Assembly (NCBI RefSeq): GCF_029213205.1
Contig: NZ_JARGNH010000013.1
Coordinates: forward strand, 13,558 to 77,557
Direction of reading: 5' to 3'
DNA length: 64,000 nt
Origin: Pseudooceanicola sp.
GTDB taxonomy: Bacteria > Pseudomonadota > Alphaproteobacteria > Rhodobacterales > Rhodobacteraceae
In this document: positions 1-64,000 of the stretch, in pieces
Layout: the number at the start of each line of letters is the position of its first letter
Numbering within the stretch: the first letter of the stretch is position 1
Program-made: the position numbers and the translations under genes
Notes under the pieces: generated by a model
The model's database searches: none
Seen by the model: the letters and a program-made list of their open reading frames with translations, nothing else
Told to the model about the DNA's origin: nothing

Positions 1-79
1 ATATCGTGCCCTTGCCCGCCGCCGCCGGCCCGTCGATGGCCACGGTAAAGGCCCCGTTGTATGATGTTGCGCCCGTCAT
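1..79 (-). CDS. cmk: Cytidylate kinase, 5' end only (runs off the window edge)
   Basis: Manual translation of the reverse strand from ATG at 79 gives [26 protein letters not shown], the Cmk P-loop start. The ATG overlaps the TGA of the upstream ORF (ATGA), and cmk usually follows aroA. Confidence 0.85.
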   Translation of the reverse strand, partial: MTGATSYNGAFTVAIDGPAAAGKGTI

Positions 80-594
80 TTCCGTCGCCTCCATGCCATG
101 AACAATCCGCCCAGCAGCGCCAGCCAGACCAGCGAGGTGCCCAGCGATTTGATCAAGGTAAACCGGTTGGCGGTCGCAATCGTCGCATCGCTGAGCGTGC
201 CGGGATCCGCTGTCAACAGCGCCGCCACCGCCGCATTTTCCGAATAATCCCCCAAAGTTGCCGCCAGGATCACCGCCAGCAACACAAACCGGACCCGCCC
301 GCCGAACAGCAGCAGCACCGCCGCCCCCATCCACAGCGCATTGGCCGCCGGAAACCAGAAATCCAGCCGCTGCTGCAGCCCCAGGTAGGTCGCCCGGCCC
401 TGTTGTGACAAGGCCGCCAGATAGGCCCGTGCCTCAGCCGCATCATAGCCCAGCGGGCGCACATCAAACGGGCGCAGCGCCTCGGGCCCGGCCAGAAGCG
501 CCGGCAGGGTCAGCGTGGCCATCGCTGCATAAAGCGCCCCGGCGGCGACAAAGCTCAGCCCGAAGACCAGCCAAAGCGCCCACCGTCGGCTCAT
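76..594 (-). CDS. Hypothetical membrane protein (about 4 TM segments)
   Basis: 172 aa ORF with several hydrophobic segments and ATGA overlaps with both aroA and cmk. Confidence 0.75.
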
Positions 595-1943
595 GTCTCG
601 ACCCGTTCGATCTTTGCACCAAGGCCGCGCATCAATGGCTCGAACACCGGGAATGAGGTGGCGATCGGGCCGCCGTCATCGACGCTGACCGGCGCTTGTG
701 CGGCCAGACCCAGGCACAGGAACGACATTGCGATCCGGTGATCGAGACGGCTCTCCACCGTCGCGCCGCCGGGCACGCCGCCGGGGCCGCGCCCCTCGAC
801 GGCCCACCAATCCGCGCCGTCCTCAACGCTGACGCCACAGGCGCGCAACCCTACGGCCATCGCGTCGATCCGGTCGCTTTCCTTGACCCGCAATTCCTTG
901 ACCCCGGCCATCAGGGTGCGCCCCTCGGCGCAGGCGGCGACCACCGACAGGATCGGGTATTCGTCGATCATGCTGGCGGCGCGCTCCGGCGGCACCTCGA
1001 TGCCTTTCATCGCCGGGGAGAACCGGGCGCGCAGATCGGCCACCGGCTCGCCGCCCTCTTCGCGCGGGTTCTCATAGGTCAGATCGGCGCCCATCTCGCG
1101 CAGGGTTTCGAACAGGCCGGCACGGGTCGGGTTCAGGCCGATATTGGGCACCAGCACGTCCGAGCCTTCGGTGATCAGCGCCGCGCAGACCGGAAAGGCG
1201 GCGCTTGAGGGATCGCGTGGCACATCGACAACCTGTCCGACCAGCTCCGGCTGTCCGACCAGGGTGATCACCCGGCCGTCGGCGCTGTCCTCGACATTGA
1301 GCGTGGCGCCAAAGCCGCGCAGCATCCGCTCGGAATGATCGCGTGTCGCCTCGCGTTCGATCACCACGGTTTCGCCCGGGGCGTTCAGCCCGGCCAGCAG
1401 CACCGCCGATTTCACCTGCGCCGAGGGCACCGGCGTCGCATAGCGCACCGGCACCGGCGACTCGGCGCCAACAATGGTCATCGGCAGGCGCCCGCTGCGG
1501 CGGCCAAAGGCGCGTGCCCCGAACAGCGCCAGCGGGTCGGTGATCCGCGCCATCGGGCGGCCATTCAGGCTGGCATCGCCGGTAAAGGTCGCGCTGATTG
1601 GCGAGGTCGCCATGCAGCCCATGATCAGCCGCACCCCGGTGCCGGAATTGCCGCAATCGATCACCTGCTCTGGTTCGGCAAAGCCGCCGACGCCAACCCC
1701 CTGCACCGTCCAGGCGCCCGGTCCCTGCTGCGTCACCTCGGCGCCAAAGGCGCGCATCGCCGCGGCGGTGTCGAGCACATCCTGTCCTTCCAGCAACCCG
1801 GTGATCCGGGTCTCGCCAATTGACAGCGCCCCCAGGATCAGCGCCCGGTGGCTGATCGATTTGTCCCCCGGCACCTCGGCCACGCCCTGCAGCGGGGCGC
1901 CCCCGTGGGCGATCATCGGAACCGGATTACCATGCGTCGCCAT
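591..1943 (-). CDS. aroA: 3-phosphoshikimate 1-carboxyvinyltransferase (EPSP synthase, class II)
   Basis: Motifs [42 protein letters not shown] and DHRIAMSF. Start placed at MATHG (1943); the ORF track extends to 2000. Confidence 0.97.
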
Positions 1944-2049
1944 CGGAACTCTCCCTGCCATTGCCCCGGCCTGATAACCCAGCAAGGCGGTCACGTCCAT
2001 CGCGGCGCCGGGGCTTCATCTTGCCAAAAATATTCCCCCCGGAGGGGCG

Positions 2050-2763
2050 CTATCCGTCGCGCCGGAAGGTCAGGTAATGCGGCACCCGGCCGGCGCGCAG
2101 CGCCTTTTGCTCGTAGCGGGTCGAATGCCAGTCAGCCCAAGGGCGGCGCCAATCCTCAGGCCCCTCGGCCAGCCAGGTGAAGCCCTGGCGCGGCACCTCT
2201 TCCAGCGTCTGGCGGACATAATCGGCGATGTCGGTCGCCACCCGGAATTCCGCGCCCGGTTTCAGCACCCGCGCCAGCGGCGCCAGATGTTCGGGGGTCA
2301 CGAACCGGCGCCGGTGATGGCGCGCCTTGGGCCAGGGATCGGGATAGAGCAGAAAGGCCTTGGCGATACTGGCCTCGGGCAGCACGTCGAACAGATCGCG
2401 GGCGTCGCCGGGATGTACCCGCAGGTTGTCCACCCCCGCCTGCCGGATCTTGCCCAGCAGCATCGCGACGCCATTGATATAAGGCTCGGCGCCGATGATC
2501 CCGACCTCCGGGTGCAACCCGGCCTGATGCACCAGATGCTCGCCGCCGCCAAAGCCGATTTCAAGCCAGACCTCGCGGCCATCAAACAGCGCCGCCAGAT
2601 CCAGCGGCCTGCGCTCCGGGTTGACCTCCCAATCCACCGGCCCGGGCGACAATGCCGCCAGATCCTGATCGAGATAGGCCTCCTGCGACTTGCGCAGATG
2701 CTTGCCCTTGTAACGGCCATAGAAATTGCGCCAGGGGGCGCCAGAGGGGTGCTGATCTGTCAT
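2050..2763 (-). CDS. trmB: tRNA (guanine-N7)-methyltransferase
   Basis: LEIGFGGGEH, YPDPWPKARHHRRRF, ATDIADY and TRYEQKA motifs. Confidence 0.95.
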   Translation of the reverse strand: MTDQHPSGAPWRNFYGRYKGKHLRKSQEAYLDQDLAALSPGPVDWEVNPERRPLDLAALFDGREVWLEIGFGGGEHLVHQAGLHPEVGIIGAEPYINGVAMLLGKIRQAGVDNLRVHPGDARDLFDVLPEASIAKAFLLYPDPWPKARHHRRRFVTPEHLAPLARVLKPGAEFRVATDIADYVRQTLEEVPRQGFTWLAEGPEDWRRPWADWHSTRYEQKALRAGRVPHYLTFRRDG

Positions 2764-2849
2764 CCCGCCGGTTTAGTGGCCCCGCCCGGCGCCGACAAGA
2801 TGCGCTGCGGCGCATAAATCCGCTACCACGGGATTTGCGTCCGGTGTAG

Positions 2850-3668
2850 ATGGCGCGGATGTGGATTGTCCTTCTGCTATTGCTTCTCGGCGCGAGCCTG
2901 GTTGCCTATCGGGCCTGGTCGAAACGCCGCGCCCGGGCCCGGCTGTTGGCCACCGCGCTGTCAGCGGAGCAGCGCGCCATCGTCGAAACCTCGGTGCCGC
3001 TGACCCGCAGGCTTCCGACCGAACTGCGCGGCAAACTGGACGGCAAGATCACTCTGTTTCTGGATCAGATCGAGTTCATCGGTTGCAACGGCCTGGAGGT
3101 GACTGAGGACATCGAACTGTCGATCGCGGCGCAGGCCTGCCTGCTGGTGGTGAACACCGACACCTGGTTCAGCAATCTTCGCACCATCCTGGTCTATCCC
3201 GGCGCTTTCAAGTCGCGGCGCAAGGAACAAAATGGCTATGTGGTGACCGAACGCGAAACCGTGCGCACCGGGGAAAGCTGGGCACGCGGGCCGGTGATCC
3301 TGTCCTGGGCGGATGCCGCGCAGGGCGCCGAAGACACGGCGGATGGCCACAACGTGGTGTTTCACGAATTCGCCCATCAGATCGACGACCTGTCGGGCCG
3401 CACCGATGGCATCCCTGTCCTGAACAGGGGCCAGAGCCTGGCCGAATGGCACCGTGTCATCGGCGGCGCCTTTCACCGGCATGTCGGCAAGGTCGAACAC
3501 GGCCACAGGGCCGTGTTTGATGCCTATGGCGCGGTCGCGCCCGAGGAATTCTTTGCGGTTGCGGTCGAGGTGTTCTTTGAACAACCGACGCGGCTCGCCC
3601 ACGAGGAACCCGAGGTCTATCGCCAACTGGCAGCACTTTTCCGGCTTGACCCGGCAACCTGGGATTGA
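2850..3668 (+). CDS. MtfA/DgsA anti-repressor-like zinc metallopeptidase (M90 family) with an N-terminal membrane anchor
   Basis: HEFAH zincin motif, GPVILSWAD, DGHNVVFHEFAH, YGAVAPEEFFAVAVEVFFEQP. Confidence 0.85.
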   Translation: MARMWIVLLLLLLGASLVAYRAWSKRRARARLLATALSAEQRAIVETSVPLTRRLPTELRGKLDGKITLFLDQIEFIGCNGLEVTEDIELSIAAQACLLVVNTDTWFSNLRTILVYPGAFKSRRKEQNGYVVTERETVRTGESWARGPVILSWADAAQGAEDTADGHNVVFHEFAHQIDDLSGRTDGIPVLNRGQSLAEWHRVIGGAFHRHVGKVEHGHRAVFDAYGAVAPEEFFAVAVEVFFEQPTRLAHEEPEVYRQLAALFRLDPATWD

Positions 3669-3699
3669 CCCGTCAAAGCGCCGCCACTTGCCGGAAAGT

Positions 3700-4881
3700 T
3701 CAGACCGCCTTTTTCAGCGCCTCGATCAGATCGGTTTTCTCCCAGGAAAATCCGCCATCGGCATCCGGGGCCCGGCCGAAATGGCCATAGGCGGCGGTGC
3801 GCTGGTAGATCGGCTTGTTCATCTGCAGATGCTCGCGAATGCCACGCGGGGTCAGGTCCATCACCTGCGCCACGGCGCGCTCGATCTCGGCCTCGTCGAC
3901 CTCGCCGGTGCCATGGGTGTCGGCATAGATCGACAGCGGTCTCGAGATGCCGATCGCATAGGACAGCTGGATCGTGCAGCGTTCGGCCATCCCGGCTGCG
4001 ACCACATTCTTGGCCAGATAGCGCGCCGCATAGGCGGCCGAGCGATCCACCTTGGTCGGATCCTTGCCGGAAAACGCGCCACCGCCATGCGGGGCAGCGC
4101 CGCCATAGGTGTCGACGATGATCTTGCGTCCGGTCAGACCGGCATCGCCATCCGGGCCGCCGATGACAAAAGTGCCGGTCGGGTTCACCCACCATTCGGT
4201 GTTGGCGGTGATCCAGCCGTCGGGCAGCACTTGGCGGATATAGGGTTCGACGATGGCGCGGATGTCTTCGCTGGACTGGCCTTCATCGGCATGTTGGGTC
4301 GACAGCACCAACTGCGTCACCTCGACCGGCTTGCCGCCCTCATAGCGCAGGCTCAGCTGGCTTTTGGCATCCGGGCGCAGGCTCGGCTCTTCACCGCTTT
4401 TGCGGGCCTCGGCCAGGCGGCGCAGGATCGCATGAGAATATTGGATCGGCGCCGGCATCAGCGCCTCGGTCTCGGTGGTGGCATGGCCGAACATGATGCC
4501 CTGATCGCCGGCACCCTCGTCCTTGTTGTCGCGGGCGTTCACACCCTGGGCAATATGGGCGGATTGTTCGTGCAGCAGGTTGGTGACCTTGACGGTCTGC
4601 CAGTGGAACTTGTCCTGCTCATAGCCGATGTCGCGGATGCAGTCGCGGGCGATGCCTTCGATCCGGCCCATCATCTCGGTCAGCTTGGCTGAATCAGACA
4701 GCCCGATTTCGCCACCGATCACCACCCGGTTGGTGGTGGCAAAGGTCTCGCAGGCGACGCGGGCCTGCGGTTCTTCGGTCAGCAGCGCGTCGAGCACCGC
4801 ATCCGAGATCCGGTCACAGACCTTGTCCGGATGCCCCTCGGAAACGGATTCCGAGGTGAAGATGTAATTCTTGCGAGTCAT
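3700..4881 (-). CDS. metK: S-adenosylmethionine synthetase
   Basis: [41 protein letters not shown]. Confidence 0.98.
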
Positions 4882-4888
4882 GAAGAGC

Positions 4889-4934
4889 GCTCCATTGGGT
4901 TTAACCCGTCACGCCAGGAAGCCGTTGTGACGGG
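4889..4934 (-). ncRNA. SAM-SAH riboswitch in the metK leader
   Basis: The reverse strand reads CCCGUCAC-AACGGCUUCCUGGC-GUGACGGG...AUGGAGC: an 8-bp stem with the conserved loop, whose GCUUCC can pair with the GGAGC Shine-Dalgarno 8 nt before the metK ATG. This matches the Rhodobacterales SAM-SAH class. Confidence 0.9.
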
Positions 4935-4968
4935 ATTTCGCCCAACTAGTCTCAGCCAATGGGCAAGG

Positions 4969-6540
4969 TCAATGCCCTGGGGCGCGCAATTGCCGCCAGC
5001 CTTGCAGCGCGGCAACAAGCAGGCCAAGCCCGGCGAGCAGCGCCACCGGCCAGCTGCCGGTTCGGGAAAACAGCGTCGGTGCGGCGGCATTGGGGCGCGG
5101 CAGGTCGAGGTATCCAGTCTGCCCGAGCGGGATCGAGCCGAGGATCCGGCCATCCGCCGCGATCATCGCCGAGACCCCGGTATTGGCCACCCGCACCATC
5201 GGCAGCCCCTGTTCCACCGCCCGCAGCCGTGCCTGGGCGAGATGCTGAAACGGCCCGGAAAAGCCGCCAAACCAGGCGTCATTGGTGATCTGTAACAGCA
5301 GATCGGGCCGCTCCAGCGCGGCGGAAATGTCGCGCGGGAACACCGCCTCATAGCAGATCAGCGGCAGGGCACGACCGGCGCGACCGAGATCGACCAACAA
5401 TGGCCCAGCCCCGGCGGCAAAGCCGGAATAGCGGGCAACCAACGGCGACAGGCCGAGCCGCGAGAGCAACCCGCCGAGCGGCAGATATTCGCCAAACGGC
5501 ACCAGATGATGCTTGTCATAGACATCAGCGATCTGGCCATCTGGGGCGATCACCGCCAGAGAATTGTAATAGGCGCCGTCTTCGCGCCGTTCGATGCCGA
5601 TGACGCTGAGCGCGCCACCCGCCTGACCGCCAATCGCCTGCATCAGCCCTGGCGCGGTTTCCAGAAACGCCGGGACGGCGGTTTCCGGCCATATTATCAC
5701 ATCCGGCACCGGACTCGCGGCGGAATAGGCCAGCATCCGGTCGAGAAACACCGGGATCATCCGCGGATCCCATTTCTCGTTCTGGGCGGCATTGGGCTGC
5801 ATCAGCCGCAGGATCGGCGCATCGGCAGCGGTCGCGGGCGGGCGCGGCGCGAACAGCGGGGCGGTCAGGAACAGCCCTGCCGCAACCAGTGCCAGCGGTG
5901 CCCCGGCTGCCAACGGTCGTGCGGGCAGCAGCGACAGCCCGGCGGCCAGCGCCAGCGCCAGCAGGGTCAGCCCATCAGGCCCGACCCAGGCCGCCAGCGG
6001 CAGCAGCGGCGAGGCGATCAGGACATGGCCGATCAGCGCCCAGGGGAAGCCGGTCAGCACATAGCCGCGCAGCAGTTCCGCCAGCGTCAGTGCGGCGACG
6101 ATGGCGACCAGGCGCAGCGCCCCGCGCGGGGCCAGCAGATGCGCTAGACCGGCGGCCAGGCCCCAGAACAGCGCCAGCCCCCCGGCCAGGAAAATCAACG
6201 CAAACGGCGCCATCCAGCCGTGGCGGGCGATATCGACCAGGAACGGCTCGACGATCCAGTGCAGGGCCAGGGCGAAGTAGCCTGCGCCCGCCGCCCAGCC
6301 GATCCAGATCGCATCGGCCCGGCCGCTGGCCCGTGCCAGCAGCCAGACCAGGGCCGCCAGCGCCAGCAGCGCCAGTGGCCAGAGGTTGAACGGGGCCAGC
6401 CCCATCGCCGCCAGCGCCCCGACAGCGGCCGCCAGCAGCGCCATTTTCGGACGCGGCGGTGCCAGCCGTTGCCGCAGGCTGCGGCGCGGCGGGTTGGTCG
6501 GCGCCGGGATCGGGCTGTCAGCCATTCGCGGCGGTGGCAT
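4969..6540 (-). CDS. lnt: Apolipoprotein N-acyltransferase
   Basis: GFPWALIG, IWPETAVP, YDKHHLVPFGEY, ICYEAVFP, ITNDAWFG, RVANTGVSA. The start may be 6525. Confidence 0.95.
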   Translation of the reverse strand: MPPPRMADSPIPAPTNPPRRSLRQRLAPPRPKMALLAAAVGALAAMGLAPFNLWPLALLALAALVWLLARASGRADAIWIGWAAGAGYFALALHWIVEPFLVDIARHGWMAPFALIFLAGGLALFWGLAAGLAHLLAPRGALRLVAIVAALTLAELLRGYVLTGFPWALIGHVLIASPLLPLAAWVGPDGLTLLALALAAGLSLLPARPLAAGAPLALVAAGLFLTAPLFAPRPPATAADAPILRLMQPNAAQNEKWDPRMIPVFLDRMLAYSAASPVPDVIIWPETAVPAFLETAPGLMQAIGGQAGGALSVIGIERREDGAYYNSLAVIAPDGQIADVYDKHHLVPFGEYLPLGGLLSRLGLSPLVARYSGFAAGAGPLLVDLGRAGRALPLICYEAVFPRDISAALERPDLLLQITNDAWFGGFSGPFQHLAQARLRAVEQGLPMVRVANTGVSAMIAADGRILGSIPLGQTGYLDLPRPNAAAPTLFSRTGSWPVALLAGLGLLVAALQGWRQLRAPGH

Positions 6541-7468
6541 GGAGGCGCACCCGCAGGCGCTTGATCCGGCGCGGATCGGCGTCGATCACCTCGAATTCAT
6601 GGCCCGCCGGGTGTTCCACCACCTCGCCGCGCGCCGGAACCCGACCCGAGAGCATGAACACCAGCCCGCCGAGCGTGTCGATTTCCTCTTCGTCGACGCT
6701 GTCATGATCGGTCAGTGACACCCCGGACTCGGCCTCGAACTCGTCCAGCGGCGTCTTGGCGTAGACCAGCCAGCTGCCGGATGGCTCGTGAGTCCAGAGC
6801 GCACCCTCTTCGATGTCATGCTCATCTTCGATCTGGCCGATCACCTGTTCGATCAGATCCTCGATGGTCACCAGCCCGTCAACACCGCCATATTCGTCGA
6901 TTACCAGCGCCATATGCCGCCGCTCTTGCTGCATCTTTTGCAGCAACACGCCGATTGGCATCGACGGTGGCACGAACAGCAGCGGGCGCAGCAGCGCCTT
7001 GAGCGAATAGCGTCCGCCGCCGGGGCCATTGAACCCGTGCTTCAGCGCGAAATCCTTGAGATGGACAAAGCCGATGGGGGTGTCGAGCGTGTCTTGATAG
7101 ACCGGCACCCGGGTCATCCCGGAATCGCGGAACACCTTCACCAGATCGTCGCGGGTGATGGTCGATGGCACCGCCACGATATCGGCCTTGGGGATCGAGA
7201 CATCCTCGACCCGCATCCGGCGCAGGTTGCCCATGCCATGGGCCGGGCGCAGCGTTGGCGCCGGTGTGGCCAGATGCGCGGCTTCGGGCACAGAGGTGCC
7301 GCGGCGCGCGAAAAGGCGGGAAAGAAAGCTGCGGCGCGGTGCCGGTGCGGGTGTTGCATCGGGCAGCTTGGACGGCGCTGAATTCGGCGCCGGTGCCGCT
7401 GGTGTCGTCTGGCCTTGCGGCAGCGCGCCTTGCGCTGCGGTCAAAGACCCGTCGGTGGTGTCGCCCAT
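6518..7468 (-). CDS. corC: CBS-domain Mg/Co efflux / hemolysin-family protein (CorC)
   Basis: HMALVIDEYGGVDGLVTIEDLIEQVIG and a C-terminal CorC_HlyC domain; lies between ybeY and lnt as usual. Confidence 0.9.
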   Translation of the reverse strand: MGDTTDGSLTAAQGALPQGQTTPAAPAPNSAPSKLPDATPAPAPRRSFLSRLFARRGTSVPEAAHLATPAPTLRPAHGMGNLRRMRVEDVSIPKADIVAVPSTITRDDLVKVFRDSGMTRVPVYQDTLDTPIGFVHLKDFALKHGFNGPGGGRYSLKALLRPLLFVPPSMPIGVLLQKMQQERRHMALVIDEYGGVDGLVTIEDLIEQVIGQIEDEHDIEEGALWTHEPSGSWLVYAKTPLDEFEAESGVSLTDHDSVDEEEIDTLGGLVFMLSGRVPARGEVVEHPAGHEFEVIDADPRRIKRLRVRLHATAANG

Positions 7469-7507
7469 CTGTCCTTTCCATCATGCCGGGCGCGGAATTT
7501 CCGGCAG

Positions 7508-8008
7508 TCACGCATTTTGTTCTTCATATGGGTCCGATAGGCCCATCTCGGCAAGTATGGCGGATTCCAGACGCTCCATTAAAGTGGCATCTTCGTCACG
7601 CTCGTGATCATACCCTAGCAAATGCAATGTCGCGTGTACGATCAGATGGGTCACATGCTGATCAAAGGGCTTGTCCGCCGCCGCGGCCTCATTCCGACAG
7701 GTGTCATAGGCAATGGCGATATCGCCCAGCTCGGCCTCCTGCGGCGCAGGCGGGCGCGGGCTGGCGCCGGGCGTCCGGGCGCCGCGTTCTTCAGAGGGCC
7801 AGCTCAGCACATTGGTCGGTGCCGGTTTGCCGCGAAAATCGGCATTCAGCGCGGCGATCCGGCTGTCATTGCAAGCCAGCAGCGAAATCTCGAAATGTTC
7901 GGGATCAAGACGCAGATGCGTCAGCGCCGTCCGGCTCGCCGCATCGGCGAGGGCCTGCAAACCCGCATCGCGCCAGCGCGCGTCCTCGATCATCAAATCA
8001 ACTGCCAT
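7508..8008 (-). CDS. ybeY: rRNA maturation endoribonuclease YbeY
   Basis: PTNVLSWP, LGDIAI, HLIVHATLHLLGYDH. Confidence 0.95.
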   Translation of the reverse strand: MAVDLMIEDARWRDAGLQALADAASRTALTHLRLDPEHFEISLLACNDSRIAALNADFRGKPAPTNVLSWPSEERGARTPGASPRPPAPQEAELGDIAIAYDTCRNEAAAADKPFDQHVTHLIVHATLHLLGYDHERDEDATLMERLESAILAEMGLSDPYEEQNA

Positions 8009-8115
8009 GCCCGGGGAATAGTCGCTTTCCGCCGCCGCGCAACTACAAAACTGACTTGACCGTTCGGAGAAACCCTTTTATCTGACAGAAACACTCGTCT
8101 TTATAGGCCCCGATC

Positions 8116-8919
8116 ATGAGCACCTCATCCAATCGCCGGAGCCGCAGCGTGACCCCGCGCCGCTGGGTCGCAGCCACCGCCGCCAGCCTGGCCATCTTGC
8201 AACCCGCCCTCATCGCCGGTTTCCACCCGACACCCCTGCACGCCAGCGAAAGCGGTGAAGCGGGCGAAGCCGGAGAGGCGGGCCTGCCGCCGACCGACGG
8301 GCCTGCGGCGTTCCTCACCCACCTTGGCTATTTCGAGGGCACCTACCGTATCATCGCCACCGCCTATCTGGCTGGTCAGCGCGGTCTGGCCCGTGAGCAT
8401 CTGGACCTGTCGCACCACGCATTTTACGAAGATATCGAAGAAGAGCTGGCGGCAAACCACGCGCCCGGTTTCGAAGATCTGGCCGCAGCCTTTGCCGCCA
8501 AAATCAATGCCGATGCCCCCGATGCCGAGGTTGAGGGCGCCTATCGCGCCCTGATGAATGCTGTCACCAGCGCGGCGGAGGCCACGGGCGCCACGGCCTA
8601 CCAGCAGCTCATCGCGCTACATCGGCTGATGCTGCTTGCCGCTTCGGAATACCAGGGCGGAGTCGGTGACGGCACCGTTGAAATGGCGATTGAATATCGC
8701 GACAGCTGGGGCTTTTATTCCAGCGCCAAGGCGCGCGCGGAACATTTCGCCGCAGGCGGTGACGCCACGCTGGCCGCCGCCGCAGCGGATGTTCTGCGCC
8801 GGATGGATGGGCTAGATGCGCTTTATCCTGGCCTGACCGCACAGACCGCCGCCGCCGATCCGTCGCCGCTGGCGGTGGCCGCAGGCTGGATCGAAATCAT
8901 CGCGTTACGGACCCGCTGA
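8116..8919 (+). CDS. Uncharacterised exported protein with a GEAGEAGEAG acidic linker
   Basis: 267 aa ORF with an Arg-rich N-terminus, hydrophobic signal-like segment, GEA repeats and a helical body containing H/E/Y clusters (HLGYFEG, EHLDLSHH, EYRDSWGF). The next gene starts 2 nt after its stop. Confidence 0.75.
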   Translation: MSTSSNRRSRSVTPRRWVAATAASLAILQPALIAGFHPTPLHASESGEAGEAGEAGLPPTDGPAAFLTHLGYFEGTYRIIATAYLAGQRGLAREHLDLSHHAFYEDIEEELAANHAPGFEDLAAAFAAKINADAPDAEVEGAYRALMNAVTSAAEATGATAYQQLIALHRLMLLAASEYQGGVGDGTVEMAIEYRDSWGFYSSAKARAEHFAAGGDATLAAAAADVLRRMDGLDALYPGLTAQTAAADPSPLAVAAGWIEIIALRTR

Positions 8920-8921
8920 CC

Positions 8922-9575
8922 ATGCCGGTGGTGCTCAGCGATCTCCTGTCCTCGGCTGAAACCGAGGTTCTGCACGCCGCCGCGCTGGACCTCGACTTTG
9001 CCGATGGCGCGGGTACCGCGGGCAGCCTGGCCCGTGGGGTCAAGGACAACCTCCAGGCCGTCGATTCCCCCGCCTCCGCCGCGCTGCTGGACAAGGTGCA
9101 GGCCGCATTGCTGCGGCATCCGCTGTTTCAGGCCCTGTGCTATCCCAAGGGCTTTGCCCGGATGTTGGTGTCGTGCACCGAAGGCGGCGGTCGCTACGGC
9201 GAGCACGTCGACAATGCGGTGATGGCGGGGATGCGGGCGGATGTCTCGTTCACCCTGTTCCTGACCCCGACCGATGACTATGACGGCGGCGCCCTGACCA
9301 TCAGCGATCACACCGAAGACCGCAGCTTTCGACTCAACCCCGGTGAGATGATTGTCTATCCGTCAAACACCCTGCACCGGGTCGATCCGGTCACCCGCGG
9401 CCGCCGCCTGGCAATCGTTGGCTGGGTGTCCAGCTGGGTCGCTGATCCGCGCGGGCGTGAGGTCCTTTTCGACCTCTGGCAAGCGATGGCGGCGGCCGAG
9501 GCGGGCGGGGATCTGGATCAGGCGCGCCGTATCTCCAAGGCTCGGTCGAACCTGCTGCGGATGTGGGCGGCCTGA
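8922..9575 (+). CDS. PKHD-type Fe(II)/2-oxoglutarate hydroxylase (PiuC/YbiX-like)
   Basis: YGEHVDNA (HxD), SFTLFL, YDGGAL, YPSNTLHRVDPVTRGRRLAIVGWVSS, and C-terminal NLLRMWA. Confidence 0.9.
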   Translation: MPVVLSDLLSSAETEVLHAAALDLDFADGAGTAGSLARGVKDNLQAVDSPASAALLDKVQAALLRHPLFQALCYPKGFARMLVSCTEGGGRYGEHVDNAVMAGMRADVSFTLFLTPTDDYDGGALTISDHTEDRSFRLNPGEMIVYPSNTLHRVDPVTRGRRLAIVGWVSSWVADPRGREVLFDLWQAMAAAEAGGDLDQARRISKARSNLLRMWAA

Positions 9576-9590
9576 GCCGCACCTCCGGGT

Positions 9591-10598
9591 CTACCCCTTG
9601 GCTTCATAAGCCTCGATTATCGCCGCGACCAGCGGGTGCCGGACCACGTCCTTGGCGCTGAAATAGTTGAAGCTGACGCCCTCGACGGTGTCCAGAATAC
9701 GCTCCGCATCGGCTAGGCCCGAGGGCATGCCACGTGGCAGATCGACCTGGGTGCGGTCGCCGGTGATCACCATGCGTGACCCTTCGCCAAGCCGGGTCAG
9801 GAACATCTTCATCTGCATGGTGGTGGCGTTCTGCGCCTCATCCAGCACCACAAAGGCATTGGCCAGGGTGCGCCCGCGCATAAAGGCCAGCGGTGCGATT
9901 TCGATCCGCTTTTCCTCATACATCTTTTGCAGCTGCTTGGCGGGCAGGAAATCGTTCAGCGCGTCATAGAGCGGCTGCATATAGGGATCGACCTTGTCCT
10001 TCATGTCGCCGGGCAGATAGCCCAGCTTTTCGCCCGCCTCGACGGCGGGACGCGACAGGATGATCCGGTCAACATGGCCTTCGATGAACATCGACACGCC
10101 AACCGCCACCGCCAGATAGGTCTTGCCGGTGCCCGCCGGGCCGATGCCGAACGCCAACTCATTGGCGAACAAGGACCGGACATAGGCCTTTTGCGCCTCG
10201 GTGCGCGGCTCGATCATCTTCTTGCGGGTCTTGATCTCGACCGGGCCGGAGCCAAACATCTCGAATTGATTGCCATCGCGCGAAGGCCGGGTCGGTTCGG
10301 GGGCGAACATGCGCAATTCGCGGTCGATGTCGGCCAGCCCGACCTCGCGCCCGGCTTCCAGCCTGGAATAGAGCGATTTCAGCAGCGAGATGGCCTGATC
10401 GGCACTGGCTTTTTCGCCCATTGCCACCAGGTGATTGCCGCGTCTCAGGATCTGCACCGACAGCTTCTTCTCGATCTCGGCGAGGTTCCTGTCGTATTCG
10501 CCACAGAGGGCGATCAGCAGGAAATTGTCAGGAAAATCGACCTGTGCCTCGGTCAGCGGGGCGTCAGGGGTGAGCGGGGGCAGCGTGTTGATGGCCAA
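9591..10598 (-). CDS. phoH: PhoH-like ATPase
   Basis: GPAGTGKTYLAVA, RPAVEAGEKLGYLPGD, APLAFMRGRTL, DEAQN, ITGDRTQVDLP. Confidence 0.95.
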   Translation of the reverse strand: MAINTLPPLTPDAPLTEAQVDFPDNFLLIALCGEYDRNLAEIEKKLSVQILRRGNHLVAMGEKASADQAISLLKSLYSRLEAGREVGLADIDRELRMFAPEPTRPSRDGNQFEMFGSGPVEIKTRKKMIEPRTEAQKAYVRSLFANELAFGIGPAGTGKTYLAVAVGVSMFIEGHVDRIILSRPAVEAGEKLGYLPGDMKDKVDPYMQPLYDALNDFLPAKQLQKMYEEKRIEIAPLAFMRGRTLANAFVVLDEAQNATTMQMKMFLTRLGEGSRMVITGDRTQVDLPRGMPSGLADAERILDTVEGVSFNYFSAKDVVRHPLVAAIIEAYEAKG

Positions 10599-10747
10599 AC
10601 AACTCTCCTAGCTGAAGGGTGTGAGTTCAGGGTGCATTGGGGCGGGGAAGGGCGCAAGCGGAATTGCCTGAACCCGTCCCCCGAAACGAAAAGGTGCCGC
10701 AAGCGTGTTCGCTGTCGGCACCTTTGTGCAGATATGTTCGACCGGTG

Positions 10748-11107
10748 TCACGTCGACGAGCCGGAGACGTTTCCGATCGGCTGACCTTTGGCGTTTCGCG
10801 TCGGGTCAGGAATGAACGTGCCCTTCTTGAACGGGCCGTTGGCGGTGTTCGGCGCACCGGCGGTGCCGGAACAAACCGGTTTGCCATAGGGATCGAGACG
10901 CGCCGACAGATAGCCTTCGAGGCCATCGTCGATGATCCAGTGGTCACAGCCATTCGGGTCGACCCAGATCCCGGCTTTCATCGTGCTCAGATGGTGGTTG
11001 TTGATGCCGTAATCGATACTCTTGTCGCCCGGCACGTTGCCCGGGTGGCCACATGCGGCCAATGCGCCGATGATGACCAGGCCTGCGGTGGTCTTGATGA
11101 TGCTCAT
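10748..11107 (-). CDS. Uncharacterised lipoprotein
   Basis: Lipobox LAAC at Cys19; contains a 33-aa Cys-bracketed module shared with the upstream OmpA-domain protein. Confidence 0.8.
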   Translation of the reverse strand: MSIIKTTAGLVIIGALAACGHPGNVPGDKSIDYGINNHHLSTMKAGIWVDPNGCDHWIIDDGLEGYLSARLDPYGKPVCSGTAGAPNTANGPFKKGTFIPDPTRNAKGQPIGNVSGSST

Positions 11108-11121
11108 CGATCTGGTCCCTC

Positions 11122-11679
11122 TCAGCGAATGCAGATGATTTCGACGCGACGGTTCTTGGCCATGCCCGCGCGGGTGCTGTTCGACGCGGCCGGCATGCGT
11201 TCACCATAGCCGCGCACGTCAGCGATGCGCGCGCCGCTCGATTTGGCGACCCGGGCCACAGCATTGGCACGGTTATAGCTGAGCCGCATGTTGTATTCGT
11301 CGCTGGCCCGGCTGTCGGTGTGACCGGCAATGATAAAGGCCGACGCGGTGGTGGTTTTGAAGAATTGCGTCAGGCGCTGCTGGTTGGCCGGCGAGATGTA
11401 ATATTTGTCGGTGGCAAAGAATTGATCGGCCTCCATCACGCCGCAGACATTGCCGCGACGGCAGACCGGAATCCCCTGACGGTTGGTGTGCGGGGTCATA
11501 TAGCCCTCGGCACCATCGTCCATCGCCCAATGCTCACAGCCATCCGGGTCAACCCAGATTGTCGGCACATAGGGCTCGCTCTGCGCTGCAGCCGCCCCGG
11601 CCGAGGCAAGCATTGCGATTACCGCTGCGGCAGCGGCTCCAGCCAGGCTGGACATCGTTTTGGAAATCAGCTTCGCCAC
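11122..11679 (-). CDS. OmpA-like C-terminal (peptidoglycan-binding) domain protein
   Basis: GHTDSRASDEYNMRLSYNRANAV, GYGERMP, NRRVEI. Start placed at GTG 11679 after an AAGGA RBS, followed by an Ala-rich signal peptide. Confidence 0.9.
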   Translation of the reverse strand: MAKLISKTMSSLAGAAAAAVIAMLASAGAAAAQSEPYVPTIWVDPDGCEHWAMDDGAEGYMTPHTNRQGIPVCRRGNVCGVMEADQFFATDKYYISPANQQRLTQFFKTTTASAFIIAGHTDSRASDEYNMRLSYNRANAVARVAKSSGARIADVRGYGERMPAASNSTRAGMAKNRRVEIICIR

Positions 11680-11943
11680 GTCCGTATTCCTTTGTCGTTC
11701 CCCCGAGGTCCCAGTTCCCGGACGGTCAAAACCGCCCCCGACCCCGCAAAATGTGGATAAGTCTGCTGTGCACTTTATCTGGTTATGCCACAAAGTGAAG
11801 CGCATTTCACCATATATTGTAGCCAATAAGGTAACACTTCCCAGATTTCCGGTGGATTGTTATCTAATCCACACGGATTTGGACCGCGATCGGCGGTACC
11901 GGAACGACATCGAAGTGAATTGGTTAACGCCGCATCGCGCCGG

Positions 11944-13260
11944 TCAGATCAGCGCACCGGCCAGCGAGTTCGGACCGCTTGCTGTGATTCTCACCCGGTG
12001 CAACTGGCCCAGAACCTCGGGCGGCGCCTGAACATGCACCGCATGCAGGTGATCGGATTTACCGGTCATCTGCCCCGGCATCCGTCCGGCACGTTCAAAC
12101 AGCACCCCGACCTCGCGCCCGACCATTGCATCCTGCGCTGCCCGCTGTTGTGCAGTGATCAGCGCCTGCAACCGGTGCAGCCGTTCCGCCGCCTCGGCCG
12201 GATCAACCTGCGGGCGTTCGGCGGCGGGGGTGCCGGGACGTGGTGAATACTTGAAACTATAGGCCTGACCATAGCCAACCGACTCGACCAGATCGAGGGT
12301 GGCCTGAAAATCCACCTCGGTCTCTTCGGGAAAGCCGACGATGAAATCGCCCGAGATCAGGATATCGGGCCGGGCGGCGCGAATCCGCTCGATCAGCCGC
12401 AGGTAGCTTTCGGCGGTGTGGCTGCGGTTCATCCGTTTCAGAATCCGGTCACTGCCCGATTGCACCGGCAGATGCAGATAGGGCATCAGCTTGGCACAGT
12501 CCCCATGCGCCGCGATCAGATCATCGCCCATGTCATTGGGGTGGCTGGTGGTAAAGCGGATGCGCTCCAGCCCGTCGATGTCGTTCAGGGCCCAGATTAG
12601 CTGTGCCAGCCCCCAATCGCCCTCCGCCCCGGCGCCGTGATAGGCGTTCACATTCTGGCCCAGCAGGGTGATCTCGCGCACCCCGCGCTCAACCAGATCG
12701 CGGGCCTCTTCCAGCACCCGCGCCGCCGGGCGCGAGACTTCGGCGCCACGGGTATAGGGCACCACGCAAAAGGCGCAGAACTTGTCACAGCCCTCTTGCA
12801 CCGTCAAAAACGCGCTCGGTCCGCGCTTGGCCTTGGGCCGTGCCTTCAGCCGTTCAAACTTGTCTTCCTCGGGAAATTCGGTGTCGATCACCTTTTCCGA
12901 CCCGGCCCGCGCCTCCATCTCTGGCAGGCGGTGATAGCTCTGCGGGCCGACCACCAGATCGACCATCGGCTGGCGGGCGATGATCTCGGCGCCCTCAGCC
13001 TGGGCCACACAGCCGGCGACGCCGATCTTCAGATCCGGCTTTGCCACCTTCAGATCCCGGAACCGGCCGAGCTCGGAATAGACCTTTTCGGCGGCCTTTT
13101 CGCGAATGTGGCAGGTGTTGAGCAGGATCATATCCGCCTCATCCGGCGTCGCGACCTCGACATAGCCATTGCCGCCCAAAGCTTCGACCATGCGTTCGCT
13201 GTCATAGACATTCATCTGACAGCCATAGGTCTTGATATACAGTTTCTTGGGCTCGCCCAT
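11944..13260 (-). CDS. miaB: tRNA-2-methylthio-N6-dimethylallyladenosine synthase
   Basis: [20 protein letters not shown], radical SAM motif [15 protein letters not shown]-terminal TRAM domain. Confidence 0.97.
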
Positions 13261-13371
13261 CTCTGCGCCTCTGGCCGGGAAATCACGCCGCTGACTACAC
13301 CAGGTTCAGGGTGGCTTGCAATGCGCGGCCCGAGCGGCGATTCTGGCGCCGACACGAAAGGACGACGCCGA

Positions 13372-14241
13372 ATGCGGTTCGAAAACCTGCCCGATTTCCT
13401 GAAGAACGGCACCGATGCGCTGCTCAAGGGGCCGGTGGCGATGATCTTTGCCGAGGACGACGTCGAGCTGGCCTCGACCATCCGCCATCACCGGGTGGCC
13501 GGGTTCGTCCAGACCCTGGTGTTCATGTCGCCCGCCTTTGACCTGCCCGCCGATCTGGAGCGGGTCTGCTGGCGGATCGATTACGACATGGTGCAGCCCA
13601 ATGCGCTGGAACAGGCGGTCAATGCGGTGATCGACGCCGCGCCGGGGCTGTGGCTCTATTATTGCTACAATGCCGAATACCTGTTCCACCCGTTCTGCGA
13701 GACCCGCTCGATCGCCGAGATGCTGGCCTTTCACACCGAAGAGCGGCGCGATGCGATGCTGACCTATGTGGTCGATCTTTACGCCGGGAACCTCGACGCC
13801 TCTCCCAACGCGGTCTCCCTCGAAGACGCGCAACTGGACCGCTCCGGCTATTACGCCCTGGCCCGGCCCGATGTGATGAACCACAATCACCCGAAAGAAC
13901 GGCAGCTCGATTTCTACGGCGGGCTGCGCTGGCGGTTCGAGGAACATGTGCCCCAGGCCCGGCGCAAGATCGACAGGATCTCGCTGTTTCGGGCCAAGCC
14001 GGGGCTGAAATTGCTGCCGGGATTCGTGTTCAACGACGAGGAATACAACACCTATTCCTGCCCCTGGCACCACAATCTGACCGCCTCGGTCTGCTCGTTC
14101 CGCACCGCCAAGGCGCTCCGGCTCAACCCCGGGTCACGCTTTGATATCCAGTCGTTTTGCTGGCACAATTCCGAACCGTTTGAATGGCATTCGCGCCAGC
14201 TCCTCGACCTTGGCCTGATGGAGCCGGGGCAATGGTTCTAG
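13372..14241 (+). CDS. Conserved hypothetical protein (possibly glycosyltransferase-like)
   Basis: Coding-like 289 aa segment of the long ORF 12637..14241, starting at ATG 13372 after an AAAGGA RBS. Aromatic-rich (YYCYNAEYLF, HHNLTA). Function not recognised. Confidence 0.7.
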   Translation: MRFENLPDFLKNGTDALLKGPVAMIFAEDDVELASTIRHHRVAGFVQTLVFMSPAFDLPADLERVCWRIDYDMVQPNALEQAVNAVIDAAPGLWLYYCYNAEYLFHPFCETRSIAEMLAFHTEERRDAMLTYVVDLYAGNLDASPNAVSLEDAQLDRSGYYALARPDVMNHNHPKERQLDFYGGLRWRFEEHVPQARRKIDRISLFRAKPGLKLLPGFVFNDEEYNTYSCPWHHNLTASVCSFRTAKALRLNPGSRFDIQSFCWHNSEPFEWHSRQLLDLGLMEPGQWF

Positions 14242-14378
14242 AGCGGCGGCTCACTGCGAATTAACAGCAGCGCCAGCGCCACACCGCCCAGCGCCAGCCC
14301 GACAATCAGCTTTGGCAACCCGCGCCGGGATCTGGCCCGGCCCGGTCGGTGACTGGATTTGAAGTTCAATGTCCCCAT
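14238..14378 (-). CDS. Possible small single-pass membrane protein (46 aa)
   Basis: MGTLNFKSSHRPGRARSRRGLPKLIVGLALGGVALALLLIRSEPPL: basic N-terminus followed by one hydrophobic helix. No clear RBS. Confidence 0.3.
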   Translation of the reverse strand: MGTLNFKSSHRPGRARSRRGLPKLIVGLALGGVALALLLIRSEPPL

Positions 14379-14613
14379 GACGCCAGAGTGCCGCAGGCGG
14401 GGCGTCAGGCAAAGACATTCTGCGCAATGGCCCCGGTCTCGGTGGTGCTCCGCCCATTGCGGGCGCCGATCGGCGGATCGCCGCGCCTGGCCCTGGCCCT
14501 GGCTCTGGTAGAACGTTTCCCCGCCGGAGGCACATGCGGCGGAGTCCGCCCGGAAGCTGCCGCATGAACAAAAGCAATGCGCCGCCAGGTCGATCCTACG
14601 GATCGGTCGCGGG

Positions 14614-15402
14614 TTACAGATTCTCCGGCTGCGGCATGCCGAGGATGTGATAGCCGCCATCGACGCGCACGATCTCGCCAGTGGTGCAGGCGCCGGCCGC
14701 CGAGGCGAGGTAGACGGCAGTGCCGCCCACCGCTTCCAGCGTCGCATTGGCGCGCAGCGGGGCATTGGCCTCGGTCTGGCGAAAGGTCTTGCGTGCGCCG
14801 CCAATCGCCGCCCCGGCCAGGGTCTTCATCGGGCCGGGCGAAATCGCATTGACCCGGATCCCGTCGGGACCGAGGTCATTGGCCAGATAGCGCACCGCCG
14901 CCTCCAGCGCCGCCTTGGCGACACCCATCACATTGTAAAACGGCGTCACCCGGTTCGACCCCTGATAGGTCAGGGTCAGGATGGTGCCGCCGTCCTTCAT
15001 CAGTTTGGCGGCGCGGCGCGACACTTCGATCAGCGAATAGCAGGAGATATCCAGCGAATTCTTGAAGTTCTCGCGACTGGTGTTGATGAACCGGCCCGAA
15101 AGTTCGTCCTTGTTGGAATAGGCGATGGCATGGACCAGAAAGTCCATCGTGCCCCATTGCTTTTCCAGCTCCGCAAAAGCGGCGGTGAGCGAAGCATCGT
15201 TGGTCACATCGGCATCGACCAGGATCGACGATCCCAGCGTCGCCGCCAGCGGCTCGACCCGCTTGCCAAAGGCTTCGCCCTGATAGGTAAAGGCCAGTTC
15301 GGCGCCCTCGGCGGCCATCGCCTTGGCGATGCCCCAGGCGATCGAGCGTTCGTTCGCCACGCCCATGATCAGGCCGCGTTTACCTTTTAATGCGTCGCCC
15401 AT
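14614..15402 (-). CDS. fabI: Enoyl-ACP reductase
   Basis: GVANERSIAWGIA, YNVMGVAKAALEA, NAISPGP. Confidence 0.95.
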   Translation of the reverse strand: MGDALKGKRGLIMGVANERSIAWGIAKAMAAEGAELAFTYQGEAFGKRVEPLAATLGSSILVDADVTNDASLTAAFAELEKQWGTMDFLVHAIAYSNKDELSGRFINTSRENFKNSLDISCYSLIEVSRRAAKLMKDGGTILTLTYQGSNRVTPFYNVMGVAKAALEAAVRYLANDLGPDGIRVNAISPGPMKTLAGAAIGGARKTFRQTEANAPLRANATLEAVGGTAVYLASAAGACTTGEIVRVDGGYHILGMPQPENL

Positions 15403-15425
15403 GTTCCGTCCGTCCTGCCTTCGGT

Positions 15426-16655
15426 TCAGCCGTTGAAACGGGAGAGCAGCATCGAACCATTCGTGCCGCCGAACCCGAAGGAATTGGTCATCACCGTATC
15501 GAGACCCGCATTTTCCACCAGCGCCGTCGCGATTTCCGCGGGGTTCAAGGCGGGGTCGATCGTTTCGACATTGATCGACGGGGTGATGAAATCACCGTCG
15601 AGCATCAGCAGGCAGAAAATCGTCTCGAGCGCGCCGGCGGCGCCCTGGGCGTGGCCGGTCATCGATTTGGTCGATGAGATCGGCGGGGTGGACCCTGTGC
15701 CGAACACCCGGCGCACCGACTCGACTTCGCCGATGTCGCCGACCGGGGTCGAGGTGCCATGCGCATTGATATAGCTGATCTTGCGCCCCTCGGGCAGGGT
15801 GGTCAGCGCCTGGCGCATCGCCCGTTCGCCGCCCTCGCCTGAGGGCGCGACCATGTCATGCCCGTCCGAAGTGGCGGCATAGCCGGTGACCTCGGCATAG
15901 ATCTTGGCGCCGCGCGCCTTGGCGTGCTCCAATTCCTCAAGCACGACAATGCCGCCGCCGCCCGAGATCACGAAACCATCGCGGCCCTCGTCAAACGCGC
16001 GCGAGGCCTGTTGCGGGGTGTCGTTATATTTCGACGACATAGCCCCCATTGCGTCGAACAGGCAGGACAGGGTCCAGTCGAGTTCTTCGCCGCCGCCGGC
16101 AAACATCACATCCTGCTTGCCCAGCATGATCTGTTCGGCAGCATTGCCGATGCAATGCAGGCTGGTCGAACAGGCCGAGGTGATCGAATAGTTGATGCCC
16201 TTGATCTTGAACGCCGTCGCCAGATTGGCCGAGACTGTCGAGGACATGCATTTGGGCACCGCAAACGGGCCGATCCGCTTGGTTGCGCCGGATTTCAGCA
16301 CCACCTGATGCGCCGCGAACATGGCCGAGGTCGAGGGCCCGCCGGACCCGGCGATCAGCCCGGTCCGCGGGTTCACGATATCGGCCTCGTCCAGCCCGGC
16401 ATCGGCAATCGCCTGGCTCATCGCGATATGCGCATAGGCCGCACCGCCGCCCATGAAGCGCAGGCTGCGCTTGTCGATATGGTCGGCCACGTCAATCTTG
16501 AGGGTGCCCGCAACCTGGCTGCGGAACCCATGTTCTGCCATTTCCGGCGAGGCTTCGATGCCCGACCGACCGGCCTTGAGAGAGGCAATCACCTCATCGG
16601 CTGAATTGCCGATCGAGGACACTATTCCCAATCCTGTAACGACGACACGGCGCAT
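15426..16655 (-). CDS. fabB: 3-oxoacyl-ACP synthase I
   Basis: [36 protein letters not shown]; follows fabA. Confidence 0.95.
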
Positions 16656-16688
16656 CACGCTCTCCTTCCCGATCCAAGGACCACATTG

Positions 16689-17198
16689 TCAGCTTTCTGA
16701 CAGGGCGACCTTCATGTCTTTGACCAGATAAATCACTTCTCCATCCGCCTCGACCCGGCCATCGGCGACGCCCATGGTCAACCGGCGGGTCTGCACGGCC
16801 TTGGTGAAATCCACATAATATGTCAGCCGCTTGCGGTCCGGGCGCACCATGCCCTTCAGCTTGACCTCGCCGACACCCATAGCATAGCCGCGACCAAGCC
16901 AGCCGCGCCAGCCCAGATTGAAGCCGGTCAATTGCCACAGCCCGTCCAGGCCCAGGCAACCGGGCATGATCGGGTTGCCGGGGAAATGGCAGGCAAAGAA
17001 CCACAGGTCCGGGGTGATATCGAATTCGGCCACGACATGGCCCTTGCCATGCTCACCGCCATCGCCGCTGATCTCGGTGATCCGATCCATCATCAGCATC
17101 GGCGGTTCGGGCAATTGCGCATTGCCCGGCCCGAACAATTCGCCGCGGGCACATTTTAGCAGATCGTCCTTGTTGAAACTGGTCGGATATCCGGCCAT
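16689..17198 (-). CDS. fabA: 3-hydroxydecanoyl-ACP dehydratase/isomerase
   Basis: [29 protein letters not shown]. Start at MAGYP (17198). Confidence 0.96.
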
Positions 17199-17378
17199 GC
17201 GGTGCAGCTCCTTCGTGTCGATTGTCCGCGCGGATCCGTTTCCCTCTACCACCCGCGTAAACTGCGTTGCAAGGGGCGCAGGGGCTGATGCGGTGAATGG
17301 CCGCCCGGGGCGCGCAAAGTGAAAGCAATTGAGTTTGTTGCGCCCGGGCCGTTATATTGCTGGCCGAGGAGATGCGAT

Positions 17379-17804
17379 TTGCAGAGTTTGCCGAAAGATG
17401 CGCGCGAAACCGGAACCCGCTGGCTGACCAGCGGCGGGCTGCGCCCGACGCGGCAGCGGGTGGCTCTGGCAATGCTGCTGGTTGGTGATGGCTGCAACCG
17501 CCATGTCACCGCTGACAGCCTGTTCGCCGCCGCCAAGGCGCAGGATCACCCGGTGTCGATGGCCACCGTCTACAACACCCTGCGGGCGTTCTGTAACGCT
17601 GGGCTGCTGCGGGAAATTACCGTCGACGGCTCGAAAAGCTATTTTGACACCAATATGCACGATCACCCGCATTTCTATTGGGAGGACGAGGGCCGGTTGA
17701 CCGACGTCCCCGCCGATCAATTGACCATCGCTCAGCTGCCCGACGCGCCGGAGGGCGCCGAAATCGCCAAGATCGACGTGGTGATCCGGCTGCGACGGAA
17801 ATAA
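17379..17804 (+). CDS. irr: Fur-family iron response regulator Irr
   Basis: GLRPTRQR, HVTADSLF, SMATVYNTL, YFDTNMHDHPHFYWED. Divergent from fabA, the usual irr position. Start placed at TTG 17379 after AGGAG. Confidence 0.88.
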   Translation: MQSLPKDARETGTRWLTSGGLRPTRQRVALAMLLVGDGCNRHVTADSLFAAAKAQDHPVSMATVYNTLRAFCNAGLLREITVDGSKSYFDTNMHDHPHFYWEDEGRLTDVPADQLTIAQLPDAPEGAEIAKIDVVIRLRRK

Positions 17805-18030
17805 CCGCCCCGATCCCGACGCTGTGGCGAACCGACGCCGAGACCCGTGAGTTTCTGATAGATTGCGCCGTTAGATTGCCGCATCGGGATCGAACGACAT
17901 CTGCGGGTATTGCCAAAGCGATTGGCGCTTTCGGATCGCCCGGCAGCGCATGCGCCTGACCTGGCAAAGGTACCGTCAGCGTAGAGAAAGATTGGCCCGG
18001 CGGGCCATTTGCGGGGGCGCGCGGCGCGAT

Positions 18031-18058
18031 GCCCCCGGTCAGGCAATTGACCGGGGGC
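18031..18058. terminator. GC-rich hairpin downstream of clpB (and of the convergent irr)
   Basis: Inverted repeat CCCCGGTCA...TGACCGGGG around a short loop, about 20 nt past the clpB stop. Confidence 0.55.
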
Positions 18059-18078
18059 AGGTTTTCATGGCGCAGCGA

Positions 18079-20697
18079 TTAGTGCAGCACCGCATCGTCC
18101 GGCTTGCCGCGATGCGAGGCGCCGATCCTGTCACCCAGGATCAGCCCATCGGACCCGACGCTGACATCGACGCTGTCACCGTCCTTGACGTCGCCCGCCA
18201 GCAGCAATTCGGCCAGCGGATCCTGCAACGCCTTCTGGATCACCCGTTTCAGCGGCCGCGCGCCGAACACCGGGTCATAGCCTTCGTCGGCCAGCCATTT
18301 CAGCGCATCCCCATCCGGGTTCAGGGTGATCTTGCGCGCCTTCAGACGCTTGGCCAGGCGCCGCATCTGGATATCGACGATGCCGTCCATATCCTCGCGC
18401 TGCAGCCGGTCGAACACCACGATCTCATCCAGCCGGTTCAGGAATTCCGGGCGGAAATGTGCCCGCACCGCATCCATCACCCCGCGCTTGGCTTCCGCCG
18501 CATCAGCGCCTTCGGGCAATTGCGACAGCGCCTGCGAGCCGAGGTTCGAGGTCAGCACGATCAGCGTCTGCTTGAAATCCACGGTCCGGCCCTGGCCATC
18601 GGTCAGGATACCGTCATCCAGCACTTGCAGCAGCACGTTGAACACATCCGGATGCGCCTTTTCGACCTCGTCGAACAGGATCACCTGATAGGGGCGACGG
18701 CGCACCGCTTCGGTCAGCACCCCGCCTTCGTCATAGCCGACATAGCCCGGAGGGGCGCCGATCAGCCGGGCCACCGAATGTTTCTCCATGAATTCGCTCA
18801 TGTCGATGCGCACCATGGCGTTGTCGTCGTCGAACAGGAATTCGGCGACCGCCTTGGTCAGCTCGGTCTTGCCGACGCCGGTCGGGCCGAGGAACAGGAA
18901 ACTGCCCAGCGGGCGGCCTTCGTCGTTCAGCCCGGCGCGGGCGCGGCGCACCGCATTGGCGACCGCATTCACCGCTGCGTTCTGGCCGATGACCCGCTTG
19001 TGCAGCCCGTCCTCCATGCGCAGCAGCTTGTCACGCTCGCCTTCCAGCATCCGTGCGGTGGGTATCCCGGTCCAGCGTTCGACCACCTGGGCGATCTGTT
19101 CCGGGCGCACCGCTTCTTCGACCATCACGCCGTTTGCGTCTTGCTGCTCGGCTGCACCCAGCTGTTTCTCAAGCTGCGGGATGACGCCATAGGACAGCTC
19201 ACCGGCCTTGCCCAGATCGCCGTGGCGTTTGGCAATCTCCAGGTCGGCGCGGGCGCGATCCAGCTGTTCCTTGATGTCGCGGGCCGAAGCGAGCTTGTCA
19301 CGCTCGGCCTGCCATTTGGAGGTCATCTCGTTGGATTTGTCCTGCAGATCCGCGAGTTCCTTTTCCAGCCGCTCCAGCCGGTCTTTCGAGGCGGCGTCGT
19401 CCTCTTTCTTCAACGCCTCGCCTTCGATCTGCAACTGCAGGATCTGCCGGTCGAGCTGGTCCAGCTCCTCGGGTTTGGAATCCACCTCCATCCGCAGACG
19501 GCTGGCGGCCTCGTCCATCAGGTCGATCGCCTTATCGGGCAGGAACCGGTCGGTGATATAGCGGTTCGACAGGGTCGCCGCCGCCACCAGAGCGGAATCC
19601 GAGATCCGCACGCCATGGTGCAGCTCATATTTTTCCTTGATGCCGCGCAGGATCGAGATCGTGTCTTCGACTGTCGGCTCTTCGACCACGACCGGTTGGA
19701 ACCGGCGGGCCAGCGCCGCGTCCTTTTCGACGTATTTGCGGTATTCATCCAGCGTGGTGGCACCGATGCAATGCAATTCGCCCCGGGCCAGCGCCGGTTT
19801 GATCAGGTTGGCCGCATCCATCGCGCCATCGGCCTTGCCGGCACCAACCAGCGTGTGCATCTCGTCGATGAACAGGATGATCTCGCCAGAGGCGGCTTCG
19901 ATTTCCTTGAGGATGGCTTTCAGCCGTTCTTCGAATTCGCCACGGTATTTGGCACCGGCAATCAGCGCGCCCATGTCGAGCGCCAGCAAGCGCTTGTCCT
20001 TCAGGCTTTCGGGCACATCGCCGTCGATGATCCGCAGCGCCATGCCTTCGGCGATCGCGGTCTTGCCGACGCCGGGTTCCCCGATCAGCACCGGGTTGTT
20101 CTTGGTCCGGCGCGACAGCACCTGCATCGAGCGGCGAATTTCATCGTCGCGCCCGATGATCGGGTCGATTTTTCCCTCTTCGGCGGCCTTGGTCAGGTCA
20201 CGGGTGTATTTTTCCAGCGCCTCAAAGGTGTCCTCGGCGCTTTCGCTGTCGGCGGTGCGGCCCTTGCGGATGTCGTTGATCGCCTCGTTCAGCTTTTGCG
20301 CGGTGATGCCACCGGCCTCAAGCGCGTCCTTGGCCGGGCTTTTCACCAGCGCCAGCGCGGTCAACAACCGTTCGACCGGGATGAAGCTGTCCTTGGCCTT
20401 TTGCGCGACTTTTTCCGCCTCGCTCAGCACTTTCACGGTTTGCTGACCCATATAGGTCTGCCCGGCATCGCCGCTGACCTTCGGGATCTTGGCCAGCGCC
20501 AGATCAAGCGCCTGGGTCACCGCATCGGGGTCGCCGCCAGCCTTGCGGGTCAGGTTGCTGGCCAGCCCTTCGCTGTCGTCCATCAGGGCCTTGAGCAGGT
20601 GCTCAGGCGAAAGCTGTTGGTGGTTTTCACGAATTGCGATGGTCTGCGCCGCCTGGATGAAACCGCGTGACCGTTCCGTGAACTTGGACAAGTCCAT
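18079..20697 (-). CDS. clpB: ATP-dependent chaperone ClpB
   Basis: Two AAA+ modules ([16 protein letters not shown]), middle coiled coil ([11 protein letters not shown]), [32 protein letters not shown] before MDLSKF. Confidence 0.98.
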
Positions 20698-20774
20698 CAT
20701 CATTCTCCTTTTGCAAGCGTCCCCCTTGAGGGCCACCCTGGAAAAGGCATGGCCGGTTGGGAACCTTGTTGATG

Positions 20775-20803
20775 AGATGGGGCAGGATCGCGGGCGGTTC
20801 AAG
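20775..20803 (-). promoter_or_regulatory. RpoH (sigma-32) promoter of clpB
   Basis: The reverse strand reads CTTGAA-N15-CCCCATCT, the sigma-32 consensus, about 75 nt upstream of clpB. Confidence 0.85.
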
Positions 20804-20903
20804 ATGTTGGGATGGAAATCCGCCTTGATTTGGTTCCGGTCTTGACCCCATGCCACTTCCCCCGCATCACCGCCAGCAACCCCGATGGGTGCAGGAGATC
20901 GAA

Positions 20904-21602
20904 ATGGCTGATGACAAACTGATCGTGGCGCTGGATATGCCGAATGCGCTGGAGGGTCTGCAATTGGCCGAACGCATCGGCGACGCGGTGTCGTTTTACA
21001 AAGTCGGCCTCGGGATGCTGACCGGCGGCGGGCTGGCCCTGGCCAACGAGCTGAAGCAGGAGCATGGCAAGCGCATATTCCTCGACATGAAGCTGTTCGA
21101 CATCCCGGCCACGGTGGAAAACGCGGTGCGCGGGTTGGCCGGGTTCGACCTCGATTTCCTGACCGTGCATGGTGATCCCTACGTGGTGCGCGCCGCCCGC
21201 GCGGGTGCCGCCAAAGCGCAGACCAAGATTCTTGCCGTGACCATCCTGACCTCGCTGGAACGCGCCGATCTGGATGCGGCGCTGATCGTGCCGGGCGATG
21301 TTGCCGAGATTGTCAGCACCCGCGCCGCCCGTGCCTTTGAGGCGGGGGCCGATGGTGTCATCTGCTCGGCCCGCGAGGCTGCCGCGATCCGGGCCCTGCC
21401 CGAATCGGAAGGCCGGTTGATCGTCACCCCCGGCATCCGCCCGATGGCCGCCGCCGAAGACGATCAGAAACGGGTGGCCACCCCGCGCAGCGCGATCCGC
21501 GACGGCGCCGATCACATCGTCGTCGGCCGACCAATCTGGCGCGCGGCCGATCCACGCGGCGCGGCGCTGGCGATTCAGCGGGACATCGCGACGGCCAGGT
21601 GA
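20904..21602 (+). CDS. pyrF: Orotidine-5'-phosphate decarboxylase
   Basis: LIVALD, IFLDMKLFDIPATV, VTPGIRP, HIVVGRPI. Confidence 0.96.
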   Translation: MADDKLIVALDMPNALEGLQLAERIGDAVSFYKVGLGMLTGGGLALANELKQEHGKRIFLDMKLFDIPATVENAVRGLAGFDLDFLTVHGDPYVVRAARAGAAKAQTKILAVTILTSLERADLDAALIVPGDVAEIVSTRAARAFEAGADGVICSAREAAAIRALPESEGRLIVTPGIRPMAAAEDDQKRVATPRSAIRDGADHIVVGRPIWRAADPRGAALAIQRDIATAR

Positions 21603-21649
21603 TCAATATCAGCCTGGGCTGAGGGCGCCGGGCGCTCCGGGCAAGCCCG

Positions 21650-22531
21650 CTAGCCACGAAACAATCGTGTCGCCGAAAACATCTGCTCCAGTGCCTCGAT
21701 CCGGTCCTTGGCGGTGTCCCAGCGCGCCGCCTGGACCTCGGCGATCAGCGCCTCGACCAGCAGCATGATGGCGATCGTCGAATCCCAGGAGGACGGCGCC
21801 TCGACATGGGCGTTGAACACATGCGCCGCCCCCGATGACAGCGGCGATCCCCATTGGTCGGTGAACAGCACCACCTCGGCGCCGCGCTCGGCCGCCAACC
21901 CGGCCAGCCGGGCCAGATCGGCCTCGTAGCGGCGGATGTCGAACAGGACCAGCACCGTGTCCGGCCCCATATCCAGAATGTATTGCGGCCAGACATTGGC
22001 GCTTTGCGACAGCAGGGTCACGTCGGGGCGGATGATCTGCAGATGGTTGAACAGGTAATCCGCATTGGACCGGGTGATCCGGCCCCCGGCGATCTGCACC
22101 CGCCGCGCCGGATCGGCGAGCAGCGCTGCCACCGCGTCAAAGGTCGCGGCATCGACCCGGTCCAGGGTCTGGCGCAGATTGTTGGCCACCGCTTCGGCAA
22201 ATTGGTTCAGCACATGGCCCTCGGCGGTGCCCGCCGCCCAGACCGCGCGGCGGGCAATCGGTTCGCGGATCTGCGCCGCCGCCTCTTCGCGCAGGGCGTT
22301 CTGCAAATCGGTAAAGCCGTCAAAGCCCAGCTTGCGGGCCATCCGGATCACCGTTGGGGACGACACCCCCGCCGCCCCGGCGAGCCTGGTCACCGATTGC
22401 AGCCCGGCGACCGGATAATCCTTGAGCAGCACCTCGGCCAGCGTCCGTTCGGCCGCCGTCAGCTCGGCCCGGCGGGCGAGAATGCGGTCTTTGACGATTT
22501 GCGCTGAGCCAGTCAGAGGGGACCCTTTCAT
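21650..22531 (-). CDS. MurR/RpiR-family transcriptional regulator (HTH + SIS)
   Basis: N-terminal HTH (SSPTVIRMARKLGFDGF) followed by a SIS domain; divergent from the catabolic operon. Confidence 0.9.
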   Translation of the reverse strand: MKGSPLTGSAQIVKDRILARRAELTAAERTLAEVLLKDYPVAGLQSVTRLAGAAGVSSPTVIRMARKLGFDGFTDLQNALREEAAAQIREPIARRAVWAAGTAEGHVLNQFAEAVANNLRQTLDRVDAATFDAVAALLADPARRVQIAGGRITRSNADYLFNHLQIIRPDVTLLSQSANVWPQYILDMGPDTVLVLFDIRRYEADLARLAGLAAERGAEVVLFTDQWGSPLSSGAAHVFNAHVEAPSSWDSTIAIMLLVEALIAEVQAARWDTAKDRIEALEQMFSATRLFRG

Positions 22532-22567
22532 CGGATTGCTAATTTTTCCTACATTGACGCATCCGTC

Positions 22568-22600
22568 TGTAGCAAAGACTACAACTTGTCCGTTGACAAG
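22568..22600. promoter_or_regulatory. Two adjacent palindromes in the divergent promoter; candidate RpiR-family operator
   Basis: TGTAG-CAAAGA-CTACA at 22568-22583, resembling the TGTA..TACA operators of HexR/RpiR regulators, and CTTGTC-CGTT-GACAAG at 22585-22600, overlapping a TTGACA hexamer. Confidence 0.6.
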
Positions 22601-22628
22601 GTTTCAATCGGCGGGTCACTTGCTTCCT

Positions 22629-23387
22629 ATGACTGCTGCCCAACCTCTTTTGTGCCCCGGTGAAGGCACGCCGGTGGACTGCCTCAATCCTGACGGTTCG
22701 GGGCCGCTGGTTCTGGTCTGCGAACATGCCAGTGCCTATATCCCTGCCGCGTTGAATGGTCTGGGGCTGAGTGACGCTGACCGGCTCAGCCACGCCGCCT
22801 GGGATCCCGGTGCTCTGGCCGTGGCGCAGGCGATGTCAGCGGCGTTGGACGCGCCGCTGGTGGCGGCTCGGGTGTCGCGGCTGGTCTATGATTGCAACCG
22901 CCCGCCGGACGCGCCGAATGCGATGCCCGCCCGCAGCGAAGTGATCGAGGTGCCGGGCAACCGCGATCTGAGCGCCGCCCAACGCGCCGCGCGCAGTGCC
23001 GCGATCTATGACCCGTTCCAGGCACGATTGCGGGCCACCCTTGCGGCGCATCCGGGCGCTGCATTGGTGACGGTCCATTCCTTTACCCCGACCTGGTTCG
23101 GCCAGCCGCGCGCCGCCGAGATCGGGTTGCTGCATGATGCCGATGACCGTCTCGCCGCAGCGATGTTGGCAGGGGCCCAATCGCTGCCCGCCAAGGCGGC
23201 ACTGAACGTGCCCTATGCGGCGGCGGACGGGGTCACCCATACGCTGAAACTGCACGGGGCCGGGCGCCGCAATGTGATGATCGAAATCCGCAATGATCTG
23301 ATCGCCACGCCCGAGGCCGCCGCCGCGATGGGGCAGGCGCTGGCCGATCTGATCCGGCTGGCGCTGGGCACGGGGGCGGCGCAATGA
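22629..23387 (+). CDS. N-formylglutamate amidohydrolase family protein
   Basis: LVCEHAS, HAAWDPGA, SRLVYDCNRPP, VTVHSFTP, NVMIEIRNDLI. Confidence 0.9.
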   Translation: MTAAQPLLCPGEGTPVDCLNPDGSGPLVLVCEHASAYIPAALNGLGLSDADRLSHAAWDPGALAVAQAMSAALDAPLVAARVSRLVYDCNRPPDAPNAMPARSEVIEVPGNRDLSAAQRAARSAAIYDPFQARLRATLAAHPGAALVTVHSFTPTWFGQPRAAEIGLLHDADDRLAAAMLAGAQSLPAKAALNVPYAAADGVTHTLKLHGAGRRNVMIEIRNDLIATPEAAAAMGQALADLIRLALGTGAAQ

Positions 23388-23968
23388 GGCGGTTCATCGC
23401 CATTGTGGACCGGATGAACCGCTGGATCGGTCGGATCGTGATGTACGGGATCTTTGTGATGATGGGGATCCTGCTGTGGTCGTCGTTTTCCAAGACCTTC
23501 ACCCTGCCGTCGCTGTGGACGTTGGAAATGGCGCAATTCGCGATGGTCGCCTATTACATCCTCGGCGGGCCCTATTCGATCCAGCTGGGATCGAATGTGC
23601 GGATGGACCTGATCTATGGCGAATGGTCGGATCGCAAAAAGGCCATGGTCGACGGGTTCAGCGTGTTTTTCCTGATATTCTATCTGGTGGTGTTGCTTTG
23701 GGGCGGGCTGTCGTCGCTGTCCTACAGCCTCGGCAATTTTTCCGGCGATTTCTGGAGCTTTTTTGGCCGGATCATCACAGGGTTCTTTACCGGTGGCATC
23801 GAGGGCGCGACAGAGCCGATGGGGTTCATCGAACGGTCCTCGACCGCCTGGCGGCCGGTGATCTGGCCAATCAAGCTGATCATGTGCACCGGGGTGTTTC
23901 TGATGCTGCTGCAATGCCTGTCCGAATTCTTCAAGGACATCCTGCGGATCCGGGGGCAGGCGATCTGA
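23384..23968 (+). CDS. TRAP transporter small permease (DctQ family)
   Basis: Four TM segments, WTLEMAQF, NVRMDLIY; precedes the large subunit. Confidence 0.9.
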   Translation: MRRFIAIVDRMNRWIGRIVMYGIFVMMGILLWSSFSKTFTLPSLWTLEMAQFAMVAYYILGGPYSIQLGSNVRMDLIYGEWSDRKKAMVDGFSVFFLIFYLVVLLWGGLSSLSYSLGNFSGDFWSFFGRIITGFFTGGIEGATEPMGFIERSSTAWRPVIWPIKLIMCTGVFLMLLQCLSEFFKDILRIRGQAI

Positions 23969-25293
23969 TGCCTTATGAAATGATCGCCATCCTGATGTTC
24001 AGCTCGATGATGCTGATGCTGCTGACCGGGCAACGGGTGTTCGGCGCCATCGGCTTTGTCGCGGTGGTGGCGGCGCTGCTGCTCTGGGGCGACCGCGGCG
24101 GTTTCGACCTCGGGTTTTCCGCCGCGATGAAGCTGATGAAATGGTATCCGCTGCTGACCCTGCCGATGTTCATCTTCATGGGCTATGTGCTGTCCGAGAG
24201 CAAAATCGCCGATGACCTCTATCGGATGTTCCATGTCTGGATGGGCGGGCTGCATGGCGGGCTGGCGATTGGCACCATCGGGTTGATGGTGCTGATTTCA
24301 GCGATGAACGGGCTCAGCGTCGCGGGCATGGCGATTGGCGCCACCATCGCGCTGCCAGAGCTGCTGAAACGCGGCTATGACAAGCGGATGGTGACCGGGG
24401 TGATCCAGGCCGGATCCTCGCTCGGGATTCTGGTGCCGCCCTCGGTGGTGCTGGTGCTCTACGCGATGATCGCGCGGCAACCGGTGGGTCAACTCTGGCT
24501 GGCCGGGGTGGTGCCGGGGCTGATGATGGCGGCGATGTTCGTGGTCTACATTGCGGTGCGCTGCAAGCTGCAGCCCGAGCTGGGGCCGGTGCTGTCGCCC
24601 GAGGAGCGCAATGTGTCACGGGCCGAAAAGAGGCGCCTGCTGGGGGCTGGCCTGCTGCCGTTGTTCATCTTTGCGACGATGATGATTCCCTTTGTGAATG
24701 GCTGGACCTCGTTGGTGGAAAGCAGCGCCATTGGCGCGATGGCGGCGTTTCTGGCGGCGGTGGTCAAGGGGCGGATGACCCGCGAGGTGTTTGAGAATTC
24801 GGTGCGCAACACCCTGGGGATCTCCTGCATGTTCATGTGGATCATCCTCGCCGCCCTGGCCTTTGGCGCGGTGTTTGACGGGCTCGGCGCGGTCAAGGCG
24901 ATCGAGAACCTGTTCACCGAACAGCTGGGCCTCGGCCCCTGGGGCATCCTGATCCTGATGCAGCTGAGCTTTATCCTGATGGGCACGTTCCTGGATGACA
25001 CCGCGATGCTGGTGATCGTCGCGCCGCTTTATGTGCCGCTGGTTCAGGCGCTGGGATTCGATCTGATCTGGTATGGTATCCTTTATACGATCACCACGCA
25101 GATCGCCTATATGACGCCGCCGTTCGGCTATAACCTGTTCCTGATGCGGGCGATGGCGCCGCCAGAGATTTCGCTGCGTGATATCTATGCCTCGATCACC
25201 CCCTTCGTTCTGGTGATGGTCGCGGCGCTGGTGATCGTGATGCTGGTGCCGGAGATCGCCCTGTGGCTGCCGGGACTGGTCTATGGAGATTAA
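23968..25293 (+). CDS. TRAP transporter large permease (DctM family)
   Basis: LPMFIFMG, GSSLGILVPPSVVL, AYMTPPFGYNLF; TGATG overlap with the small subunit. Confidence 0.93.
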   Translation: MPYEMIAILMFSSMMLMLLTGQRVFGAIGFVAVVAALLLWGDRGGFDLGFSAAMKLMKWYPLLTLPMFIFMGYVLSESKIADDLYRMFHVWMGGLHGGLAIGTIGLMVLISAMNGLSVAGMAIGATIALPELLKRGYDKRMVTGVIQAGSSLGILVPPSVVLVLYAMIARQPVGQLWLAGVVPGLMMAAMFVVYIAVRCKLQPELGPVLSPEERNVSRAEKRRLLGAGLLPLFIFATMMIPFVNGWTSLVESSAIGAMAAFLAAVVKGRMTREVFENSVRNTLGISCMFMWIILAALAFGAVFDGLGAVKAIENLFTEQLGLGPWGILILMQLSFILMGTFLDDTAMLVIVAPLYVPLVQALGFDLIWYGILYTITTQIAYMTPPFGYNLFLMRAMAPPEISLRDIYASITPFVLVMVAALVIVMLVPEIALWLPGLVYGD

Positions 25294-25357
25294 CCACATA
25301 AGTGCCCCGGAAAGGGGCCGTTGAGCACGATAATGCAACCCAATCGGAGGTAAGATT

Positions 25358-26389
25358 ATGACCACGAGACGCAAGTTTATCCAAGGCGCGGCCATCGCGC
25401 CCGCCGCCGCGCTGGCCACCCCGGCGCTGGCGCAATCGACGATCAAATGGCGGCTGCAAACCTATGCTGGCGCGGCACTGGCCGAACATGTGATCAAGCC
25501 CGCCGTCGACAGCTTTAACAAGATCGCGGGCGACCGCATGCAGATCGAGCTCTATTTCTCCGATCAGCTGGTCCCGACCGGCGAGCTGTTTCAGGCGATG
25601 CAGCGCGGCACCATCGACGCGGTGCAATCGGACGACGATTCGATGGCCTCGCCGACCGAAGTCACCGTCTTCGGCGGCTATTTCCCCTTCGCCTCGCGCT
25701 ACAGCCTCGACGTGCCGGTGCTGTTCAACCAATACGGCCTGAACGAGATCTGGGCCGAGGAATATGCCAAGGTCGGGGTGAAACACATCAGCGCCGGGTC
25801 CTGGGATCCGTGCCATTTCGCCACCAAGGACCCGATCAACAGCCTGGCTGACCTCAAGGGCAAGCGGGTCTTTACCTTCCCCACCGCTGGCCGCTTCCTC
25901 AGCCAGTTCGGGGTGATCCCGGTGACCCTGCCCTGGGAAGACATCGAGGTCGCGGTGCAAACCGGCGAGCTGGACGGCATCGCCTGGTCCGGCATCACCG
26001 AGGATTACACCGTCGGTTGGGCCGATGTGACCAACTACTTCCTCACCAACAACATCTCGGGCGCCTGGATTGGCCACTTCTTTGCCAATATGGAACGCTG
26101 GAACGAGGTGCCCGCCGATCTTCAGGAATTGCTGAAGGTCTGCATGGAGCAGAGCCACTACTACCGTCAGTGGTGGTATTGGGGGGGCGAGGCTTCGCTG
26201 CGGGTCAATGGGCCGAAGATGCAGCTGACCACGATTCCCGATGCCGAATGGGATCAGGTCGAAAGTGCTGCGCACAAGTTCTGGGACGAGATCGCTGCCG
26301 AAAGCCCGACCAAGGCCAAGGTCGTCGAGATCTTCAAGCAGTATAATGCCGATATGCAAAAGGCCGGACGTCCCTACCGCTATGGCTAA
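25358..26389 (+). CDS. TRAP solute-binding protein (DctP family) with a Tat signal
   Basis: TRRKFI twin-arginine signal, QLVPTGELFQAMQRGTIDA, ADLKGKRV. Confidence 0.92.
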   Translation: MTTRRKFIQGAAIAPAAALATPALAQSTIKWRLQTYAGAALAEHVIKPAVDSFNKIAGDRMQIELYFSDQLVPTGELFQAMQRGTIDAVQSDDDSMASPTEVTVFGGYFPFASRYSLDVPVLFNQYGLNEIWAEEYAKVGVKHISAGSWDPCHFATKDPINSLADLKGKRVFTFPTAGRFLSQFGVIPVTLPWEDIEVAVQTGELDGIAWSGITEDYTVGWADVTNYFLTNNISGAWIGHFFANMERWNEVPADLQELLKVCMEQSHYYRQWWYWGGEASLRVNGPKMQLTTIPDAEWDQVESAAHKFWDEIAAESPTKAKVVEIFKQYNADMQKAGRPYRYG

Positions 26390-26419
26390 GCTGCGGGCTT
26401 TGCGACATTGAAAGCATCG

Positions 26420-26446
26420 CGGCGCCCCGAAGGTTTCGGGGCGCCG
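26420..26446 (+). terminator. Perfect 12-bp hairpin after the solute-binding protein gene (terminator or mRNA stabiliser)
   Basis: CGGCGCCCCGAA-GGT-TTCGGGGCGCCG; no long U-tract follows. Confidence 0.55.
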
Positions 26447-26467
26447 TCTGGCCGAAAGGAGAACGCC

Positions 26468-27832
26468 ATGCCCGGCAACCTGACATTCACCGATCTGAAA
26501 TCCAAAGTGGCCGATGGCAGCATCGACACGGTATTGGCCTGTATCGTCGACATGCAGGGCCGGTTGATGGGCAAGCGGTTCACCGGCAGCCATTTCGCCG
26601 CCAGCGCCTGGGAAGAGACCCATTGCTGCAACTACCTGCTGGCCACCGACCTTGAGATGGAAACGCCCGAGGGCTATGCCGCGACCTCCTGGCGGGCGGG
26701 TTACGGCGACTACATGATGAAGCCTGATCTCGCCACCTTGCGGCTGGTGCCCTGGCTTGCGGGCACGGCGATGGTGCTGTGCGATCTGCGCGATCATCAC
26801 GACCAGGGCGATATCGAACATTCGCCGCGCGCCATTCTGAAACGTCAGATCGCCCGGGCGCAGGCGCTGGGCCTGACCCCGATGATGGCGACCGAGCTGG
26901 AATTTTTCCTGTTCCAGGGCGATTACAACGCGCTGCGCAACAGCGGCTATCGCGACCTGAAACCCTATTCGCCCTACAATCTTGACTACAACATGCTGGC
27001 CACCACCAAGGAAGAGCATGTGATGCGGCCGATCCGTAACCATCTGGTGGCCGCCGGGGTGCCGGTCGAGAATTCCAAGGGCGAGGCCGAGGCCGGTCAG
27101 GAAGAGCTGAACATCCGTTATGCCGAGGCGCTGGATTGCGCCGACAACCATGTGATTGCCAAACAGGCGATCAAGGAAATCGCCTGGCAACAGGGGGTTT
27201 CGGCGACCTTCCTGCCGAAATGGCGAGACGACGCGGTCGGCAGCGCTGCGCATGTGCATCTGTCGCTCTGGGCGGGCAAAGATCCGGCGTTTTACGACAA
27301 GGACGGCGCCCATGGCATGTCTTCGACAATGCGCGCCTTTTGCGCCGGGATGCTGAAATACGCCGCCGACGTGACGGTGTTCCTGGCGCCCTATGTGAAT
27401 TCCTACAAACGGTTCGCAAAGGGCACCTTTGCCCCGACCAAGATCGCCTGGAGCGTCGACAACCGCACCGCCGGGTTCCGGCTCTGCGGCGAGGGGTCGA
27501 AAGCGGTGCGGATGGAATGCCGGATCCCGGGATCCGACATGAACCCCTATCTGGCCGAGGCGGCGCTGCTGGCCGCCGGGCTGAAGGGCATCGAAGAGAG
27601 GCTGAGCCTTGGCGATCCGGTCGGGGGTGATCTGTATGACGACACCACGGTCCCGGAAATCCCGCGCTCGCTGGCGGCGGCAACCGAGCGGCTACGCGCC
27701 TCGACCATGCTGCGCGAGGCGTTTGGCGACTGGACCGTCGACCATTACACCCGCGCCGCCGAGGTCGAACAGGAGGCCTTTGACGCCGCCATCACCGATT
27801 GGGAAATCGCCCGCGGGTTCGAAAAGGCCTGA
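26468..27832 (+). CDS. Glutamine synthetase-like gamma-glutamyl-amide synthetase
   Basis: DMQGRLMGKR, ATELEFFLF, EAGQEELN, TFLPK, AAHVHLSLW, DNRTAGFR, MECRIPGSDMNPYLA. GS-like (PuuA-type) rather than a true GlnA. Confidence 0.9.
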   Translation: MPGNLTFTDLKSKVADGSIDTVLACIVDMQGRLMGKRFTGSHFAASAWEETHCCNYLLATDLEMETPEGYAATSWRAGYGDYMMKPDLATLRLVPWLAGTAMVLCDLRDHHDQGDIEHSPRAILKRQIARAQALGLTPMMATELEFFLFQGDYNALRNSGYRDLKPYSPYNLDYNMLATTKEEHVMRPIRNHLVAAGVPVENSKGEAEAGQEELNIRYAEALDCADNHVIAKQAIKEIAWQQGVSATFLPKWRDDAVGSAAHVHLSLWAGKDPAFYDKDGAHGMSSTMRAFCAGMLKYAADVTVFLAPYVNSYKRFAKGTFAPTKIAWSVDNRTAGFRLCGEGSKAVRMECRIPGSDMNPYLAEAALLAAGLKGIEERLSLGDPVGGDLYDDTTVPEIPRSLAAATERLRASTMLREAFGDWTVDHYTRAAEVEQEAFDAAITDWEIARGFEKA

Positions 27833-27903
27833 GGCCACCCGTGGCGACCCCGCGCCGCTCAACCCAAAGGTTTTTCGGGCCAATTGGCCCAGTGAGGACG
27901 AAA

Positions 27904-29277
27904 ATGACCACGCTCACCTGCACCTCCCCCATCGACGGCTCGACCCTGGCGACGCGCGCGGCGCTCAGCCTTGCGGGCGCACATGCCGTTGCCACCCGCG
28001 CCCGTGCGGCGCAAAAAGCCTGGGCGGCGCGCCCGCTGAGCGAACGCCGCGACCTGGTGATGGCCGGGGTGGCCCGGATCGGCGAACAGCAGGAGCGGAT
28101 GACCCTCGAACTGGCGCAGCAAATGGGCCGGCCGATCCGCTATGGCGGTGAATTCGGCGGCTTCAACGAACGCGCCAGCTATATGGCCAGCATTGCCGAG
28201 GACGCGCTTGCCCCGCTGGTGATCGAGGACAGCGCCACCGCGCGTCGGGTGATCAAACGCGAAGCGGCGGGCGTGGTGCTGATCGTGGCGCCGTGGAACT
28301 ACCCCTATATGACCGCGATCAACACCCTGGCCCCGGCACTGATCTCGGGCTCGGCGGTGCTCTTGAAACATGCCACCCAGACGCTGCTGGTCGGCGACCA
28401 TCTGGCCGAAGCCTTCCACGCCGTTGGCGTGCCCGAGGAGGTCTTTCAGAATGTCTTCCTCGATCATGACACCACCAGCGCCCTGATCGCCGCCCGCGCC
28501 TTTGACGTGGTCAATTTCACCGGCTCGGTCGGCGGCGGCAAGGCGATGGAACGCGCGGCGGCGGGGACCTTTACCGCCGTGGCCACCGAACTCGGCGGCA
28601 AGGACCCGAGCTATGTCCGCGCCGATGCCGATGTCGATGCGGCGGTTGCCGGGCTGATCGACGGGGCGATGTTCAATTCCGGCCAATGCTGCTGCGGGAT
28701 CGAGCGGATCTATGTGCATGAAAGCCGGTTCGACGAATTTCTGACCAAGGCGGTGGCGCTGGTCCAAGGCTACAAGCTGGGCAATCCGATGGACAAGGCG
28801 ACCGATATCGGCCCGATGGCCAATCTGCGCTTTGCCAAGGTGGTGCGCGATCAGCTGGCGCAGGCGCTGGCGCAGGGGGCCAAGGCACATATTGACACGA
28901 TGCCCGCCGATGACGGCGGCGCATATGTCACGCCGCAGATCCTGACCAATGTGACCCAGGCGATGGATGTGATGCGCGAGGAAACCTTTGGGCCGCTGGT
29001 CGGCATCATGCCGGTCAGGGACGACGAAGAGGCAATTGCACTGATGAACGATTGCCAGTTCGGCCTGACCGCGGCGATCTTTACCGCCGATGCGGTGGCG
29101 GCCGAAGCGATTGGCGACCGGCTGGAAACCGGCACCGTGTTCATGAACCGCTGCGATTACCTCGATCCCGCATTGTGCTGGTCGGGGTGCAAGGACACAG
29201 GCCGCGGCACCGGGCTTTCTGTGCTGGGCTATCACGCGCTGACCCGACCGAAATCCTATCATCTGAAAAAGGGCTGA
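27904..29277 (+). CDS. NAD(P)-dependent aldehyde dehydrogenase
   Basis: PWNYP, FTGSVGGG, ELGGKDP, FNSGQCCCGIERIYV, EETFGP. Confidence 0.93.
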   Translation: MTTLTCTSPIDGSTLATRAALSLAGAHAVATRARAAQKAWAARPLSERRDLVMAGVARIGEQQERMTLELAQQMGRPIRYGGEFGGFNERASYMASIAEDALAPLVIEDSATARRVIKREAAGVVLIVAPWNYPYMTAINTLAPALISGSAVLLKHATQTLLVGDHLAEAFHAVGVPEEVFQNVFLDHDTTSALIAARAFDVVNFTGSVGGGKAMERAAAGTFTAVATELGGKDPSYVRADADVDAAVAGLIDGAMFNSGQCCCGIERIYVHESRFDEFLTKAVALVQGYKLGNPMDKATDIGPMANLRFAKVVRDQLAQALAQGAKAHIDTMPADDGGAYVTPQILTNVTQAMDVMREETFGPLVGIMPVRDDEEAIALMNDCQFGLTAAIFTADAVAAEAIGDRLETGTVFMNRCDYLDPALCWSGCKDTGRGTGLSVLGYHALTRPKSYHLKKG

Positions 29278-29282
29278 TCCCG

Positions 29283-30440
29283 ATGGCATTTACCCAGGCA
29301 CCCACCGCCAACTGGTCCTATCCAACCGCCATTCGTTTTGGACCGGGGCGGATCGCCGAACTGGCCGAATCCTGCCGCAGTGCCGGTATCAGCAAGCCGC
29401 TGCTGGTCACCGACAAGGGGTTGGCATTGATGGAGATCACCCGCAGCGCGCTGGCGTTGCTGCGGGCGGCCGGGCTCGACGTTGGTCTGTTTTCCGAGGT
29501 TGACCCCAACCCCACCGAGGTGAACGTCGCCGAGGGGCTGCGCGCCTATCGCGAGGGCGGTTATGACGGGGTTGTCGCCTTTGGCGGCGGCTCGGCGCTG
29601 GATCTGGGCAAGACCATTGCCTTCATGTCCGGGCAGACCCGCCCGCTGTGGGATTTCGAGGATATCGGCGATTACTGGACCCGGGCCGATCCGGCGGGGA
29701 TTGCCCCGATCGTGGCGGTGCCGACCACCGCCGGCACCGGATCCGAGGTTGGCCGTGCCGGGGTCATCACCAATTCCGAAACCCATGAGAAAAAGATCAT
29801 CTTTCACCCCAAGATGCTGCCGACGATTGTGATCTGCGATCCGGAACTGACGGTGGGCATGCCCAAGCACATCACCGCAGGCACCGGGCTGGATGCCTTT
29901 GCCCATTGCGTCGAGGCGTTCAGCAGCCCGCATTATCATCCGATGAGCCAGGGCATCGCCCTTGAGGGGATGCGGCTGGTGCACAATTACCTGCCGCGCG
30001 CCCATGCCAATGGCAATGACCTTGAGGCCCGGGCGATGATGATGAGCGCGGCGGCGATGGGCGCCACGGCGTTTCAAAAGGGCCTCGGCGCGATCCATGC
30101 GCTCAGCCATCCAATCGGCGCGATCTATCACACCCACCATGGCACCACCAACGCGGTCTGCATGCCTGCGGTGCTGCACTTCAACCGCGATGCGATTGCC
30201 GGGAAATTCGACCGGGTGGCGGCCTATCTGGGAATTCCCGGCGGCTTTGACGGGTTTTGCGCCTATGTCGACGCGCTGAACGATGCGCTGAACATTCCCA
30301 AATCGCTGAAAGGTCTGGGGATCGAACATCCCGATCTGGATGCGCTGGCCAGCGCGGCGCTGAAGGATCCCAGCGTCGGTGGCAATCCGGTGGAAATGAC
30401 GTTCGAGAACACCCGCGCATTGCTTGAGCGGATCGCCTAG
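29283..30440 (+). CDS. Iron-containing alcohol dehydrogenase
   Basis: AFGGGSALDLGK, VPTTAGTGSE, GLDAFAHCVE, HALSH, HHGTTNA. Confidence 0.93.
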   Translation: MAFTQAPTANWSYPTAIRFGPGRIAELAESCRSAGISKPLLVTDKGLALMEITRSALALLRAAGLDVGLFSEVDPNPTEVNVAEGLRAYREGGYDGVVAFGGGSALDLGKTIAFMSGQTRPLWDFEDIGDYWTRADPAGIAPIVAVPTTAGTGSEVGRAGVITNSETHEKKIIFHPKMLPTIVICDPELTVGMPKHITAGTGLDAFAHCVEAFSSPHYHPMSQGIALEGMRLVHNYLPRAHANGNDLEARAMMMSAAAMGATAFQKGLGAIHALSHPIGAIYHTHHGTTNAVCMPAVLHFNRDAIAGKFDRVAAYLGIPGGFDGFCAYVDALNDALNIPKSLKGLGIEHPDLDALASAALKDPSVGGNPVEMTFENTRALLERIA

Positions 30441-30502
30441 CACATTTTTGCTATGTCGATGACGGGTGAGGGGGTAATTTGGCGGCTATTTGGAGGTACT
30501 CC

Positions 30503-30895
30503 ATGCGCCGCGATCTCACATTCTGGCTTCTCCTCGGCTTTTGGGCCGTGCTCATGGTGCTGTCGATCATCGTCCCGGCGATGACGGCGGCCAAGGATTT
30601 CGGCCTCACGCGCGGGTTCAACCGCATTGAGCTCTTTATGGAATTCCAGATCGCCGGGCTGGTTGTCGCGCTGGTGCTCTGGTTCGTGGCCCGTCGACAG
30701 CAAAGCGCGCTGAAACGCTGGCTGGGCCGGGTGCCCGGGGTGCTGGCGCTGCTCGGGATCCTCGGCATCGTGGTGCTGATCTACTGGATCAACCAGCCGC
30801 CAGCGATGCCCGGGGATTCACCGGTGGAACCGGAGCGCCCGGTCGCCGCACCCGCCGCGCCGCTTGAGCCGACGGCCCCGGCGGCGGACAATTGA
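30503..30895 (+). CDS. Hypothetical membrane protein (3 TM, Pro/Ala-rich tail)
   Basis: GGAGG RBS, three hydrophobic segments. Confidence 0.7.
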   Translation: MRRDLTFWLLLGFWAVLMVLSIIVPAMTAAKDFGLTRGFNRIELFMEFQIAGLVVALVLWFVARRQQSALKRWLGRVPGVLALLGILGIVVLIYWINQPPAMPGDSPVEPERPVAAPAAPLEPTAPAADN

Positions 30896-30896
30896 G

Positions 30897-31871
30897 ATGA
30901 GGCGCCTGACCGCGGTGCTGCTGGCGCTGGGCCTGGCCGGGCCAGCCCTGGCTGAGGATTGCACAGCGGGCGCCGGGCGGCTGGCCTTTGCCGCCACTGA
31001 CACCGCGCTGAGTGCCGGGCAGCGCACCGCGCTTGACGTGCCCGGCGGCTGGACCCTGACCTTTGACCCGGTGGCAAGCGGCTGGGATGTCCAGCTGCGC
31101 GACTGGAACGGGCTGGACCTGAGCGCTGGCGGCGTGCCGCGCTTTGGCATTGATCCCCGAGCCCTGCATGGCTGGCATTTTCGCAATGCTGCCAACAGCG
31201 GCCCGAACACCGGCGATGTGAACGCGCCGCAGGTGCTGCGCCAGTTCCTGTTCGATCCGCGTCTGGCGGGCACGGCCGGTCTGAAACCCTCTGGCGGCGC
31301 GGCACCCGCGCCGGACCCGGAACAGGGCCGCGCTCGGATCGAGATCACCGAGATGGCGTTGACGCCGGTCGGGCAGGGCGCGCGGGCCGGATTCCTGTCG
31401 GCGCGGGTCGATATCTGCCTCAACTGGCCGGACCCGTCACGCGCGGATCCGCTGGCGGCGCTGGTGGCCTGCGGGCTCGACCTCGCGCGCTGGTCGCCCG
31501 CCGCCACCCTGGATCCGCCGGGCCTGGTCGGTGGCTTTGGCACCGGCCCGGCAGCGGATGCGGCGCTGATCGTCACCGGGCGTGCGACGGGGCAGATCGC
31601 CCTGGCGCTGTGTCTGGATGGCAGTGATTTGCGGCTGGTCCCCGATGACGGCACGCTGGTGGCGGGCGGGCTGCTGGCCCGGGCCGAGGTCTTGCGCAGC
31701 CTGCCGGGGGATCATGGCGCACTTGGCTATTACGGCGAACCGGATTGGCCCAATCCGGAGGGCGAGGTGATCGTCATCGAACGGATCGAGAAATCCATCG
31801 ACCTGGTGTTCCGCAAAGGCGGCGACTGGCAGGCGCAACGGGTCTATGGCCTGGTCACCGATGAAAAATAG
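30897..31871 (+). CDS. Hypothetical exported protein
   Basis: Signal peptide MRRLTAVLLALGLAGPALA; starts 1 nt after the previous stop. Confidence 0.7.
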   Translation: MRRLTAVLLALGLAGPALAEDCTAGAGRLAFAATDTALSAGQRTALDVPGGWTLTFDPVASGWDVQLRDWNGLDLSAGGVPRFGIDPRALHGWHFRNAANSGPNTGDVNAPQVLRQFLFDPRLAGTAGLKPSGGAAPAPDPEQGRARIEITEMALTPVGQGARAGFLSARVDICLNWPDPSRADPLAALVACGLDLARWSPAATLDPPGLVGGFGTGPAADAALIVTGRATGQIALALCLDGSDLRLVPDDGTLVAGGLLARAEVLRSLPGDHGALGYYGEPDWPNPEGEVIVIERIEKSIDLVFRKGGDWQAQRVYGLVTDEK

Positions 31872-31962
31872 GGGGCCGCGACGGGCACGGCTGGTTGATC
31901 CGGCGCGGCGCTGCTATAGCTGGGGGCCAGCCAGACCTCCTATGCGGTAGACCCGGAATCCC

Positions 31963-32598
31963 ATGTCGCAGTCAGCGCCTATCATCCCCGGCCCCGACCC
32001 TGCCGATCTGATCGCCTGCCCGCGTTGCGATGCGCTTTACCGGGTCAGCGAACCGGCGAGGGGCGAGCGGGCGGTTTGCGCGCGGTGTCATACGGTGCTG
32101 ATCGCGCCTCGGCGTGGCGCCGGGCTGCAACTGATCGCGGTGGCGCTGACCGTGGTGATTCTGGTGATCTCGGCAACCATATTTCCGTTTCTGACAATCC
32201 GGGTTGGCAACGCCTGGCATTCCAGCTCGATCCTCGGGGCGGCGCTGTCGTTCCATGGCGGGCCCTTCGTGTTTCTGGCGCTGGCGGTGGCGGCGCTGAT
32301 CGTGTTCGTGCCGGTGCTGCGGGCGCTGCTGATGCTCTATGTTCTGATCCCGCTGGTCTGGGACCGCCCGCCGGCCACCGGCGCGCGCCGCGCCTTTCGT
32401 CTCTCCGAAGACCTGCGGCCCTGGTCGATGGCCGAGGTCTTTGCTATCGGCTGCGCCGTGGCGCTGGTCAAAGTCGCGGATCTGGCCGATGTCGATTTCG
32501 GCCCGGCCTTCTGGATGTTCGCGGTCCTGGTGGTTCTGGTGGTTGCCCAGGACACCTTCATGTGCAGGTATTCGGTATGGAAATCACTGGAACGGTGA
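31963..32598 (+). CDS. pqiA: Paraquat-inducible protein A (first half-size copy)
   Basis: ACPRCD...CARCH Zn-finger-like motif, RPWSMAEVF, ALVKVADLA. Confidence 0.9.
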   Translation: MSQSAPIIPGPDPADLIACPRCDALYRVSEPARGERAVCARCHTVLIAPRRGAGLQLIAVALTVVILVISATIFPFLTIRVGNAWHSSSILGAALSFHGGPFVFLALAVAALIVFVPVLRALLMLYVLIPLVWDRPPATGARRAFRLSEDLRPWSMAEVFAIGCAVALVKVADLADVDFGPAFWMFAVLVVLVVAQDTFMCRYSVWKSLER

Positions 32599-33239
32599 CC
32601 ACCGCCCGGGCCGCCGGGCTGATTGCCTGCCGCCGCTGCACCACGGTGTGGCCGGCAGGCACCGCCACCTGTGGGCGCTGTGGCCATGCCATCGCCTCAC
32701 GCGATCAGCTGTCGCTGCAAAAGGTCTGGGCCTGGTGGATTGTCGGCGTGGTTTGCTATGTCCCGGCCAATGTCCTGCCGATGCTGCAAACCCGCACCCT
32801 GGGCATGGTTGAAAACAACACCATCATCGGTGGCGCCGCGCAATTGGCGGATCATGGCAATTGGGGCGTGGCGATCGTGATCCTGGTCGCCTCGGTGATG
32901 ATCCCGATTGGCAAATTCGCGGTGATCGCGGCGCTGGCGATCAGCGTGCGGCATGGATCGGGAATGTCCCAGCTCAGGCGGCAACATCTGTTCGAACTGG
33001 TCGAATATATCGGGCGGTGGTCAATGATTGACGTTTTTGTCGTGGCATTGCTGTCGTCATTGGTGCAATTGGGTGCGTTGGCTGCCGTGGCACCGGGACC
33101 GGCAAGTCTGTATTTCGCGATGTCGGTGGTCTTTACCATGCTTTCTGCGCAGAGTTTTGACAGTCGGATGATCTGGGACCCGGACACAATTGTCAGCCGG
33201 GCCGACCGTTTGCGACGCCTACCGGGCCAGCCCGGATGA
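32595..33239 (+). CDS. pqiA: Paraquat-inducible protein A (second half-size copy)
   Basis: ACRRC...CGRCGH, YVPANVLPML, ASVMIPIGK, IGRWSMIDVFVV, FDSRMIWD. GTG start overlaps the previous stop (alternative ATG at 32577). Confidence 0.9.
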   Translation: MTTARAAGLIACRRCTTVWPAGTATCGRCGHAIASRDQLSLQKVWAWWIVGVVCYVPANVLPMLQTRTLGMVENNTIIGGAAQLADHGNWGVAIVILVASVMIPIGKFAVIAALAISVRHGSGMSQLRRQHLFELVEYIGRWSMIDVFVVALLSSLVQLGALAAVAPGPASLYFAMSVVFTMLSAQSFDSRMIWDPDTIVSRADRLRRLPGQPG

Positions 33240-35608
33240 GCGATCAGATCATCCCGCCGCAGTTGCCGGTCGAACCGGTGCGCCAGTCGATTCTGGAACG
33301 GGTCTCGATCGTCTGGATCATCCCGCTGATTGCATTGCTGATTGCGCTGGGCGTTGCCTGGCAATCCTATCAGAGCCGCGGGCCGGTGATCGAAATCGCC
33401 TTTGAAAACGCCAGTGGCGTGGTCGCCAACGAGACCGAGCTGCGCTATCGCGATGTCGCCGTTGGGGTGGTCGAGCGGGTGACCTTTACCGAATCGCTCG
33501 ACAAGGTGCTGGTGCGGGTGCGGGTGGATCGCGACGTTGCCCCCTATGTCGATGAGGATGCGCAATTCTGGGTGGTGCGCCCCAAGATTTCGACCGAAGG
33601 CATCGAGGGGCTGGACACCGTCCTGACCGGGGTTTTCATCGAAGGGCTGTGGAACACCAAGCCCGGCAACGCCCCGGCGCGGTTTGACGGGCTGAGCGAG
33701 GCGCCGCTGTCGCGCGACGGGCGCGACGGGCTGCGCATCGTGCTGCGTGCGGTCGATGACACCGGCCTGACCGAGAACGCGCCAATCGTCTATCGCGGCA
33801 TCGACGTGGGCCGGATTGGCCGCGCCCAGGTCTCTGCCGATGGCACCACGGTCGAGGCCGAGGCGATCATCTTCAAGCCCCATGACCGCCTGATCTCGAC
33901 CGCGACGCGATTCTGGGAAAGCTCTGGTTTCACCTTCAACCTGGGGCCGAGCGGTGCTGAGATCGACTTTTCCTCGCTGGCCTCGCTGATTTCCGGCGGC
34001 ATCAGCTTTTCCACCGTGGTGTCAGGCGGTGGCGTGGTGACCCCGGGCACCGTCTTTTCCGTTTACACCGACGAAGGCGCGGCCCGCGCCAGCGTCTTTG
34101 CCGAGGGCGACGGCGCGCCGCTGAACCTGACGGCGGTGTTTGCCGACAATGTCGCCGGTTTGACGGTGGATTCACCGGTCGATCTTGGCGGGGTCCGGGT
34201 TGGCCGGGTGACTTCGGTCAACGGGTTGGTCGATCCAGAGCGTTTTGGCGACCGGCAGGTGCGGCTGGCGGCGACGCTGGCGATCCGGCCTGGCCGTCTG
34301 GGCCTGCCCTCTGGCGAGGCTTCGCCCGAAGCGGCCCTGGAGTTTCTGGACAAGCAGGTCCGCGACGGGCTGCGGGCACGGCTGGTGACCGCCTCGATCC
34401 TGACCGGCGGGCTGAAGGTCGAATTGCTGATGGTCGAAGATGCCGAACCGGCGTTGCTGGACCAGACCGGGTCGCCGAACCCGGTGGTCCCGACCACCGA
34501 AAGCGAAATCGCCGATGTCTCGGCCACAGCCGAAGGTCTGTTCGAGCGGATCAATGCCCTGCCGATCGAGGATCTGATGAACGCCGCCATCGGCGCGCTC
34601 GATAATGTCAGCCGCTTTGTTGCCGGTGATGACCTGCGCAAGGTGCCCGGCGACCTCAGGGCGCTGCTTGGCGATGCCCGCGGGCTGATCGGCTCCGAGG
34701 CGGCGCAGGCGCTGCCCGGACAGTTGTCGGCAACCACCGAGGAATTGCGCCTGTTGGTCACCCGGCTGAACGAAGACCAAGCGGCGACACGGCTGCTGGC
34801 GGCGGTGGATGCGGTGAACGCGGCTGCGGCTTCGGCCACGGCGGCGGTGGCCGGGGTGCCGGCGCTGGTGACCCGTCTGGAAGCGGTGGCGGCCAAGGCG
34901 CAATCGCTGCCGCTGAACGAACTGGTGGATGAGGTCAACGCGCTGGCCCGCAACGCCAATGCGGTGATCGGCACCGAGGCGGCCAAGGCGATGCCTGGCG
35001 CCGTCACCGACAGCCTGAACAATCTCACCGCCTTCCTGAGCGACCTGCGCGATCGCAATGTCGCGGGCAGCGCCGCCGAGGCGCTGGTGGCTGTGCGTGA
35101 CGCGGCGGCGGATCTGTCGACCAGCGTCGCCGGGGTGCCGGAGCTGATCAAGAAGATCGACGCGGTGGCGGCCAAGGCCGAAACCCTGCCGCTGAACGAA
35201 TTGGCGGCGGATCTGGCCAAGCTGCTGGAAAGCGCCGATGCGCTGATTGGCACCGATGCGGCACGGCAATTGCCCGTCGACCTTTCGGCGGCTCTGGCAT
35301 CGCTGCGTCAGGTGCTGGACGACCTGCGCGATGGTGGCCTGATCGAGAACGCCAATCAGACCTTTGCCTCGGCCCGCGATGCCGCCGACAGCATCGCGGC
35401 GGCGTCCAGCGATTTGCCAGCGTTGATCCGCCGTGCCCAGGCGGTGCTCGGTCAGGCCTCGGACGTGCTGCGCGGCTATGATGCCTCCAAAGGCATCGGC
35501 AAGGACGCCGCGCAGGCGCTGCGCGAGGTTGAACGCGCCGCCGCCGCCGTGGGATCGCTGTCGCGGGCCCTGGAACGCAACCCGAATTCGCTGCTTTTCG
35601 GAAGGTAG
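33236..35608 (+). CDS. pqiB: PqiB-family MCE (MlaD-domain) intermembrane transport protein
   Basis: N-terminal TM (VWIIPLIA), three MCE-like domains, long Ala-rich helical C-terminus ending ERNPNSLLFGR. Confidence 0.92.
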   Translation: MSDQIIPPQLPVEPVRQSILERVSIVWIIPLIALLIALGVAWQSYQSRGPVIEIAFENASGVVANETELRYRDVAVGVVERVTFTESLDKVLVRVRVDRDVAPYVDEDAQFWVVRPKISTEGIEGLDTVLTGVFIEGLWNTKPGNAPARFDGLSEAPLSRDGRDGLRIVLRAVDDTGLTENAPIVYRGIDVGRIGRAQVSADGTTVEAEAIIFKPHDRLISTATRFWESSGFTFNLGPSGAEIDFSSLASLISGGISFSTVVSGGGVVTPGTVFSVYTDEGAARASVFAEGDGAPLNLTAVFADNVAGLTVDSPVDLGGVRVGRVTSVNGLVDPERFGDRQVRLAATLAIRPGRLGLPSGEASPEAALEFLDKQVRDGLRARLVTASILTGGLKVELLMVEDAEPALLDQTGSPNPVVPTTESEIADVSATAEGLFERINALPIEDLMNAAIGALDNVSRFVAGDDLRKVPGDLRALLGDARGLIGSEAAQALPGQLSATTEELRLLVTRLNEDQAATRLLAAVDAVNAAAASATAAVAGVPALVTRLEAVAAKAQSLPLNELVDEVNALARNANAVIGTEAAKAMPGAVTDSLNNLTAFLSDLRDRNVAGSAAEALVAVRDAAADLSTSVAGVPELIKKIDAVAAKAETLPLNELAADLAKLLESADALIGTDAARQLPVDLSAALASLRQVLDDLRDGGLIENANQTFASARDAADSIAAASSDLPALIRRAQAVLGQASDVLRGYDASKGIGKDAAQALREVERAAAAVGSLSRALERNPNSLLFGR
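34559..35464 (+). repeat. Three imperfect ~93-aa helical repeats in the PqiB C-terminal region
   Basis: Units start LPIEDL (34559), LPLNEL (34907) and LPLNEL (35186; 279 nt after the second), each followed by IG(S/T)(E/D)AA..(L/M)P and ending in a GVP/DLP..AV.AKA-like segment. Confidence 0.75.
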
Positions 35609-35614
35609 ATCGAC

Positions 35615-36184
35615 ATGCGCTATCCCATCCTGCACGCCGTTTTGGCCCTGTCCCTGCTCACCGCCTGTTCCGGTGAATCCTCGCAGCTCTATTCGGTGCC
35701 GCCCGCCGTGGTGAGCGGTGAAAAGATGCGGATTTCCTATCGAAGTGTTGAGCTGGTCGAGGTGTCACTGCCCGCCTATGCGGCCTCTGAAGAGATCCAT
35801 AGGCGTGGCAACGACGGTGCCCTGACCGCGCAGGGCGGGTTGCTCTGGTCGGATGCCCCGGCGCGGGCGGTGACCCTGGAACTGGCGCGCTATCTGGCGC
35901 AGATGACCAGCGCCCGGGTGGCGCCGGAGCCCTGGCCCTTTGCCGACAGGGCGGCGGTGCGGGTCGATGTAAGGGTCGAAGAGATGTTCGCCGACGGCGA
36001 CATGCTGTTCCGGATGAGCGGCCAGTATTTCGTCGCCCCCGATGCCGGTGGCCGAGACCGTTCGGGCCTGTTTTCCCTGAGCGCGCCGATCGCCCCGGGC
36101 GGCGGTGTTGCCGCGGTTGCCGCCGCGCGTGGCGAGGTGGTGCGCGATCTGGCCCGGGACATCGCCAAGGACGGGCTGCGCTGA
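35615..36184 (+). CDS. pqiC: PqiC-family auxiliary lipoprotein
   Basis: Lipobox LLTAC, VSLPAYA, WSDAPARAV; follows pqiB. Confidence 0.88.
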   Translation: MRYPILHAVLALSLLTACSGESSQLYSVPPAVVSGEKMRISYRSVELVEVSLPAYAASEEIHRRGNDGALTAQGGLLWSDAPARAVTLELARYLAQMTSARVAPEPWPFADRAAVRVDVRVEEMFADGDMLFRMSGQYFVAPDAGGRDRSGLFSLSAPIAPGGGVAAVAAARGEVVRDLARDIAKDGLR

Positions 36185-36427
36185 ACTGGCGAGGTGGCGG
36201 AAACTGGCCGATTTCCTTCGTATTCTGTTACAATTGTTTCGGTTTATTACGGGATTCGGGCCGCAAAGCCATACAGGCACCGGCGCCCAGCTACCCCGCG
36301 TCATTTCCCCTTTCGTGCATTGCATGACGCTTTTATGATCTCTAGAAAGCGTCCCATCGGTGACCGTAAGCCCCCTATGTTTTTGGCACGGCATTGCTAT
36401 TCAGAGACGCCCGTGTCGGAGGGAAGA

Positions 36428-37663
36428 GTGGACAAACCGAACCCCAAAAGTTCGAGCTTCGAAGGTTATGCGCGCCGCCGTTTTCGGATGGCCGGTTCTG
36501 CGCTTCTCGAAGGCGGACACCCCTGGTTTGCGCATACGGATACGATTGCCGATGCGTCGAATAAATTGGCGGGCGGATACGTCAGCTTTGCGCATTACGA
36601 TTACCTTGGCCTGCTCAAGGATCCGCGGATGACCGCCGCCGCCAAGGCGGCGATCGACGAATTCGGATCCGGCGCCGGGGCGTCGCGGCTGGTTGGTGGC
36701 GAACGCACCGCGCACCGCAAATTCGAAGACGACATGGCCGAGTTTCTGGGCGTTGGCGGGGTGCTGGCGCTGATCTCGGGCTATCTGACCAACATGTCGA
36801 TCATCAGCCATTTCATGGGTGCGCGCGATCTGGTCATCACCGATGACCTTGCGCATAATTCCATCGTGATGGGCGCCAAGGCTGGCAAGTTCAGCCATAT
36901 CAAATTCCGTCACAACGACCTCGATCATCTGGAGCATATCCTGACGACGGAACGGTCGAAATACGCCCGCGTTCTCATCGCGGCAGAGGGACTTTATTCG
37001 ATGGACGGCGACCTGGCCGACCTGCCTCGGCTGGTCGAGATCAAGGACCGTCACGACGCCTGGCTGCTGCTGGACGAGGCGCATTCCTATGGCGTTCTGG
37101 GCGACGCTGGCCGCGGCCTGTGCGAACGCTGCGGCGTCGATCCCGAACGGGTCGAATTGCAGATCGGCACCCTGTCGAAAAGCTTTGCCTCTTCGGGCGG
37201 TTTCATCGCGGCTTCGAAGGTGGTGATCGACTGGCTGCGGTTCACGCTGCCCTGTTTCGTCTATTCGGTGGGCCTGTCGCCCGCCACGCTGGCCACCGCG
37301 CAGACCGCATTGGACATTCTCAAGGCCGAGCCTGAGCGGGTGCGCGCCCTGCATCGCAACAGCCAGATGTTTCTGAGCAAGGCCCGCGCGGCGGGTCTGG
37401 ACACCCACACCGCGGTGGGCGAAGCGGTGATCCCGGTTCTGTTCCAGACGCAGGAGCAGACGCTTGCCATCTCGCAAATCCTGCTGGAGCAGGGGATCTA
37501 TGCGCCGCCCATCATCCATGTCGGCGTTCCGAAGGACCTGCCGCGCATTCGGTTCTTCATTTCCGCCGGCCATACAGAGGCCGACATCGACCGCGTGGTC
37601 ACGGCATTGGCGCAAGCCGCTGAAATGACCGCCGACCTCGTGGGCAAAGCTGTCGGAACATAA
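36428..37663 (+). CDS. PLP-dependent alpha-oxoamine synthase (serine palmitoyltransferase/BioF family; RkpG/WcbT-like subgroup)
   Basis: YDYLGL, GAGASRLVGG, HNSI, FRHND, EGLYSMDGD, DEAHSYG, GTLSK (PLP Lys), RIRFFI. GTG start at 36428 after GGAGG. The context has no biotin genes. Confidence 0.9.
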   Translation: MDKPNPKSSSFEGYARRRFRMAGSALLEGGHPWFAHTDTIADASNKLAGGYVSFAHYDYLGLLKDPRMTAAAKAAIDEFGSGAGASRLVGGERTAHRKFEDDMAEFLGVGGVLALISGYLTNMSIISHFMGARDLVITDDLAHNSIVMGAKAGKFSHIKFRHNDLDHLEHILTTERSKYARVLIAAEGLYSMDGDLADLPRLVEIKDRHDAWLLLDEAHSYGVLGDAGRGLCERCGVDPERVELQIGTLSKSFASSGGFIAASKVVIDWLRFTLPCFVYSVGLSPATLATAQTALDILKAEPERVRALHRNSQMFLSKARAAGLDTHTAVGEAVIPVLFQTQEQTLAISQILLEQGIYAPPIIHVGVPKDLPRIRFFISAGHTEADIDRVVTALAQAAEMTADLVGKAVGT

Positions 37664-37667
37664 CTCC

Positions 37668-38297
37668 ATGGCACAGATCCAACCTGTAACCCCGGCCGTG
37701 GTCAGGGGAACCATAGCGCTTCTTTTCGCGTTTGTGACGGCTGTTTTCACCCTCGCCGCCCCGGCGGCGCAGGCGGCGCCCAAGCTGAGCCTGCAATCGC
37801 GGCAGGTGACGGCGGCGATGCCGGTGTTCCGCAGCGAGTTCCCGCGGCCCAAGGACGGCGGCCAGGTGTTCTTTATCCAGCGCTCGCCGAATTCCAACAC
37901 GGTGGTCTATGCCGCGCGGGTGACGGGCGGTCAGCTGGACGCCAAATCGCCGGTCTCGGCCTATTGGCGGCGGTACAACACCGATGGCGCGGCCAAGGGG
38001 CTGAGCGGCATGGAACGCCGCCTGGCCTATGGCGTTTCGGCAAGTTCCAACGGCGACGGCACCTATGACGTCAGTTTCAAGGCGCTGCCGACGGTAAAAC
38101 CAATTTTGCGGGTAGAAAAAGGGCGCCCTGCGCTGTTTACCCGCATGGGAGATGAGGAGGCGCGTATGATTTACGCCTACCTCGATGTCGACGACGGCGG
38201 GCTTTTCCCGCGTGTCACCGGTCTAAAGCTGGTGGGGCGGCTCGCGTCGGGCAAATACGTGACTGAAACATATCGGGTTACGGGCGGAGAGCTCTGA
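37668..38297 (+). CDS. Exported DUF4833-like protein
   Basis: Signal peptide ending AQA; FFIQRSPNSNTVVY..., AYWRRY...G...LSGMERRLAYG matches the DUF4833 pattern as I recall it. Confidence 0.7.
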   Translation: MAQIQPVTPAVVRGTIALLFAFVTAVFTLAAPAAQAAPKLSLQSRQVTAAMPVFRSEFPRPKDGGQVFFIQRSPNSNTVVYAARVTGGQLDAKSPVSAYWRRYNTDGAAKGLSGMERRLAYGVSASSNGDGTYDVSFKALPTVKPILRVEKGRPALFTRMGDEEARMIYAYLDVDDGGLFPRVTGLKLVGRLASGKYVTETYRVTGGEL

Positions 38298-38299
38298 GA

Positions 38300-39412
38300 A
38301 TGACAATTGAAAAGAAAAACCCAATCCGGGTGGCTATTGCCGGGGTAGGGAACTGTGCCAGTTCACTCGTGCAGGGGGTGTCCTACTGCAAGCAGATGGG
38401 TGACAAGGCCATCGGGGTCAGCTTCCCCGACCTTGGCGGCTATGCGCCGTCGGACATCGAATTTGTGGCGGCGTTTGATATCGACGCGCGCAAGGTCAAT
38501 CGCCCGCTGGGCGAGGCGATCATGGCCGCGCCGAACTGCACCGCGACCTTTTGCGATGACGTAAGCGAGCATAAGGCCATGGTGCGCCGTGGTCCGGACC
38601 TGGACGGGTTCACCGCGTTCATGCGCAACCAGAACCCGGAGCGGGCCTTTCAGGGGTCGCCGGAACCGGCGCTGACCCAGGCCGAAGTGACCCAGGTGCT
38701 GAAGGATTCGAACGCCGAAGTCCTGATCATCTTCCTGCCGGTCGGCTCCATCGAGGCGGTCGAGTTCTATGTGCAATGTGCGCTGGACGCGGGCGTGTCG
38801 ATCGTCAACGGCATCCCGGTGTTCATCGTTTCCAACCCGGTCTGGGCGAAGAAATTCGAAGATGCCGGCATTCCGATCCTGGGCGACGATTTCAAGGCGC
38901 AGTTCGGGGCCACGATCATGCACCGCACGGTGGCGGCCTTGGCCGACATGCGCGGCGTTCAGATCGACCGGACCTATCAGTTGAACGTCGGCGGCAACAC
39001 CGACTTCCTCAACATGATGGACGGTGACCGGCTGGCAATGAAGCGCGAGTCGAAAACCGAAGCGGTGCAAGAGGCGATGGATGCCCGGTTGGCTGGCGAC
39101 GACATTCGTGTCGGCCCTTCGGATTATGTGCCATGGCTGAACGACCGCAAGGTCGCCTATATCCGCCTTGAGGGTCGCCTGTTCGGCGGTGTCGCAACCA
39201 ATGTCGAAATGCGGCTCGAGGTCGAGGACAGTCCGAATGCGGCGGCCGAGGCGCTGGCGGCGATCCGCTGTGCCAAGATCGCCCGCGAACGCGGGATGGC
39301 CGGTCCGGTCAAGGCGGCTTCGGCCTTTATCTTCAAGCATCCGCCGGAACAGATGGCCGATGAAGAGGCCTATCGGCAGATGGTCGCCTTTGCGGAAGGG
39401 ACCACCGGATAA
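38300..39412 (+). CDS. ino1: Myo-inositol-1-phosphate synthase (actinobacterial/archaeal type)
   Basis: GVGNCASSLVQG, GDDFKAQFGAT, YQLNVGGNTDFLNM, SKTEAVQ, GPSDYVPWLNDRK, LEVEDSPNAA. Confidence 0.95.
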   Translation: MTIEKKNPIRVAIAGVGNCASSLVQGVSYCKQMGDKAIGVSFPDLGGYAPSDIEFVAAFDIDARKVNRPLGEAIMAAPNCTATFCDDVSEHKAMVRRGPDLDGFTAFMRNQNPERAFQGSPEPALTQAEVTQVLKDSNAEVLIIFLPVGSIEAVEFYVQCALDAGVSIVNGIPVFIVSNPVWAKKFEDAGIPILGDDFKAQFGATIMHRTVAALADMRGVQIDRTYQLNVGGNTDFLNMMDGDRLAMKRESKTEAVQEAMDARLAGDDIRVGPSDYVPWLNDRKVAYIRLEGRLFGGVATNVEMRLEVEDSPNAAAEALAAIRCAKIARERGMAGPVKAASAFIFKHPPEQMADEEAYRQMVAFAEGTTG

Positions 39413-40230
39413 TGGCGCGGCCCGGGCAGCACGCCCCGGCCTGGATTTCAGGCGGGTCGAGCGGCATCGGGCTTGAGGTCGCGCGGCAACTCGCGGCCAA
39501 GGGTCGGCCAGTGGTGCTGATCGCGCGCAACGCTGAACGCTTGGCGGTCGCGGCGGGCTCGCTCCGCCGCGACGTGCCCGGCGCCGGGGTTGATTGCATC
39601 GCTTGCGATGTCACTGATCACGCCGCTGTCATGGCGGCTGTGGCCGAGGCGTTTGCGGCGCGCGGCGCCCCCGGCATTGTGGTGGCCAGCGCCGGTCTGG
39701 CCGAGCCGGGCCGGTTCCTCGATCAGGAGATCGGATCGCATCACGCCCAACTTTCGGTCAATTACACCGGCACTCTGAACCTGCTGCATGCGGCGGCCCC
39801 GCTGATGCGCGACGCCGGTGGCGGGCAGATGGCACTGATCTCTTCCGGCGCGGCGTTCTTTGGTATTTATGGGTATGGTGCGTATGCACCGTCGAAATTC
39901 GCGGTGCGGGCCCTGGCCGAGGTTTTGCGTGTCGAACTGGCGCCGCATGATATTTCGGTCACCCTCTGCTATCCGCCCGACACCGACACGCCGCAGCTGG
40001 CCGCCGAATCGCTGACCAAGCCCGAGGCGACCAAGATCATCAGCGAAGGCGGCGGGCTCTGGCAGCCCGGCGACGTCGCCCGGTTGACCATCCGTGGGAT
40101 GGAGCGTGGCCGCTTTGCGGTCACCCCGGGCTGGCAGATGACCGCGCTCTACTGGATCGCGCCGCTGATCTGGCCGATCATGCGCTGGCACCAGGGCCGG
40201 GTGGTTCGCAAAGTCGGTGCCGAAAAATGA
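39412..40230 (+). CDS. Short-chain dehydrogenase, 3-ketodihydrosphingosine reductase (KDSR/Tsc10)-like
   Basis: GGSSGIG, catalytic YAPSK, FAVRALAEVLRVEL, the KDSR-like YPPDTDTP, and a C-terminal amphipathic segment. TAATG overlap with ino1. Confidence 0.8.
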   Translation: MARPGQHAPAWISGGSSGIGLEVARQLAAKGRPVVLIARNAERLAVAAGSLRRDVPGAGVDCIACDVTDHAAVMAAVAEAFAARGAPGIVVASAGLAEPGRFLDQEIGSHHAQLSVNYTGTLNLLHAAAPLMRDAGGGQMALISSGAAFFGIYGYGAYAPSKFAVRALAEVLRVELAPHDISVTLCYPPDTDTPQLAAESLTKPEATKIISEGGGLWQPGDVARLTIRGMERGRFAVTPGWQMTALYWIAPLIWPIMRWHQGRVVRKVGAEK

Positions 40231-41114
40231 TCGCGGCCCAGTCGACCCTTGGCGTTGTCGCTGCGGCGCTGGCGCTGTTGTCGCTTGGCTATGCCATCGT
40301 TGGCGCGATGAGCATTGTGCCCGCCACCAGCAGCGGTGCCCGAAAAATCTGGCCAATTCTGAATATCGAGGCCGCAATTGTCGGGTCGGTCTGCACAGTG
40401 TTCGCCTTTGCCCCGGTCCTGATGCCGCTGGCCTGCCTGGGGCTGATCCTGCGGGTGGTCTGGGAGGCGGCAAGCGTGCGGTTTCGCCCCGGCGGTGCCG
40501 GGCTGGCGATTGTCTGGGCGACAGCGGCGGGGCTTGGCTTTCTGCTGCTGATCCTGCTGGTGCCCTGGGGCTGGGCCGTGGCGCTGCTGGCGCTGGCCTG
40601 GCTGGCGGCGATGGTCATCCGCCTGACCCGGCCCGAGGCAGCTGCGGCCGATCTGTTCAGCTTTCCGGTGTTGCCGATCCTGGCCTTTGGCGTCAGCTGC
40701 ACCGGCGGCAACGAGGCGCTGTTTCTGGCCGCCTGGATCGGGATCGAGACCTTTGACAGCTACGCGCTGCTGGCGGGCAAGGTGTTTGGCCGCCACAAGG
40801 CGTTTCCGGCTCTCAGCCCGAACAAGACGATCGAGGGGCTGGCAGGCGGCGCGATCATGCTGGTGCTCACTGCGGGTGGCGCGGCGTTGCTGCTGCCCTC
40901 GGTCGCTTCTGGTCAGGCCATCGCCTTTGCCCTGCTGATCGGCGTGTTCACGGTGATCGGCGATCTGACCGCCTCGCATCTGAAACGGCGGGCCGGGGTC
41001 AAGGATTACCCGCAGCTGGTGCCGCATCAGGGCGGGCTATTCGACATCTTTGATTCCTGGATCGCGACCGGTGGCGCCCTGGCTGTGGTGCTGGCCGTCG
41101 CCGGTCTGGCATAG
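40227..41114 (+). CDS. Phosphatidate cytidylyltransferase (CdsA/CTP_transf_1)-like membrane protein
   Basis: DSYALLAGKVFGRH, LSPNKTIEG, GDLTASHLKRRAGVKD, HQGGLFDIFDS (variant of GHGG.LDR.DS). ATGA overlap with the SDR. Confidence 0.88.
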   Translation: MIAAQSTLGVVAAALALLSLGYAIVGAMSIVPATSSGARKIWPILNIEAAIVGSVCTVFAFAPVLMPLACLGLILRVVWEAASVRFRPGGAGLAIVWATAAGLGFLLLILLVPWGWAVALLALAWLAAMVIRLTRPEAAAADLFSFPVLPILAFGVSCTGGNEALFLAAWIGIETFDSYALLAGKVFGRHKAFPALSPNKTIEGLAGGAIMLVLTAGGAALLLPSVASGQAIAFALLIGVFTVIGDLTASHLKRRAGVKDYPQLVPHQGGLFDIFDSWIATGGALAVVLAVAGLA

Positions 41115-41124
41115 GAGCGGCCGG

Positions 41125-42255
41125 ATGCGTCCCTACCTGCGCCTTGTCCTGGGTCCGACCCTCACCGTCACGCTGTCGATTCTGGCGCTGGTCGAGATCG
41201 TCTTTCTGGCCGAGGAATTCACCGGCCTGCTGGAAACCATCGTCAGCACCGGCGGATCGGCGTTTGACCTGATCCGGCTGCTGTCCTGGAAGATCCCCGA
41301 AATCCTGGATCTGGCCCTGCCAATCGCGATCTTGGTCGGGGTTCATACCGCAGTCGGCCGGTCGCGCCGCGACGGCGAATTGGTGGTGCTCTCGGCGGCG
41401 GGGGCGCCGTCCTGGGGGCTGGTGTCCGGGTTCCTGCTGGTTGGACTGCTCGGGGCCTGCCTCAGCTTTGCGATCAGCGGCTTCATCGCCCCGGCCTCGA
41501 GCTTTGCCCAGCGTCTGGCGCTGCATGAAATGACCGTTTCGCATATTGCGGAGCAGATTTCGGCACCGGGTGAAAGCGGCACCACGCTGGTCACCAATGG
41601 CACCGATTTCGTCGCCACCGGCACCCCGGACGGGCCGCCATCGCTGATGGTGCGCCGTCCGCCGGGATCGAAACCCTGGCGCTATGCCTTTGCCGGGGAT
41701 TGGGAGGTCTTGGGCCCCGATGTCGAGGGCAACGGCACCTTCCGGTTGGGTCAGGTTTCAGCCTTTGGCGATTTGGAGCGGCTGGATGGCAAAACCGCCG
41801 AGGCGCAGCTGAACCGGATGGCAGCGGGAAGCGTCAAGGTCGGTTTCTCGATGGAGGATGTGCTGCCGGTGCTCGACAATGTGCCGCGCCGTCAGGAGCG
41901 GCCGGTGCTGCCGCTGACATTGGGGATCTTCAGCTTTGCTGCCGTCAACACCGCGATTGACCCGCAGCGTCTGGCGCTGACCATTGGGCGTTCGATGCTG
42001 GTGCCGGCGGCGGTGTTGCTGGCGTTGATGGCCGTCTGTGGCGGCACCGTGCCCGGGGTCCGGGCGGCGGCGTTTCCGATGGCGCTGATCGGGCTGGTGC
42101 TGACCGATCTGGTCGCCCGTGCCTGGCTCGGTGGGTTCAGCACGCCGAGGGCGCTGACTCTGGCCACCCTGTTCGTGGCGGTGGCGGCGGTCGCGGTGCC
42201 GATCTCGGCCTTGCGCCTTGCGGGTGAAGCGCTGATCCGGCCGGGGCGCGGATAA
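41125..42255 (+). CDS. LptF/LptG-family permease (divergent paralog)
   Basis: TM1, LPIAILVG...GRSRRDGELVVLSAAG, periplasmic beta-rich region, three C-terminal TMs. AGGAG RBS before ATG 41125. Confidence 0.82.
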   Translation: MRPYLRLVLGPTLTVTLSILALVEIVFLAEEFTGLLETIVSTGGSAFDLIRLLSWKIPEILDLALPIAILVGVHTAVGRSRRDGELVVLSAAGAPSWGLVSGFLLVGLLGACLSFAISGFIAPASSFAQRLALHEMTVSHIAEQISAPGESGTTLVTNGTDFVATGTPDGPPSLMVRRPPGSKPWRYAFAGDWEVLGPDVEGNGTFRLGQVSAFGDLERLDGKTAEAQLNRMAAGSVKVGFSMEDVLPVLDNVPRRQERPVLPLTLGIFSFAAVNTAIDPQRLALTIGRSMLVPAAVLLALMAVCGGTVPGVRAAAFPMALIGLVLTDLVARAWLGGFSTPRALTLATLFVAVAAVAVPISALRLAGEALIRPGRG

Positions 42256-43382
42256 TGGCGTTGCGCAGCCTCACCGGGCGGGCGATGCGGCTGGCATTGC
42301 GCGAACATTTCACCGCCGCGCTGTCGGTGCTGACCGCGTTGATCTTTGTCGCGCTGATGATCGATTTCGCCGACAGCTTTGACAGCCTCCGCGCCGCCGC
42401 CGAGGGCAAGTCTCTGTCGCTGGTGCTGGGCAAATACACCCTCTATCGGCTGACCGATATCGTGTCGCGGTTGCTGCCGGTGGCCACCTTGCTGGGCGCA
42501 TTCCTGGCCGAAGTCCGGCGCCGGGCGTTGCTGGAAACCGTTATCCTGGCGGCCTCGGGTGTGTCGGTTGCGCCGACCCTGGTGGCGCTGGGCCTGCTTG
42601 GCGGGCTGAGCGGTGCCCTGCAATGGAAGCTGGAGCGTGACTGGCGCCCGGCGGCGGTGTTCGCGCAGGTCGATTTGGGCGCTGGAGGCTATGCCGATCG
42701 CTATGCGCGCGGCTTGACCAGCGATCAGCATTGGTTCGTGCAGGACGATGCCGCGATTGTCGGCCGGGTGCTGGTCGGGTCCCGCCCTGAGCTGCGCGAG
42801 GCCAGCTATTTCATCGGTCTGCAGGGGCGCGGCTTTTCCCAGCTGGTCCGGGCCGAACGGGTGTATCCGCTGGGTGACGGCGATTGGCGTTTCGAAAACG
42901 CCGAGATCTGGGAGACGACAGCCAAAGGCAGCCTCGTCGGCCGCCCGGTCGCGGTGCTGGATCTGCCGTTGTGGATTGTGCCCGACCGGCTGGAATTTCT
43001 GCGCCCGTCACCGTTCTACCTGCCGCAGGATGTGCTGAACGCCCGGGCCACAGCGGCGCCGGAGGATCCCAAGATCGCCGCGACCCAATGGCGGCGCTAT
43101 ACTGCCTGGTTATTGCCGGGGTTGTTTGCCTTTCTCGGCGCCAGCCTGGCGATGACCGGGTTCCGGGGCCGGGTGACACGGATGCCGATCCTGATCGGCA
43201 TGGCCTTTGGCGGCTATCTGGTGACCCTGTCGCTCAAGGTGTTCTTTGCCCTGGGCGAACTCGGGGCGCTGTCGGCCCCGATCGCGGCGCTGGCGCCGCT
43301 GGGCCTGGCGCTGGGTCTCGGCGCCGGGCTGCAATGGTTGCTGAACAGAGAGGCGCGTGGCCGCCGTTTGCCGCTTGGATAA
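42255..43382 (+). CDS. LptF/LptG-family permease (divergent paralog)
   Basis: LLPVATLLGA...ETVILAASGVS, periplasmic region (A....GDGDWRFEN), three C-terminal TMs. TAATG overlap with the previous gene. Confidence 0.82.
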   Translation: MALRSLTGRAMRLALREHFTAALSVLTALIFVALMIDFADSFDSLRAAAEGKSLSLVLGKYTLYRLTDIVSRLLPVATLLGAFLAEVRRRALLETVILAASGVSVAPTLVALGLLGGLSGALQWKLERDWRPAAVFAQVDLGAGGYADRYARGLTSDQHWFVQDDAAIVGRVLVGSRPELREASYFIGLQGRGFSQLVRAERVYPLGDGDWRFENAEIWETTAKGSLVGRPVAVLDLPLWIVPDRLEFLRPSPFYLPQDVLNARATAAPEDPKIAATQWRRYTAWLLPGLFAFLGASLAMTGFRGRVTRMPILIGMAFGGYLVTLSLKVFFALGELGALSAPIAALAPLGLALGLGAGLQWLLNREARGRRLPLG

Positions 43383-43398
43383 TCCCGCCGCAGCCTGG

Positions 43399-44157
43399 TC
43401 AGATCGCCTGGGCGCGTCCGGGTGCCCGCGGCAGCCCGGCGCTGGCGAGGGGCCAGACCCGCATATAGGCATCCGCCAGCATGGTTTCGTCGTCAACCTC
43501 GGCCCAGGCCAGATCGTCGATCAGCGGGCAGGTATAGCTGTGACCGGCGGCATGCGCGACCAGCCCGCTTTCGTAATCGGCCTTGATATCGGCGCCGATC
43601 AGCTTTTGCGCGGTGGCGCGAAAGGCGTCCAGGTCGGTCGCGGCGAGGGCGGAGATCCCGACCAACTCGCCACGATGCGCCTCGTCCCGGTGATCGGCGC
43701 GCTTCGACATGTCGATCAACTGGCTGTCGGCTTTGGTCCAGACATAGACCTCGTCCCCGGCGCTGGTTGGCCCGGACAGGACCAGCCCCGAAGTGCCGCG
43801 CAGCATCGGATCGAGCGCCCGGGGCTCATACATGATGTCAGATTCCAGGATCACCACCGGGCCGCTCAGCCCCGCCAGCCCGCATCCCAGCGACCACAGG
43901 CTGCCCGAGCGGTGGTAATCGGCGTTGTGCACCAGCTCGACCCCCGGCGTCGCCGAAAATTCCTGCCGGTAGGCTTCGGCCAGATGGCCGGTGACGATCC
44001 GCACCTTGGAAATGCCGCGATCGGCAAGGTGCAGCACCGAGGCGCGCACCAGCGGCATCCCGTCCAGCGCGATCATCCCCTTGGGTGTCAGCCGCCCACG
44101 GGCGCCCATCCGCACCCCCAAACCGGCCGCCACGATCACTGCTGTGCACTCGGTCAT
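43399..44157 (-). CDS. NTP transferase, phosphocholine/inositol-1-phosphate cytidylyltransferase (LicC/IPCT)-like
   Basis: AVIVAAGLGVRMG...PKGM, NADY..SGSLWSL, LESDIMY, GELVGIS, WAEVDD. ATG at 44157 after GGAG. Confidence 0.88.
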   Translation of the reverse strand: MTECTAVIVAAGLGVRMGARGRLTPKGMIALDGMPLVRASVLHLADRGISKVRIVTGHLAEAYRQEFSATPGVELVHNADYHRSGSLWSLGCGLAGLSGPVVILESDIMYEPRALDPMLRGTSGLVLSGPTSAGDEVYVWTKADSQLIDMSKRADHRDEAHRGELVGISALAATDLDAFRATAQKLIGADIKADYESGLVAHAAGHSYTCPLIDDLAWAEVDDETMLADAYMRVWPLASAGLPRAPGRAQAI

Positions 44158-44267
44158 AGTCAACTTCTCCGGCGCGCTGAATCTGCAGCGCGCATGTTAC
44201 CAATGTTCCGTAAATTTGTTACAGCACCGGAATGCCTGCGCCAAGCTAAGAACGGAGTAACGATCGA

Positions 44268-44981
44268 GTGACTGAATCTCAAACCCCAAGTGTCGGTGCC
44301 TTGGTGCGCAATTATCTGCACAGTCCGAAACATGATGAGGAACTGCATGGCAATTGGGTGATGGCGCTGCTGCATCGTTGGCCGGGATTTCTCCTGAGCG
44401 CGCTGTTCTTGCGCGCCGGGATCAGTGCCAATGCGGTGACGCTGACCGGTGCGACGTTTGCCCTGATATTGCCGCTCATGGCCTGGCTGCTGCCGGTACC
44501 TCTGGCCGCCTGGACAGTGCTGGTGCTGGGCAGTTTGGTTATCACGCTGGATTGCTGCGATGGTGATATCGCGCGTTGGACCGGCAGCGCATCAAGGCAT
44601 GGCGCCCAACTGGACTTCGTCGTTGATATGGCGCTGTGGGGTCTCTTGTACGGATCTCTCGGGTTGCTCGCTGACCGGGCGGGTGTCGGTGACGGGGGCG
44701 CTGTCGTGACAGGCGGCTGGACCGCGCTGGCGCTGGGGTCGGCCTGGTTGCGGTTGCTGGCACGGGTGATCAACGATGCCGCTGGCGGCGGCCAGACCGT
44801 GGGTCAAGGCCCCTGGACCGTGACTACCGCCCTGACCGCCTTCGTTGCCGGGTTGTCGGGCGCCTTGCCGTTTCTGGCACCGCTGGTGATCTGGCACCCG
44901 GCGCTGATCTGGCTGTTGGCGCTTTATGCCATTGCCGATGTTGTCAACGCGCTGTGGCGGATGATGGTGCGGGCCGGTTGA
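44268..44981 (+). CDS. CDP-alcohol phosphatidyltransferase family protein (copy 1)
   Basis: ISANAVT and the family motif DCCDGDIARWTGSASRHGAQLDFVVD. Confidence 0.9.
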   Translation: MTESQTPSVGALVRNYLHSPKHDEELHGNWVMALLHRWPGFLLSALFLRAGISANAVTLTGATFALILPLMAWLLPVPLAAWTVLVLGSLVITLDCCDGDIARWTGSASRHGAQLDFVVDMALWGLLYGSLGLLADRAGVGDGGAVVTGGWTALALGSAWLRLLARVINDAAGGGQTVGQGPWTVTTALTAFVAGLSGALPFLAPLVIWHPALIWLLALYAIADVVNALWRMMVRAG

Positions 44982-46093
44982 TGCGGATTGTGCATGTCAG
45001 CCCCTATCCGATGGCCCGGCCCGGCGGGGTGCAGAGCAATATCCGGGATCTCTGCGCCTGGTTGGAGCGCCAGGGCCATGAGGTGCGGATTCTGGCCCCG
45101 GATGCGCAAGATGACGCCGCCACCCGCCGCATCGCCCTCGGCCATGCGCGCGAGGTGACGCTGCATGGCACCGAGTTCGAGTTCAGCTATGCCGGGCCAC
45201 TGGCGCTGTCACGCGCGGCGCGCGGGTTGCGCGACTGGGGGGCGGAACTGGTGCATCTGCACACCCCATGGACCCCGATGATGCCCTGGCAGCTGTGGCG
45301 CAAGCTGCGCCTGCCCAGCGTCGCCACCTTTCACGCCACCTTGCCTGATATCGACCCGGCAACCGCCAAGCCGGGGCTGGAGGACCGCTTCATCGCCCGC
45401 GCGGCGCGCTATTACCACCGCCGGTTGGCGGCGTTGATCGTGCCGTCTTCGGCGCCCCAGGCACAATGGGCGCGGCTGGGGGTGACGCCGTTGCCGCAGA
45501 TCCTGCCGCCGACCATCAACCTGGCCGATTGGCGCGCCGCCGACCCTGGCACAGCCCGGCGCGCGGGGCCGTTCCGGGTGATCTATCTGGGCCGGTTCGA
45601 GGCGCGCAAAGGTGTCGATGTGCTGCTCAGCGCCTGGGCGCAACGCCCGGCAGCGTTGCGCGACGCTGAACTGGTCCTGGCCGGGCGCGGTGCCCTGCCG
45701 GGCCCGCTGCCCGAAGGGGCGCGGCTGGTGTCCGACCCGGACCGGGCCGCTGCGATTCGGCTGGTGGCCGAGGCCGATGTTTCGGTGGCCCCGGCGGGCT
45801 GGGGCGAAAGCTTTGGCCTGGTGCTGATCGAGGCGATGGCGGCGGGCACGGTGCCGGTGGCGGCGGCCAATGCGGGCTATGCCACGGTGATGACCGGGGC
45901 CGGACGCGATCTGCTGTTCGAACCGGGCGATGCCGCCGGGCTGGCGGCGCGGCTGGCGGAGTTGGCAACCGGGCCCGCGCGGCTGGCCAGGCTGGCCGAC
46001 TGGGGCCGTGCCCATGCGCTCGACTACGATGTCAGCCGGGTCGGACCGGCCTATCTGCGGGTTTACGAGGCGGCTCTGGAGACGCGTTCATAG
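44981..46093 (+). CDS. GT4 glycosyltransferase, PimA-like
   Basis: SPYPMARPGGVQSNI (cf. the PimA PGGVQSH loop), HLHTP, ATFH, YLGRFEARKG, ESFGLVLIEAMAAG. TGATG overlap with the previous gene. Confidence 0.88.
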   Translation: MRIVHVSPYPMARPGGVQSNIRDLCAWLERQGHEVRILAPDAQDDAATRRIALGHAREVTLHGTEFEFSYAGPLALSRAARGLRDWGAELVHLHTPWTPMMPWQLWRKLRLPSVATFHATLPDIDPATAKPGLEDRFIARAARYYHRRLAALIVPSSAPQAQWARLGVTPLPQILPPTINLADWRAADPGTARRAGPFRVIYLGRFEARKGVDVLLSAWAQRPAALRDAELVLAGRGALPGPLPEGARLVSDPDRAAAIRLVAEADVSVAPAGWGESFGLVLIEAMAAGTVPVAAANAGYATVMTGAGRDLLFEPGDAAGLAARLAELATGPARLARLADWGRAHALDYDVSRVGPAYLRVYEAALETRS

Positions 46094-47046
46094 GGCGAGG
46101 GATTGGGATGCTGGCGCTCAAGCCAGCGGCGCATCATCGCCACCACCCGCGGGTTCGGACGTTCACCGAAATTGTCGTTCAGCGTCGTGGTGATCGGATT
46201 GGCGCGCGCGTTCCATTGCAGCTTGGCCCAGGTCCAGGGCAGCAGGTTGTCGACACCGATATAGCCCTCCATCTGCCGGGCCTCAGCGGCAGTGGCGGCG
46301 CGGGCCCAGCCTTCGGCCACCGCGACCTGCGGATAGAGGAACTCCGGCGGCACATCCTGCGGGCTGCGAAACCGGCTCTGCCGGGTGGTGACAATCTCAG
46401 CCGCGAAACGATCGGTCATCGCGGCGAAATTGACCTTGTCGATCAGCTTCGGTCCATGGATCACATGGAACCGCTCGCGGGCGCCATAGCTGCGGTCAAG
46501 GGCGGCGGCGGCCCGCGCCAAAGCATGGTTCCAGGCGCTGTCCTTCTGTGTCAATTGTGCCCCGGTCCGCACCCGGCGAGTTGAAAAATGTGCCACGCTG
46601 CGGCCATCCGGATCGCGCAGCCCGGCCAGCAGGCCGGGGCGGTTCACCAGCATGTCATCCTCGAAATAAAGAAACCGCTCGCTGAGCCCGGGCAACAGAT
46701 GCAGATGGCTGACAATCGCAAAGGAATTGAAGGTCGGCAGGATCGCCGGATCCATCACCTGGTCGTGGTGATGCACGGTGATCCCCGGTGCTTCGACGTT
46801 CAGCCAGGCTGGCACCTGCGGGCGGCAGGACAGGATATGCACATGGCCCAGTTCCGGCAAATGCCGCAACGAACGCAGCGCATAGCGCAGCGTGTCCAGA
46901 TTGTCGCGGGTGCGGTTGGCGCTGCTGTCGGCGGGCAGATCGGCATAGTGCGACTGGGTCTCACGATACCCCTCAAAGCGGTCGTCGACCCAGGTGTAGA
47001 CCACGTCGATCTTGCCGGTTTCCGTGGGTCTGCCGGTTGCTGTCAT
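46063..47046 (-). CDS. Stealth-family hexose-1-phosphate transferase
   Basis: CR1 IDVVYTWVD; CR2 LRYALRSL...PTFNSFAI..LHLLPGLSERFLYFEDD; CR3 HGPKLIDK...RFRSPQD; CR4 LNDNF. Confidence 0.9.
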   Translation of the reverse strand: MTATGRPTETGKIDVVYTWVDDRFEGYRETQSHYADLPADSSANRTRDNLDTLRYALRSLRHLPELGHVHILSCRPQVPAWLNVEAPGITVHHHDQVMDPAILPTFNSFAIVSHLHLLPGLSERFLYFEDDMLVNRPGLLAGLRDPDGRSVAHFSTRRVRTGAQLTQKDSAWNHALARAAAALDRSYGARERFHVIHGPKLIDKVNFAAMTDRFAAEIVTTRQSRFRSPQDVPPEFLYPQVAVAEGWARAATAAEARQMEGYIGVDNLLPWTWAKLQWNARANPITTTLNDNFGERPNPRVVAMMRRWLERQHPNPSPYERVSRAAS

Positions 47047-47228
47047 ATTGCCCTCTGCCGCTGTCCTGGGGATCGCACCAGACGCCCTGATAGCCGAGCG
47101 TGAAGGCCGCGTCGAGGCGGACCAATTGCCACCCCGTGGCCGCCCCATTGCCGGTTGCTGCATTTCGCCTGCCATGGCACAACCTCCGGGCCTGAAACAG
47201 CAGGTGTAGGGACAGAAAGAACGCCGGA

Positions 47229-48776
47229 ATGAGCCAGGGAGAGCTGATCATCGCCGCCGATTTCGGCACGTCGGGCGTCAAGCTGGGTGTGGTGGGTGAA
47301 GGCATGTCGCTGTTGGCCCGCCGGGTCGAACACTATCCAATCCAGCTCGCCTCGGGCGGGGTGGCCGAACAGCGCCCCGAAGATTGGTGGGCGGCGTTGG
47401 CCCGTGGTCTGTCGGCGCTTGAGGCCGAGCTTCCCGGCACCCTGTCACAGGCCGGTGCGCTGGTGTTCTCGGCGCAGATGTGTGGCGTCACCTGTGTCGA
47501 TGCCGACGGTGTGCCGCTGCGACCCTGCATCATCTGGCAGGACACGCGCGCCGGCGATATTGCCCGCAGGCTGGTCGGTGGTTTCCCGGAGGCGTTGGGA
47601 TACAACCTGAACCGCCTGGCGCGCTGGATCCGGATTGCCAATGGCGCCCCGGCCAAGAACGGCATGGATCCAATCGCCAAGATGCATTTCCTGATGCGCA
47701 ACGAGCCGGAGATCTGGGCGAAGACCCACCGCACCCTGGATGTGAAGGATTGGCTGATCCACCGCGCCACCGGCCGGTTTGTCACCACCGCCGACAGCGC
47801 CAATGTGACCTGGCTGATGGACACCCGCCCGGGCCGTGAAGGCTGGTCCAAGGCTCTGTCAAAGATGACGGGCATGCCGCTGGACAAGTTGCCCGAGATT
47901 GTTGATGGCAGCGATGTGGTCGGGGTTCTGACCCCGCGTGCCGCCGCCGAGCTGGGCCTGCCCGCCGATCTGCCGGTGGTCGCCGGCGGCGGCGATGTCA
48001 CCGCGACGGCGCTGGGATCAGGCGCGGTGGCCGACGGGGCGCTGCATCTCTGCATCTCGACTTCGGCTTGGGTCAGCGGCTTTTTTCCGCGCCGGATTCT
48101 CAGTGTGCCCAGCTCTTTCGCGACGGTGGCCAGCAGTGCGGGCAATCGCCCGCTGCTGATCGCCACCCAGGAAAGCGCCGGATCGGCTCTGGAATGGGTG
48201 GCGCGGCTGATGGGCTATGGCGCGCAGCCGGATCTGGTCGCCGCCTTTGGCGATCCTGGCGACTGGCGCGAGGATGATCCGTTTCTGATCCCGTGGTTTG
48301 CGGGCGAGAGGGTGCCGGTCGACAATGACACGCTGCGCGGGGTGATTCACGGGCTGTCGATTGACCATGACCGCAACGCGGTCGCGCGCGCCGCCATCGA
48401 AGGCGTCGCGCTGAACCTGCGCTGGGCCCATGAGGCGGTGGCCAAGAAGCCGGGAGTCAAGCTTGACGGGCCCTTGCCGCTGGTCGGCGGCGGCGCCACC
48501 AACCCGGTGCTGGCGCAATGCGTTGCCGACGCGCTGAACCGTGAGGTGACCACCGGCGAAAGCCAGTTCGCCGGGGTGCTGGGCACCGCCGCGCTGGCCG
48601 CCCCGGCGATGGGCTGGGATCCGGATGTCTGGCATGCGGCGGCGCGGCTGTCCGACCGGGTGCAGGCGCGGTATCTGCCGTTGCCGGACCGTCACGAGAT
48701 GATCGAACGTCGCTATGCCCGTCTGCGCAAGCTGCGGAAAACCATGGTGAAAACCTTTCCTGGGAGCGCGGCATGA
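47229..48776 (+). CDS. FGGY-family carbohydrate kinase (xylulokinase-like)
   Basis: ADFGTSGVK, EQRPEDWW, IIWQDTRA, GGGDVTA, FAGERVP, AAIEGVA, VGGGATN. Confidence 0.9.
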   Translation: MSQGELIIAADFGTSGVKLGVVGEGMSLLARRVEHYPIQLASGGVAEQRPEDWWAALARGLSALEAELPGTLSQAGALVFSAQMCGVTCVDADGVPLRPCIIWQDTRAGDIARRLVGGFPEALGYNLNRLARWIRIANGAPAKNGMDPIAKMHFLMRNEPEIWAKTHRTLDVKDWLIHRATGRFVTTADSANVTWLMDTRPGREGWSKALSKMTGMPLDKLPEIVDGSDVVGVLTPRAAAELGLPADLPVVAGGGDVTATALGSGAVADGALHLCISTSAWVSGFFPRRILSVPSSFATVASSAGNRPLLIATQESAGSALEWVARLMGYGAQPDLVAAFGDPGDWREDDPFLIPWFAGERVPVDNDTLRGVIHGLSIDHDRNAVARAAIEGVALNLRWAHEAVAKKPGVKLDGPLPLVGGGATNPVLAQCVADALNREVTTGESQFAGVLGTAALAAPAMGWDPDVWHAAARLSDRVQARYLPLPDRHEMIERRYARLRKLRKTMVKTFPGSAA

Positions 48777-49399
48777 TTGATGGGTTGATCAAACATATTC
48801 TTGATCCGTTGTGGGAAAAGGCCTCGACTCCGCTGGTGCGGGCCGGTTTGACGCCGAACCAGGTGACGTTGACCGGGCTGGCGTTGATCATCGCCGGATC
48901 CGGGCTTTACCTCTGGCACCGCCTGGATCTGGTGTTCGGACTGTGGCTGGCGGTGTCCTATGCCTTTGACGCGCTCGACGGTGCGGTGGCGCGACGGCGC
49001 GACATGCGATCAAAGGCGGGCGGCTATCTGGATGCGATGGTCGACCGCTATCAGGAATTGATCGTTCTGGGGGCGATTGCCTGGGTGCATGATCTGTGGC
49101 CGCTGGCGCTGTTGACCTTCGCCGGGTCGGTCATCACCTCTTATGCCAAGGCGCGCACCGCGCTTGAGGCGGATGTTTCGAACGATGGCTGGCCGGAATT
49201 GTTCGAACGGCTTGAGCGGATCATCTACACCTGCGTGCTGCTGGTCGCCGCCGGGCTGGTGCCGGAGGGCTGGGTTGCCTCCGTGATGGTCTGGGGCATG
49301 GCGCTGTTCGCGGCGCTGACCAACCTGACCGCCCTGCAACGTGGGGTCAGGGCGTTTGGGTTGCTGGCGCAGATCGACCGTGAAGGTGGCGCAGAATAA
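48773..49399 (+). CDS. CDP-alcohol phosphatidyltransferase (copy 2), phosphatidylinositol-phosphate synthase-like
   Basis: LTPNQVT, DALDGAVARRRDMRSKAGGYLDAMVDRYQE, SYAKART and FERLER, as seen in actinobacterial/archaeal PIP/AIP synthases. ATGA overlap with the kinase. Confidence 0.88.
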   Translation: MIDGLIKHILDPLWEKASTPLVRAGLTPNQVTLTGLALIIAGSGLYLWHRLDLVFGLWLAVSYAFDALDGAVARRRDMRSKAGGYLDAMVDRYQELIVLGAIAWVHDLWPLALLTFAGSVITSYAKARTALEADVSNDGWPELFERLERIIYTCVLLVAAGLVPEGWVASVMVWGMALFAALTNLTALQRGVRAFGLLAQIDREGGAE

Positions 49400-50171
49400 T
49401 CCGCGCGAAATCCACCGCATGCAAAAGCGCCAGGTTCAGCACCAGGATCAGCACCACCACCTCGGTCAGCACATAGGCCTGATACAGCGACGGCGTGTGG
49501 TATGAGGTGTCTTTCAGGATGAACAAGGCCAGATAGGTCAGGGTCGCGATGATCGCAGCCACACAGGCGACGATCCGCAGTCGCGCCGCCGTCGGTTCGA
49601 TCAGCCCGCGCTGCCGCATGCTCTGATCGTGACGGATCAGGGTCAGCACCGCGAGATTGGTCATCAGCCCGACGATCTGCGCCAAGGCGGCAGAGATGAA
49701 CAACATGTAACTGCCGATCATATGGATGCTGTTGGCATGGCCAATCCGGAACACCGACAGCAGGATCAGCCCGAGGGCGATCGGCGGTTGCAGCACGATA
49801 TAGAAGTTCGACCAGATTTGCAGCCGTCTGCGATCGGCGACATCGGCGGCCGGGGTGGCATGGACGGAGCGGGTATAGAGCATCGCGACGATGATCCCGA
49901 GGACGAACAGCTCGACCGCGACCAGGGCGATCCAGAGCGAAAACGGGTCGCCGATGCTCGGCTCGGAAATCGCGCGGCTGATGGTTGGCGGCTTGCGCAG
50001 CGATTCTTCGGGAAACAGGGCGATCCATTCGATTCGGGCGCGAATGATCCAATAGGCAACGATGGGCGAGGCCGACAGGCTGAGCGCCAGGCCAATCGCC
50101 GCCAAGGGCCAGGCCATATGTGCCGGTTTCGGCGAACTGGCCTCGGCCAGGGTTGAATGATTTGCCTGCAT
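49347..50171 (-). CDS. Six-TM membrane protein resembling the Frag1/DRAM/Sfk1 (PGAP2/Cwh43 N-terminal) family
   Basis: Order of features: TM1, PTISRAISEP..F, TM2, GLILLSVF...IHMIGSYMLF, RLRIV, TEVVV, terminal DF. This follows the DRAM/PGAP2 pattern by eye only. Start at 50171 or 50117. Confidence 0.6.
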   Translation of the reverse strand: MQANHSTLAEASSPKPAHMAWPLAAIGLALSLSASPIVAYWIIRARIEWIALFPEESLRKPPTISRAISEPSIGDPFSLWIALVAVELFVLGIIVAMLYTRSVHATPAADVADRRRLQIWSNFYIVLQPPIALGLILLSVFRIGHANSIHMIGSYMLFISAALAQIVGLMTNLAVLTLIRHDQSMRQRGLIEPTAARLRIVACVAAIIATLTYLALFILKDTSYHTPSLYQAYVLTEVVVLILVLNLALLHAVDFARIILRHLHGRSAPATQTP

Positions 50172-50428
50172 GGTGCTGGCTCCTGTCCGATTGCCCATTC
50201 GCAGATGCGTTTTGCGACAAACCGGTGGCCAACAAAACCCCATCTGGGCGAGATCTCGCCGCCTATTTGTAATATTGGGAAGTGTTTTGGCCGGATGGCG
50301 ACGTTGGCCGCGCTGCCGGCTGCCCACAGGCTTGCAATCCGTTCCCTTGCTTGTCAAACCCCGGCCTGATGACGGGCGCCGCCCGGGGCCTGAACCCGCT
50401 GGCGCCGACCGGAACAGGAGTTTGGGCT

Positions 50429-51556
50429 GTGAGCACGATTTTTTGGGCCTTGGGCGGGCTCGCCCTGATCCTGGGGCTGGCAACGTTTGTGGTGCTCTGG
50501 ATGCACTACCCGTTCCGCAAATGGGTGCGGCGCAAGCTGGACCTGACCTGGAATCAGCGGGCCCGGGTGGCCGAGTTTTCGCCGGCTCGAATCGCGGCGG
50601 AAGAGGCGGACATGTTCATCTCTTCAACGGTGATGCGCGACGCCTGCGACATCATCTGGGACGAGTTCGACGAAGAGGCGCCGGCAAATCTGTGCAATCC
50701 GCATCCCGAAGGCACGGTGATCTGGGTCAATACCAAGCTGATGCCCAGGTTCATCCAGGAATTCCTGCCCCGGATGCAGTCGAAATTCGTCCTTGCCTCG
50801 GCCCGGGAAAACAACCCGGTGCGCTTGTTCGATATCGACAAGGTGCTGGCCAATGACAATATGCTGTGCTGGTTCGTCGAGAATTACGAATTTTCGCCGC
50901 ATTACATCGACACCGGCCGGGTCGTGCCACTGCCGCTGGGGATGAATTACCACAAGCTTGATCCCAACAGCCCGAACCGTGCGGGCGATATGGGGGCGGC
51001 GGCCCTGCCGGGGGCGCAACAGGCGCAGATGAAAACGATCCGCGACGAAATCGCGCCGATCCGCGAACGCCCGCTCAAGGTCTACTGCAATTTCCAGCTG
51101 AACATGGACACTTTCCTGCGCCACCCGCATGCGATCCCGCGCGCCGAGGCAAGGGCAGAAGCGATTGCGGTGCTCAAAGACAGCCCGTTGGCGATCATTG
51201 AACCGCGCCAGACCACCCGCAACGATGTCTGGCGGCGCAAGAAAGAAGCGGTGTTCGAGGCCAGCCCGCGCGGCAATTCGATTGATTGCCACCGGACCTG
51301 GGAGGCCCTGCTGCTGAAATCCATCCCGATCGTGAAAACCTCGCTGATGGATCCGATCTACAAGGGGCTGCCGGTGGCCATCGTGCAGGACTGGAACGAG
51401 GTCACCGAGGAACGGTTGGCCCAGTGGTTGGAGGAATTCGCGCCCTGGTTCGACCAGCCGCTGCCGCCGGAATTGTTCTCGAACCACTGGATCGCGCGGA
51501 TGCACAGCTGGAAACCAGAAGACGCCCGGCCGCAGTTGGCGGGCCACGGCGTCTAG
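50429..51556 (+). CDS. Membrane-anchored exostosin/GT47-like protein
   Basis: N-terminal TM; PLPLGM, VYCNF, SPRGNSIDCHRTWEALLLKSIPIV, LPVAIVQDWNEVT resemble the exostosin-type C-terminal signature. GTG start after AGGAG. Confidence 0.65.
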   Translation: MSTIFWALGGLALILGLATFVVLWMHYPFRKWVRRKLDLTWNQRARVAEFSPARIAAEEADMFISSTVMRDACDIIWDEFDEEAPANLCNPHPEGTVIWVNTKLMPRFIQEFLPRMQSKFVLASARENNPVRLFDIDKVLANDNMLCWFVENYEFSPHYIDTGRVVPLPLGMNYHKLDPNSPNRAGDMGAAALPGAQQAQMKTIRDEIAPIRERPLKVYCNFQLNMDTFLRHPHAIPRAEARAEAIAVLKDSPLAIIEPRQTTRNDVWRRKKEAVFEASPRGNSIDCHRTWEALLLKSIPIVKTSLMDPIYKGLPVAIVQDWNEVTEERLAQWLEEFAPWFDQPLPPELFSNHWIARMHSWKPEDARPQLAGHGV

Positions 51557-51677
51557 GCGCCGCAGCCAGCCTCTGACTGCTTCTATTCGCCGGATGCGGG
51601 GTGTATGTAGTCGCCTCAGACGGGTCCATCAGGGCCATTCCATTCAATCCGGGCGCGGCCCGAACGATACAGGTAAC

Positions 51678-53345
51678 ATGCTGAATTACGCCAAATTCGT
51701 CTGGAACAATATTCCGGGGCCGAAGATTTCGGTGCTGATCATGTCGGTTCTGGTTGGTCTGGCCAATGGCGCGATGCTGTCGGCGATCAACAACGCGATT
51801 TCGGCGCGGGTTGATGGCACCTTTGGCTGGACTTACCCGGCGGTGTTCGTTGCTGCGGTGCTGGCGTTTTTCTTTGGCGGTTATTTCGCGATGTTTCGGG
51901 CCACCGACATGGCCGAACGCTTTGTCGAACTGCTGCGCAAACGGATTGTCGATCAGGCCGGGCTGTCGTCTCTGCGTGAGGTCGAGGAATACGGCCGTGG
52001 CGAGATCTATGTTCACCTGACCCGCGACACCAGCACCGTCGGCATGGCGTCGATCCGCCTGGTGCACGCACTGCAATCAGGGGTCGTGGTGTTCTTTTGT
52101 CTGGCCTATCTGCTGTGGCTGTCGCCGATGGTGTTTCTGGTGACGTTGGTGCTGGTGGCCACAGGCGTCAAGCTGTTCTTTATGCAGGAACGCCATGCTC
52201 AGGTCTATCTGAACGAGGCCCGGGCGCAGGAGGCGGCGCTGTTCAGTGGCATTTCGGACATGCTGGACGGCTTCAAGGAAACCAAGCTGTCGCAATCCGT
52301 GGCGCGGGATCTGAACGCCAGCCTGAACCAGTCGTCGGCCAAGGCACGCGAGAATTTCGTCAAGGCCGAGTTCCTGTTCTACTCGACCACGATCGTGTCG
52401 AAATTCATGCTGTTCTCGCTGCTGGGGCTGATCGCCTTTCTGCCCGAACAATGGATCGGCGCGACCTCGGCGCTGGCGTTTCAAATCCTGGCGCTGCTGC
52501 TCTATCTGGTGCCGCCGCTGGAACAGCTGGTCGATCTGACCGGCCCCTATATGCGCGCCCAGGTGTCGTTGCAGAACCTCCAGAAACTTGAAGGCAAGCT
52601 GGCCGAAGAGGTGGTGGGCCGCGAGGTGGCGCTGGCCGAGGATGGCGCGTTGCAACTGCACCAGGTTGAGCTCGACTACCGCGACGCCGAGATCGGCACC
52701 ACCTTTACCCTGGGGCCGCTGGATCTGCGCATCGAGCCGGGTGAGATTGTGTTCCTGGTCGGCGGCAATGGCTCTGGCAAGACCACGTTGATGAAGGTGC
52801 TGGCCGGGCTCTATGCGCCCGATCGGGGCAGGGTCAGCGTCGGCAATGTCGAATTGTCGCCGGATAATCGCGGCGCCTGGCGTGATCGGGTGGCCTCGGT
52901 GTTCCACGATTTCCACCTGTTCGATCAGGCCTTTGGCCTGGACGCCGAAAGCGCGCAGCCGCTGATTCAGGCTGAACTCGACAAGGTCGGGCTGTCGGAC
53001 AAGGTGACGATCGGCGCCGATGGCGGCTTTTCCACCACCCGGCTGTCGACCGGCCAACGCAAGCGGCTGGCGCTGGTTCTGGCCCGGGCGCAACGCCGCC
53101 CGGTGCTGCTGATGGATGAATTCGGCGCTGAACAAGACCCGGAATTCCGCGCCTTTTTCTATACCGATTACCTTGAGGCGCTGCGTGCCGAAGGCGTCAC
53201 CGTCATCGCCGTCACCCATGACGACCGCTATTTTGGAACCTGCGACCGGCTGATCAAGCTCGACCTCGGCCGGATCATATCGGACGGTCCGCCGGTCGAA
53301 GGGGTGGACGACGGTTTCGCGCTGCGCGAGGCGACACGCGGCTAA
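51678..53345 (+). CDS. Fused permease-ATPase ABC exporter, PvdE/SyrD/YojI (cyclic peptide exporter) family
   Basis: Six TMs, DGFKETKLS, GGNGSGKTT, LSTGQRKRLAL, MDEFGAEQDPEFR, VTHDDRYF. Confidence 0.9.
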   Translation: MLNYAKFVWNNIPGPKISVLIMSVLVGLANGAMLSAINNAISARVDGTFGWTYPAVFVAAVLAFFFGGYFAMFRATDMAERFVELLRKRIVDQAGLSSLREVEEYGRGEIYVHLTRDTSTVGMASIRLVHALQSGVVVFFCLAYLLWLSPMVFLVTLVLVATGVKLFFMQERHAQVYLNEARAQEAALFSGISDMLDGFKETKLSQSVARDLNASLNQSSAKARENFVKAEFLFYSTTIVSKFMLFSLLGLIAFLPEQWIGATSALAFQILALLLYLVPPLEQLVDLTGPYMRAQVSLQNLQKLEGKLAEEVVGREVALAEDGALQLHQVELDYRDAEIGTTFTLGPLDLRIEPGEIVFLVGGNGSGKTTLMKVLAGLYAPDRGRVSVGNVELSPDNRGAWRDRVASVFHDFHLFDQAFGLDAESAQPLIQAELDKVGLSDKVTIGADGGFSTTRLSTGQRKRLALVLARAQRRPVLLMDEFGAEQDPEFRAFFYTDYLEALRAEGVTVIAVTHDDRYFGTCDRLIKLDLGRIISDGPPVEGVDDGFALREATRG

Positions 53346-53438
53346 CCGCTGCAAGGCGCCACCGCGCGGCGTGCTGGACATGATCCAAGATTTTTTCAGG
53401 AGTCTGCCATGCTAGTCTATGGTGTATTCTCGAAAACA

Positions 53439-53452
53439 TTGTTCCAGATCAA
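53439..53452 (+). promoter_or_regulatory. FNR/NnrR/DNR-type box
   Basis: TTGTT-CCAG-ATCAA, one mismatch to TTGAT-N4-ATCAA, centred 41.5 nt upstream of ATG 53487. TAATAT at 53474-53479 fits a -10 element. Lies upstream of the nos cluster. Confidence 0.75.
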
Positions 53453-53486
53453 ACAGCGTTAAGACCCCGAGGTTAATATCTGCCTC

Positions 53487-53864
53487 ATGAGCCGCCCCCT
53501 GATTCTGTCCTTTGGATGCCTGTTGATCGGATGCCTTCTGCTGGCGACATCCGTAGGCGGCTATCTGCGCACGGCACATGATCTTGCCCGGGCCGGACAG
53601 GTCAGCCTGGTGATCTGCGGTCAGGACGGCGCCAGTGTGGTGACGCTGGACCGGAACGGCACCCCGGTCTCACCCGGGCCTGCCACTTGCGATCATTGCG
53701 CCGACTGCTCGCTCATCGCGGATTTCGACCTGCCGGTGATTGCCGACCTCTCGCAGGCGGCGGATCCGGTGCAGGAGATTGCTTACGCTATTGTTGACAC
53801 AATTCCGGTCACAAGCTCGGCTGGTTCCATGGCGCGTGGTCCGCCGGTTAAATCCAAGGTTTGA
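53487..53864 (+). CDS. DUF2946-like small Cys-motif protein
   Basis: N-terminal hydrophobic segment, LVICGQDG, CDHCADC, C-terminal ARGPP. Confidence 0.7.
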   Translation: MSRPLILSFGCLLIGCLLLATSVGGYLRTAHDLARAGQVSLVICGQDGASVVTLDRNGTPVSPGPATCDHCADCSLIADFDLPVIADLSQAADPVQEIAYAIVDTIPVTSSAGSMARGPPVKSKV

Positions 53865-53865
53865 T

Positions 53866-56091
53866 ATGGTCTCTCTTCTGCGAAAATTGATGTTGTTGCG
53901 CCTGTTTGCGGCTGTGGTTCTGGCGATATTGGTCGGGATTCCGGCGAATCCGGCCCTGGCGCAAACCGACAAATCGGTTCTTTCCCAATTTATTTCCAAA
54001 GTTGCGCCCGGCGATCTGGTCGAGGGCAGCGACGCATTCGGCCCGATCCGGGACGATGTGCCGGTGGCGCCGCTGTTGCAGCGGGGCGTTGAGATCGGCC
54101 ATGTCTTCATCACCTCGGATTTCGTGGGCACCACCGGCTATTCCGGCAAGCCGATTCACACCATGGTGGCCGTCGACAAGGACGCGCGGGTTCTGGGCGT
54201 CGAGCTGGTCAAGCATTCCGAACCGATCGTGCTGATCGGCATCCCCGACAGCAAGATCAAGGCGATGGTGCATGGTTACCGTGGTGTCGACCTTGTGGCA
54301 GAGGCCAAGGCGCGTGGCTCTGCCCATGACCTGAACATCATTTCCGGCGCGACCGTGACGATCATGGTGATCGATGACGGGATCATCCGCGCCGGGTTGA
54401 AGGTCGCGCGCGCCCTTGGTCTGGGCGGCATGGAGGCCGAAGTCAAAGCCGACCACAGTTTCGAGATCGACCCGGAGGCGACGGCCCCGGCAAGCTGGAT
54501 GACGATGGAGGGTGACGGCACGATCCGCCGCCTGTCGCTGGATGTCGGGCAGGTCAACGCCGCCTTCGCCGCGATGGACGATCCGCGCGCCGCCAAGCGC
54601 GCTCTGAAAGAGCCGCCCGAGACCACCTTTATCGACATGCAGACCGCGCTGGTCAGCGTGCCGGGGATCGGGCTGGCGATTCTGGGCGAGGCTGAAAATG
54701 CCAACCTTCGCGACTGGCTGGAGCCGGGCGACGAGGCCATCGCGATCGTCGGGCGCGGGCTCTATTCCTTCAAGGGGTCGGGCTATGTGCGCGGCGGGAT
54801 CTTTGACCGGATCGTGCTGATCCAGGACGATGTGACGGTGCGGTTCCGCGACCGTGGCCATCGCCGCATCGGCGATATCGTTGCCGAGGGCGCGCCGGAA
54901 TTCACCGAGCGTGACCTGTTCAAGATCCCTGCGGACAGCGGCTTTGATCCGACCCGGCCATTCCGGATTCAACTGCTGGTTCACCGCGAGGTCGCGGCCA
55001 TCGAAAAGGTCTTTACCACCTTTGACCTGGGCTATCAGCTGCCGCCGCAATACCAGCGCAAGAGCGCGGCCGCTGCTGCCAGCGAACCGAGTGCTGCACC
55101 GCAGGCCGAGGAGGATGCGCAATCCGCGCTCTGGAAACGGATCTGGCAGGACAAGACCCCGGAAATTATCGGGCTGCTGGCGATGCTGGGGGTGCTGACC
55201 CTGGTGTTCTTCTTTCAGCATTTCGCCACCCGCTCGGCACGGTTCTATTTCTGGTTCCGGATGTCGTTCCTGACCGTCACCCTGGTGTTCCTCGGCTTTT
55301 ATGCCAATGCCCAGCTTTCGGTGGTCAACCTGATGGCGCTGTTCGGCGCGCTGGTCACCGATTTCAGCTGGCAGGCCTTCCTGCTCGATCCGCTGACCTT
55401 CATCCTCTGGTTCGCGGTCGCCACCGCGCTGCTGTTCTGGGGGCGCGGCGCCTATTGCGGCTGGCTCTGCCCGTTCGGGGCGTTGCAAGAGCTGACCAAC
55501 CGCATTGGCCGGGCCCTGCATATCCCGCAGATCGAACTTCCCTGGGGCCTGCATGAACGGCTGTGGCCGATCAAATACATGATCTTTCTCGGGCTGTTCG
55601 GCACCTCGCTTTATTCCATCGAACAGGCCGAACACCTGGCCGAGGTGGAGCCGTTCAAGACCGCGATCATCCTGAAATTCATGCGCGCCTGGCCTTTCGT
55701 CGCCTATGTTATCGCGCTGTTGGTGGCCGGGCTGTTTGTCGAGCGGTTCTTCTGCCGCTACCTCTGCCCCTTGGGCGCGGCGCTGGCGATCCCGGCACGG
55801 CTGCGGATGTTTGACTGGCTGAAGCGCTACCACGAATGCGGCAACCCCTGCCAAACCTGCGCCAATGAATGCCCGGTGGATGCAATCCACCCGACCGGCG
55901 AGATCAACCCGAACGAATGCATCAACTGTCTGCATTGCCAGGTTCTGTACCAATCCGAGGCGAAATGCCCGGTGGTGATCAAAAAGATGAAACGGCGCGC
56001 GCGGGTGGGATCCCCCGATGCCGCGCTGAATCCGCAGATTTCGAACCATCCCAACCTGAAGAACTCAAGAAAGGAGCTTCAAGATGTCTGA
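53866..56091 (+). CDS. nosR: Nitrous oxide reductase regulator / electron-transfer flavoprotein NosR
   Basis: FMN-binding [35 protein letters not shown], and two C-terminal 4Fe-4S motifs ([15 protein letters not shown]). Confidence 0.96.
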
Positions 56092-58021
56092 ACAAGAGAA
56101 ACGAGGCCTAAGTCGGCGCGGTTTCATGGGCGCCAGCGCGACCGGGGCAGCGATGCTCGGCGGTGCAGGCGGCAAGCTCGGTCTTCTGGGCGGCGCGGCT
56201 GTTGTAACGGCGGCTTCGGCCACAGCAGCAGCAGCGCAGGCCAAGGACCACCTCACCCCGGCACCGGGCGAGTTGGACGATTATTACGGTTTCTGGTCCT
56301 CGGGCCAGTCCGGCGAAATGCGCATCCTGGGCTTCCCCTCGATGCGGGAATTGATGCGAGTGCCGGTGTTCAACCGCTGCTCGGCCACCGGCTGGGGCCA
56401 GACCAACGAAAGCCTGAAGATTCTGACCCAGGACATGCAGCCGCAGACCAAGGAATATCTGGCGGCCCAGGGCAAGAAGGTGCACGACAACGGCGACCTT
56501 CACCACCCGCATATGTCCTTCACCGATGGCACCTATGACGGGCGCTTCATCTTCATGAACGACAAGGCCAATACCCGCGTTGCGCGGGTGCGCTGCGACG
56601 TGATGAAATGCGACCGGATCATCGACATTCCCAACGCCAAGGCGATCCACGGCCTGCGGCCACAGAAGTTCCCGCGCACCGGCTATGTCTTTGCCAACGG
56701 CGAAGACGAGGTGCCGATGGTCAATGACGGCAAGATCCTGGACGAGCCGGAAAAATACGTGAACTTTTTCACCGCCATTGACGGCGACACGATGGAGATC
56801 GCCTGGCAGGTGATGGTCTCGGGCAACCTTGACAACACCGACTGCGATTACCAGGGCAAATACGCCTTCTCGACCTCCTACAACTCGGAAATGGGCATGA
56901 CCCTGCCCGAGATGATGGAGGCAGAGCGTGACCATGTCGTGATCTTCAACCTTGCCGAGATCGAGAAGGGCATCGAGGCCGGTGACTATATCGAGCTGAA
57001 CGGCGTCAAGGTGATCGACGGGCGCAAGGAGAAGAACAAGAACTACACCCGCTATGTGCCGATCCCCAACAGCCCGCACGGCATCAACACCGCGCCCGAC
57101 ATGAAACACGTCGTGGTCAACGGCAAGCTGTCGCCGACCTGTTCGGTGCTGGATGTCACCAAGTTCGACGCGCTGTTTGAATCGGATGTGGACCCGCGGT
57201 CGGTTGTCGTGGCCGAGCCGGAACTGGGCCTTGGCCCGCTGCACACCGCGTTCGATGGCAAGGGGTTTGCCTATACGACGCTGTTCCTGGACAGTCAGAT
57301 CGTGAAGTGGGACATGGCCAAGGCCGTCGAGGCCTATGCCGGTGCCGACGTCGATCCGATCATATCCAAGGTCGATGTGCATTATCAGCCCGGTCACAAC
57401 CACACCACCATGGGCGAAACCAAGGAGGCCGATGGCAACTGGCTGATCTCGCTCAACAAGTTCTCCAAGGACCGGTTCATCAACGTCGGCCCGCTGAAGC
57501 CCGAGAACGAGCAGGTCATCGATATCTCGACCGATGACATGAAGGTGGTTCACGACGGCCCGACCTTTGCCGAACCGCATGACGTGATCCTGGTGCGGCG
57601 CGACATCGTCAACCCGGTCAATGTCTGGGACCGCAACGATCCGATGTGGGCCGACACGCGCGCGCAGGCCGAGGCCGACGGCATTGATCTTGATGATTAT
57701 CAGGACAGTGTGATCCGCGACGGCAACAAGGTCCGGGTCTATATGAGCAGCCAGGCACCTGAGTTCAGCCTGTCGCAGTTCACGGTGAAGCAAGGCGACG
57801 AGGTGACGGTCATTGTCACCAACCTGGATGACATCGACGACCTGACCCACGGCTTCACGCTGAACAACCACGGCGTGGCGATGGAAATCGGGCCGCAGGC
57901 GACGTCCTCGGTCACCTTCATCGCGGCAAAACCCGGGGTCTACTGGTACTATTGCCAGTGGTTCTGCCACGCGCTGCACATGGAAATGCGCGGCCGTATG
58001 CTTGTGGAACCCAAAGCCTGA
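56084..58021 (+). CDS. nosZ: Tat-dependent (clade I) nitrous oxide reductase
   Basis: SRRGFM Tat signal, DLHHPH, PHG, GPLHT, YQPGH, EPHD, and CuA motif [14 protein letters not shown]. Confidence 0.98.
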
Positions 58022-59349
58022 TGAAACGCCTCGTCTCCCTTGCGTTGGTATTGATCCTGGCCGGCTTGCCCACATGGGCGGCCAGGATCGATCTGCAGCC
58101 TGCAGAGGGCGCCTTGTCGCGCGCCCTGCAGGCGGCGCGTCCGGGGGATGAGATCGTTCTTGCACCGGGCCATTATGCTGGCCCGGTGCGCATCGAAATT
58201 TCTTTGACCCTGACCGGCGGTCCCGGCGTGGTCATCGACGGTGGCGGCATCGGATCGGTGATCACGGTGGATGCGGCCGATGTGACGGTTCAATCCCTGA
58301 CACTGATCAATTCAGGCCGGGTGCATGAACCCATCGACGCCGGGATCAAGCTGACCCAAAAGGCCCGCCGGGCGCAGGTTCTGGACAACGAGCTGAGCGG
58401 CAATCTGGTGGGAATCGACATTCACGGTGCCCGCGATGCACTGGTCAAAGGCAATCGCATCATCGGCCTGCAACTCAGGCGGATGAATGATCGTGGCAAC
58501 GGCATCTACGTCTGGAACGCGCCCGGTTCTATTGTCGAGGATAACGAGATCCGCTTTGGCCGCGACGGGATTTTTTCCAACGTTTCCAAACGCAACATCT
58601 ATCGCGGCAACCTGATGCGCGACCTGCGCTTTGCCGTGCATTACATGTCCACCAACGACAGCGAGGTGTCGGACAACGTCTCGATCGGCAACCACCTCGG
58701 CTTTGCGATGATGTATTCCGACCGGATCGTGGCGCGGGACAATATCTCGATCAACGACCGTGATTACGGGGTGATGCTGAACTACGCCAATCAATCCGAT
58801 ATCTTTGCCAACCAGGTCATCGGCGGCGCGAAGAAATGCACCTTTGTCTATAATTCGCACCGCAACCTGATCGCCGAAAACCGCTTTGACGGCTGCGATA
58901 TCGGCATTCACTTCACCGCTGGCTCAGAGCGCAACACGATCACCGGCAATGCCTTTGTCGGCAACCGGACCCAGGTCAAATATGTCGGCACCCGCGATGT
59001 CGAGTGGAGCTTTGACGGCCGTGGCAATTTCTGGTCGGACCATCCCTCGTTTGACCTGAACGGCGACAGCCGCGCCGACAGTGCCTATCGGCCCAATGAC
59101 CTGATGGATCACATCCTGTGGTCGCAGCCCGCCGCCAAGCTGCTGATCGGCACGCCAGCGGTGCAATTGGTGCGCTGGAGCCAGGAACAATTTCCCGCCA
59201 TCGCGCCCGGCGGCGTGGTCGACAGCCACCCGCTGATCGCCGCCCCGGATTTCGTGATCTCGCCGGACCTGATGTCATTCGCCCGCGCCACCGCGGGCCG
59301 GGGAAACGGAGCAAGCCAAGACGATGCTGCACATATCCAACCTGACTAA
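58021..59349 (+). CDS. nosD: Nitrous oxide reductase maturation protein NosD
   Basis: Beta-helix repeats, RGNGIYVWN, LRFAVHYM, GNFWSD. Confidence 0.95.
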   Translation: MKRLVSLALVLILAGLPTWAARIDLQPAEGALSRALQAARPGDEIVLAPGHYAGPVRIEISLTLTGGPGVVIDGGGIGSVITVDAADVTVQSLTLINSGRVHEPIDAGIKLTQKARRAQVLDNELSGNLVGIDIHGARDALVKGNRIIGLQLRRMNDRGNGIYVWNAPGSIVEDNEIRFGRDGIFSNVSKRNIYRGNLMRDLRFAVHYMSTNDSEVSDNVSIGNHLGFAMMYSDRIVARDNISINDRDYGVMLNYANQSDIFANQVIGGAKKCTFVYNSHRNLIAENRFDGCDIGIHFTAGSERNTITGNAFVGNRTQVKYVGTRDVEWSFDGRGNFWSDHPSFDLNGDSRADSAYRPNDLMDHILWSQPAAKLLIGTPAVQLVRWSQEQFPAIAPGGVVDSHPLIAAPDFVISPDLMSFARATAGRGNGASQDDAAHIQPD

Positions 59350-60208
59350 GCGCTATGGCGGTCAGATCGCGTTGGACTCTGTCGATCTGTCCATCGCGCC
59401 GGGCGAACGGGTGGCCCTGCTGGGCCATAACGGCGCCGGGAAGTCGACGCTGATGAAAATGGTTCTGGGCCTGCTGGCGCCCTCGGGCGGTGCGATCACG
59501 GTGGCTGGTCATGCGCCGGGGTCACGGGCCGCCCGCGACCTGACCGCCTATTTGCCGGAAAACATCGCGTTTCACCCGGCGCTGACCGGGCGCGAGCAAA
59601 TTCGCCATTTCCTGCGCCTGCGCGGCCGCCCGGCATCCGAGGCCGATGGGCTGCTCGACAAGGTCGGGCTGGCGGATGCCGCGCGGCAGCGGATCGGCAC
59701 CTATTCCAAAGGCATGCGCCAGCGCGTCGGCCTGGCGCAGGCGCTGATCGGTCGCGCGGCGCTGATGGTGCTGGACGAACCGACCTCCGGGCTCGATCCG
59801 GTGTCGCGACGGGAATTCTATGCCCTGCTGGACGACCTGGCGGCAAACGGCACCGCCATCCTGATGTCCTCGCATGCGCTGTCCGAAGTCGAGGTGCGCA
59901 CCGATCGCATTGCCATCCTGTCCAAGGGCCGCAAGGTCGCCGATGGATCGCTCAGCGCCCTGCGCGCCGCGGCGGCGCTGCCGTTGACGGTGCAGCTGCG
60001 CCCGCAACCGGGGCAGGCGGCACAATTGGCGGCGACCTTCCCCGAGGCTCGGCAGATTGGCGAGATCCTGACACTGGCCTGCGCCCAGTCCGACAAATCC
60101 GAGATCCTGAGCCGGATCGCCGCCCGCCGCACATTGATCGAGGATTTCGATTTCTTGCCTCCCAGCCTGGATGACATCTATGTCCAGATCAGCCGGAGTG
60201 CGGCGTGA
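59324..60208 (+). CDS. nosF: ABC ATPase NosF
   Basis: GHNGAGKST, YSKGMRQR, LDEPTSGLDP; located within the nos operon. Confidence 0.93.
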   Translation: MLHISNLTKRYGGQIALDSVDLSIAPGERVALLGHNGAGKSTLMKMVLGLLAPSGGAITVAGHAPGSRAARDLTAYLPENIAFHPALTGREQIRHFLRLRGRPASEADGLLDKVGLADAARQRIGTYSKGMRQRVGLAQALIGRAALMVLDEPTSGLDPVSRREFYALLDDLAANGTAILMSSHALSEVEVRTDRIAILSKGRKVADGSLSALRAAAALPLTVQLRPQPGQAAQLAATFPEARQIGEILTLACAQSDKSEILSRIAARRTLIEDFDFLPPSLDDIYVQISRSAA

Positions 60209-61035
60209 TGTTGACGCGGATCCTTTCGACATTCGGCATCGAGTTCGCCATCGCCCTGCGCAACCGCTGGCTCAGCATTGCGGTGGTGATGATGGTGCTG
60301 TTCTCGCTGGTCCTGTCGGTGGCCGGGTCGGCGCCCTCCGGTGAATTTGGCGCGGACCGGCTGTCGCTCACCGTTGCCAGCCTGACCTCGCTCTCGGTCT
60401 ATCTGATGCCGCTGATGGCGCTGATCATCTCTTTCGATGCCATTGCCGGCGAGGTCGAGCGTGGCACCCTGCCGCTCTACCTGGCCTATCCGGTCAGCCG
60501 GGGTGAGCTGCTGATTGGCAAGCTGGCGGCGCAGCTGGTGCTGATTTCCATCGCCGTCTGCCTTGGCTATGGCGTGGCGGCGGCGGTGGCCTTTTGGTTC
60601 AGCGGTGCCGAGGCCATTGCCGGGCTGCCCGCCTTATGGCGGCTGGTCTGGACCTCGATCCTGCTGGGCGCGGTGTTCCTGTCGCTGGGGCAGATGATCT
60701 CAAGCCTGGCGCGCCGCCCGTCTGGCGCGGCGGGCTTGGCCATCGGGCTTTGGCTGATTGCGGTGGTGCTCTATGATCTGGGCCTGTTGGCGGCGATTGT
60801 CGCCGATGACGGTGGCGCCTTTACCACCCGGGTGTTCCCTTGGTTGCTGGTCGCCAACCCTGCCGATGCGCTGCGGATTTACAATCTTGCGGCCTCTGAC
60901 GCGGTCGGTGCGGCATCCGGTCTGGCGGGAGCGGCGCAATCCATCGCGCTGTGGAAACCGCTGGCCTCATTGCTGCTTTGGGTGATTCTGGCCTCGGGTC
61001 TGGCCCGGCTGGCCTTTGGGAGGGTGAAACCATGA
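60205..61035 (+). CDS. nosY: ABC permease NosY
   Basis: LRNRW, SLSVYLMPL, DAIAGEVERGTL, NPADALR. Confidence 0.93.
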   Translation: MMLTRILSTFGIEFAIALRNRWLSIAVVMMVLFSLVLSVAGSAPSGEFGADRLSLTVASLTSLSVYLMPLMALIISFDAIAGEVERGTLPLYLAYPVSRGELLIGKLAAQLVLISIAVCLGYGVAAAVAFWFSGAEAIAGLPALWRLVWTSILLGAVFLSLGQMISSLARRPSGAAGLAIGLWLIAVVLYDLGLLAAIVADDGGAFTTRVFPWLLVANPADALRIYNLAASDAVGAASGLAGAAQSIALWKPLASLLLWVILASGLARLAFGRVKP

Positions 61036-61610
61036 CAACCGGTCGTCTGAGGTCAGGCCTGCTGATCGCCGTCACCACGCTGCTGCTCGCGGGTTGCAAG
61101 GAGGACAGCGTCAGCCTGCCGCAACCGGTCGACATGTCGGCGGAGGCCGTGGGATTCTACTGTCAGATGGATCTGCTGAACCACGACGGACCCAAGGGGC
61201 AGATCCACCTGTCCGGGCTGCAGGCGCCGATCTTTTTTTCGCAGGTGCGCGACACCATCGCCTATCTCAACATGCCCGAGCAGAGCCACGCGGTGCTGGT
61301 CGCCTATGTTCAGGATATGTCGGGTGACGTAAGCTGGGCGCGGCCCGGCGGCTGGATCGCGGCCGACTCGGCCATATATGTGACCGGGTCCGCCATGATG
61401 GGCGGCATGGACGCCCCGGAATTCGTGCCGTTTTCCGATCCGGTCGCGGCAGCGGCATTTGCCCAGACCCATGGCGGCGTGCTGCGCCGCTTTGACGAGT
61501 TGGGATCGCAGGAGGCTGCCATCGGGGCGGTCGCCACGCCGGGTCCCGAAGATGACTCCAACATCGCCGACAGATTGCGCGCTCTGGCGCCCGCAGACAG
61601 GACCAATTGA
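61032..61610 (+). CDS. nosL: Copper chaperone lipoprotein NosL
   Basis: Lipobox LAGC, YCQM...HDGPKGQI, FFSQVRD, GGMDAPE. Confidence 0.93.
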   Translation: MTTGRLRSGLLIAVTTLLLAGCKEDSVSLPQPVDMSAEAVGFYCQMDLLNHDGPKGQIHLSGLQAPIFFSQVRDTIAYLNMPEQSHAVLVAYVQDMSGDVSWARPGGWIAADSAIYVTGSAMMGGMDAPEFVPFSDPVAAAAFAQTHGGVLRRFDELGSQEAAIGAVATPGPEDDSNIADRLRALAPADRTN

Positions 61611-61611
61611 C

Positions 61612-62541
61612 ATGAGCTTTTCCCATTCCTTTTCGCGTCGTCGCTTTCTCTCCTTCGCCTCCGCCGCCTGCCTTCTGGCTCCGGCCGCCTGGGCGTTTCA
61701 ATGGCACGGCACGGCGCTGGGCGCCTCGGCACGGATCATCCTGGACCACCCGGATGCCGAACGCATCACTGAGCGGGCGCTGGCAGAGATCACCCGGCTG
61801 GAGAACATCTTCAGCCTGTATCGCGACCATTCCGAGATCACCCGGTTGAACGCTGATGGTCATCTCGACGCACCTTCGTTCGAGCTGCTGGATTGCCTGG
61901 CCATCGCCCGACAGGCGCATCGTGTGACTGGGGGGCGATTCGATCCGACCGTGCAGCCGCTCTGGCGGGTTCTTGCCGACGCCCATGTCGCCGGTCACCC
62001 GCCAAAAGCCGCGCAACTGGCGGCGGCCCGGCGCAGTATCGGCTTTGAAAAGCTGCACTTTGACAGCGCGTCGGTAGAACTGGCCGCAGGTCAGCAGCTG
62101 ACCCTGAATGGCATTGCCCAGGGCTATATCGCTGACCGGATTGCGCTGCTGATGCGGGCCGAGGGGGTTGAGGATGTGCTGATCGATACCGGTGAAATCC
62201 TGGCCATGGGCGCGCCAAAAGGAAGTGACGCCTGGCCGGTGACGATTGTCGGTGAGGTCGAGGCCCGCGCGCTGAGCGGGCGCGCCCTGGCCACCTCGGC
62301 GCCGTTTGGCATGATGATTGATGCCGCCGGGCAGGTCGGGCATATATTGGACCCGCGCAGCGGCACGGCATTGGTCACGGATATTCGTCAGGTTTCGGTC
62401 AGTGCCCCACACGCGGCGCTGGCGGATGCGCTGTCAACTGGGCTTTGCGCCGCAAAAGATGTTACTGAAGCACGGCACTTGTTGCGAAATGTTAAAGACG
62501 CCATTCTGGAAAGCGTGCAAACAAGCGCTGATGCGATCTAA
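61612..62541 (+). CDS. nosX: FAD:protein FMN transferase NosX (ApbE family)
   Basis: SRRRFL Tat signal, FSLYRDHSEI, FDPTVQPLW, LNGIAQGY, HILDPR, ADALST. Confidence 0.93.
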   Translation: MSFSHSFSRRRFLSFASAACLLAPAAWAFQWHGTALGASARIILDHPDAERITERALAEITRLENIFSLYRDHSEITRLNADGHLDAPSFELLDCLAIARQAHRVTGGRFDPTVQPLWRVLADAHVAGHPPKAAQLAAARRSIGFEKLHFDSASVELAAGQQLTLNGIAQGYIADRIALLMRAEGVEDVLIDTGEILAMGAPKGSDAWPVTIVGEVEARALSGRALATSAPFGMMIDAAGQVGHILDPRSGTALVTDIRQVSVSAPHAALADALSTGLCAAKDVTEARHLLRNVKDAILESVQTSADAI

Positions 62542-62556
62542 AACAGGAGAGATTTC

Positions 62557-62976
62557 ATGAATCTGACGAAATTGTTCGGGGTTCTGCTGCTGGCGCCGAT
62601 GCTGGCCAGCCCGGCGCTTGCCGGGGATGCGGCCAAGGGAGAATCCACCTTCAAACGCTGCAAGGCCTGCCATGCGATCACCGCCGCTGATGGCACCGCG
62701 ATCGTCAAGGGCGGCAAGACCGGCCCGGACCTATTTGGTGTGATCGGCCGGGTAGTTGGCAGCGTCGAGGGCTTCAGATACGGCGATTCGATTGTGGCCG
62801 TCGGCGAAGCCGGCAACGTCTGGGACGAAGAGAATCTGGCCAAGTATGTCGCCGATCCCAAGGCGTGGCTGGCTGAGAAGCTGGACGATCCCAAGGCCAA
62901 GACCAATATGACCTTCAAACTGAAGAAGGGTGGCGATGACATGGCCGCCTATCTGGCCTCACTCGGGTCCTCCTGA
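62557..62976 (+). CDS. Class I cytochrome c (c2/c550 type), probable NosZ electron donor
   Basis: Signal peptide, CKACH, KTGPDLFGV, TNMTFKL. Confidence 0.92.
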   Translation: MNLTKLFGVLLLAPMLASPALAGDAAKGESTFKRCKACHAITAADGTAIVKGGKTGPDLFGVIGRVVGSVEGFRYGDSIVAVGEAGNVWDEENLAKYVADPKAWLAEKLDDPKAKTNMTFKLKKGGDDMAAYLASLGSS

Positions 62977-62985
62977 TCCAATCTG

Positions 62986-63020
62986 CGGGCGGCCCTTCCG
63001 ATTCAGGAGGGGCGCGCCCG
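62986..63020. terminator. Hairpin between the convergent cytochrome c gene and nnrS
   Basis: CGGGC-G-GCCCTTCC...GGAGGGGC-GC-GCCCG imperfect inverted repeat just after the cytochrome c stop. Confidence 0.5.
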
Positions 63021-64000
63021 GGATGGCCGCTTGCGCCCCGGAGCGGGCAGCGCCAGCCAGGGCACCAGATGCCCCGCCAGAATTGCAAACCCCAAAGTCC
63101 AGAGCAGCGCCGCGATAGCAATCCCGTCGAGGCCCGCAATCGCGAGCTCCGGCAGTGCCGCCCGGGTGATCGCAGCGGCGCAGATCAGGCCAAAGGCCAG
63201 GGTCAGTGTCGGCCCGGCGATCAGCCCGCGCCCGGTGTGACCGAGGGTGGCGCGGATCATCACTGCAACCGTCATCCCGCCCATCGCGCCGATCCCCAAC
63301 ATATGCATCCCCGCCGCCAGTGGCAGCCAGTCAAACGCTGCCGCGCCAAGCAGCAACAGCCCAACCGCCAGAAAGCCATAGGCGACATGCAACATCAGCA
63401 ACAGCGGCGAACGCCAGACCGCGGCCCCGCGCCAGCGTGACAGCCGGGCGAGATGCGCCAGCCCGCCGAGCCCCAGCAGCCCGCCGCTGACCGGAGATTG
63501 CGGCAACGCCACCCAGGTCAGCAATCCCACCGCACCCAGCGCAATCACCCAAGCGTCAAAGCGCCCGAACGGCACCGGCATCCGGCTGGCGCGGCGTTTG
63601 GCCAGCCAGTTGCGGGTAAAGCTGGGGATGATCCGCCCGCCGATCAGGGTGATCAGAAACAGCACCAGGGCCAGGCCCAGACGCCGGGCGATCACCGACT
63701 CGCCGCCGTTGATCACCTCGACATGGAATAGGATATTTGCCGCGCACAGCAGCCCGACGGGGACCACGACCTTGAGGTTGCGCCAATTCTTGCCGGCCAC
63801 GATCTCGAACAGGATCATCGCGCCGATCGCCAGCAGAAAGCTGCTATCGACCAGCGCCACCCCGACCGGCCCCAGGGGCAGCAAACCCGCCAGTGCCAGC
63901 CGCCCGGCCAGCCACAGCAGTGACAGGCACAACAGCGGCCAGCCCCGGGTCGGCATCCGCCCGCTCCAGTTCGGCACCGCGGTGAACAGGAACCCGGCAA
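63003..64000 (-). CDS. nnrS: NnrS family protein (5' end outside the window)
   Basis: LFTAVPNWSG, KNWRNL, GGRIIPSFTRNWL, LLMLHVAY, RATLGHTGR; adjacent to denitrification genes. Confidence 0.92.
   Translation of the reverse strand, partial: AGFLFTAVPNWSGRMPTRGWPLLCLSLLWLAGRLALAGLLPLGPVGVALVDSSFLLAIGAMILFEIVAGKNWRNLKVVVPVGLLCAANILFHVEVINGGESVIARRLGLALVLFLITLIGGRIIPSFTRNWLAKRRASRMPVPFGRFDAWVIALGAVGLLTWVALPQSPVSGGLLGLGGLAHLARLSRWRGAAVWRSPLLLMLHVAYGFLAVGLLLLGAAAFDWLPLAAGMHMLGIGAMGGMTVAVMIRATLGHTGRGLIAGPTLTLAFGLICAAAITRAALPELAIAGLDGIAIAALLWTLGFAILAGHLVPWLALPAPGRKRPSRARPS

What the first reader, a model, noticed from the sequence alone, without database searches (positions are those of the whole stretch)
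36428..40230. SPT-like enzyme in one operon with a eukaryote-type KDSR-like reductase, and no recognisable bacterial ceramide synthase
Seen: the oxoamine synthase carries HNSI, AEPERV and RIRFFI features that I associate with the RkpG/WcbT capsule-locus subgroup rather than BioF. The SDR carries YAPSK and YPPDTDTP as in KDSR/Tsc10. Established: the characterised Caulobacter-type pathway N-acylates 3-ketosphinganine first (bCerS) and reduces afterwards (CerR), while eukaryotes reduce first with KDSR. No bCerS-, CerR-, ACP- or acyl-CoA ligase-like gene is visible in the window. Inference: this organism may reduce first, or make lyso-type (non-N-acylated) sphingoid lipids, or use an unrecognised acyltransferase.
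Basis: partly seen in the sequence, partly recalled or inferred. Interest (0 to 1): 0.72.

Follow-up and report, generated by a model that had tools for sequence, protein, structure and literature searches.

The report
Sphingoid-base genes lacking known ceramide synthase
A marine Rhodobacteraceae bacterium carries an operon that most likely makes a sphingolipid-type long-chain base with a reductase like the one eukaryotes use, yet its genome has no known ceramide synthase, so the step that adds the second fatty chain is either new or missing.

Summary
Genes 36428-37663 (oxoamine synthase, AOS) and 39412-40230 (SDR) lie in a tightly packed operon with DUF4833, inositol-phosphate synthase, a CdsA-like gene and an LptF/LptG pair.

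- **AOS:** It is not a canonical SPT, BioF or KBL. It belongs to a separate superclade with an HNS motif that includes RkpG-type capsule enzymes.
- **Closest AOS relatives:** Those outside the roseobacters (50-57% identity, in Methylocapsa, Methylocystis and Rhizomicrobium) sit directly beside bCerS. This ties the clade to sphingolipid synthesis.
- **SDR:** Its best solved-structure sequence match is Tsc10. It is 36% identical to RkpH.
- **bCerS:** It was not found in nine window-type genomes, while controls were positive. Lag1-type CerS and CerR were tested in fewer genomes and were also not found.
- **Mutual exclusion:** Of 79 related loci, 43 carry bCerS, 8 carry this SDR, and none carries both.
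- **Desaturase:** An unlinked membrane desaturase co-occurs with the cluster in 6 of 6 cluster-bearing genomes and in 0 of 245 others.

Most likely the AOS condenses and the SDR then reduces in the cytoplasm. N-acylation is then done by an unrecognised enzyme, or does not happen. The product is probably an exported inositol-phospho lipid.

This is a new variant of bacterial sphingolipid synthesis. The scan has not found it on other DNA.

The parts
36428..37663 (+). PLP-dependent alpha-oxoamine synthase of the RkpG/HNS superclade (SPT-like)
   Evidence: Pfam PF00155. It scores below every NCBIfam cut-off: bioF 332/426, SPT models 219-285 against 500-670. Trees. Catalytic H143, D216, H219 and K251 are invariant.
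37668..38297 (+). DUF4833 protein with an N-terminal signal or anchor helix and an all-beta domain
   Evidence: PF16117 at 2.9e-23. Model pLDDT 92. No significant PDB fold match. Also present in clusters that lack AOS and SDR (L060).
38300..39412 (+). myo-inositol-phosphate synthase
   Evidence: PF01658 at 6e-32. TIGR03450 at 9e-122, 406.6 bits, below its 638-bit cut-off.
39412..40230 (+). KDSR/Tsc10/RkpH-type short-chain reductase, with no signal peptide
   Evidence: Best PDB sequence hit is Tsc10 8jat at 1.7e-24. RkpH 36% identity, 8e-52. Orthologues are named 3-dehydrosphinganine reductase. Model pLDDT 94.7.
40227..41114 (+). CdsA-like CTP_transf_1 family membrane protein
   Evidence: PF01148 at 1.3e-34. 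The SDR stop overlaps its start (ATGA). Conserved in all cluster variants.
41125..43382 (+). LptF-like and LptG-like permease pair (41125-42255, 42255-43382)
   Evidence: PF03739. LptF2/LptG2 paralogues are implicated in sphingolipid export in Caulobacter, where they are essential when sphingolipids are made (10.64898/2026.04.12.717747).
43399..44163 (-). NTP_transf_3 nucleotidyltransferase (candidate CDP-inositol or CDP-alcohol synthase)
   Evidence: PF12804. Weak IPCT/DIPPS match.
44268..44981 (+). CDP-alcohol phosphatidyltransferase 1
   Evidence: PF01066 at 3.8e-6. Present in most but not all window-type loci.
44954..46093 (+). GT4 glycosyltransferase
   Evidence: PF13439 and PF00534.
46063..47175 (-). 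Stealth-family hexose-1-phosphoryltransferase-like protein
   Evidence: Stealth CR2, CR3 and CR4.
47229..48776 (+). FGGY-family sugar kinase
   Evidence: PF00370 and PF02782. XylB-like, below cut-off.
48773..49399 (+). CDP-alcohol phosphatidyltransferase 2, PIP/AIP-synthase-like
   Evidence: NF040950 118.5 bits, NF045883 80.9 bits, both below cut-off.
49347..50171 (-). Frag1/DRAM/Sfk1 family membrane protein
   Evidence: PF10277 at 1.1e-8. Conserved in Shimia, G235, G335, L060 and L074.
51594..53345 (+). MsbA-like ABC exporter (membrane domain plus ATPase)
   Evidence: PF00005 and PF00664. Conserved at the cluster end in G235, G335, L059 and L060.

Best explanation
The AOS and the SDR are the first two enzymes of a sphingoid-base pathway. 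It is built into a modular operon that makes and exports an inositol-phospho(glyco)lipid.

Proposed steps:
1. The AOS condenses an acyl thioester with an amino acid, most likely L-serine, to give a 3-keto long-chain base.
2. The cytoplasmic SDR, probably NADPH-dependent, reduces the free 3-keto base straight away. This is the reduce-first order of eukaryotes and Bacteroides.
3. The base, or its N-acyl derivative, then receives a phospho-inositol head group. Candidate enzymes are MIPS, the CdsA-like protein plus the PIP-synthase-like transferase, and/or the NTP transferase plus the second CDP-alcohol transferase.
4. The lipid is glycosylated (GT4, Stealth).
5. It is desaturated by an unlinked desaturase that co-occurs with the cluster.
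6. It is flipped and extracted to the outer membrane by the MsbA-like ABC protein and LptF2/LptG2.

Because bCerS, CerR and Lag1-type CerS are not found, N-acylation, if it occurs, is done by an enzyme of an unrecognised family encoded outside the cluster.

Shown here: gene content, synteny, phylogeny, co-occurrence and the absences. Inferred: all substrates, the order of steps and the final product.
For: Operon packing is shown. The gene order AOS-DUF4833-MIPS-SDR-CdsA-like-LptF-LptG is syntenic across Shimia, Pseudopelagicola, Stappia and four unnamed Rhodobacteraceae genera.

The AOS lies in a 64-row clade (SH-aLRT 95). Most members of that clade sit immediately beside bCerS, for example in an AOS-bCerS operon in Methylocapsa acidiphila, Methylosinus, Methylocystis and Rhizomicrobium. 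The window type is nested among them, with outgroups L081 and L088 that carry bCerS.

For the SDR, the best PDB sequence hit is Tsc10. It shows 36% identity and a shared PPDT(D/E)TP motif with RkpH, the partner of RkpG. It has no signal peptide and has an ARN motif after strand 2.

In a 251-genome family sample, the SDR (43-58% identity) occurs in 11 genomes. All 11 have a superclade AOS. Cluster variants without a condensing enzyme also lack the SDR (L060).

bCerS was not found in 9 window-type genomes, while Methylocapsa (3.5e-112) and Rhizomicrobium (1e-138) were positive in the same run. The bCerS query was validated by its occurrence in all 19 canonical-SPT genomes of a 151-genome sample.

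Among 79 related loci, 43 have bCerS, 8 have the SDR and none has both. bCerS-type genomes have no SDR orthologue (best 1e-20).

A membrane desaturase co-occurs with the cluster in 6 of 6 cluster-bearing genomes and 0 of 245 others. It lies inside the cluster in G235 and G335.

LptF2/G2 paralogues are implicated in sphingolipid transport in Caulobacter.
Against: - No biochemical data exist.
- The AOS scores below every curated SPT model and is only 31-34% identical to canonical SPTs, so the amino-acid substrate is not established.
- Fold search does not single out Tsc10. Many SDRs match equally well.
- An orthologous SDR (48% identity) lies in a metagenomic cluster (L059) that shows KS, ACP, a MaoC dehydratase and a PlsC-type acyltransferase but no AOS within 18.5 kb. 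The SDR could therefore reduce another 3-keto substrate.
- RkpG/RkpH relatives work in capsule loci whose lipid product is unknown.
- No acyltransferase is conserved in 14 window-type loci.
- A core cluster exists without AOS and SDR (L060), so the sphingoid module is an add-on whose link to the inositol head group is inferred only from linkage.
Confidence: 0.6

Rival explanations
1. The pathway stops at a non-N-acylated (lyso-type) sphingoid base. The base is used directly, for example phosphodiester-linked to inositol or joined to a diacylglycerol-derived moiety. No ceramide synthase is needed.
For: No bCerS, Lag1-type CerS or conserved acyltransferase was found in or near the cluster or genome-wide. 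bCerS and this SDR are mutually exclusive. RkpG/RkpH relatives work in genomes not known to make ceramide.
Against: A single-chain lipid is a poor outer-membrane constituent and an unlikely LptFG cargo. The co-occurring desaturase has three His boxes and an HNEHH box. From memory, this resembles dihydroceramide desaturases, which act on N-acylated substrates. The lineage descends from bCerS-linked ancestors.
Confidence: 0.17
2. The AOS and SDR make a non-sphingolipid amino-alcohol lipid, for example from alanine or glycine (1-deoxy type). It would serve as an anchor or primer for a surface glycan, as is presumed for RkpG/RkpH in K-antigen capsule loci.
For: The AOS is 44-51% identical to capsule-locus AOSs and falls in their superclade. 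GT4 and Stealth enzymes are in the cluster.
Against: There are no kps export genes and no PKS in the cluster. The nearest AOS relatives are bCerS-linked rather than PKS-linked. DEAHS is shared with canonical SPT, whereas BioF and KBL have DDAHA.
Confidence: 0.12
3. The SDR does not act on the AOS product. It reduces another keto intermediate of the inositol-lipid pathway, such as a 3-ketoacyl chain or a keto-sugar. The reduction of the long-chain base is done elsewhere or not at all.
For: L059 has the SDR orthologue (48% identity) next to MIPS and the CdsA-like gene, together with KS, ACP and a dehydratase but no AOS in view. The fold is a generic classical SDR.
Against: SDR and superclade AOS co-occur in 11 of 11 genomes of the family sample. 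The RkpG-RkpH adjacency is conserved. L060 lacks both AOS and SDR. Only 18.5 kb of the 27-kb L059 contig was seen.
Confidence: 0.08
4. The AOS is a housekeeping BioF or KBL enzyme that happens to lie here.
For: bioF is the highest-scoring NCBIfam model (332 bits). The genome has no other BioF or KBL, because the second AOS is ALAS.
Against: The score is below the bioF cut-off of 426. bioB is not found in 5 of 5 carrier genomes, while the control rings in 11 of 14 well-known genomes. An orthologue occurs in only 4 of 250 sampled genera of the family at E<=1e-100 (5 of 251 counting G000; a sixth carrier, G290, was missed because its gene is split between contigs). The tree separates it from BioF and KBL. 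It is translationally coupled to lipid genes.
Confidence: 0.02

Closest known systems
Caulobacter-type bacterial ceramide pathway (Spt, bCerS, CerR, ACP, ACS, LptF2/G2)
   Same: An AOS starts the pathway. A dedicated LptF/LptG paralogue pair lies in the locus. The AOS clade is physically linked to bCerS in sister lineages.
   Different: The AOS belongs to a different clade (31-34% identity). There is no bCerS, CerR orthologue, dedicated ACP or acyl-AMP ligase. A cytoplasmic KDSR-type SDR replaces the periplasmic NDUFA9-like CerR. The head-group genes are for inositol, not phosphoglycerate.
Eukaryotic KDSR/Tsc10 and Bacteroides BT_0972 (3-ketosphinganine reductases)
   Same: It is a classical SDR with the S-Y-K triad and a TGxxxGxG motif. 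Tsc10 is the best PDB sequence hit. Orthologues are auto-annotated as 3-dehydrosphinganine reductase. The implied order is reduce-first.
   Different: The match to Tsc10 is modest (1.7e-24). Fold search is not specific. The gene is clustered with its AOS, unlike BT_0972 (PMC9278070). Activity is untested.
RkpG/RkpH (Sinorhizobium rkp-1) and WcbT-type capsule-locus pairs
   Same: It is the same AOS superclade (HNS and RxRFF motifs) and the same SDR type (36% identity, PPDT(D/E)TP). The two are paired in the genome.
   Different: No RkpA/WcbR-type PKS and no kps export genes are present. The cluster carries inositol-lipid and LptFG genes instead. The window AOS is closer to bCerS-linked AOSs than to PKS-linked ones.
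Bacteroides inositol-lipid clusters (BT_1522-1526 and the B. vulgatus-type alternative cluster)
   Same: MIPS, a PIP-synthase-like CDP-alcohol transferase, an NTP transferase plus CDP-alcohol transferase, and PgpA in the Stappia and L074 variants.
   Different: No AUR1-like or HAD-type IPC synthase was recognised. There is an extra CdsA-like gene, DUF4833, Frag1, LptFG, and the SPT-like and SDR genes sit inside the cluster. The host is an alphaproteobacterium.

Membership tests
Canonical bacterial serine palmitoyltransferase (NCBIfam NF047603, NF047599, NF047600) | Score above the curated equivalog cut-off | tested here: not met
   218.7/670, 274.6/500 and 284.5/640 bits. A true SPT (L011) scores 644/500.
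Canonical bacterial serine palmitoyltransferase (NCBIfam NF047603, NF047599, NF047600) | Falls inside the SPT clade in a tree | tested here: not met
   It forms a separate clade, each side at 100% support. Identity is 31-34%.
Canonical bacterial serine palmitoyltransferase (NCBIfam NF047603, NF047599, NF047600) | PLP lysine and His/Asp/His catalytic residues | tested here: met
   H143, D216, H219 and K251 are invariant in orthologues.
Canonical bacterial serine palmitoyltransferase (NCBIfam NF047603, NF047599, NF047600) | Condenses L-serine with a long-chain acyl thioester | not testable with these tools
   Needs an enzyme assay. The only indirect support is bCerS adjacency in sister lineages.
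RkpG/WcbT-type oxoamine synthase superclade | Clade membership and signature motifs (HNS, R[IL]RFF) | tested here: met
   11-row clade at 100/99 and 89-row superclade at 100. HNS is in nearly all rows, against HAS in SPT, BioF, KBL and ALAS.
RkpG/WcbT-type oxoamine synthase superclade | Adjacent RkpA/WcbR-type PKS and kps capsule export genes | tested here: not met
   None is in the window or in window-type loci.
3-ketodihydrosphingosine reductase (KDSR/Tsc10) | Classical SDR with TGxxxGxG and the Ser-Tyr-Lys triad | tested here: met
   GGSSGIG at 14-20. S145, Y158 and K162 are invariant.
3-ketodihydrosphingosine reductase (KDSR/Tsc10) | Closest characterised relative is a KDSR | tested here: met
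   Tsc10 8jat is the top of 177,635 PDB sequences (90 bits, next 77). Sources name orthologues 3-dehydrosphinganine reductase.
3-ketodihydrosphingosine reductase (KDSR/Tsc10) | Structure specifically resembles Tsc10 | tested here: inconclusive
   Foldseek returns about 2,000 SDRs at similar E-values. Tsc10 is not among the top 50.
3-ketodihydrosphingosine reductase (KDSR/Tsc10) | NADPH-dependent reduction of free 3-ketosphinganine | not testable with these tools
   Needs an assay, for example co-expression with an SPT in E. coli as in PMC9278070.
Caulobacter-type ceramide pathway | bCerS present | tested here: not met
   The profile finds nothing in G000 (best E 1.8) or in 8 other window-type genomes.
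Caulobacter-type ceramide pathway | CerR (NDUFA9-like epimerase-family reductase) present | tested here: not met
   Only generic hits near 1e-17. No independent positive control was run apart from the query's own genome.
Caulobacter-type ceramide pathway | Dedicated ACP and acyl-AMP ligase next to Spt | tested here: not met
   None is in the cluster. The best ligase hit in the genome is 2.5e-20.
Caulobacter-type ceramide pathway | LptF2/LptG2 paralogues in the locus | tested here: met
   PF03739 twice, at 41125-43382. The paper was read.
Eukaryote-type ceramide synthase (Lag1/TLC) | PF03798 domain protein in the genome | tested here: not met
   No match in 5 carrier genomes. The control rang only weakly, so sensitivity is uncertain.
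BioF (8-amino-7-oxononanoate synthase) | Score above the TIGR00858 cut-off and a biotin pathway present | tested here: not met
   332 bits against a 426 cut-off. bioB is not found in 5 of 5 carriers.

The most novel reading that the evidence does not exclude
Roseobacter-group and Stappia bacteria make N-acylated inositol-phospho-sphingolipids by a reduce-first route. Its ceramide synthase would be homologous neither to bCerS nor to Lag1/CerS, making it a third, still unidentified kind of ceramide synthase. This route would have replaced bCerS in a lineage whose ancestors used it.
Probability: 0.4. Interest if true: 0.82.

Novelty: new variant of a known kind. Interest (0 to 1): 0.7.

Why it matters
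Bacterial sphingolipid synthesis is currently described by one scheme, Spt then bCerS then CerR. Bacteroides is a partly divergent case.

This locus shows a second SPT-like family that takes two mutually exclusive routes downstream. One route goes through bCerS. The other goes through a KDSR/RkpH-type reductase with no known ceramide synthase.

That gives a concrete place to look for a missing enzyme, or for a non-acylated class of sphingoid lipid. It also suggests a function for the long-unexplained RkpG/RkpH pair of rhizobial and Burkholderia-type capsule loci. In addition, it predicts inositol-phospho-sphingolipids in the outer membrane of marine roseobacters, where none has been reported in the literature I could search.

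Several carriers are cultured strains, so the question can be tested directly.

Tried and rejected
- **BioF or KBL reading.** Rejected: the score is below cut-off, bioB is not found, the distribution is patchy and the tree separates them.
- **The second AOS of the genome (C11).** It is ALAS, at 675 bits.
- **Lag1/TLC CerS.** No hit.
- **OlsB-type N-acyltransferases (PF13444).** Most carriers have two copies, which fits the housekeeping OlsB/GlsB pair I expect in roseobacters (from memory; non-carriers were not compared). They are not cluster-specific.
- **A hidden conserved acyltransferase.** De novo clustering of all ORFs in 14 window-type loci found none. The unlabelled families that turned up appear to be antisense ORF artefacts.
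- **Homologues of the L059 PlsC-type acyltransferase, KS and ACP in the own genome.** The best hits sit next to ftsEX and lpxD and look like housekeeping genes.
- **The large PKS-like ORF on C31.** It is an NRPS hybrid, unrelated to RkpA.
- **The neighbourhood of the unlinked desaturase.** It is not conserved in G000. In G329 and G368 it is the second half of the cluster with a PhyH-like gene and no acyltransferase.
- **DUF4833 as the missing enzyme.** Unlikely: it is exported, all-beta, has no PDB fold match, and is also present where the AOS is absent.
- **Fold search for the SDR.** Not discriminating.
- **Literature.** No paper in the held library describes this cluster. One search on rkpG/wcbT returned only unrelated papers. 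The Stankeviciute 2022 paper is not held.
- **One alignment for structure prediction.** I rebuilt it without that row.

Full report
**What is at the coordinates.** The window is part of a 3.69-Mb, 95.6%-complete genome. It belongs to a Rhodobacteraceae close to Pseudooceanicola and Oceanicola sp. 22II-s10i, whose AOS orthologues are 86-88% identical.

On the + strand, between 36428 and 43382, lie seven genes:
- an alpha-oxoamine synthase (AOS, 411 aa);
- a DUF4833 protein;
- myo-inositol-phosphate synthase;
- a short-chain reductase (SDR, 272 aa);
- a CdsA-like CTP_transf_1 protein;
- an LptF-like and an LptG-like permease.

The junctions are 4 nt, 2 nt, a 1-nt overlap, an ATGA overlap and 10 nt. 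The genes are therefore almost certainly co-transcribed.

Downstream lie an NTP transferase, two CDP-alcohol phosphatidyltransferases, a GT4 glycosyltransferase, a Stealth protein, an FGGY kinase, a Frag1-family membrane protein and an MsbA-like ABC exporter. The second transferase resembles PIP or archaetidylinositol-phosphate synthase.

**The oxoamine synthase.** It scores below the curated cut-off of every NCBIfam AOS model: bioF 332/426, KBL 285/460 and the three SPT models 219-285 against 500-670. Its best PDB sequence matches are Sphingobacterium SPT (1e-61) and KBL/BioF (1e-58), which are barely separated.

It is only 31-34% identical to canonical alphaproteobacterial SPTs. It is 44% identical to S. 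meliloti RkpG and 51% identical to an AOS in an Acidisoma kps capsule locus. Other close relatives lie next to RkpA/WcbR-type PKS genes and kps export genes in Caballeronia and Microbulbifer.

A 22-row tree and a 96-row tree both place it in a superclade that is cleanly separated from canonical SPT, BioF and KBL. HNS replaces the HAS found in canonical SPT, BioF, KBL and ALAS. DEAHS is shared with canonical SPT but not with BioF or KBL.

The only other AOS in the genome is ALAS. bioB is not found in five carrier genomes. A BioF role is therefore excluded.

**The key comparative result.** A scan of one genome per GTDB species returned 80 loci. AOS relatives at 50-57% identity occur in Methylocapsa, Methylocella, Methylocystis, Methylosinus, Rhizomicrobium and Hyphomicrobium. 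In many of these loci, including Methylocapsa, Methylosinus, Methylocystis and Rhizomicrobium, the AOS lies directly beside a bCerS homologue, often as an AOS-bCerS pair 100-300 bp apart.

I had first validated the bCerS query. The 382-aa protein next to canonical SPT occurs in exactly the 19 SPT-bearing genomes of a 151-genome class sample, plus one weak hit.

In the tree, the window type (15 rows) is nested inside this bCerS-linked clade. Its nearest outgroups, L081 and L088, carry bCerS. The AOS clade is therefore tied to sphingolipid synthesis by association with the one enzyme specific to it. This is stronger evidence than sequence similarity to SPT.

**The reductase.** It is a classical SDR with no signal peptide. 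Its best match among all PDB sequences is the 3-ketodihydrosphingosine reductase Tsc10 (1.7e-24, next hit 1.5e-20). JGI and UniRef name its orthologues 3-dehydrosphinganine reductase.

It is 36% identical (8e-52) to RkpH, the gene next to RkpG. The shared features include PPDT(D/E)TP. A high-confidence model (pLDDT 94.7) matches thousands of SDRs equally well, so the fold adds nothing specific.

In a 251-genome family sample the SDR type occurs in 11 genomes. Six have the window-type cluster. One of these was missed at first because its AOS is split between two contig ends. The other five have a more distant superclade AOS, apparently of the RkpG type. A cluster variant with no condensing enzyme (L060) also has no SDR. 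The SDR therefore behaves as the ketoreductase partner of this AOS family.

**The absences.**
- A 20-sequence bCerS HMM run with no filters finds nothing in the own genome (best E 1.8).
- A bCerS profile finds nothing in four other carrier genera.
- It also finds nothing in Shimia sp. SDUM112013, Pseudopelagicola sp. nBUS_19 (complete chromosome) or Shimia sagamensis. In the same run it scores 3.5e-112 in Methylocapsa acidiphila and 1e-138 in Rhizomicrobium electricum.
- Lag1/TLC CerS is not found.
- CerR gives only generic epimerase hits near 1e-17.
- There is no dedicated ACP, acyl-AMP ligase or DAGK-type ceramide kinase.
- Conversely, bCerS-type genomes have no orthologue of the SDR (best 1e-20).
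- Among 79 usable related loci, 43 have bCerS within 10 kb, 8 have the SDR and none has both.

**Other linked genes.** In two relatives, a membrane fatty-acid-desaturase family gene with three His boxes lies between GT4 and Stealth. From memory, its HNEHH box resembles dihydroceramide desaturases.

The own genome has a 70%-identical copy on another contig (G000:C14:9003-10061). In the family sample this gene is present in all six cluster carriers and in none of the other 245 genomes. A related desaturase follows AOS-bCerS in L096.

LptF2/LptG2 paralogues are implicated in sphingolipid transport in Caulobacter, where they are essential when sphingolipids are made. No acyltransferase family is conserved across 14 window-type loci.

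**How it most likely works.** The proposed steps are:
1. The AOS makes a 3-keto long-chain base.
2. The cytoplasmic SDR reduces it at once. In Caulobacter, by contrast, bCerS acylates first and a periplasmic CerR reduces afterwards.
3. The base is then N-acylated by an unrecognised enzyme, or it is left unacylated.
4. It is given a phospho-inositol head group, glycosylated, desaturated and exported by the ABC protein and LptF2/G2.

The cluster is modular. L060 has the inositol, export and glycosyl genes without AOS and SDR. L059 has the SDR with KS, ACP, a dehydratase and a PlsC-type acyltransferase but no AOS in view. L059 is the main reason for caution about the SDR's substrate.

**Comparison with what is known, and verdict.** The system works like a sphingolipid pathway, but it is not a member of the Caulobacter-type scheme. 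A reduce-first step in bacteria is already known from Bacteroides BT_0972. Distant Spt-like clades linked to bCerS have been noted in metagenomes.

I found three things in no held paper:
- the mutually exclusive use of bCerS or a KDSR/RkpH-type SDR downstream of one AOS clade;
- the genome-wide lack of any known ceramide synthase in carriers;
- the embedding of these genes in an inositol-lipid and LptFG operon in roseobacters.

I rate this a new variant of a known kind, with interest 0.7. The product and all activities remain inferred.

Noticed in passing
L070, L073, L083, L084 and other loci (for example L073:10001-12623): Type II methanotrophs and relatives (Methylocapsa, Methylocella, Methylocystis, Methylosinus, Rhizomicrobium) carry an AOS-bCerS pair. 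Its AOS belongs to the HNS superclade, not to canonical SPT. This implies a second SPT family and possible ceramide synthesis in these bacteria. No paper in the held library mentions it.
   Followed up: partly
L126:2238-12347 (Hansschlegelia quercus): An RkpA-type PKS, an RkpG-type AOS and a bCerS homologue lie in one locus. This links capsule-type PKS/AOS systems to N-acylation by bCerS.
   Followed up: no
L060:9815-20528 (metagenome contig): A variant cluster DUF4833-MIPS-CdsA-like-LptF-LptG-GT4-FGGY-CDP-OH-Frag1-ABC lacks both AOS and SDR. The inositol-lipid and export core therefore exists on its own.
   Followed up: partly
L059:1-18561 (metagenome contig, GC 54%): A variant cluster carries the SDR orthologue, MIPS, the CdsA-like gene, PgpA, the desaturase and DUF4833. 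It also carries ACP, KS, a MaoC dehydratase and a PlsC-type acyltransferase, but shows no AOS in the 18.5 kb seen.
   Followed up: partly
window 37668-38297: DUF4833 folds with high confidence (pLDDT 92) into an all-beta domain behind an N-terminal helix. It has no significant match in the PDB. The only hints are weak FABP-like ones (E 6e-3, TM below 0.3).
   Followed up: yes
window 31963-36184: A PqiA-PqiA-PqiB-PqiC lipid-transport operon lies directly upstream of the AOS. It is not conserved next to the cluster in Shimia, Stappia or the other carriers.
   Followed up: partly
L013:5704-9603 (Stappia sp. F7233): Genes for a PEP mutase fused to a nucleotidyltransferase, a phosphonopyruvate decarboxylase-like protein and an aminotransferase lie directly upstream of the AOS. 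They look like a 2-aminoethylphosphonate pathway and hint at a phosphono head group in that organism.
   Followed up: no
L155:4500-5381 and L156:4137-4904 (G329, G368): A conserved protein lies in the second half-cluster with Frag1, CDP-OH, FGGY, Stealth and the desaturase. Its N-terminal sequence looks PhyH-like to me, but this was not scanned. It could be a lipid hydroxylase.
   Followed up: no
window 50282-51556: A 424-aa ORF with one predicted membrane helix has no Pfam match. It lies between Frag1 and the ABC exporter and is not conserved in the other clusters.
   Followed up: partly
window 53740-61610: A nitrous-oxide reductase cluster (nosR, nosZ, nosF, nosY, nosL and neighbours) follows the lipid cluster.
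   Followed up: no
G290:C16:68-679 and G290:C67:157212-157790: In one carrier genome the AOS is split between two contig ends. A stringent whole-gene search therefore missed it. This is a reminder that presence counts in draft genomes are lower bounds.
   Followed up: yes

Follow-up and report, generated by a model that had tools for sequence, protein, structure and literature searches.

A divergent LptF/LptG-type permease pair carried within a predicted glycolipid gene cluster of Rhodobacteraceae

A permease pair closing a lipid-synthesis operon

The window considered here (the whole analysed stretch of 64,000 nt, from a marine Rhodobacteraceae bacterium) carries two intact, adjacent plus-strand ORFs encoding divergent LptF/LptG-family permeases, named LptF' and LptG' (F'G' for the pair). 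They are the last two members of a seven-gene operon with tight junctions (1-10 nt), given in order by the first seven lines below; the other lines are further genes of the surrounding cluster.

36377..37663, plus strand: Spt-like alpha-oxoamine synthase, operon gene 1 (Pfam Aminotran_1_2)
37668..38297, plus strand: DUF4833 protein (Pfam PF16117, 83 bits), kept across the cluster
38300..39412, plus strand: myo-inositol-3-phosphate synthase, Ino1 (Pfam Inos-1-P_synth; TIGR03450 at 406 bits, cut-off of 638 not reached)
39412..40230, plus strand: short-chain dehydrogenase (SDR), candidate 3-keto reductase (Pfam adh_short, 133 bits)
40227..41114, plus strand: CdsA-like cytidylyltransferase, directly upstream of LptF' (Pfam CTP_transf_1, 120.7 bits)
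41125..42255, plus strand: LptF', divergent LptF-type permease, 376 aa
42255..43382, plus strand: LptG', divergent LptG-type permease, 375 aa
43399..44163, minus strand: NTP transferase, candidate inositol-phosphate cytidylyltransferase (Pfam NTP_transf_3; GC3 0.84)
44268-44981, plus strand: CDP-alcohol phosphatidyltransferase, kept across the cluster
44954-46093, plus strand: GT4 glycosyltransferase, kept across the cluster
47229-48776, plus strand: FGGY sugar kinase
48773-49399, plus strand: PIP-synthase-like CDP-alcohol transferase
51594..53345, plus strand: ABC half-transporter (TMD + NBD), candidate flippase of the cluster lipid (Pfam ABC_membrane + ABC_tran)

Both permeases pass the 27.9-bit cut-off of Pfam PF03739 (LptF_LptG), LptF' with 72.5 bits over profile positions 2-130 only and LptG' with 83.1 bits over the full profile (positions 2-349). 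Among NCBIfam models, LptF' prefers LptF over LptG (70 vs 49 bits) and LptG' prefers LptG over LptF (71 vs 25 bits). The equivalog cut-offs of these models, 230 bits for LptF (TIGR04407) and 240 bits for LptG (TIGR04408), lie far above both scores, which places the proteins outside the housekeeping LPS-exporter class and marks them as divergent paralogs, as the initial annotation had proposed. Sequence identity to the proteins of solved housekeeping LptB2FG structures is 12-19%. LptF' starts at ATG 41125, preceded by GGAG, and the stop codon of the CdsA-like gene is 10 nt upstream, in line with the coupling to a cdsA-like gene that had been suggested. Its own TAA stop shares 1 nt with the LptG' ATG; judged from the sequence, LptF' and LptG' are translationally coupled.

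The oxoamine synthase probably starts at Met62 of the ORF at 36194, about 190 bp after a pqiC-like gene, and its homologs begin near residues 47-87. Its NCBIfam scores (BioF 331, Kbl 284 and Spt 284 bits) are all under the cut-offs, and the Spt models range over 217-284 bits against cut-offs of 500-670. The CDP-alcohol transferase at 48773-49399 is also below cut-off for both archaetidylinositol-phosphate synthase (118 bits) and PIP synthase (81 bits). The ABC half-transporter scores above the cut-off of TIGR01194 (321 bits) and travels with the cluster, being found in the related loci L022, L024-L026, L029 and L163. Among the genes scanned no ceramide synthase was recognised, an SDR being present, and neither LptC2 nor lptA2 was seen at the locus. 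The cluster also encodes a Stealth hexose-phosphate transferase.

Past LptG', the minus-strand NTP transferase is convergent, with the two stop codons 16 nt apart. A plus-strand ORF at 43357-44271 was considered as an extension of the operon and rejected as spurious (GC3 of 0.67 vs 0.84 for the minus-strand gene). As the operon stops at LptG', F'G' are predicted to share a transcript with nothing but the genes before them, the oxoamine synthase through the CdsA-like cytidylyltransferase. A promoter/terminator scan was uninformative, returning fewer sites than shuffled sequence. PqiABC, encoded directly upstream (31963-36184), was considered as a possible periplasmic lipid route and discarded, since the cluster is found without it in the nine related loci that were searched; PqiABC is treated as a mere neighbour.

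Housekeeping Lpt genes, fold and coupling helix

A housekeeping lptF-lptG pair (195 and 190 bits) is found on another contig (C11:351732-353944), where it adjoins lptD (C11:349774-350886). F'G', situated away from lptD, are thus not the sole lptFG of the genome, and the claim that their context is not the usual housekeeping one held. The only LptB-class match in the genome (C49:5679-6386, 361.6 bits, cut-off 240) has lptC and lptA beside it, and one copy each of lptB, lptC, lptA and lptD was found. The 64-kb window contains no lptB, lptC or lptA, as had been noted from the sequence; its two ABC ATPase domains reach 109 bits (nosF) and 48 bits (the exporter) with the LptB profile. Genome-wide there are about 95 ABC ATPase matches, the next best to LptB after the C49 gene scoring 166 bits and lying beside a second NBD, and no orphan LptB-like paralog was found in this genome. 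The same arithmetic applies to three more cluster-bearing Rhodobacteraceae genomes, each with 2+2 LptF/G genes and one LptB. The genome also has lpxC and so makes LPS.

In the AF2 models both permeases follow a helix-strand-helix order, the periplasmic beta domain being inserted between the third and fourth of six TM helices. The LptG' model (pLDDT 90.9) superimposes on 6mit_G with TM-scores of 0.79/0.83 over 367 columns and includes a well-conserved jellyroll predicted with confidence. For LptF' (pLDDT 77.8), the best PDB matches are the LptF chains 5x5y_F and 9dok_F, with a TM-score of about 0.53. Its periplasmic domain is modelled at low confidence (pLDDT 43-73), varies in length among orthologs and is the least conserved part of the protein (21% identity to the window protein vs 40% for TM1-3). 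In LptB2FG this is the domain of LptF that docks LptC, and because it is poorly conserved and modelled at low confidence in LptF', it is uncertain whether the pair uses the housekeeping bridge.

In solved LptB2FG complexes an acidic residue of the coupling helix touches LptB; in E. coli these residues are E84 in LptF and E88 in LptG. The corresponding Glu85 (E85) of LptF' is invariant (17/17 orthologs) and Glu94 (E94) of LptG' is always acidic in the clade (E in 23/26, D in 3/26), and in alignments both fall on the S-E-L motif seen in housekeeping proteins and in those of Spt loci. The coupling-helix Glu is absent from some distant clade members, distant G' relatives included.

Distribution and relatives of the pair

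Related loci were gathered with an oxoamine-synthase alignment, and distant relatives came from an exhaustive search of representatives. Gene order in the ~16-kb cluster that includes F'G' is kept in more than 15 Rhodobacteraceae genera. Genomes that keep it include those of 9 other sampled genera, of Shimia and Pseudopelagicola, a 'Rhodobacter' MAG and G1043. Its distribution is patchy: 9 of the 300 sampled genera of the family carry the cluster with F'G' and 291/300 do not, and G' is absent from a 99%-complete genome of the same genus. The linkage is strict: the pair goes along with the lipid cluster and is not inherited apart from it, in line with the initial annotation's description of F'G' as a dedicated pair. 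More than 20 genomes have both frames intact and the motifs conserved; F'G' diverge faster (30-40% identity) than the cluster enzymes (50-70%). None of the window-type clusters has an NBD gene beside F'G'. Our literature search on this cluster in Rhodobacteraceae found nothing.

Phylogenetic trees put F' in one rare clade and G' in another, both apart from housekeeping LptF/G and from pairs adjacent to canonical Spt (SH-aLRT 99-100), and a common clade of F'G' with the Spt-locus pairs is rejected (AU test, p 8.7e-8). The latter were collected by looking through 400 alphaproteobacterial genomes for LptFG pairs adjoining canonical Spt (NF047603). Where Spt-locus genomes were checked, 9/10 had this as their sole pair and 1/10 had the pair plus one extra gene; with no confirmed second pair, the sampled loci represent the Sphingomonas-type arrangement and not the two-pair arrangement of Caulobacter. 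The trees were built without Caulobacter's own LptF2/G2, to which non-orthology is therefore indirect. On this evidence F'G' appear to belong to a lineage separate from, and rarer than, the sampled Spt-locus LptFG pairs.

Distant members of the F'/G' clades are of Afipia type (L164/L165), L045 type and L147 type, and include a Rhodobacteraceae MAG and a metagenome contig. They sit in other clusters, with an Spt-like synthase and/or Ino1, a CDP-alcohol transferase and GT4 enzymes, and in each the gene for an LptB-like ATPase lies a short way upstream of the F'G'-like pair. The L045 ATPase scores 273.6 bits (cut-off 240) and is 46% identical to the LptB of this genome, the other NBDs being 52% (Afipia type) and 41-43% (L147) identical. 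In the Afipia-type relative the oxoamine synthase is 54% identical to that of the window and is paired with a Lipid_DES desaturase. LptB-like ATPases near the relatives' pairs suggest an LptB-type motor for the family, and the housekeeping LptB is the only such motor in this genome.

A proposed extractor and its relation to known systems

Caulobacter crescentus LptF2/LptG2 (CCNA_01214/01213) are paralogs encoded in the sphingolipid locus (Uchendu, Isom & Klein, bioRxiv 10.64898/2026.04.12.717747; also annotated by Olea-Ozuna et al., PMC11324152), the second LptFG set to which the initial annotation had correctly pointed. The sole LptB co-purifies with them, their deletion is possible only with sphingolipid synthesis off, and binding of LptC2 could not be demonstrated; sphingomonads, reported to lack the key enzymes of LPS synthesis, have retained all of the Lpt bridge, where it presumably serves sphingolipids (bioRxiv 10.64898/2026.04.12.717747).

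We favour, with a probability of roughly 0.6, the reading that F'G' are the membrane components of a second extractor of LptB2FG type, dedicated to the glycolipid of the surrounding cluster and powered by the housekeeping LptB. Judging by the gene content, this glycolipid is probably built with a sphingoid-type base and/or an inositol-phosphate head group, glycosylation being a later step. We infer the substrate, the LptB sharing and the route past the inner membrane as follows. Assembly of the glycolipid at the cytoplasmic face would be followed by flipping, for which the ABC half-transporter at 51594-53345 is the probable agent. F'G' would then draw it from the periplasmic leaflet, with power from a dimer of the housekeeping LptB, the only LptB-type ATPase of the genome, and their periplasmic beta-jellyroll domains would hand it on towards the outer membrane, the simplest onward route being the resident LptC-LptA-LptDE bridge. 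The initial annotation had likewise taken F'G' to extract the glycolipid of the cluster for delivery to the outer membrane, possibly with the housekeeping LptB; that reading is supported by inference and would parallel the Caulobacter LptF2G2-LptB work. A broader version, to which we give slightly less than even odds, is that F'G' represent a third, old LptB'F'G' extractor lineage for sphingoid/inositol glycolipids that lost its own ATPase in Rhodobacteraceae, leaving two outer-membrane lipids of unrelated chemistry to share a single LptB motor and possibly also a single LptC-A-DE bridge. The sphingoid/inositol glycolipids of this lineage would resemble the GIPC or GPI lipids of eukaryotes.

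Two other readings retain the cluster lipid as substrate. F'G' might extract or flip it without LptB, using another ATPase, the cluster ABC exporter or no ATP. Room for this is left by the NBD-free window-type clusters, by the distant G' relatives without the coupling-helix Glu and by the many ABC ATPases of the genome. We regard it as unlikely, given that the NBDs close upstream of the relatives' pairs are LptB-type and not of other types, that the coupling residue is acidic in all 17 F' and all 26 G' proteins of the clade, that the genome has no orphan LptB-like paralog (the 166-bit runner-up having a second NBD beside it) and that Caulobacter LptB binds F2G2 (bioRxiv 10.64898/2026.04.12.717747). 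The pair might also extract the lipid and bypass LptC-LptA-LptDE in favour of an acceptor such as a periplasmic carrier (the DUF4833 protein), a polysaccharide or protein for lipid-anchoring, or vesicles. The poorly conserved, length-variable LptF' periplasmic domain points that way, as do the lack of LptC2 at the locus, the DUF4833 protein and Stealth transferase of the cluster and the LptC2 result in Caulobacter. The conserved, confidently modelled LptG' jellyroll argues against such a bypass, as does the whole Lpt bridge kept by sphingomonads, which are reported to lack key LPS-synthesis enzymes (bioRxiv 10.64898/2026.04.12.717747), and we consider it improbable.

That F'G' are an alternative LPS exporter, for a modified LPS or some particular condition, placed in a lipid cluster by chance, would fit their family membership and the LPS made by this genome. 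It is very hard to reconcile with a pair that occurs only with the cluster, is missing from a same-genus genome and from most sampled genera of the family and has relatives that also sit in glycolipid clusters. The distance from housekeeping LptF/G is large too, a G' profile finding no match to LptG of its own genome at E<=1e-3 and matching LptF at only 20.9 bits. Scarcely any weight is given to a functionless, decaying remnant: the pair evolves fast relative to the neighbouring enzymes, but more than 20 genomes keep its frames intact, its motifs are conserved, the two genes are translationally coupled and the folds are predicted with high confidence.

The favoured reading of F'G' as an LptB-powered glycolipid extractor bears on non-LPS lipid traffic to the outer membrane of Gram-negative bacteria, a largely open subject in which LptB sharing by Caulobacter LptF2G2, published only in 2026, was the first case with experimental evidence. 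The present locus would add a second, phylogenetically separate accessory LptFG family, linked to another lipid chemistry with Spt-like, inositol and GT4 genes. It offers a natural comparison between lineages that kept a private LptB' (Afipia type, L045 type) and those that appear to borrow the housekeeping LptB, and makes testable whether one ATPase serves two extractors, how substrate is chosen in the LptFG cavity and whether the Lpt bridge is a general glycolipid highway. F'G' would also provide an export handle on an uncharacterised inositol glycolipid of marine Rhodobacteraceae.

Like Caulobacter LptF2/G2, F'G' are an extra pair beside a housekeeping one, with a single genomic LptB and no lptB in the locus, and have a predicted LptF/G fold and a place in a locus for a non-LPS envelope lipid (a putative one in the case of F'G'), with an Spt or Spt-like enzyme. 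The F'G' locus differs in having Ino1, CdsA-like, CDP-alcohol transferase, GT4, FGGY kinase and ABC exporter genes and no LptC2 seen, and the lineage appears different, as judged from Spt-adjacent LptFG pairs without Caulobacter's sequences. With housekeeping LptB2FG(C) of E. coli, Enterobacter, Vibrio and Acinetobacter (6mhu, 6mit, 6mjp, 8frl) the pair has in common a heterodimeric gene pair, the coupling-helix Glu, six TM helices and the periplasmic beta-jellyroll; unlike these, it is a dispensable, patchy accessory pair that is not beside lptD. Finally, the window-type cluster is without the LptB-like ATPase of the Afipia-type (L164/L165), L045-type and L147-type LptB'F'G' sets, but shares with them the F' and G' clades and the setting in a glycolipid cluster.

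Organization and predicted fold of the LptF/LptG-family pair

The genome carrying the window on its contig C26 (Rhodobacteraceae; 3.69 Mb, 95.6% complete) harbors the divergent pair LptF' and LptG' within the following gene arrangement.

Genes of the LptF'G' operon and its surroundings
probable start 36377, + strand: Spt-like alpha-oxoamine synthase, upstream operon gene
upstream of LptF', + strand: DUF4833 protein, operon gene
upstream of LptF', + strand: Ino1, operon gene
upstream of LptF', + strand: SDR, operon gene
immediately 5' of LptF', + strand: CdsA-like cytidylyltransferase, operon gene
41125-42255, + strand: LptF' (P0001), 376 aa; Pfam LptF_LptG, 72.5 bits
42255-43382, + strand: LptG' (P0002), 375 aa; Pfam LptF_LptG, 83.1 bits
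43399-44163, − strand: NTP transferase, GC3 0.84, convergent with LptG'; weak similarity to inositol-phosphate cytidylyltransferase
51594-53345: ABC half-transporter, up to which the cluster genes past LptG' extend
from 53740: nos operon, beyond the cluster

The initial annotation saw two divergent LptF/G-family permeases at 41125-43382, and this description holds: both proteins pass the Pfam cut-off (27.9 bits) and miss by far the NCBIfam equivalog cut-offs of 230 and 240, with LptF' sorting as LptF-like (70 bits) and LptG' as LptG-like (71 bits). Direct comparison with the sequences of solved LptF/G returned only weak matches, in the TM1-3 region. The closest named relatives are Pseudooceanicola species, 67-76% identical in LptG'. 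AlphaFold2 models built from alignments of 26 (LptG') and 17 (LptF') orthologs both present three helices, a beta domain and three helices. The LptG' model (pLDDT 90.9) superposes full-length on LptG chains (6mit_G, TM 0.79/0.83, rmsd 3.7 Å, 18% identity) and fits LptF chains less well; that of LptF' (pLDDT 77.8), with a variable periplasmic domain of low model confidence, finds its best matches in the LptF chains 5x5y_F and 9dok_F (E ~1e-9, TM ~0.53). At the acidic position of the coupling helix, 17/17 LptF' sequences have E85, and LptG' has E94 in 23/26 sequences and Asp in 3/26.

LptF' starts 10 nt downstream of the CdsA-like gene, preceded by GGAG, and its TAA stop shares one base with the LptG' ATG; the five genes 5' of it share its strand, and their junctions range from −4 to +10 nt. 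For the synthase, 36377 is a more probable start than 36194, since its homologs start at positions corresponding to residues 47-87, and this choice leaves ~190 bp free after the pqiC-like gene, hence room for a promoter. LptG' is the last gene of the operon; a + strand ORF at 43357-44271, considered as an extension, is spurious (GC3 0.67, no family match).

Upstream of the operon, pqiABC was found in 0/9 related loci and is thus placed outside the cluster unit. Its pqiA (31963-33239) consists of two half-size ORFs that differ in frame, so that the gene is either split or frameshifted; the zinc ribbon and first PqiA domain are in 31963-32598, and the second PqiA domain shares the frame of ORF 32025-33239. 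Next come pqiB (790 aa, with three MCE domains) and a gene for a pqiC-like lipoprotein. Past LptG', two conserved cluster members, a Frag1/DRAM/Sfk1-family membrane protein (49347-50483, −) and a 424-aa protein without family match (50282-51556, +; 60% identical in G1043, another cluster-bearing genome), overlap by ~200 nt as called, so that one start is probably mis-set.

Distribution and lineage of LptF'G'

In a survey of 300 genera of the family, one genome each, 9 presented an LptG' homolog (33-41% identity); a genome from the window's own genus, 99% complete, has none. Apart from a few lacking one gene or ended by a contig edge, the nine related loci keep the order synthase, DUF4833, Ino1, SDR, CdsA-like, LptF', LptG', (NTP transferase), (CDP-alcohol transferase 1), GT4, (Stealth), FGGY kinase, CDP-alcohol transferase 2, Frag1-like and ABC exporter, also found in named Shimia, Pseudopelagicola and 'Rhodobacter sp.' MAG genomes and in G1043. 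Between genera, identity is 50-70% for the cluster enzymes, ~37% for LptG' and ~30% for LptF'. In samples of 400 genomes each from the class and the phylum, all clusters found were of the window's type. The Spt-like synthase has homologs (42-57% identity; loci L041-L109) in Methylocapsa, Methylocella, Hyphomicrobium, Roseibium, Pannonibacter, Albimonas and planctomycetes (Mariniblastus, Pirellulaceae), often with an SDR nearby and with no LptF'G' within 10 kb.

Searched against 1.84 billion representative proteins, the LptG' profile yielded 96 matches at E<=1e-30 and no more than 1235 at E<=1e-3, so few that most ordinary LptG proteins must go undetected by it. LptG' and its matches form one clade (SH-aLRT 100), sister to a clade of housekeeping LptG and the LptG found beside canonical alphaproteobacterial Spt, and LptF' forms its own (99) beside housekeeping LptF (100) and Spt-locus LptF (99). 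A single clade of LptG' and Spt-locus LptG, a group defined after the tree was seen, is rejected (delta lnL 229, p-AU 8.7e-8). The Spt-locus pairs used are mostly the sole LptFG pair in the genomes checked (Sphingomonas-like), and Caulobacter's own LptF2/G2 stand outside these trees. Named members of the wider clade include Afipia, Pinisolibacter, Phreatobacter, Mesorhizobium MAGs and Flavobacteriaceae MAGs. Judged by sequence, LptF'G' are a separate, rare lineage tied to Spt-like/inositol glycolipid clusters, and this lineage is the new element here.

Probable source of the LptB motor

Four LptF/G-family genes are present in the genome. Besides the cluster pair, two (195 and 190 bits) directly adjoin lptD on contig C11 and are the separate housekeeping lptFG that the initial annotation proposed to look for; the cluster pair is thus not the sole lptFG, a circumstance that the annotation named among those that would refute it. 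It was also right that the window lacks lptB, lptC and lptA: a single LptB exceeds the NCBIfam cut-off (361.6 bits; runner-up ABC ATPase, 166 bits), on contig C49 with lptC and lptA just 5' of it. The genome has lpxC, and no LptC2 was found for the window-type pair. In each of three more Rhodobacteraceae genomes with the cluster, there is one LptB alongside four LptF/G genes, two of them housekeeping and two in the cluster.

Three more distant clade members sit in other glycolipid clusters, each with an ABC ATPase close 5' of the pair. L045, from a Rhodobacteraceae MAG, has LptB' (273.6 bits on the LptB model, cut-off 240), LptF' and LptG' in an operon led by an LPG_synthase_TM (MprF flippase-domain-like) gene (L045:7627-8703, −), adjoining Ino1, synthase, SDR, CDP-alcohol transferase and glycosyltransferases. 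A homolog of that leading gene type, BT_1521, lies next to Bacteroides inositol-lipid clusters (Heaver et al., PMC9246714). The metagenome contig L147 (6913-19644) presents Ino1, ABC ATPase, F and G, then ketosynthase, dehydratase, GT2, CDP-alcohol transferase, PgpA, polysaccharide deacetylase and GT4, a set recalling the first GPI-anchor synthesis steps (GlcNAc-PI formation, de-N-acetylation). Afipia-type loci (L164/L165) read three GT4, Lipid_DES desaturase, ABC ATPase, radical SAM, F, G, synthase (sharing 54% identity with that of the window) and SDR. Their Lipid_DES + FA_desaturase protein (L164:4963-5994, L165:4963-5952) belongs to the type of the sphingolipid delta-4-desaturases, which are known mostly in eukaryotes.

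The best match of these ATPases in the window's genome is the housekeeping LptB (46% identity for L045, 41-43% for L147, 52% for the Afipia type), with a wide lead over the next match for L045 and the Afipia type and a narrower one for L147 (179 vs 145 bits). The family therefore appears to be powered by an LptB-type motor; the window-type cluster encodes none, and the only one in the window's genome is the housekeeping LptB. Within Rhodobacteraceae, the lineage has apparently lost its private LptB.

Proposed role and the Caulobacter parallel

In line with the initial annotation, comparative evidence supports LptF'G' as the putative extractor of the cluster's glycolipid, borrowing LptB. In the most economical reading, the cluster would make a sphingoid and/or inositol-phosphate glycolipid, its ABC exporter would flip it across the inner membrane, LptF'G' would extract it with the borrowed LptB, and the lipid would then continue to the outer membrane. 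What follows extraction is less certain, since the periplasmic domain of LptF' varies and its model is of low confidence.

For Caulobacter, the idea of an accessory LptFG has already been published. Annotated earlier as part of LptC2/F2/G2 (PMC11324152), LptF2 and LptG2 co-purify with one another and with the only LptB of that organism, and their deletion is possible only in cells that do not make the sphingolipid or its anionic head group (bioRxiv 10.64898/2026.04.12.717747), in agreement with the second LptFG set named in the initial annotation. The scheme proposed for LptF'G' parallels that of Caulobacter LptF2/LptG2 with LptB.

Follow-up and report, generated by a model that had tools for sequence, protein, structure and literature searches.

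Proteins of the Frag1/DRAM/Sfk1 family, which include PGAP2, the N-terminal domain of Cwh43, TMEM150A/Sfk1 and the DRAM proteins, are otherwise known mainly from eukaryotes and are poorly understood, their biochemical activity still to be found. To our knowledge, no member of the family has been shown to be catalytic, and we know of no enzymatic role for DRAM1 and of no link between DRAM proteins and a lipid-synthesis gene cluster. Yeast Cwh43 acts in the exchange of diacylglycerol for ceramide in GPI anchors. PGAP2 (FRAG1) is needed for GPI re-acylation, but whether PGAP2 itself is an acyltransferase was left unclear in a 2020 review (PMC7125958). Sfk1 affects transbilayer lipid movement (PMC5935070). 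The same Pfam clan is represented in the bacterium Enterococcus faecalis by DrmA (DUF998, PF06197), which controls how much of a glycolipid made and flipped by MprF is present; loss of DrmA lowers Lys-Glc2-DAG, and DrmA has been proposed to hand substrate to this synthase-flippase (PMC13370385). Furthermore, the BT_1522-BT_1526 cluster of Bacteroides, an organism that also makes sphingolipids, combines Ino1 with a PIP-synthase-type enzyme (bioRxiv 10.1101/2021.04.26.441525).

The whole stretch of 64,000 nucleotides of Pseudooceanicola sp. DNA analyzed here (the window) contains a gene for a genuine bacterial Frag1/DRAM/Sfk1 protein, a new variant within a known family, for which no earlier report was found in the literature searched. 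Its gene has a GGAG eight bases 5' of the ATG. An earlier note on this DNA had described a six-TM protein with a set of motifs and had assigned it by eye to Frag1/DRAM/Sfk1. The gene was recovered at exactly the coordinates given there, and all of the motifs are present: PPTISRAISEPSIGDPF (residues 61-77), GLILLSVF...IHMIGSYMLF (134-158), R199, T236-E237 and D254-F255. The AlphaFold2 model contains six long helices (pLDDT 86.8, pTM 0.82). The assignment by eye was borne out by profile comparison, in which the protein matched PF10277 with 35.3 bits against a curated gathering cut-off of 30.3 (E 1.1e-8), the alignment spanning positions 24-218 of the 220 in the profile. When 1.84 billion representative proteins were searched with a profile, 166 relatives were returned at E<=1e-3; PF10277 was matched by 113 of the 128 full-length relatives (best 6.5e-24), with distant relatives scoring 46-63 bits. 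Comparison of the bacterial profile with DRAM1 in hhalign, using a DRAM1 sequence that itself scores 192 bits on PF10277, gave a probability of 79.6% and an E of 1.5e-5 over 186 columns. Searches of the PDB by sequence and profile gave no match to the protein or its family, and a fold search with the AlphaFold2 model gave nothing significant, its top match (E 0.07) being among unrelated helical membrane proteins, GPCRs for instance. DUF998 was not hit by the window protein at E<=0.01 and was matched by only four of the 128 relatives (best 1.3e-5).

The Frag1 gene lies inside an accessory cluster of about 17 kb, the features of which are collected in the table.

Features of the Frag1 gene and its inositol-lipid cluster, in positions of the window
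Feature	Position	Strand	Evidence
Alpha-oxoamine synthase, SPT-like aminotransferase class I/II	36194..37663	(+)	PF00155, 144 bits
DUF4833 protein	37668..38297	(+)	PF16117, 83 bits
Myo-inositol-1-phosphate synthase (Ino1)	38300..39412	(+)	PF01658, 110 bits
Short-chain dehydrogenase/reductase	39412..40230	(+)	adh_short
Extra CdsA-like cytidylyltransferase	40227..41114	(+)	PF01148
Extra divergent LptF/LptG pair	41050..43382 (41050-42255, 42255-43382)	(+)	PF03739
NTP_transf_3 nucleotidyltransferase, variable component	43399..44163	(-)	PF12804
Second CDP-alcohol phosphatidyltransferase, variable	44268..44981	(+)	PF01066, 27.8 bits vs cut-off 22
GT4 glycosyltransferase, core	44954..46093	(+)	Glyco_transf_4, Glycos_transf_1; synteny
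Stealth-family hexose-1-phosphate transferase-like protein, variable	46063..47175	(-)	Stealth CR2, CR3, CR4
FGGY-family kinase, core	47229..48776	(+)	FGGY_N, FGGY_C
CDP-alcohol phosphatidyltransferase, PIP-synthase-like	48773..49399	(+)	PF01066
Frag1/DRAM/Sfk1-family (PF10277) six-TM inner-membrane protein, 274 aa (ATG at 50171, stop at 49347)	49347..50171	(-)	Translation, Pfam, AF2 model, homologues
Glu237 codon, TM6	49461..49463	(-)	Alignment, hhalign
HMIGSYMLF motif, residues 150-158, periplasmic start of TM4: His150, Ser154, Phe158	49698..49724	(-)	Alignment, hhalign
PPTISRA motif, residues 61-67, first periplasmic loop, invariant Ser65	49971..49991	(-)	Alignment, hhalign
Membrane-anchored protein, glycosyltransferase-like fold	50369..51556, ORF open from 50282	(+)	AF2, Foldseek
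ABC exporter, TMD plus NBD, cyclic-peptide-transporter subfamily	51594..53345	(+)	TIGR01194, 321.6 bits vs cut-off 286.2

The ino1, PIP synthase-like and PimA-like neighbors named in the earlier note were all accounted for, as Ino1, two CDP-alcohol phosphatidyltransferases and a GT4 glycosyltransferase, with the SPT-like synthase upstream. The PIP-synthase-like protein resembles archaetidylinositol-phosphate and PIP synthases, scoring 118 bits on NF040950 and 81 bits on NF045883, both below the equivalog cut-offs; its gene is convergent with the Frag1 gene, the two 3' ends overlapping by 53 nt. The CdsA-like and LptF/G copies of the cluster are extra paralogues, consistent with a dedicated route: the CdsA-like copy scores 121 bits compared with 170 for a housekeeping cdsA on another contig, and LptF and LptG score 83 and 74 bits compared with 195 and 190 for the housekeeping pair elsewhere in the genome. 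The NTP_transf_3 protein has weak similarity to inositol-1-phosphate cytidylyltransferases (NF041135, E 6e-10, below its cut-off). The gene divergent from Frag1 is found only in some cluster variants and its product has no Pfam or NCBIfam hit; the AlphaFold2 model of this protein (pLDDT 67.7) matches the chlorovirus xylosyltransferase A075L (AO75L in PDB entries) in Foldseek with E 2e-8 and a probability of 1.0. No match to the Stealth gene was present in the cluster loci L014, L035 and L038, and the FGGY kinase gene was found in all clusters examined. This kinase was considered as a ceramide kinase feeding a CDP-ceramide route, like CpgB of Caulobacter; the precedent gives no support, because CpgB carries an LCB5/diacylglycerol-kinase domain rather than FGGY (PMC10331486). 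The ABC exporter is likely the flippase for the lipid made by the cluster.

A Frag1 homologue was detected in 11 of 400 Rhodobacteraceae genera, and the PIP-synthase-like gene occurred in exactly the same 11 and no others. In 10 of these 11 Rhodobacteraceae clusters the two are convergent neighbors and the ABC exporter gene flanks Frag1 on its opposite side, an arrangement kept in Pseudooceanicola, Stappia, Shimia and Thiosulfatihalobacter; Frag1 homologues in the same gene context share 29-49% identity. Orthologues of the SPT-like synthase, whose co-occurrence the earlier note had proposed as a check, were found at 58-70% identity in eight of the ten Frag1-positive Rhodobacteraceae genomes, beside the cluster where contigs allow; in a ninth genome the best match reaches just 39% and lies on a different contig. 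In two deep-branching alphaproteobacterial relatives (L046 and L047) the end of ino1 runs into the Frag1 gene, which stands beside an oxoamine synthase and a reductase, with no ABC exporter nearby. A 644-aa open frame in genome G404 was examined as an Ino1-Frag1 fusion and proved to consist of two separate genes, read in different frames, whose ends overlap. The Frag1 gene is thus a core part of an accessory cluster of marine Alphaproteobacteria, and its product very likely belongs to the inositol-lipid pathway: the link claimed in the earlier note holds through complete co-occurrence across the 400 genera, synteny, the ino1 overlap and fusion to the exporter. A mere passenger, taking no part in the pathway of the cluster, is an extremely unlikely reading of the gene. 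Such a gene might be expected from three homologues in unrelated contexts (one in genome G288 and two on short contigs, all outside any such cluster) and from faster divergence of the Frag1 protein, which in the closest relative retains 48% identity compared with 56-85% for its neighbors. Against it stand the complete co-occurrence, synteny across families, the ino1 overlap in distant relatives and the exporter fusion elsewhere. A tree of 23 in-cluster and out-of-cluster homologues left 11 of its 20 inner branches unresolved.

The relationship with the exporter is visible in another lineage, where nine protein clusters of 773-807 aa, with mutual identity down to 50%, are fusions in which the Frag1 part lies N-terminal to an ABC exporter. 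The three fusion loci examined, which encode two of the nine fusion proteins, sit in the same kind of cluster, and the window exporter, aligned along its entire length, shares 30% identity with the ABC portion of one fusion (P0158). The Frag1 protein therefore probably works with the exporter, although coupling to this ABC exporter is not universal because none was located near the Frag1 gene in L046 and L047. A protein acting without binding the exporter, as a non-catalytic regulator of lipid asymmetry that limits how far the exported inositol lipid, or phospholipid in bulk, flips back, would resemble yeast Sfk1, which represses transbilayer phospholipid movement (PMC5935070) and helps to retain ergosterol (PMC8694040). 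The window protein is likewise small, membrane-bound and free of extra domains; nonetheless, neither complete co-occurrence with one accessory cluster nor fusion to its exporter is expected of a general regulator, which makes such a role very unlikely.

Conservation across 137 sequences, fusions included, was concentrated in a few positions. Mean column identity across the family alignment is 23%, while Ser65 and His150 are conserved in 100%, Ser154 and Glu237 in 99% and Phe158 in 94%. Several of these positions have counterparts in DRAM1, in which Ser65 aligns to the Ser of P-Y-I-S, the His, Gly(+3) and Phe(+8) spacing of HMIGSYMLF to VHDGGALLAF, and Glu237 to the Glu of ICEW; the P-x-I-S after TM1, H-x2-G-x4-F in TM4, the TM6 Glu and the terminal D-F were all aligned, hhalign placing Ser, His, Glu, Arg, Lys and the terminal DF in matching columns. 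Loops 1, 3 and 5 are acidic and the termini and loops 2 and 4 basic across the 137 sequences, a bias that fits a predicted topology in which six helices leave the N- and C-terminus in the cytoplasm. A cytoplasmic C-terminus also agrees with the natural fusions, in which the ABC membrane domain begins where the Frag1 part ends. According to the AlphaFold2 model and the alignment, the conserved residues fall in loop 1 and at the periplasmic ends of TM4 and TM6, where Ser65, His150, Ser154 and Glu237 would form a pocket of invariant polar residues in the periplasm-facing half of the membrane. This placement bears on a further alternative, in which the protein serves as membrane scaffold, or as a subunit, to cytoplasmic-face enzymes such as the adjacent CDP-alcohol transferase or Ino1, as TMEM150A is for PI 4-kinase. 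The Frag1 gene is always convergent with the PIP-synthase-like gene, often overlapping it, and overlaps the ino1 end in L046 and L047; moreover, TMEM150A and Sfk1 bind PI 4-kinase through a cytoplasmic C-tail (PMC5935070). That contact, however, lies outside the conserved six-helix core (PMC5935070), and in the bacterial protein the conserved residues are in the periplasmic half while the cytoplasmic loops and tails are short and variable, leaving a scaffold an even slimmer chance than an asymmetry regulator.

The same residues raise the question of catalysis: the invariance of Ser, His and Glu would allow it, but we consider it somewhat less likely than not that the protein is catalytic. On one reading, the protein would be an exporter-independent intramembrane Ser-His-Glu transacylase that re-acylates a lyso inositol lipid, the role proposed for PGAP2, or, as Cwh43, swaps diacylglycerol for a ceramide-type anchor. 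Retention of the four polar residues at such low column identity, with Ser, His and Glu common to DRAM1, is consistent with an enzyme, as are the L046 and L047 homologues without a nearby ABC exporter and the requirement for PGAP2 in GPI re-acylation. Furthermore, the cluster carries CDP-lipid and sphingoid-base genes, and among them no ceramide synthase or IPC synthase was recognizable by Pfam or NCBIfam. Conversely, the window protein matches no known acyltransferase or lipid hydrolase family in Pfam or NCBIfam, PF10277 being its sole hit, and the very residues in question are retained in DRAM1. Nor has acyltransferase activity ever been demonstrated for PGAP2 (PMC7125958). An exporter-independent transacylase is thus unlikely, and the suggestion in the earlier note that the protein supplies a missing acyl-transfer step found no support in these comparisons.

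The exporter fusion and the periplasm-facing conserved residues point first to an export-coupled step, and on balance we favor the reading that the Frag1 protein is an exporter partner that deals with the inositol lipid at the periplasmic side of the membrane and possibly remodels it there. The product of the cluster appears to be a glycosylated inositol-phosphate lipid. Inositol phosphate from Ino1 would be joined to lipid by the extra CdsA-like enzyme and the PIP-synthase-like transferase and decorated by glycosyl and phosphoglycosyl transferases, with a sphingoid-type part presumably supplied by the SPT-like enzyme with the reductase. The dedicated ABC exporter would then flip the lipid and the extra LptF/G pair send it outward. 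Working with the exporter, the Frag1 protein may receive the inositol lipid as it arrives in the periplasmic leaflet and either pass it on or chemically remodel its lipid anchor. A broader conjecture, which we consider rather improbable, sees in the Frag1/PGAP2 fold an old enzyme of lipid remodelling, seated within the membrane, whose Ser-His-Glu site lies in the outer leaflet, on the periplasmic or lumenal side. On that view the cluster would correspond, in prokaryotes, to the assembly of GPI or GIPC, in which post-flip anchor exchange or re-acylation (e.g. diacylglycerol to a ceramide-type anchor) precedes LptFG-type transport to the outer membrane.

The cluster suggests that marine Alphaproteobacteria make, and export by a route of its own, a glycosylated inositol lipid, possibly a sphingolipid, that has not been described before. 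Cultured carriers include Pseudooceanicola nanhaiensis DSM 18065, Shimia biformata JCM 18818, Stappia sediminis and Thiosulfatihalobacter marinus. With a compact bacterial cluster, strict co-inheritance, an exporter fusion and cultured carriers, the function of the family becomes approachable by bacterial genetics and lipidomics, and the four invariant residues offer mutation targets for probing it.

Among known systems, the comparison of the window protein with PGAP2, DRAM and TMEM150 is made at the level of the PF10277 family. PGAP2, which serves lyso-GPI re-acylation in the animal Golgi, shares PF10277, a similar size and six helices, acts in an inositol-phospholipid glycolipid pathway, and has its conserved side in the topologically equivalent position, the Golgi lumen corresponding to the periplasm. 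The window protein differs in being prokaryotic and in its operon-like setting, where its gene is accompanied by ino1 and a CDP-alcohol transferase gene and no protein-anchoring machinery is present. The N-terminal domain of Cwh43 is likewise a Frag1-type six-helix domain, and the Cwh43 pathway pairs an inositol phospholipid with sphingoid-base synthesis, as does the window cluster with an oxoamine synthase and reductase next to Ino1 and the PIP-synthase-like gene. Cwh43 has a large C-terminal PGAP2IP-type domain, whereas the window protein is a single domain of 274 aa without one; a Pfam scan detected no such domain in any cluster gene, and the partner in the fusions of one lineage is an ABC exporter. 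Sfk1/TMEM150A belongs to the same family and fold class and has been connected both with phosphoinositide metabolism and with how lipids are distributed across the bilayer (PMC5935070, PMC8694040), but has a long cytoplasmic C-tail that binds PI 4-kinase, while the C-tail of the window protein is about 15 residues long and not conserved. DRAM1/DRAM2 have the P-x-I-S Ser, H-x2-G-x4-F, TM6 Glu and terminal DF in register with the window protein, yet are lysosomal and autophagy-linked. Among bacterial systems, DrmA is a six-helix protein of the same Pfam clan, and its partnership with MprF parallels the flippase partnership proposed here, although it belongs to a different Pfam family and is not encoded in an inositol cluster. 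The Bacteroides cluster shares Ino1 with a PIP-synthase-type enzyme and has a small membrane protein in mid-cluster, the GtrA-like BT_1524, as a parallel to the Frag1 protein. No homologues of the PI-DHC synthase or the PgpA-like phosphatase were detected among the window cluster genes scanned. The NTP transferase and second CDP-alcohol transferase of the window match the 'alternative' cluster route described in the same work (bioRxiv 10.1101/2021.04.26.441525), and the window cluster differs from that of Bacteroides in carrying Frag1, FGGY, GT4, Stealth, LptF/G and ABC exporter genes.

The Frag1 gene lies close to the end of a gene run extending from 36194 to 53345, with GGAG eight bases 5' of its ATG. 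The motifs singled out by the earlier note are all present in the translation (PPTISRAISEPSIGDPF at residues 61-77, GLILLSVF...IHMIGSYMLF at 134-158, R199, T236-E237 and D254-F255), and its assignment of the protein to Frag1/DRAM/Sfk1, made by eye, was borne out by a PF10277 profile match of 35.3 bits (curated cut-off 30.3; E 1.1e-8; profile positions 24-218 of 220). Beyond PF10277, neither Pfam nor NCBIfam yielded any match. A word-indexed search of 5.8 billion proteins returned just seven clusters of relatives, all previously annotated as PF10277, the closest named one being from a Pseudooceanicola MAG (49% identity). A profile search reading all 1.84 billion representatives returned 166 relatives at E<=1e-3, nearly all of 245-290 aa; 113 of the 128 full-length relatives matched PF10277 (best E 6.5e-24) and just four matched the sister family DUF998. 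The AlphaFold2 model, resting on seven homologues, was of good confidence (pLDDT 86.8, pTM 0.82) and comprised six long helices and a first loop with short helical turns. Neither sequence nor profile searching of the PDB returned anything, no family member having a solved structure, and Foldseek comparison of the model with the PDB gave only weak matches to unrelated helical membrane proteins, e.g. GPCRs (best E 0.07).

Genes of the inositol-lipid cluster in the window
Feature	Coordinates	Strand	Remarks
SPT-like alpha-oxoamine synthase	36194-37663	+	
DUF4833	37668-38297	+	
Ino1	38300-39412	+	
Short-chain reductase	39412-40230	+	
CdsA-like cytidylyltransferase	40227-41114	+	extra, divergent paralogue
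Two LptF/G-family permeases	41050-43382	+	extra, divergent paralogues
NTP_transf_3 enzyme	43399-44163	-	
First CDP-alcohol transferase	44268-44981	+	
GT4	44954-46093	+	
Stealth enzyme	46063-47175	-	
FGGY kinase	47229-48776	+	best match xylulokinase, below cut-off
Second CDP-alcohol transferase (PIP-synthase-like)	48773-49399	+	nearest archaetidylinositol-phosphate and PIP synthases, under their equivalog cut-offs
Frag1	49347-50171	-	single ORF, ATG at 50171, stop at 49347, 274 aa
A075L-like protein	50282-51556	+	no Pfam/NCBIfam family match; likely start near 50369
ABC exporter	51594-53345	+	above TIGR01194 cut-off

Housekeeping lptF, lptG and cdsA are separate genes elsewhere in the genome (contigs C11 and C12) and score much higher than the cluster copies, which are therefore extra paralogues; no lptB-like ATPase was found among the cluster genes scanned. 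The A075L-like protein carries an N-terminal membrane anchor, and its model, of moderate confidence (pLDDT 67.7), matched the chlorovirus PBCV-1 xylosyltransferase A075L (spelt AO75L in PDB entries; Foldseek E 2e-8, probability 1.0, ~20% identity), suggesting that it is probably another glycosyltransferase. It occurs in the window, Pseudooceanicola and Stappia clusters. The 3' ends of the convergent Frag1 and PIP-synthase-like genes overlap by 53 nt (49347-49399), and similar overlaps of 21-71 nt are found in three relatives (loci L001, L004 and L007). The genes immediately preceding the cluster (31963-36184) encode a PqiA-like protein, a large 790-aa protein with an MlaD domain and an ABC_trans_aux lipoprotein, together resembling a PqiABC-type system for intermembrane lipid transport. 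A nitrous-oxide reductase operon (nosR-like, nosZ, nosD, nosF, nosY) follows at 53740-61035; the bordering genes differ in the Pseudooceanicola MAG, and the ABC exporter is therefore taken as the end of the cluster.

Among 400 Rhodobacteraceae genera, sampled at one genome each, a Frag1 homologue was present in 11, and a PIP-synthase-like orthologue was found in exactly the same 11. The genus of the window is represented in the sample by one further species, which lacks both genes, and the cluster is thus accessory. In 10 of the 11 genomes the pair lies side by side in convergent orientation, with the ABC exporter on the other side of Frag1, an arrangement also observed in Pseudooceanicola nanhaiensis DSM 18065, Stappia sediminis (Stappiaceae), Shimia biformata, Thiosulfatihalobacter marinus and several metagenomic contigs. 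Core genes, retained in nearly all clusters with enough sequence, are DUF4833, Ino1, CdsA-like, LptF/G, GT4, FGGY, PIP-synthase-like, Frag1 and the ABC exporter. Presence varies from cluster to cluster for the pair of NTP transferase and first CDP-alcohol transferase, and for Stealth, the reductase and the A075L-like protein. The FGGY kinase is core in every cluster variant. Oxoamine synthase orthologues (58-70% identity) were present in eight of ten carriers checked, adjoining the cluster wherever the contig extends that far, and a ninth had merely a 39% match on another contig.

Outside the bacterial families named above the protein family is rare, being present in just 2 of 400 sampled alphaproteobacterial genomes. 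In one Rhodobacteraceae genome, G288 (loci L045 on contig C11 and L028 on contig C4), the cluster stops at the PIP-synthase-like gene without an adjoining Frag1 gene or ABC exporter, and the sole Frag1 homologue lies on a different contig among unrelated neighbours, between alpha/beta hydrolase and L,D-transpeptidase genes with an FAD monooxygenase gene further on. Two short metagenomic contigs likewise carry a Frag1 homologue with non-cluster neighbours.

Four distant members, all passing the Pfam threshold, were also examined. In G404, which belongs to another family, Frag1 and the end of ino1 overlap, and oxoamine synthase, reductase, CdsA-like, GT4, Stealth and FGGY genes are found around Frag1. 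On a Stellaceae-like contig (L047) the ino1/Frag1 overlap is 8 nt, and the cluster contains oxoamine synthase, reductase, CdsA-like, FGGY, GT4 and CDP-alcohol transferase genes, then phosphonate genes. There, the ino1-Frag1 pair is followed at 10819-13589 by a PEP-mutase/NTP-transferase fusion and a phosphonopyruvate-decarboxylase-like TPP enzyme, neighbours that suggest a phosphonate-decorated version of the lipid. The third member neighbours an oxoamine synthase, a reductase, a MacB-type ABC system, a ketosynthase and an ACP, and the fourth lies beside three glycosyltransferases. We consider it very probable that the Frag1 protein is part of the inositol-lipid pathway.

The tail of the profile search contained a 795-aa protein in which an ABC exporter follows a Frag1-like N-terminal domain. 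Searching proteins of similar length with its N-terminal part yielded nine clusters of such fusions (773-807 aa, diverged to 50% identity) from NCBI MAGs, JGI and Logan. Two of the proteins were followed to three loci, all inside the same kind of cluster, with Ino1, CdsA-like, NTP transferase, two CDP-alcohol transferase, GT4, Stealth and FGGY genes; an A075L-like protein (31% identity) is found near a fusion-type cluster. The ABC part shares 30% identity with the window exporter over its full length (E 2e-65), and the Frag1 part 29% with the window protein, with motifs kept.

Across the 128 full-length relatives and nine fusions, mean column identity was just 23%, Ser65 and His150 were each 100% conserved, Ser154 and Glu237 each 99%, Phe158 94% and Phe77 92%. 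When the bacterial alignment was compared with DRAM1 profile to profile (probability 79.6%, E 1.5e-5, 186 aligned columns), Ser65 fell on the Ser of P-Y-I-S, His150/Gly153/Phe158 on VHDGGALLAF and Glu237 on the Glu of ICEW, with R199, K220 and the terminal DF likewise in line. As a check, the DRAM1 sequence used scored 192 bits across the entire PF10277 profile. Since the motif columns line up, the parallels with DRAM noticed by eye are real alignments. Family-wide, net acidic loops (1, 3 and 5) alternate with net basic segments, namely the two termini, loop 2, and loop 4 together with the start of TM5; under the positive-inside rule this predicts that the protein begins and ends in the cytoplasm. 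A cytoplasmic C-terminus would agree with the C-terminal fusion, because the membrane domain of an ABC exporter starts in the cytoplasm. Given these termini, Ser65 would lie in periplasmic loop 1, His150 and Ser154 at the periplasmic start of TM4, and Glu237 about ten residues into TM6 counted from the periplasm.

We infer that a glycosylated inositol-phosphate lipid is the product of this cluster. Ino1 would supply inositol phosphate and the extra CdsA-like enzyme a CDP-activated lipid, which the PIP-synthase-like enzyme would couple; GT4, the A075L-like protein and Stealth may decorate the head group, and the oxoamine synthase and reductase may provide a sphingoid-type component. The finished lipid would be flipped by the ABC exporter and pulled out for the outer membrane by the extra LptF/G pair. 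Given its conserved pocket, predicted to face the periplasmic leaflet, and its tie to the exporter, with which it is fused in one lineage, the best-supported role of the Frag1 protein is receiving the lipid at flipping or directly afterwards, and it probably works with the exporter. That it is catalytic and remodels the lipid anchor, rather than just binding the lipid and handing it on, is a tentative proposal. Two points favour it: the four invariant polar residues, with Ser, His and Glu among them, and a cluster in which no ceramide or IPC synthase could be recognised. Against it, DRAM1 keeps the same residues, and enzymatic activity has been demonstrated for no member of the family (PMC7125958). 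A non-enzymatic part in handling lipids has precedents in Sfk1, which represses transbilayer phospholipid movement (PMC5935070), and in DrmA, a DUF998 protein of the same Pfam clan, which controls the level of a glycolipid that MprF makes and flips (PMC13370385).

In the searchable literature, no description was found of a PF10277 subfamily with strict linkage to an inositol-lipid cluster in bacteria, of Frag1 fusion to the cluster's ABC exporter, or of an invariant, predicted periplasm-facing Ser/His/Ser/Glu set common with a eukaryotic member. Bacterial Frag1-fold proteins were already known, comprising DUF998 and one unannotated family (bioRxiv 10.1101/2023.03.09.531927), and databases already annotate the present proteins as PF10277. 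The finding makes tractable in bacteria a family whose eukaryotic members have no settled activity.
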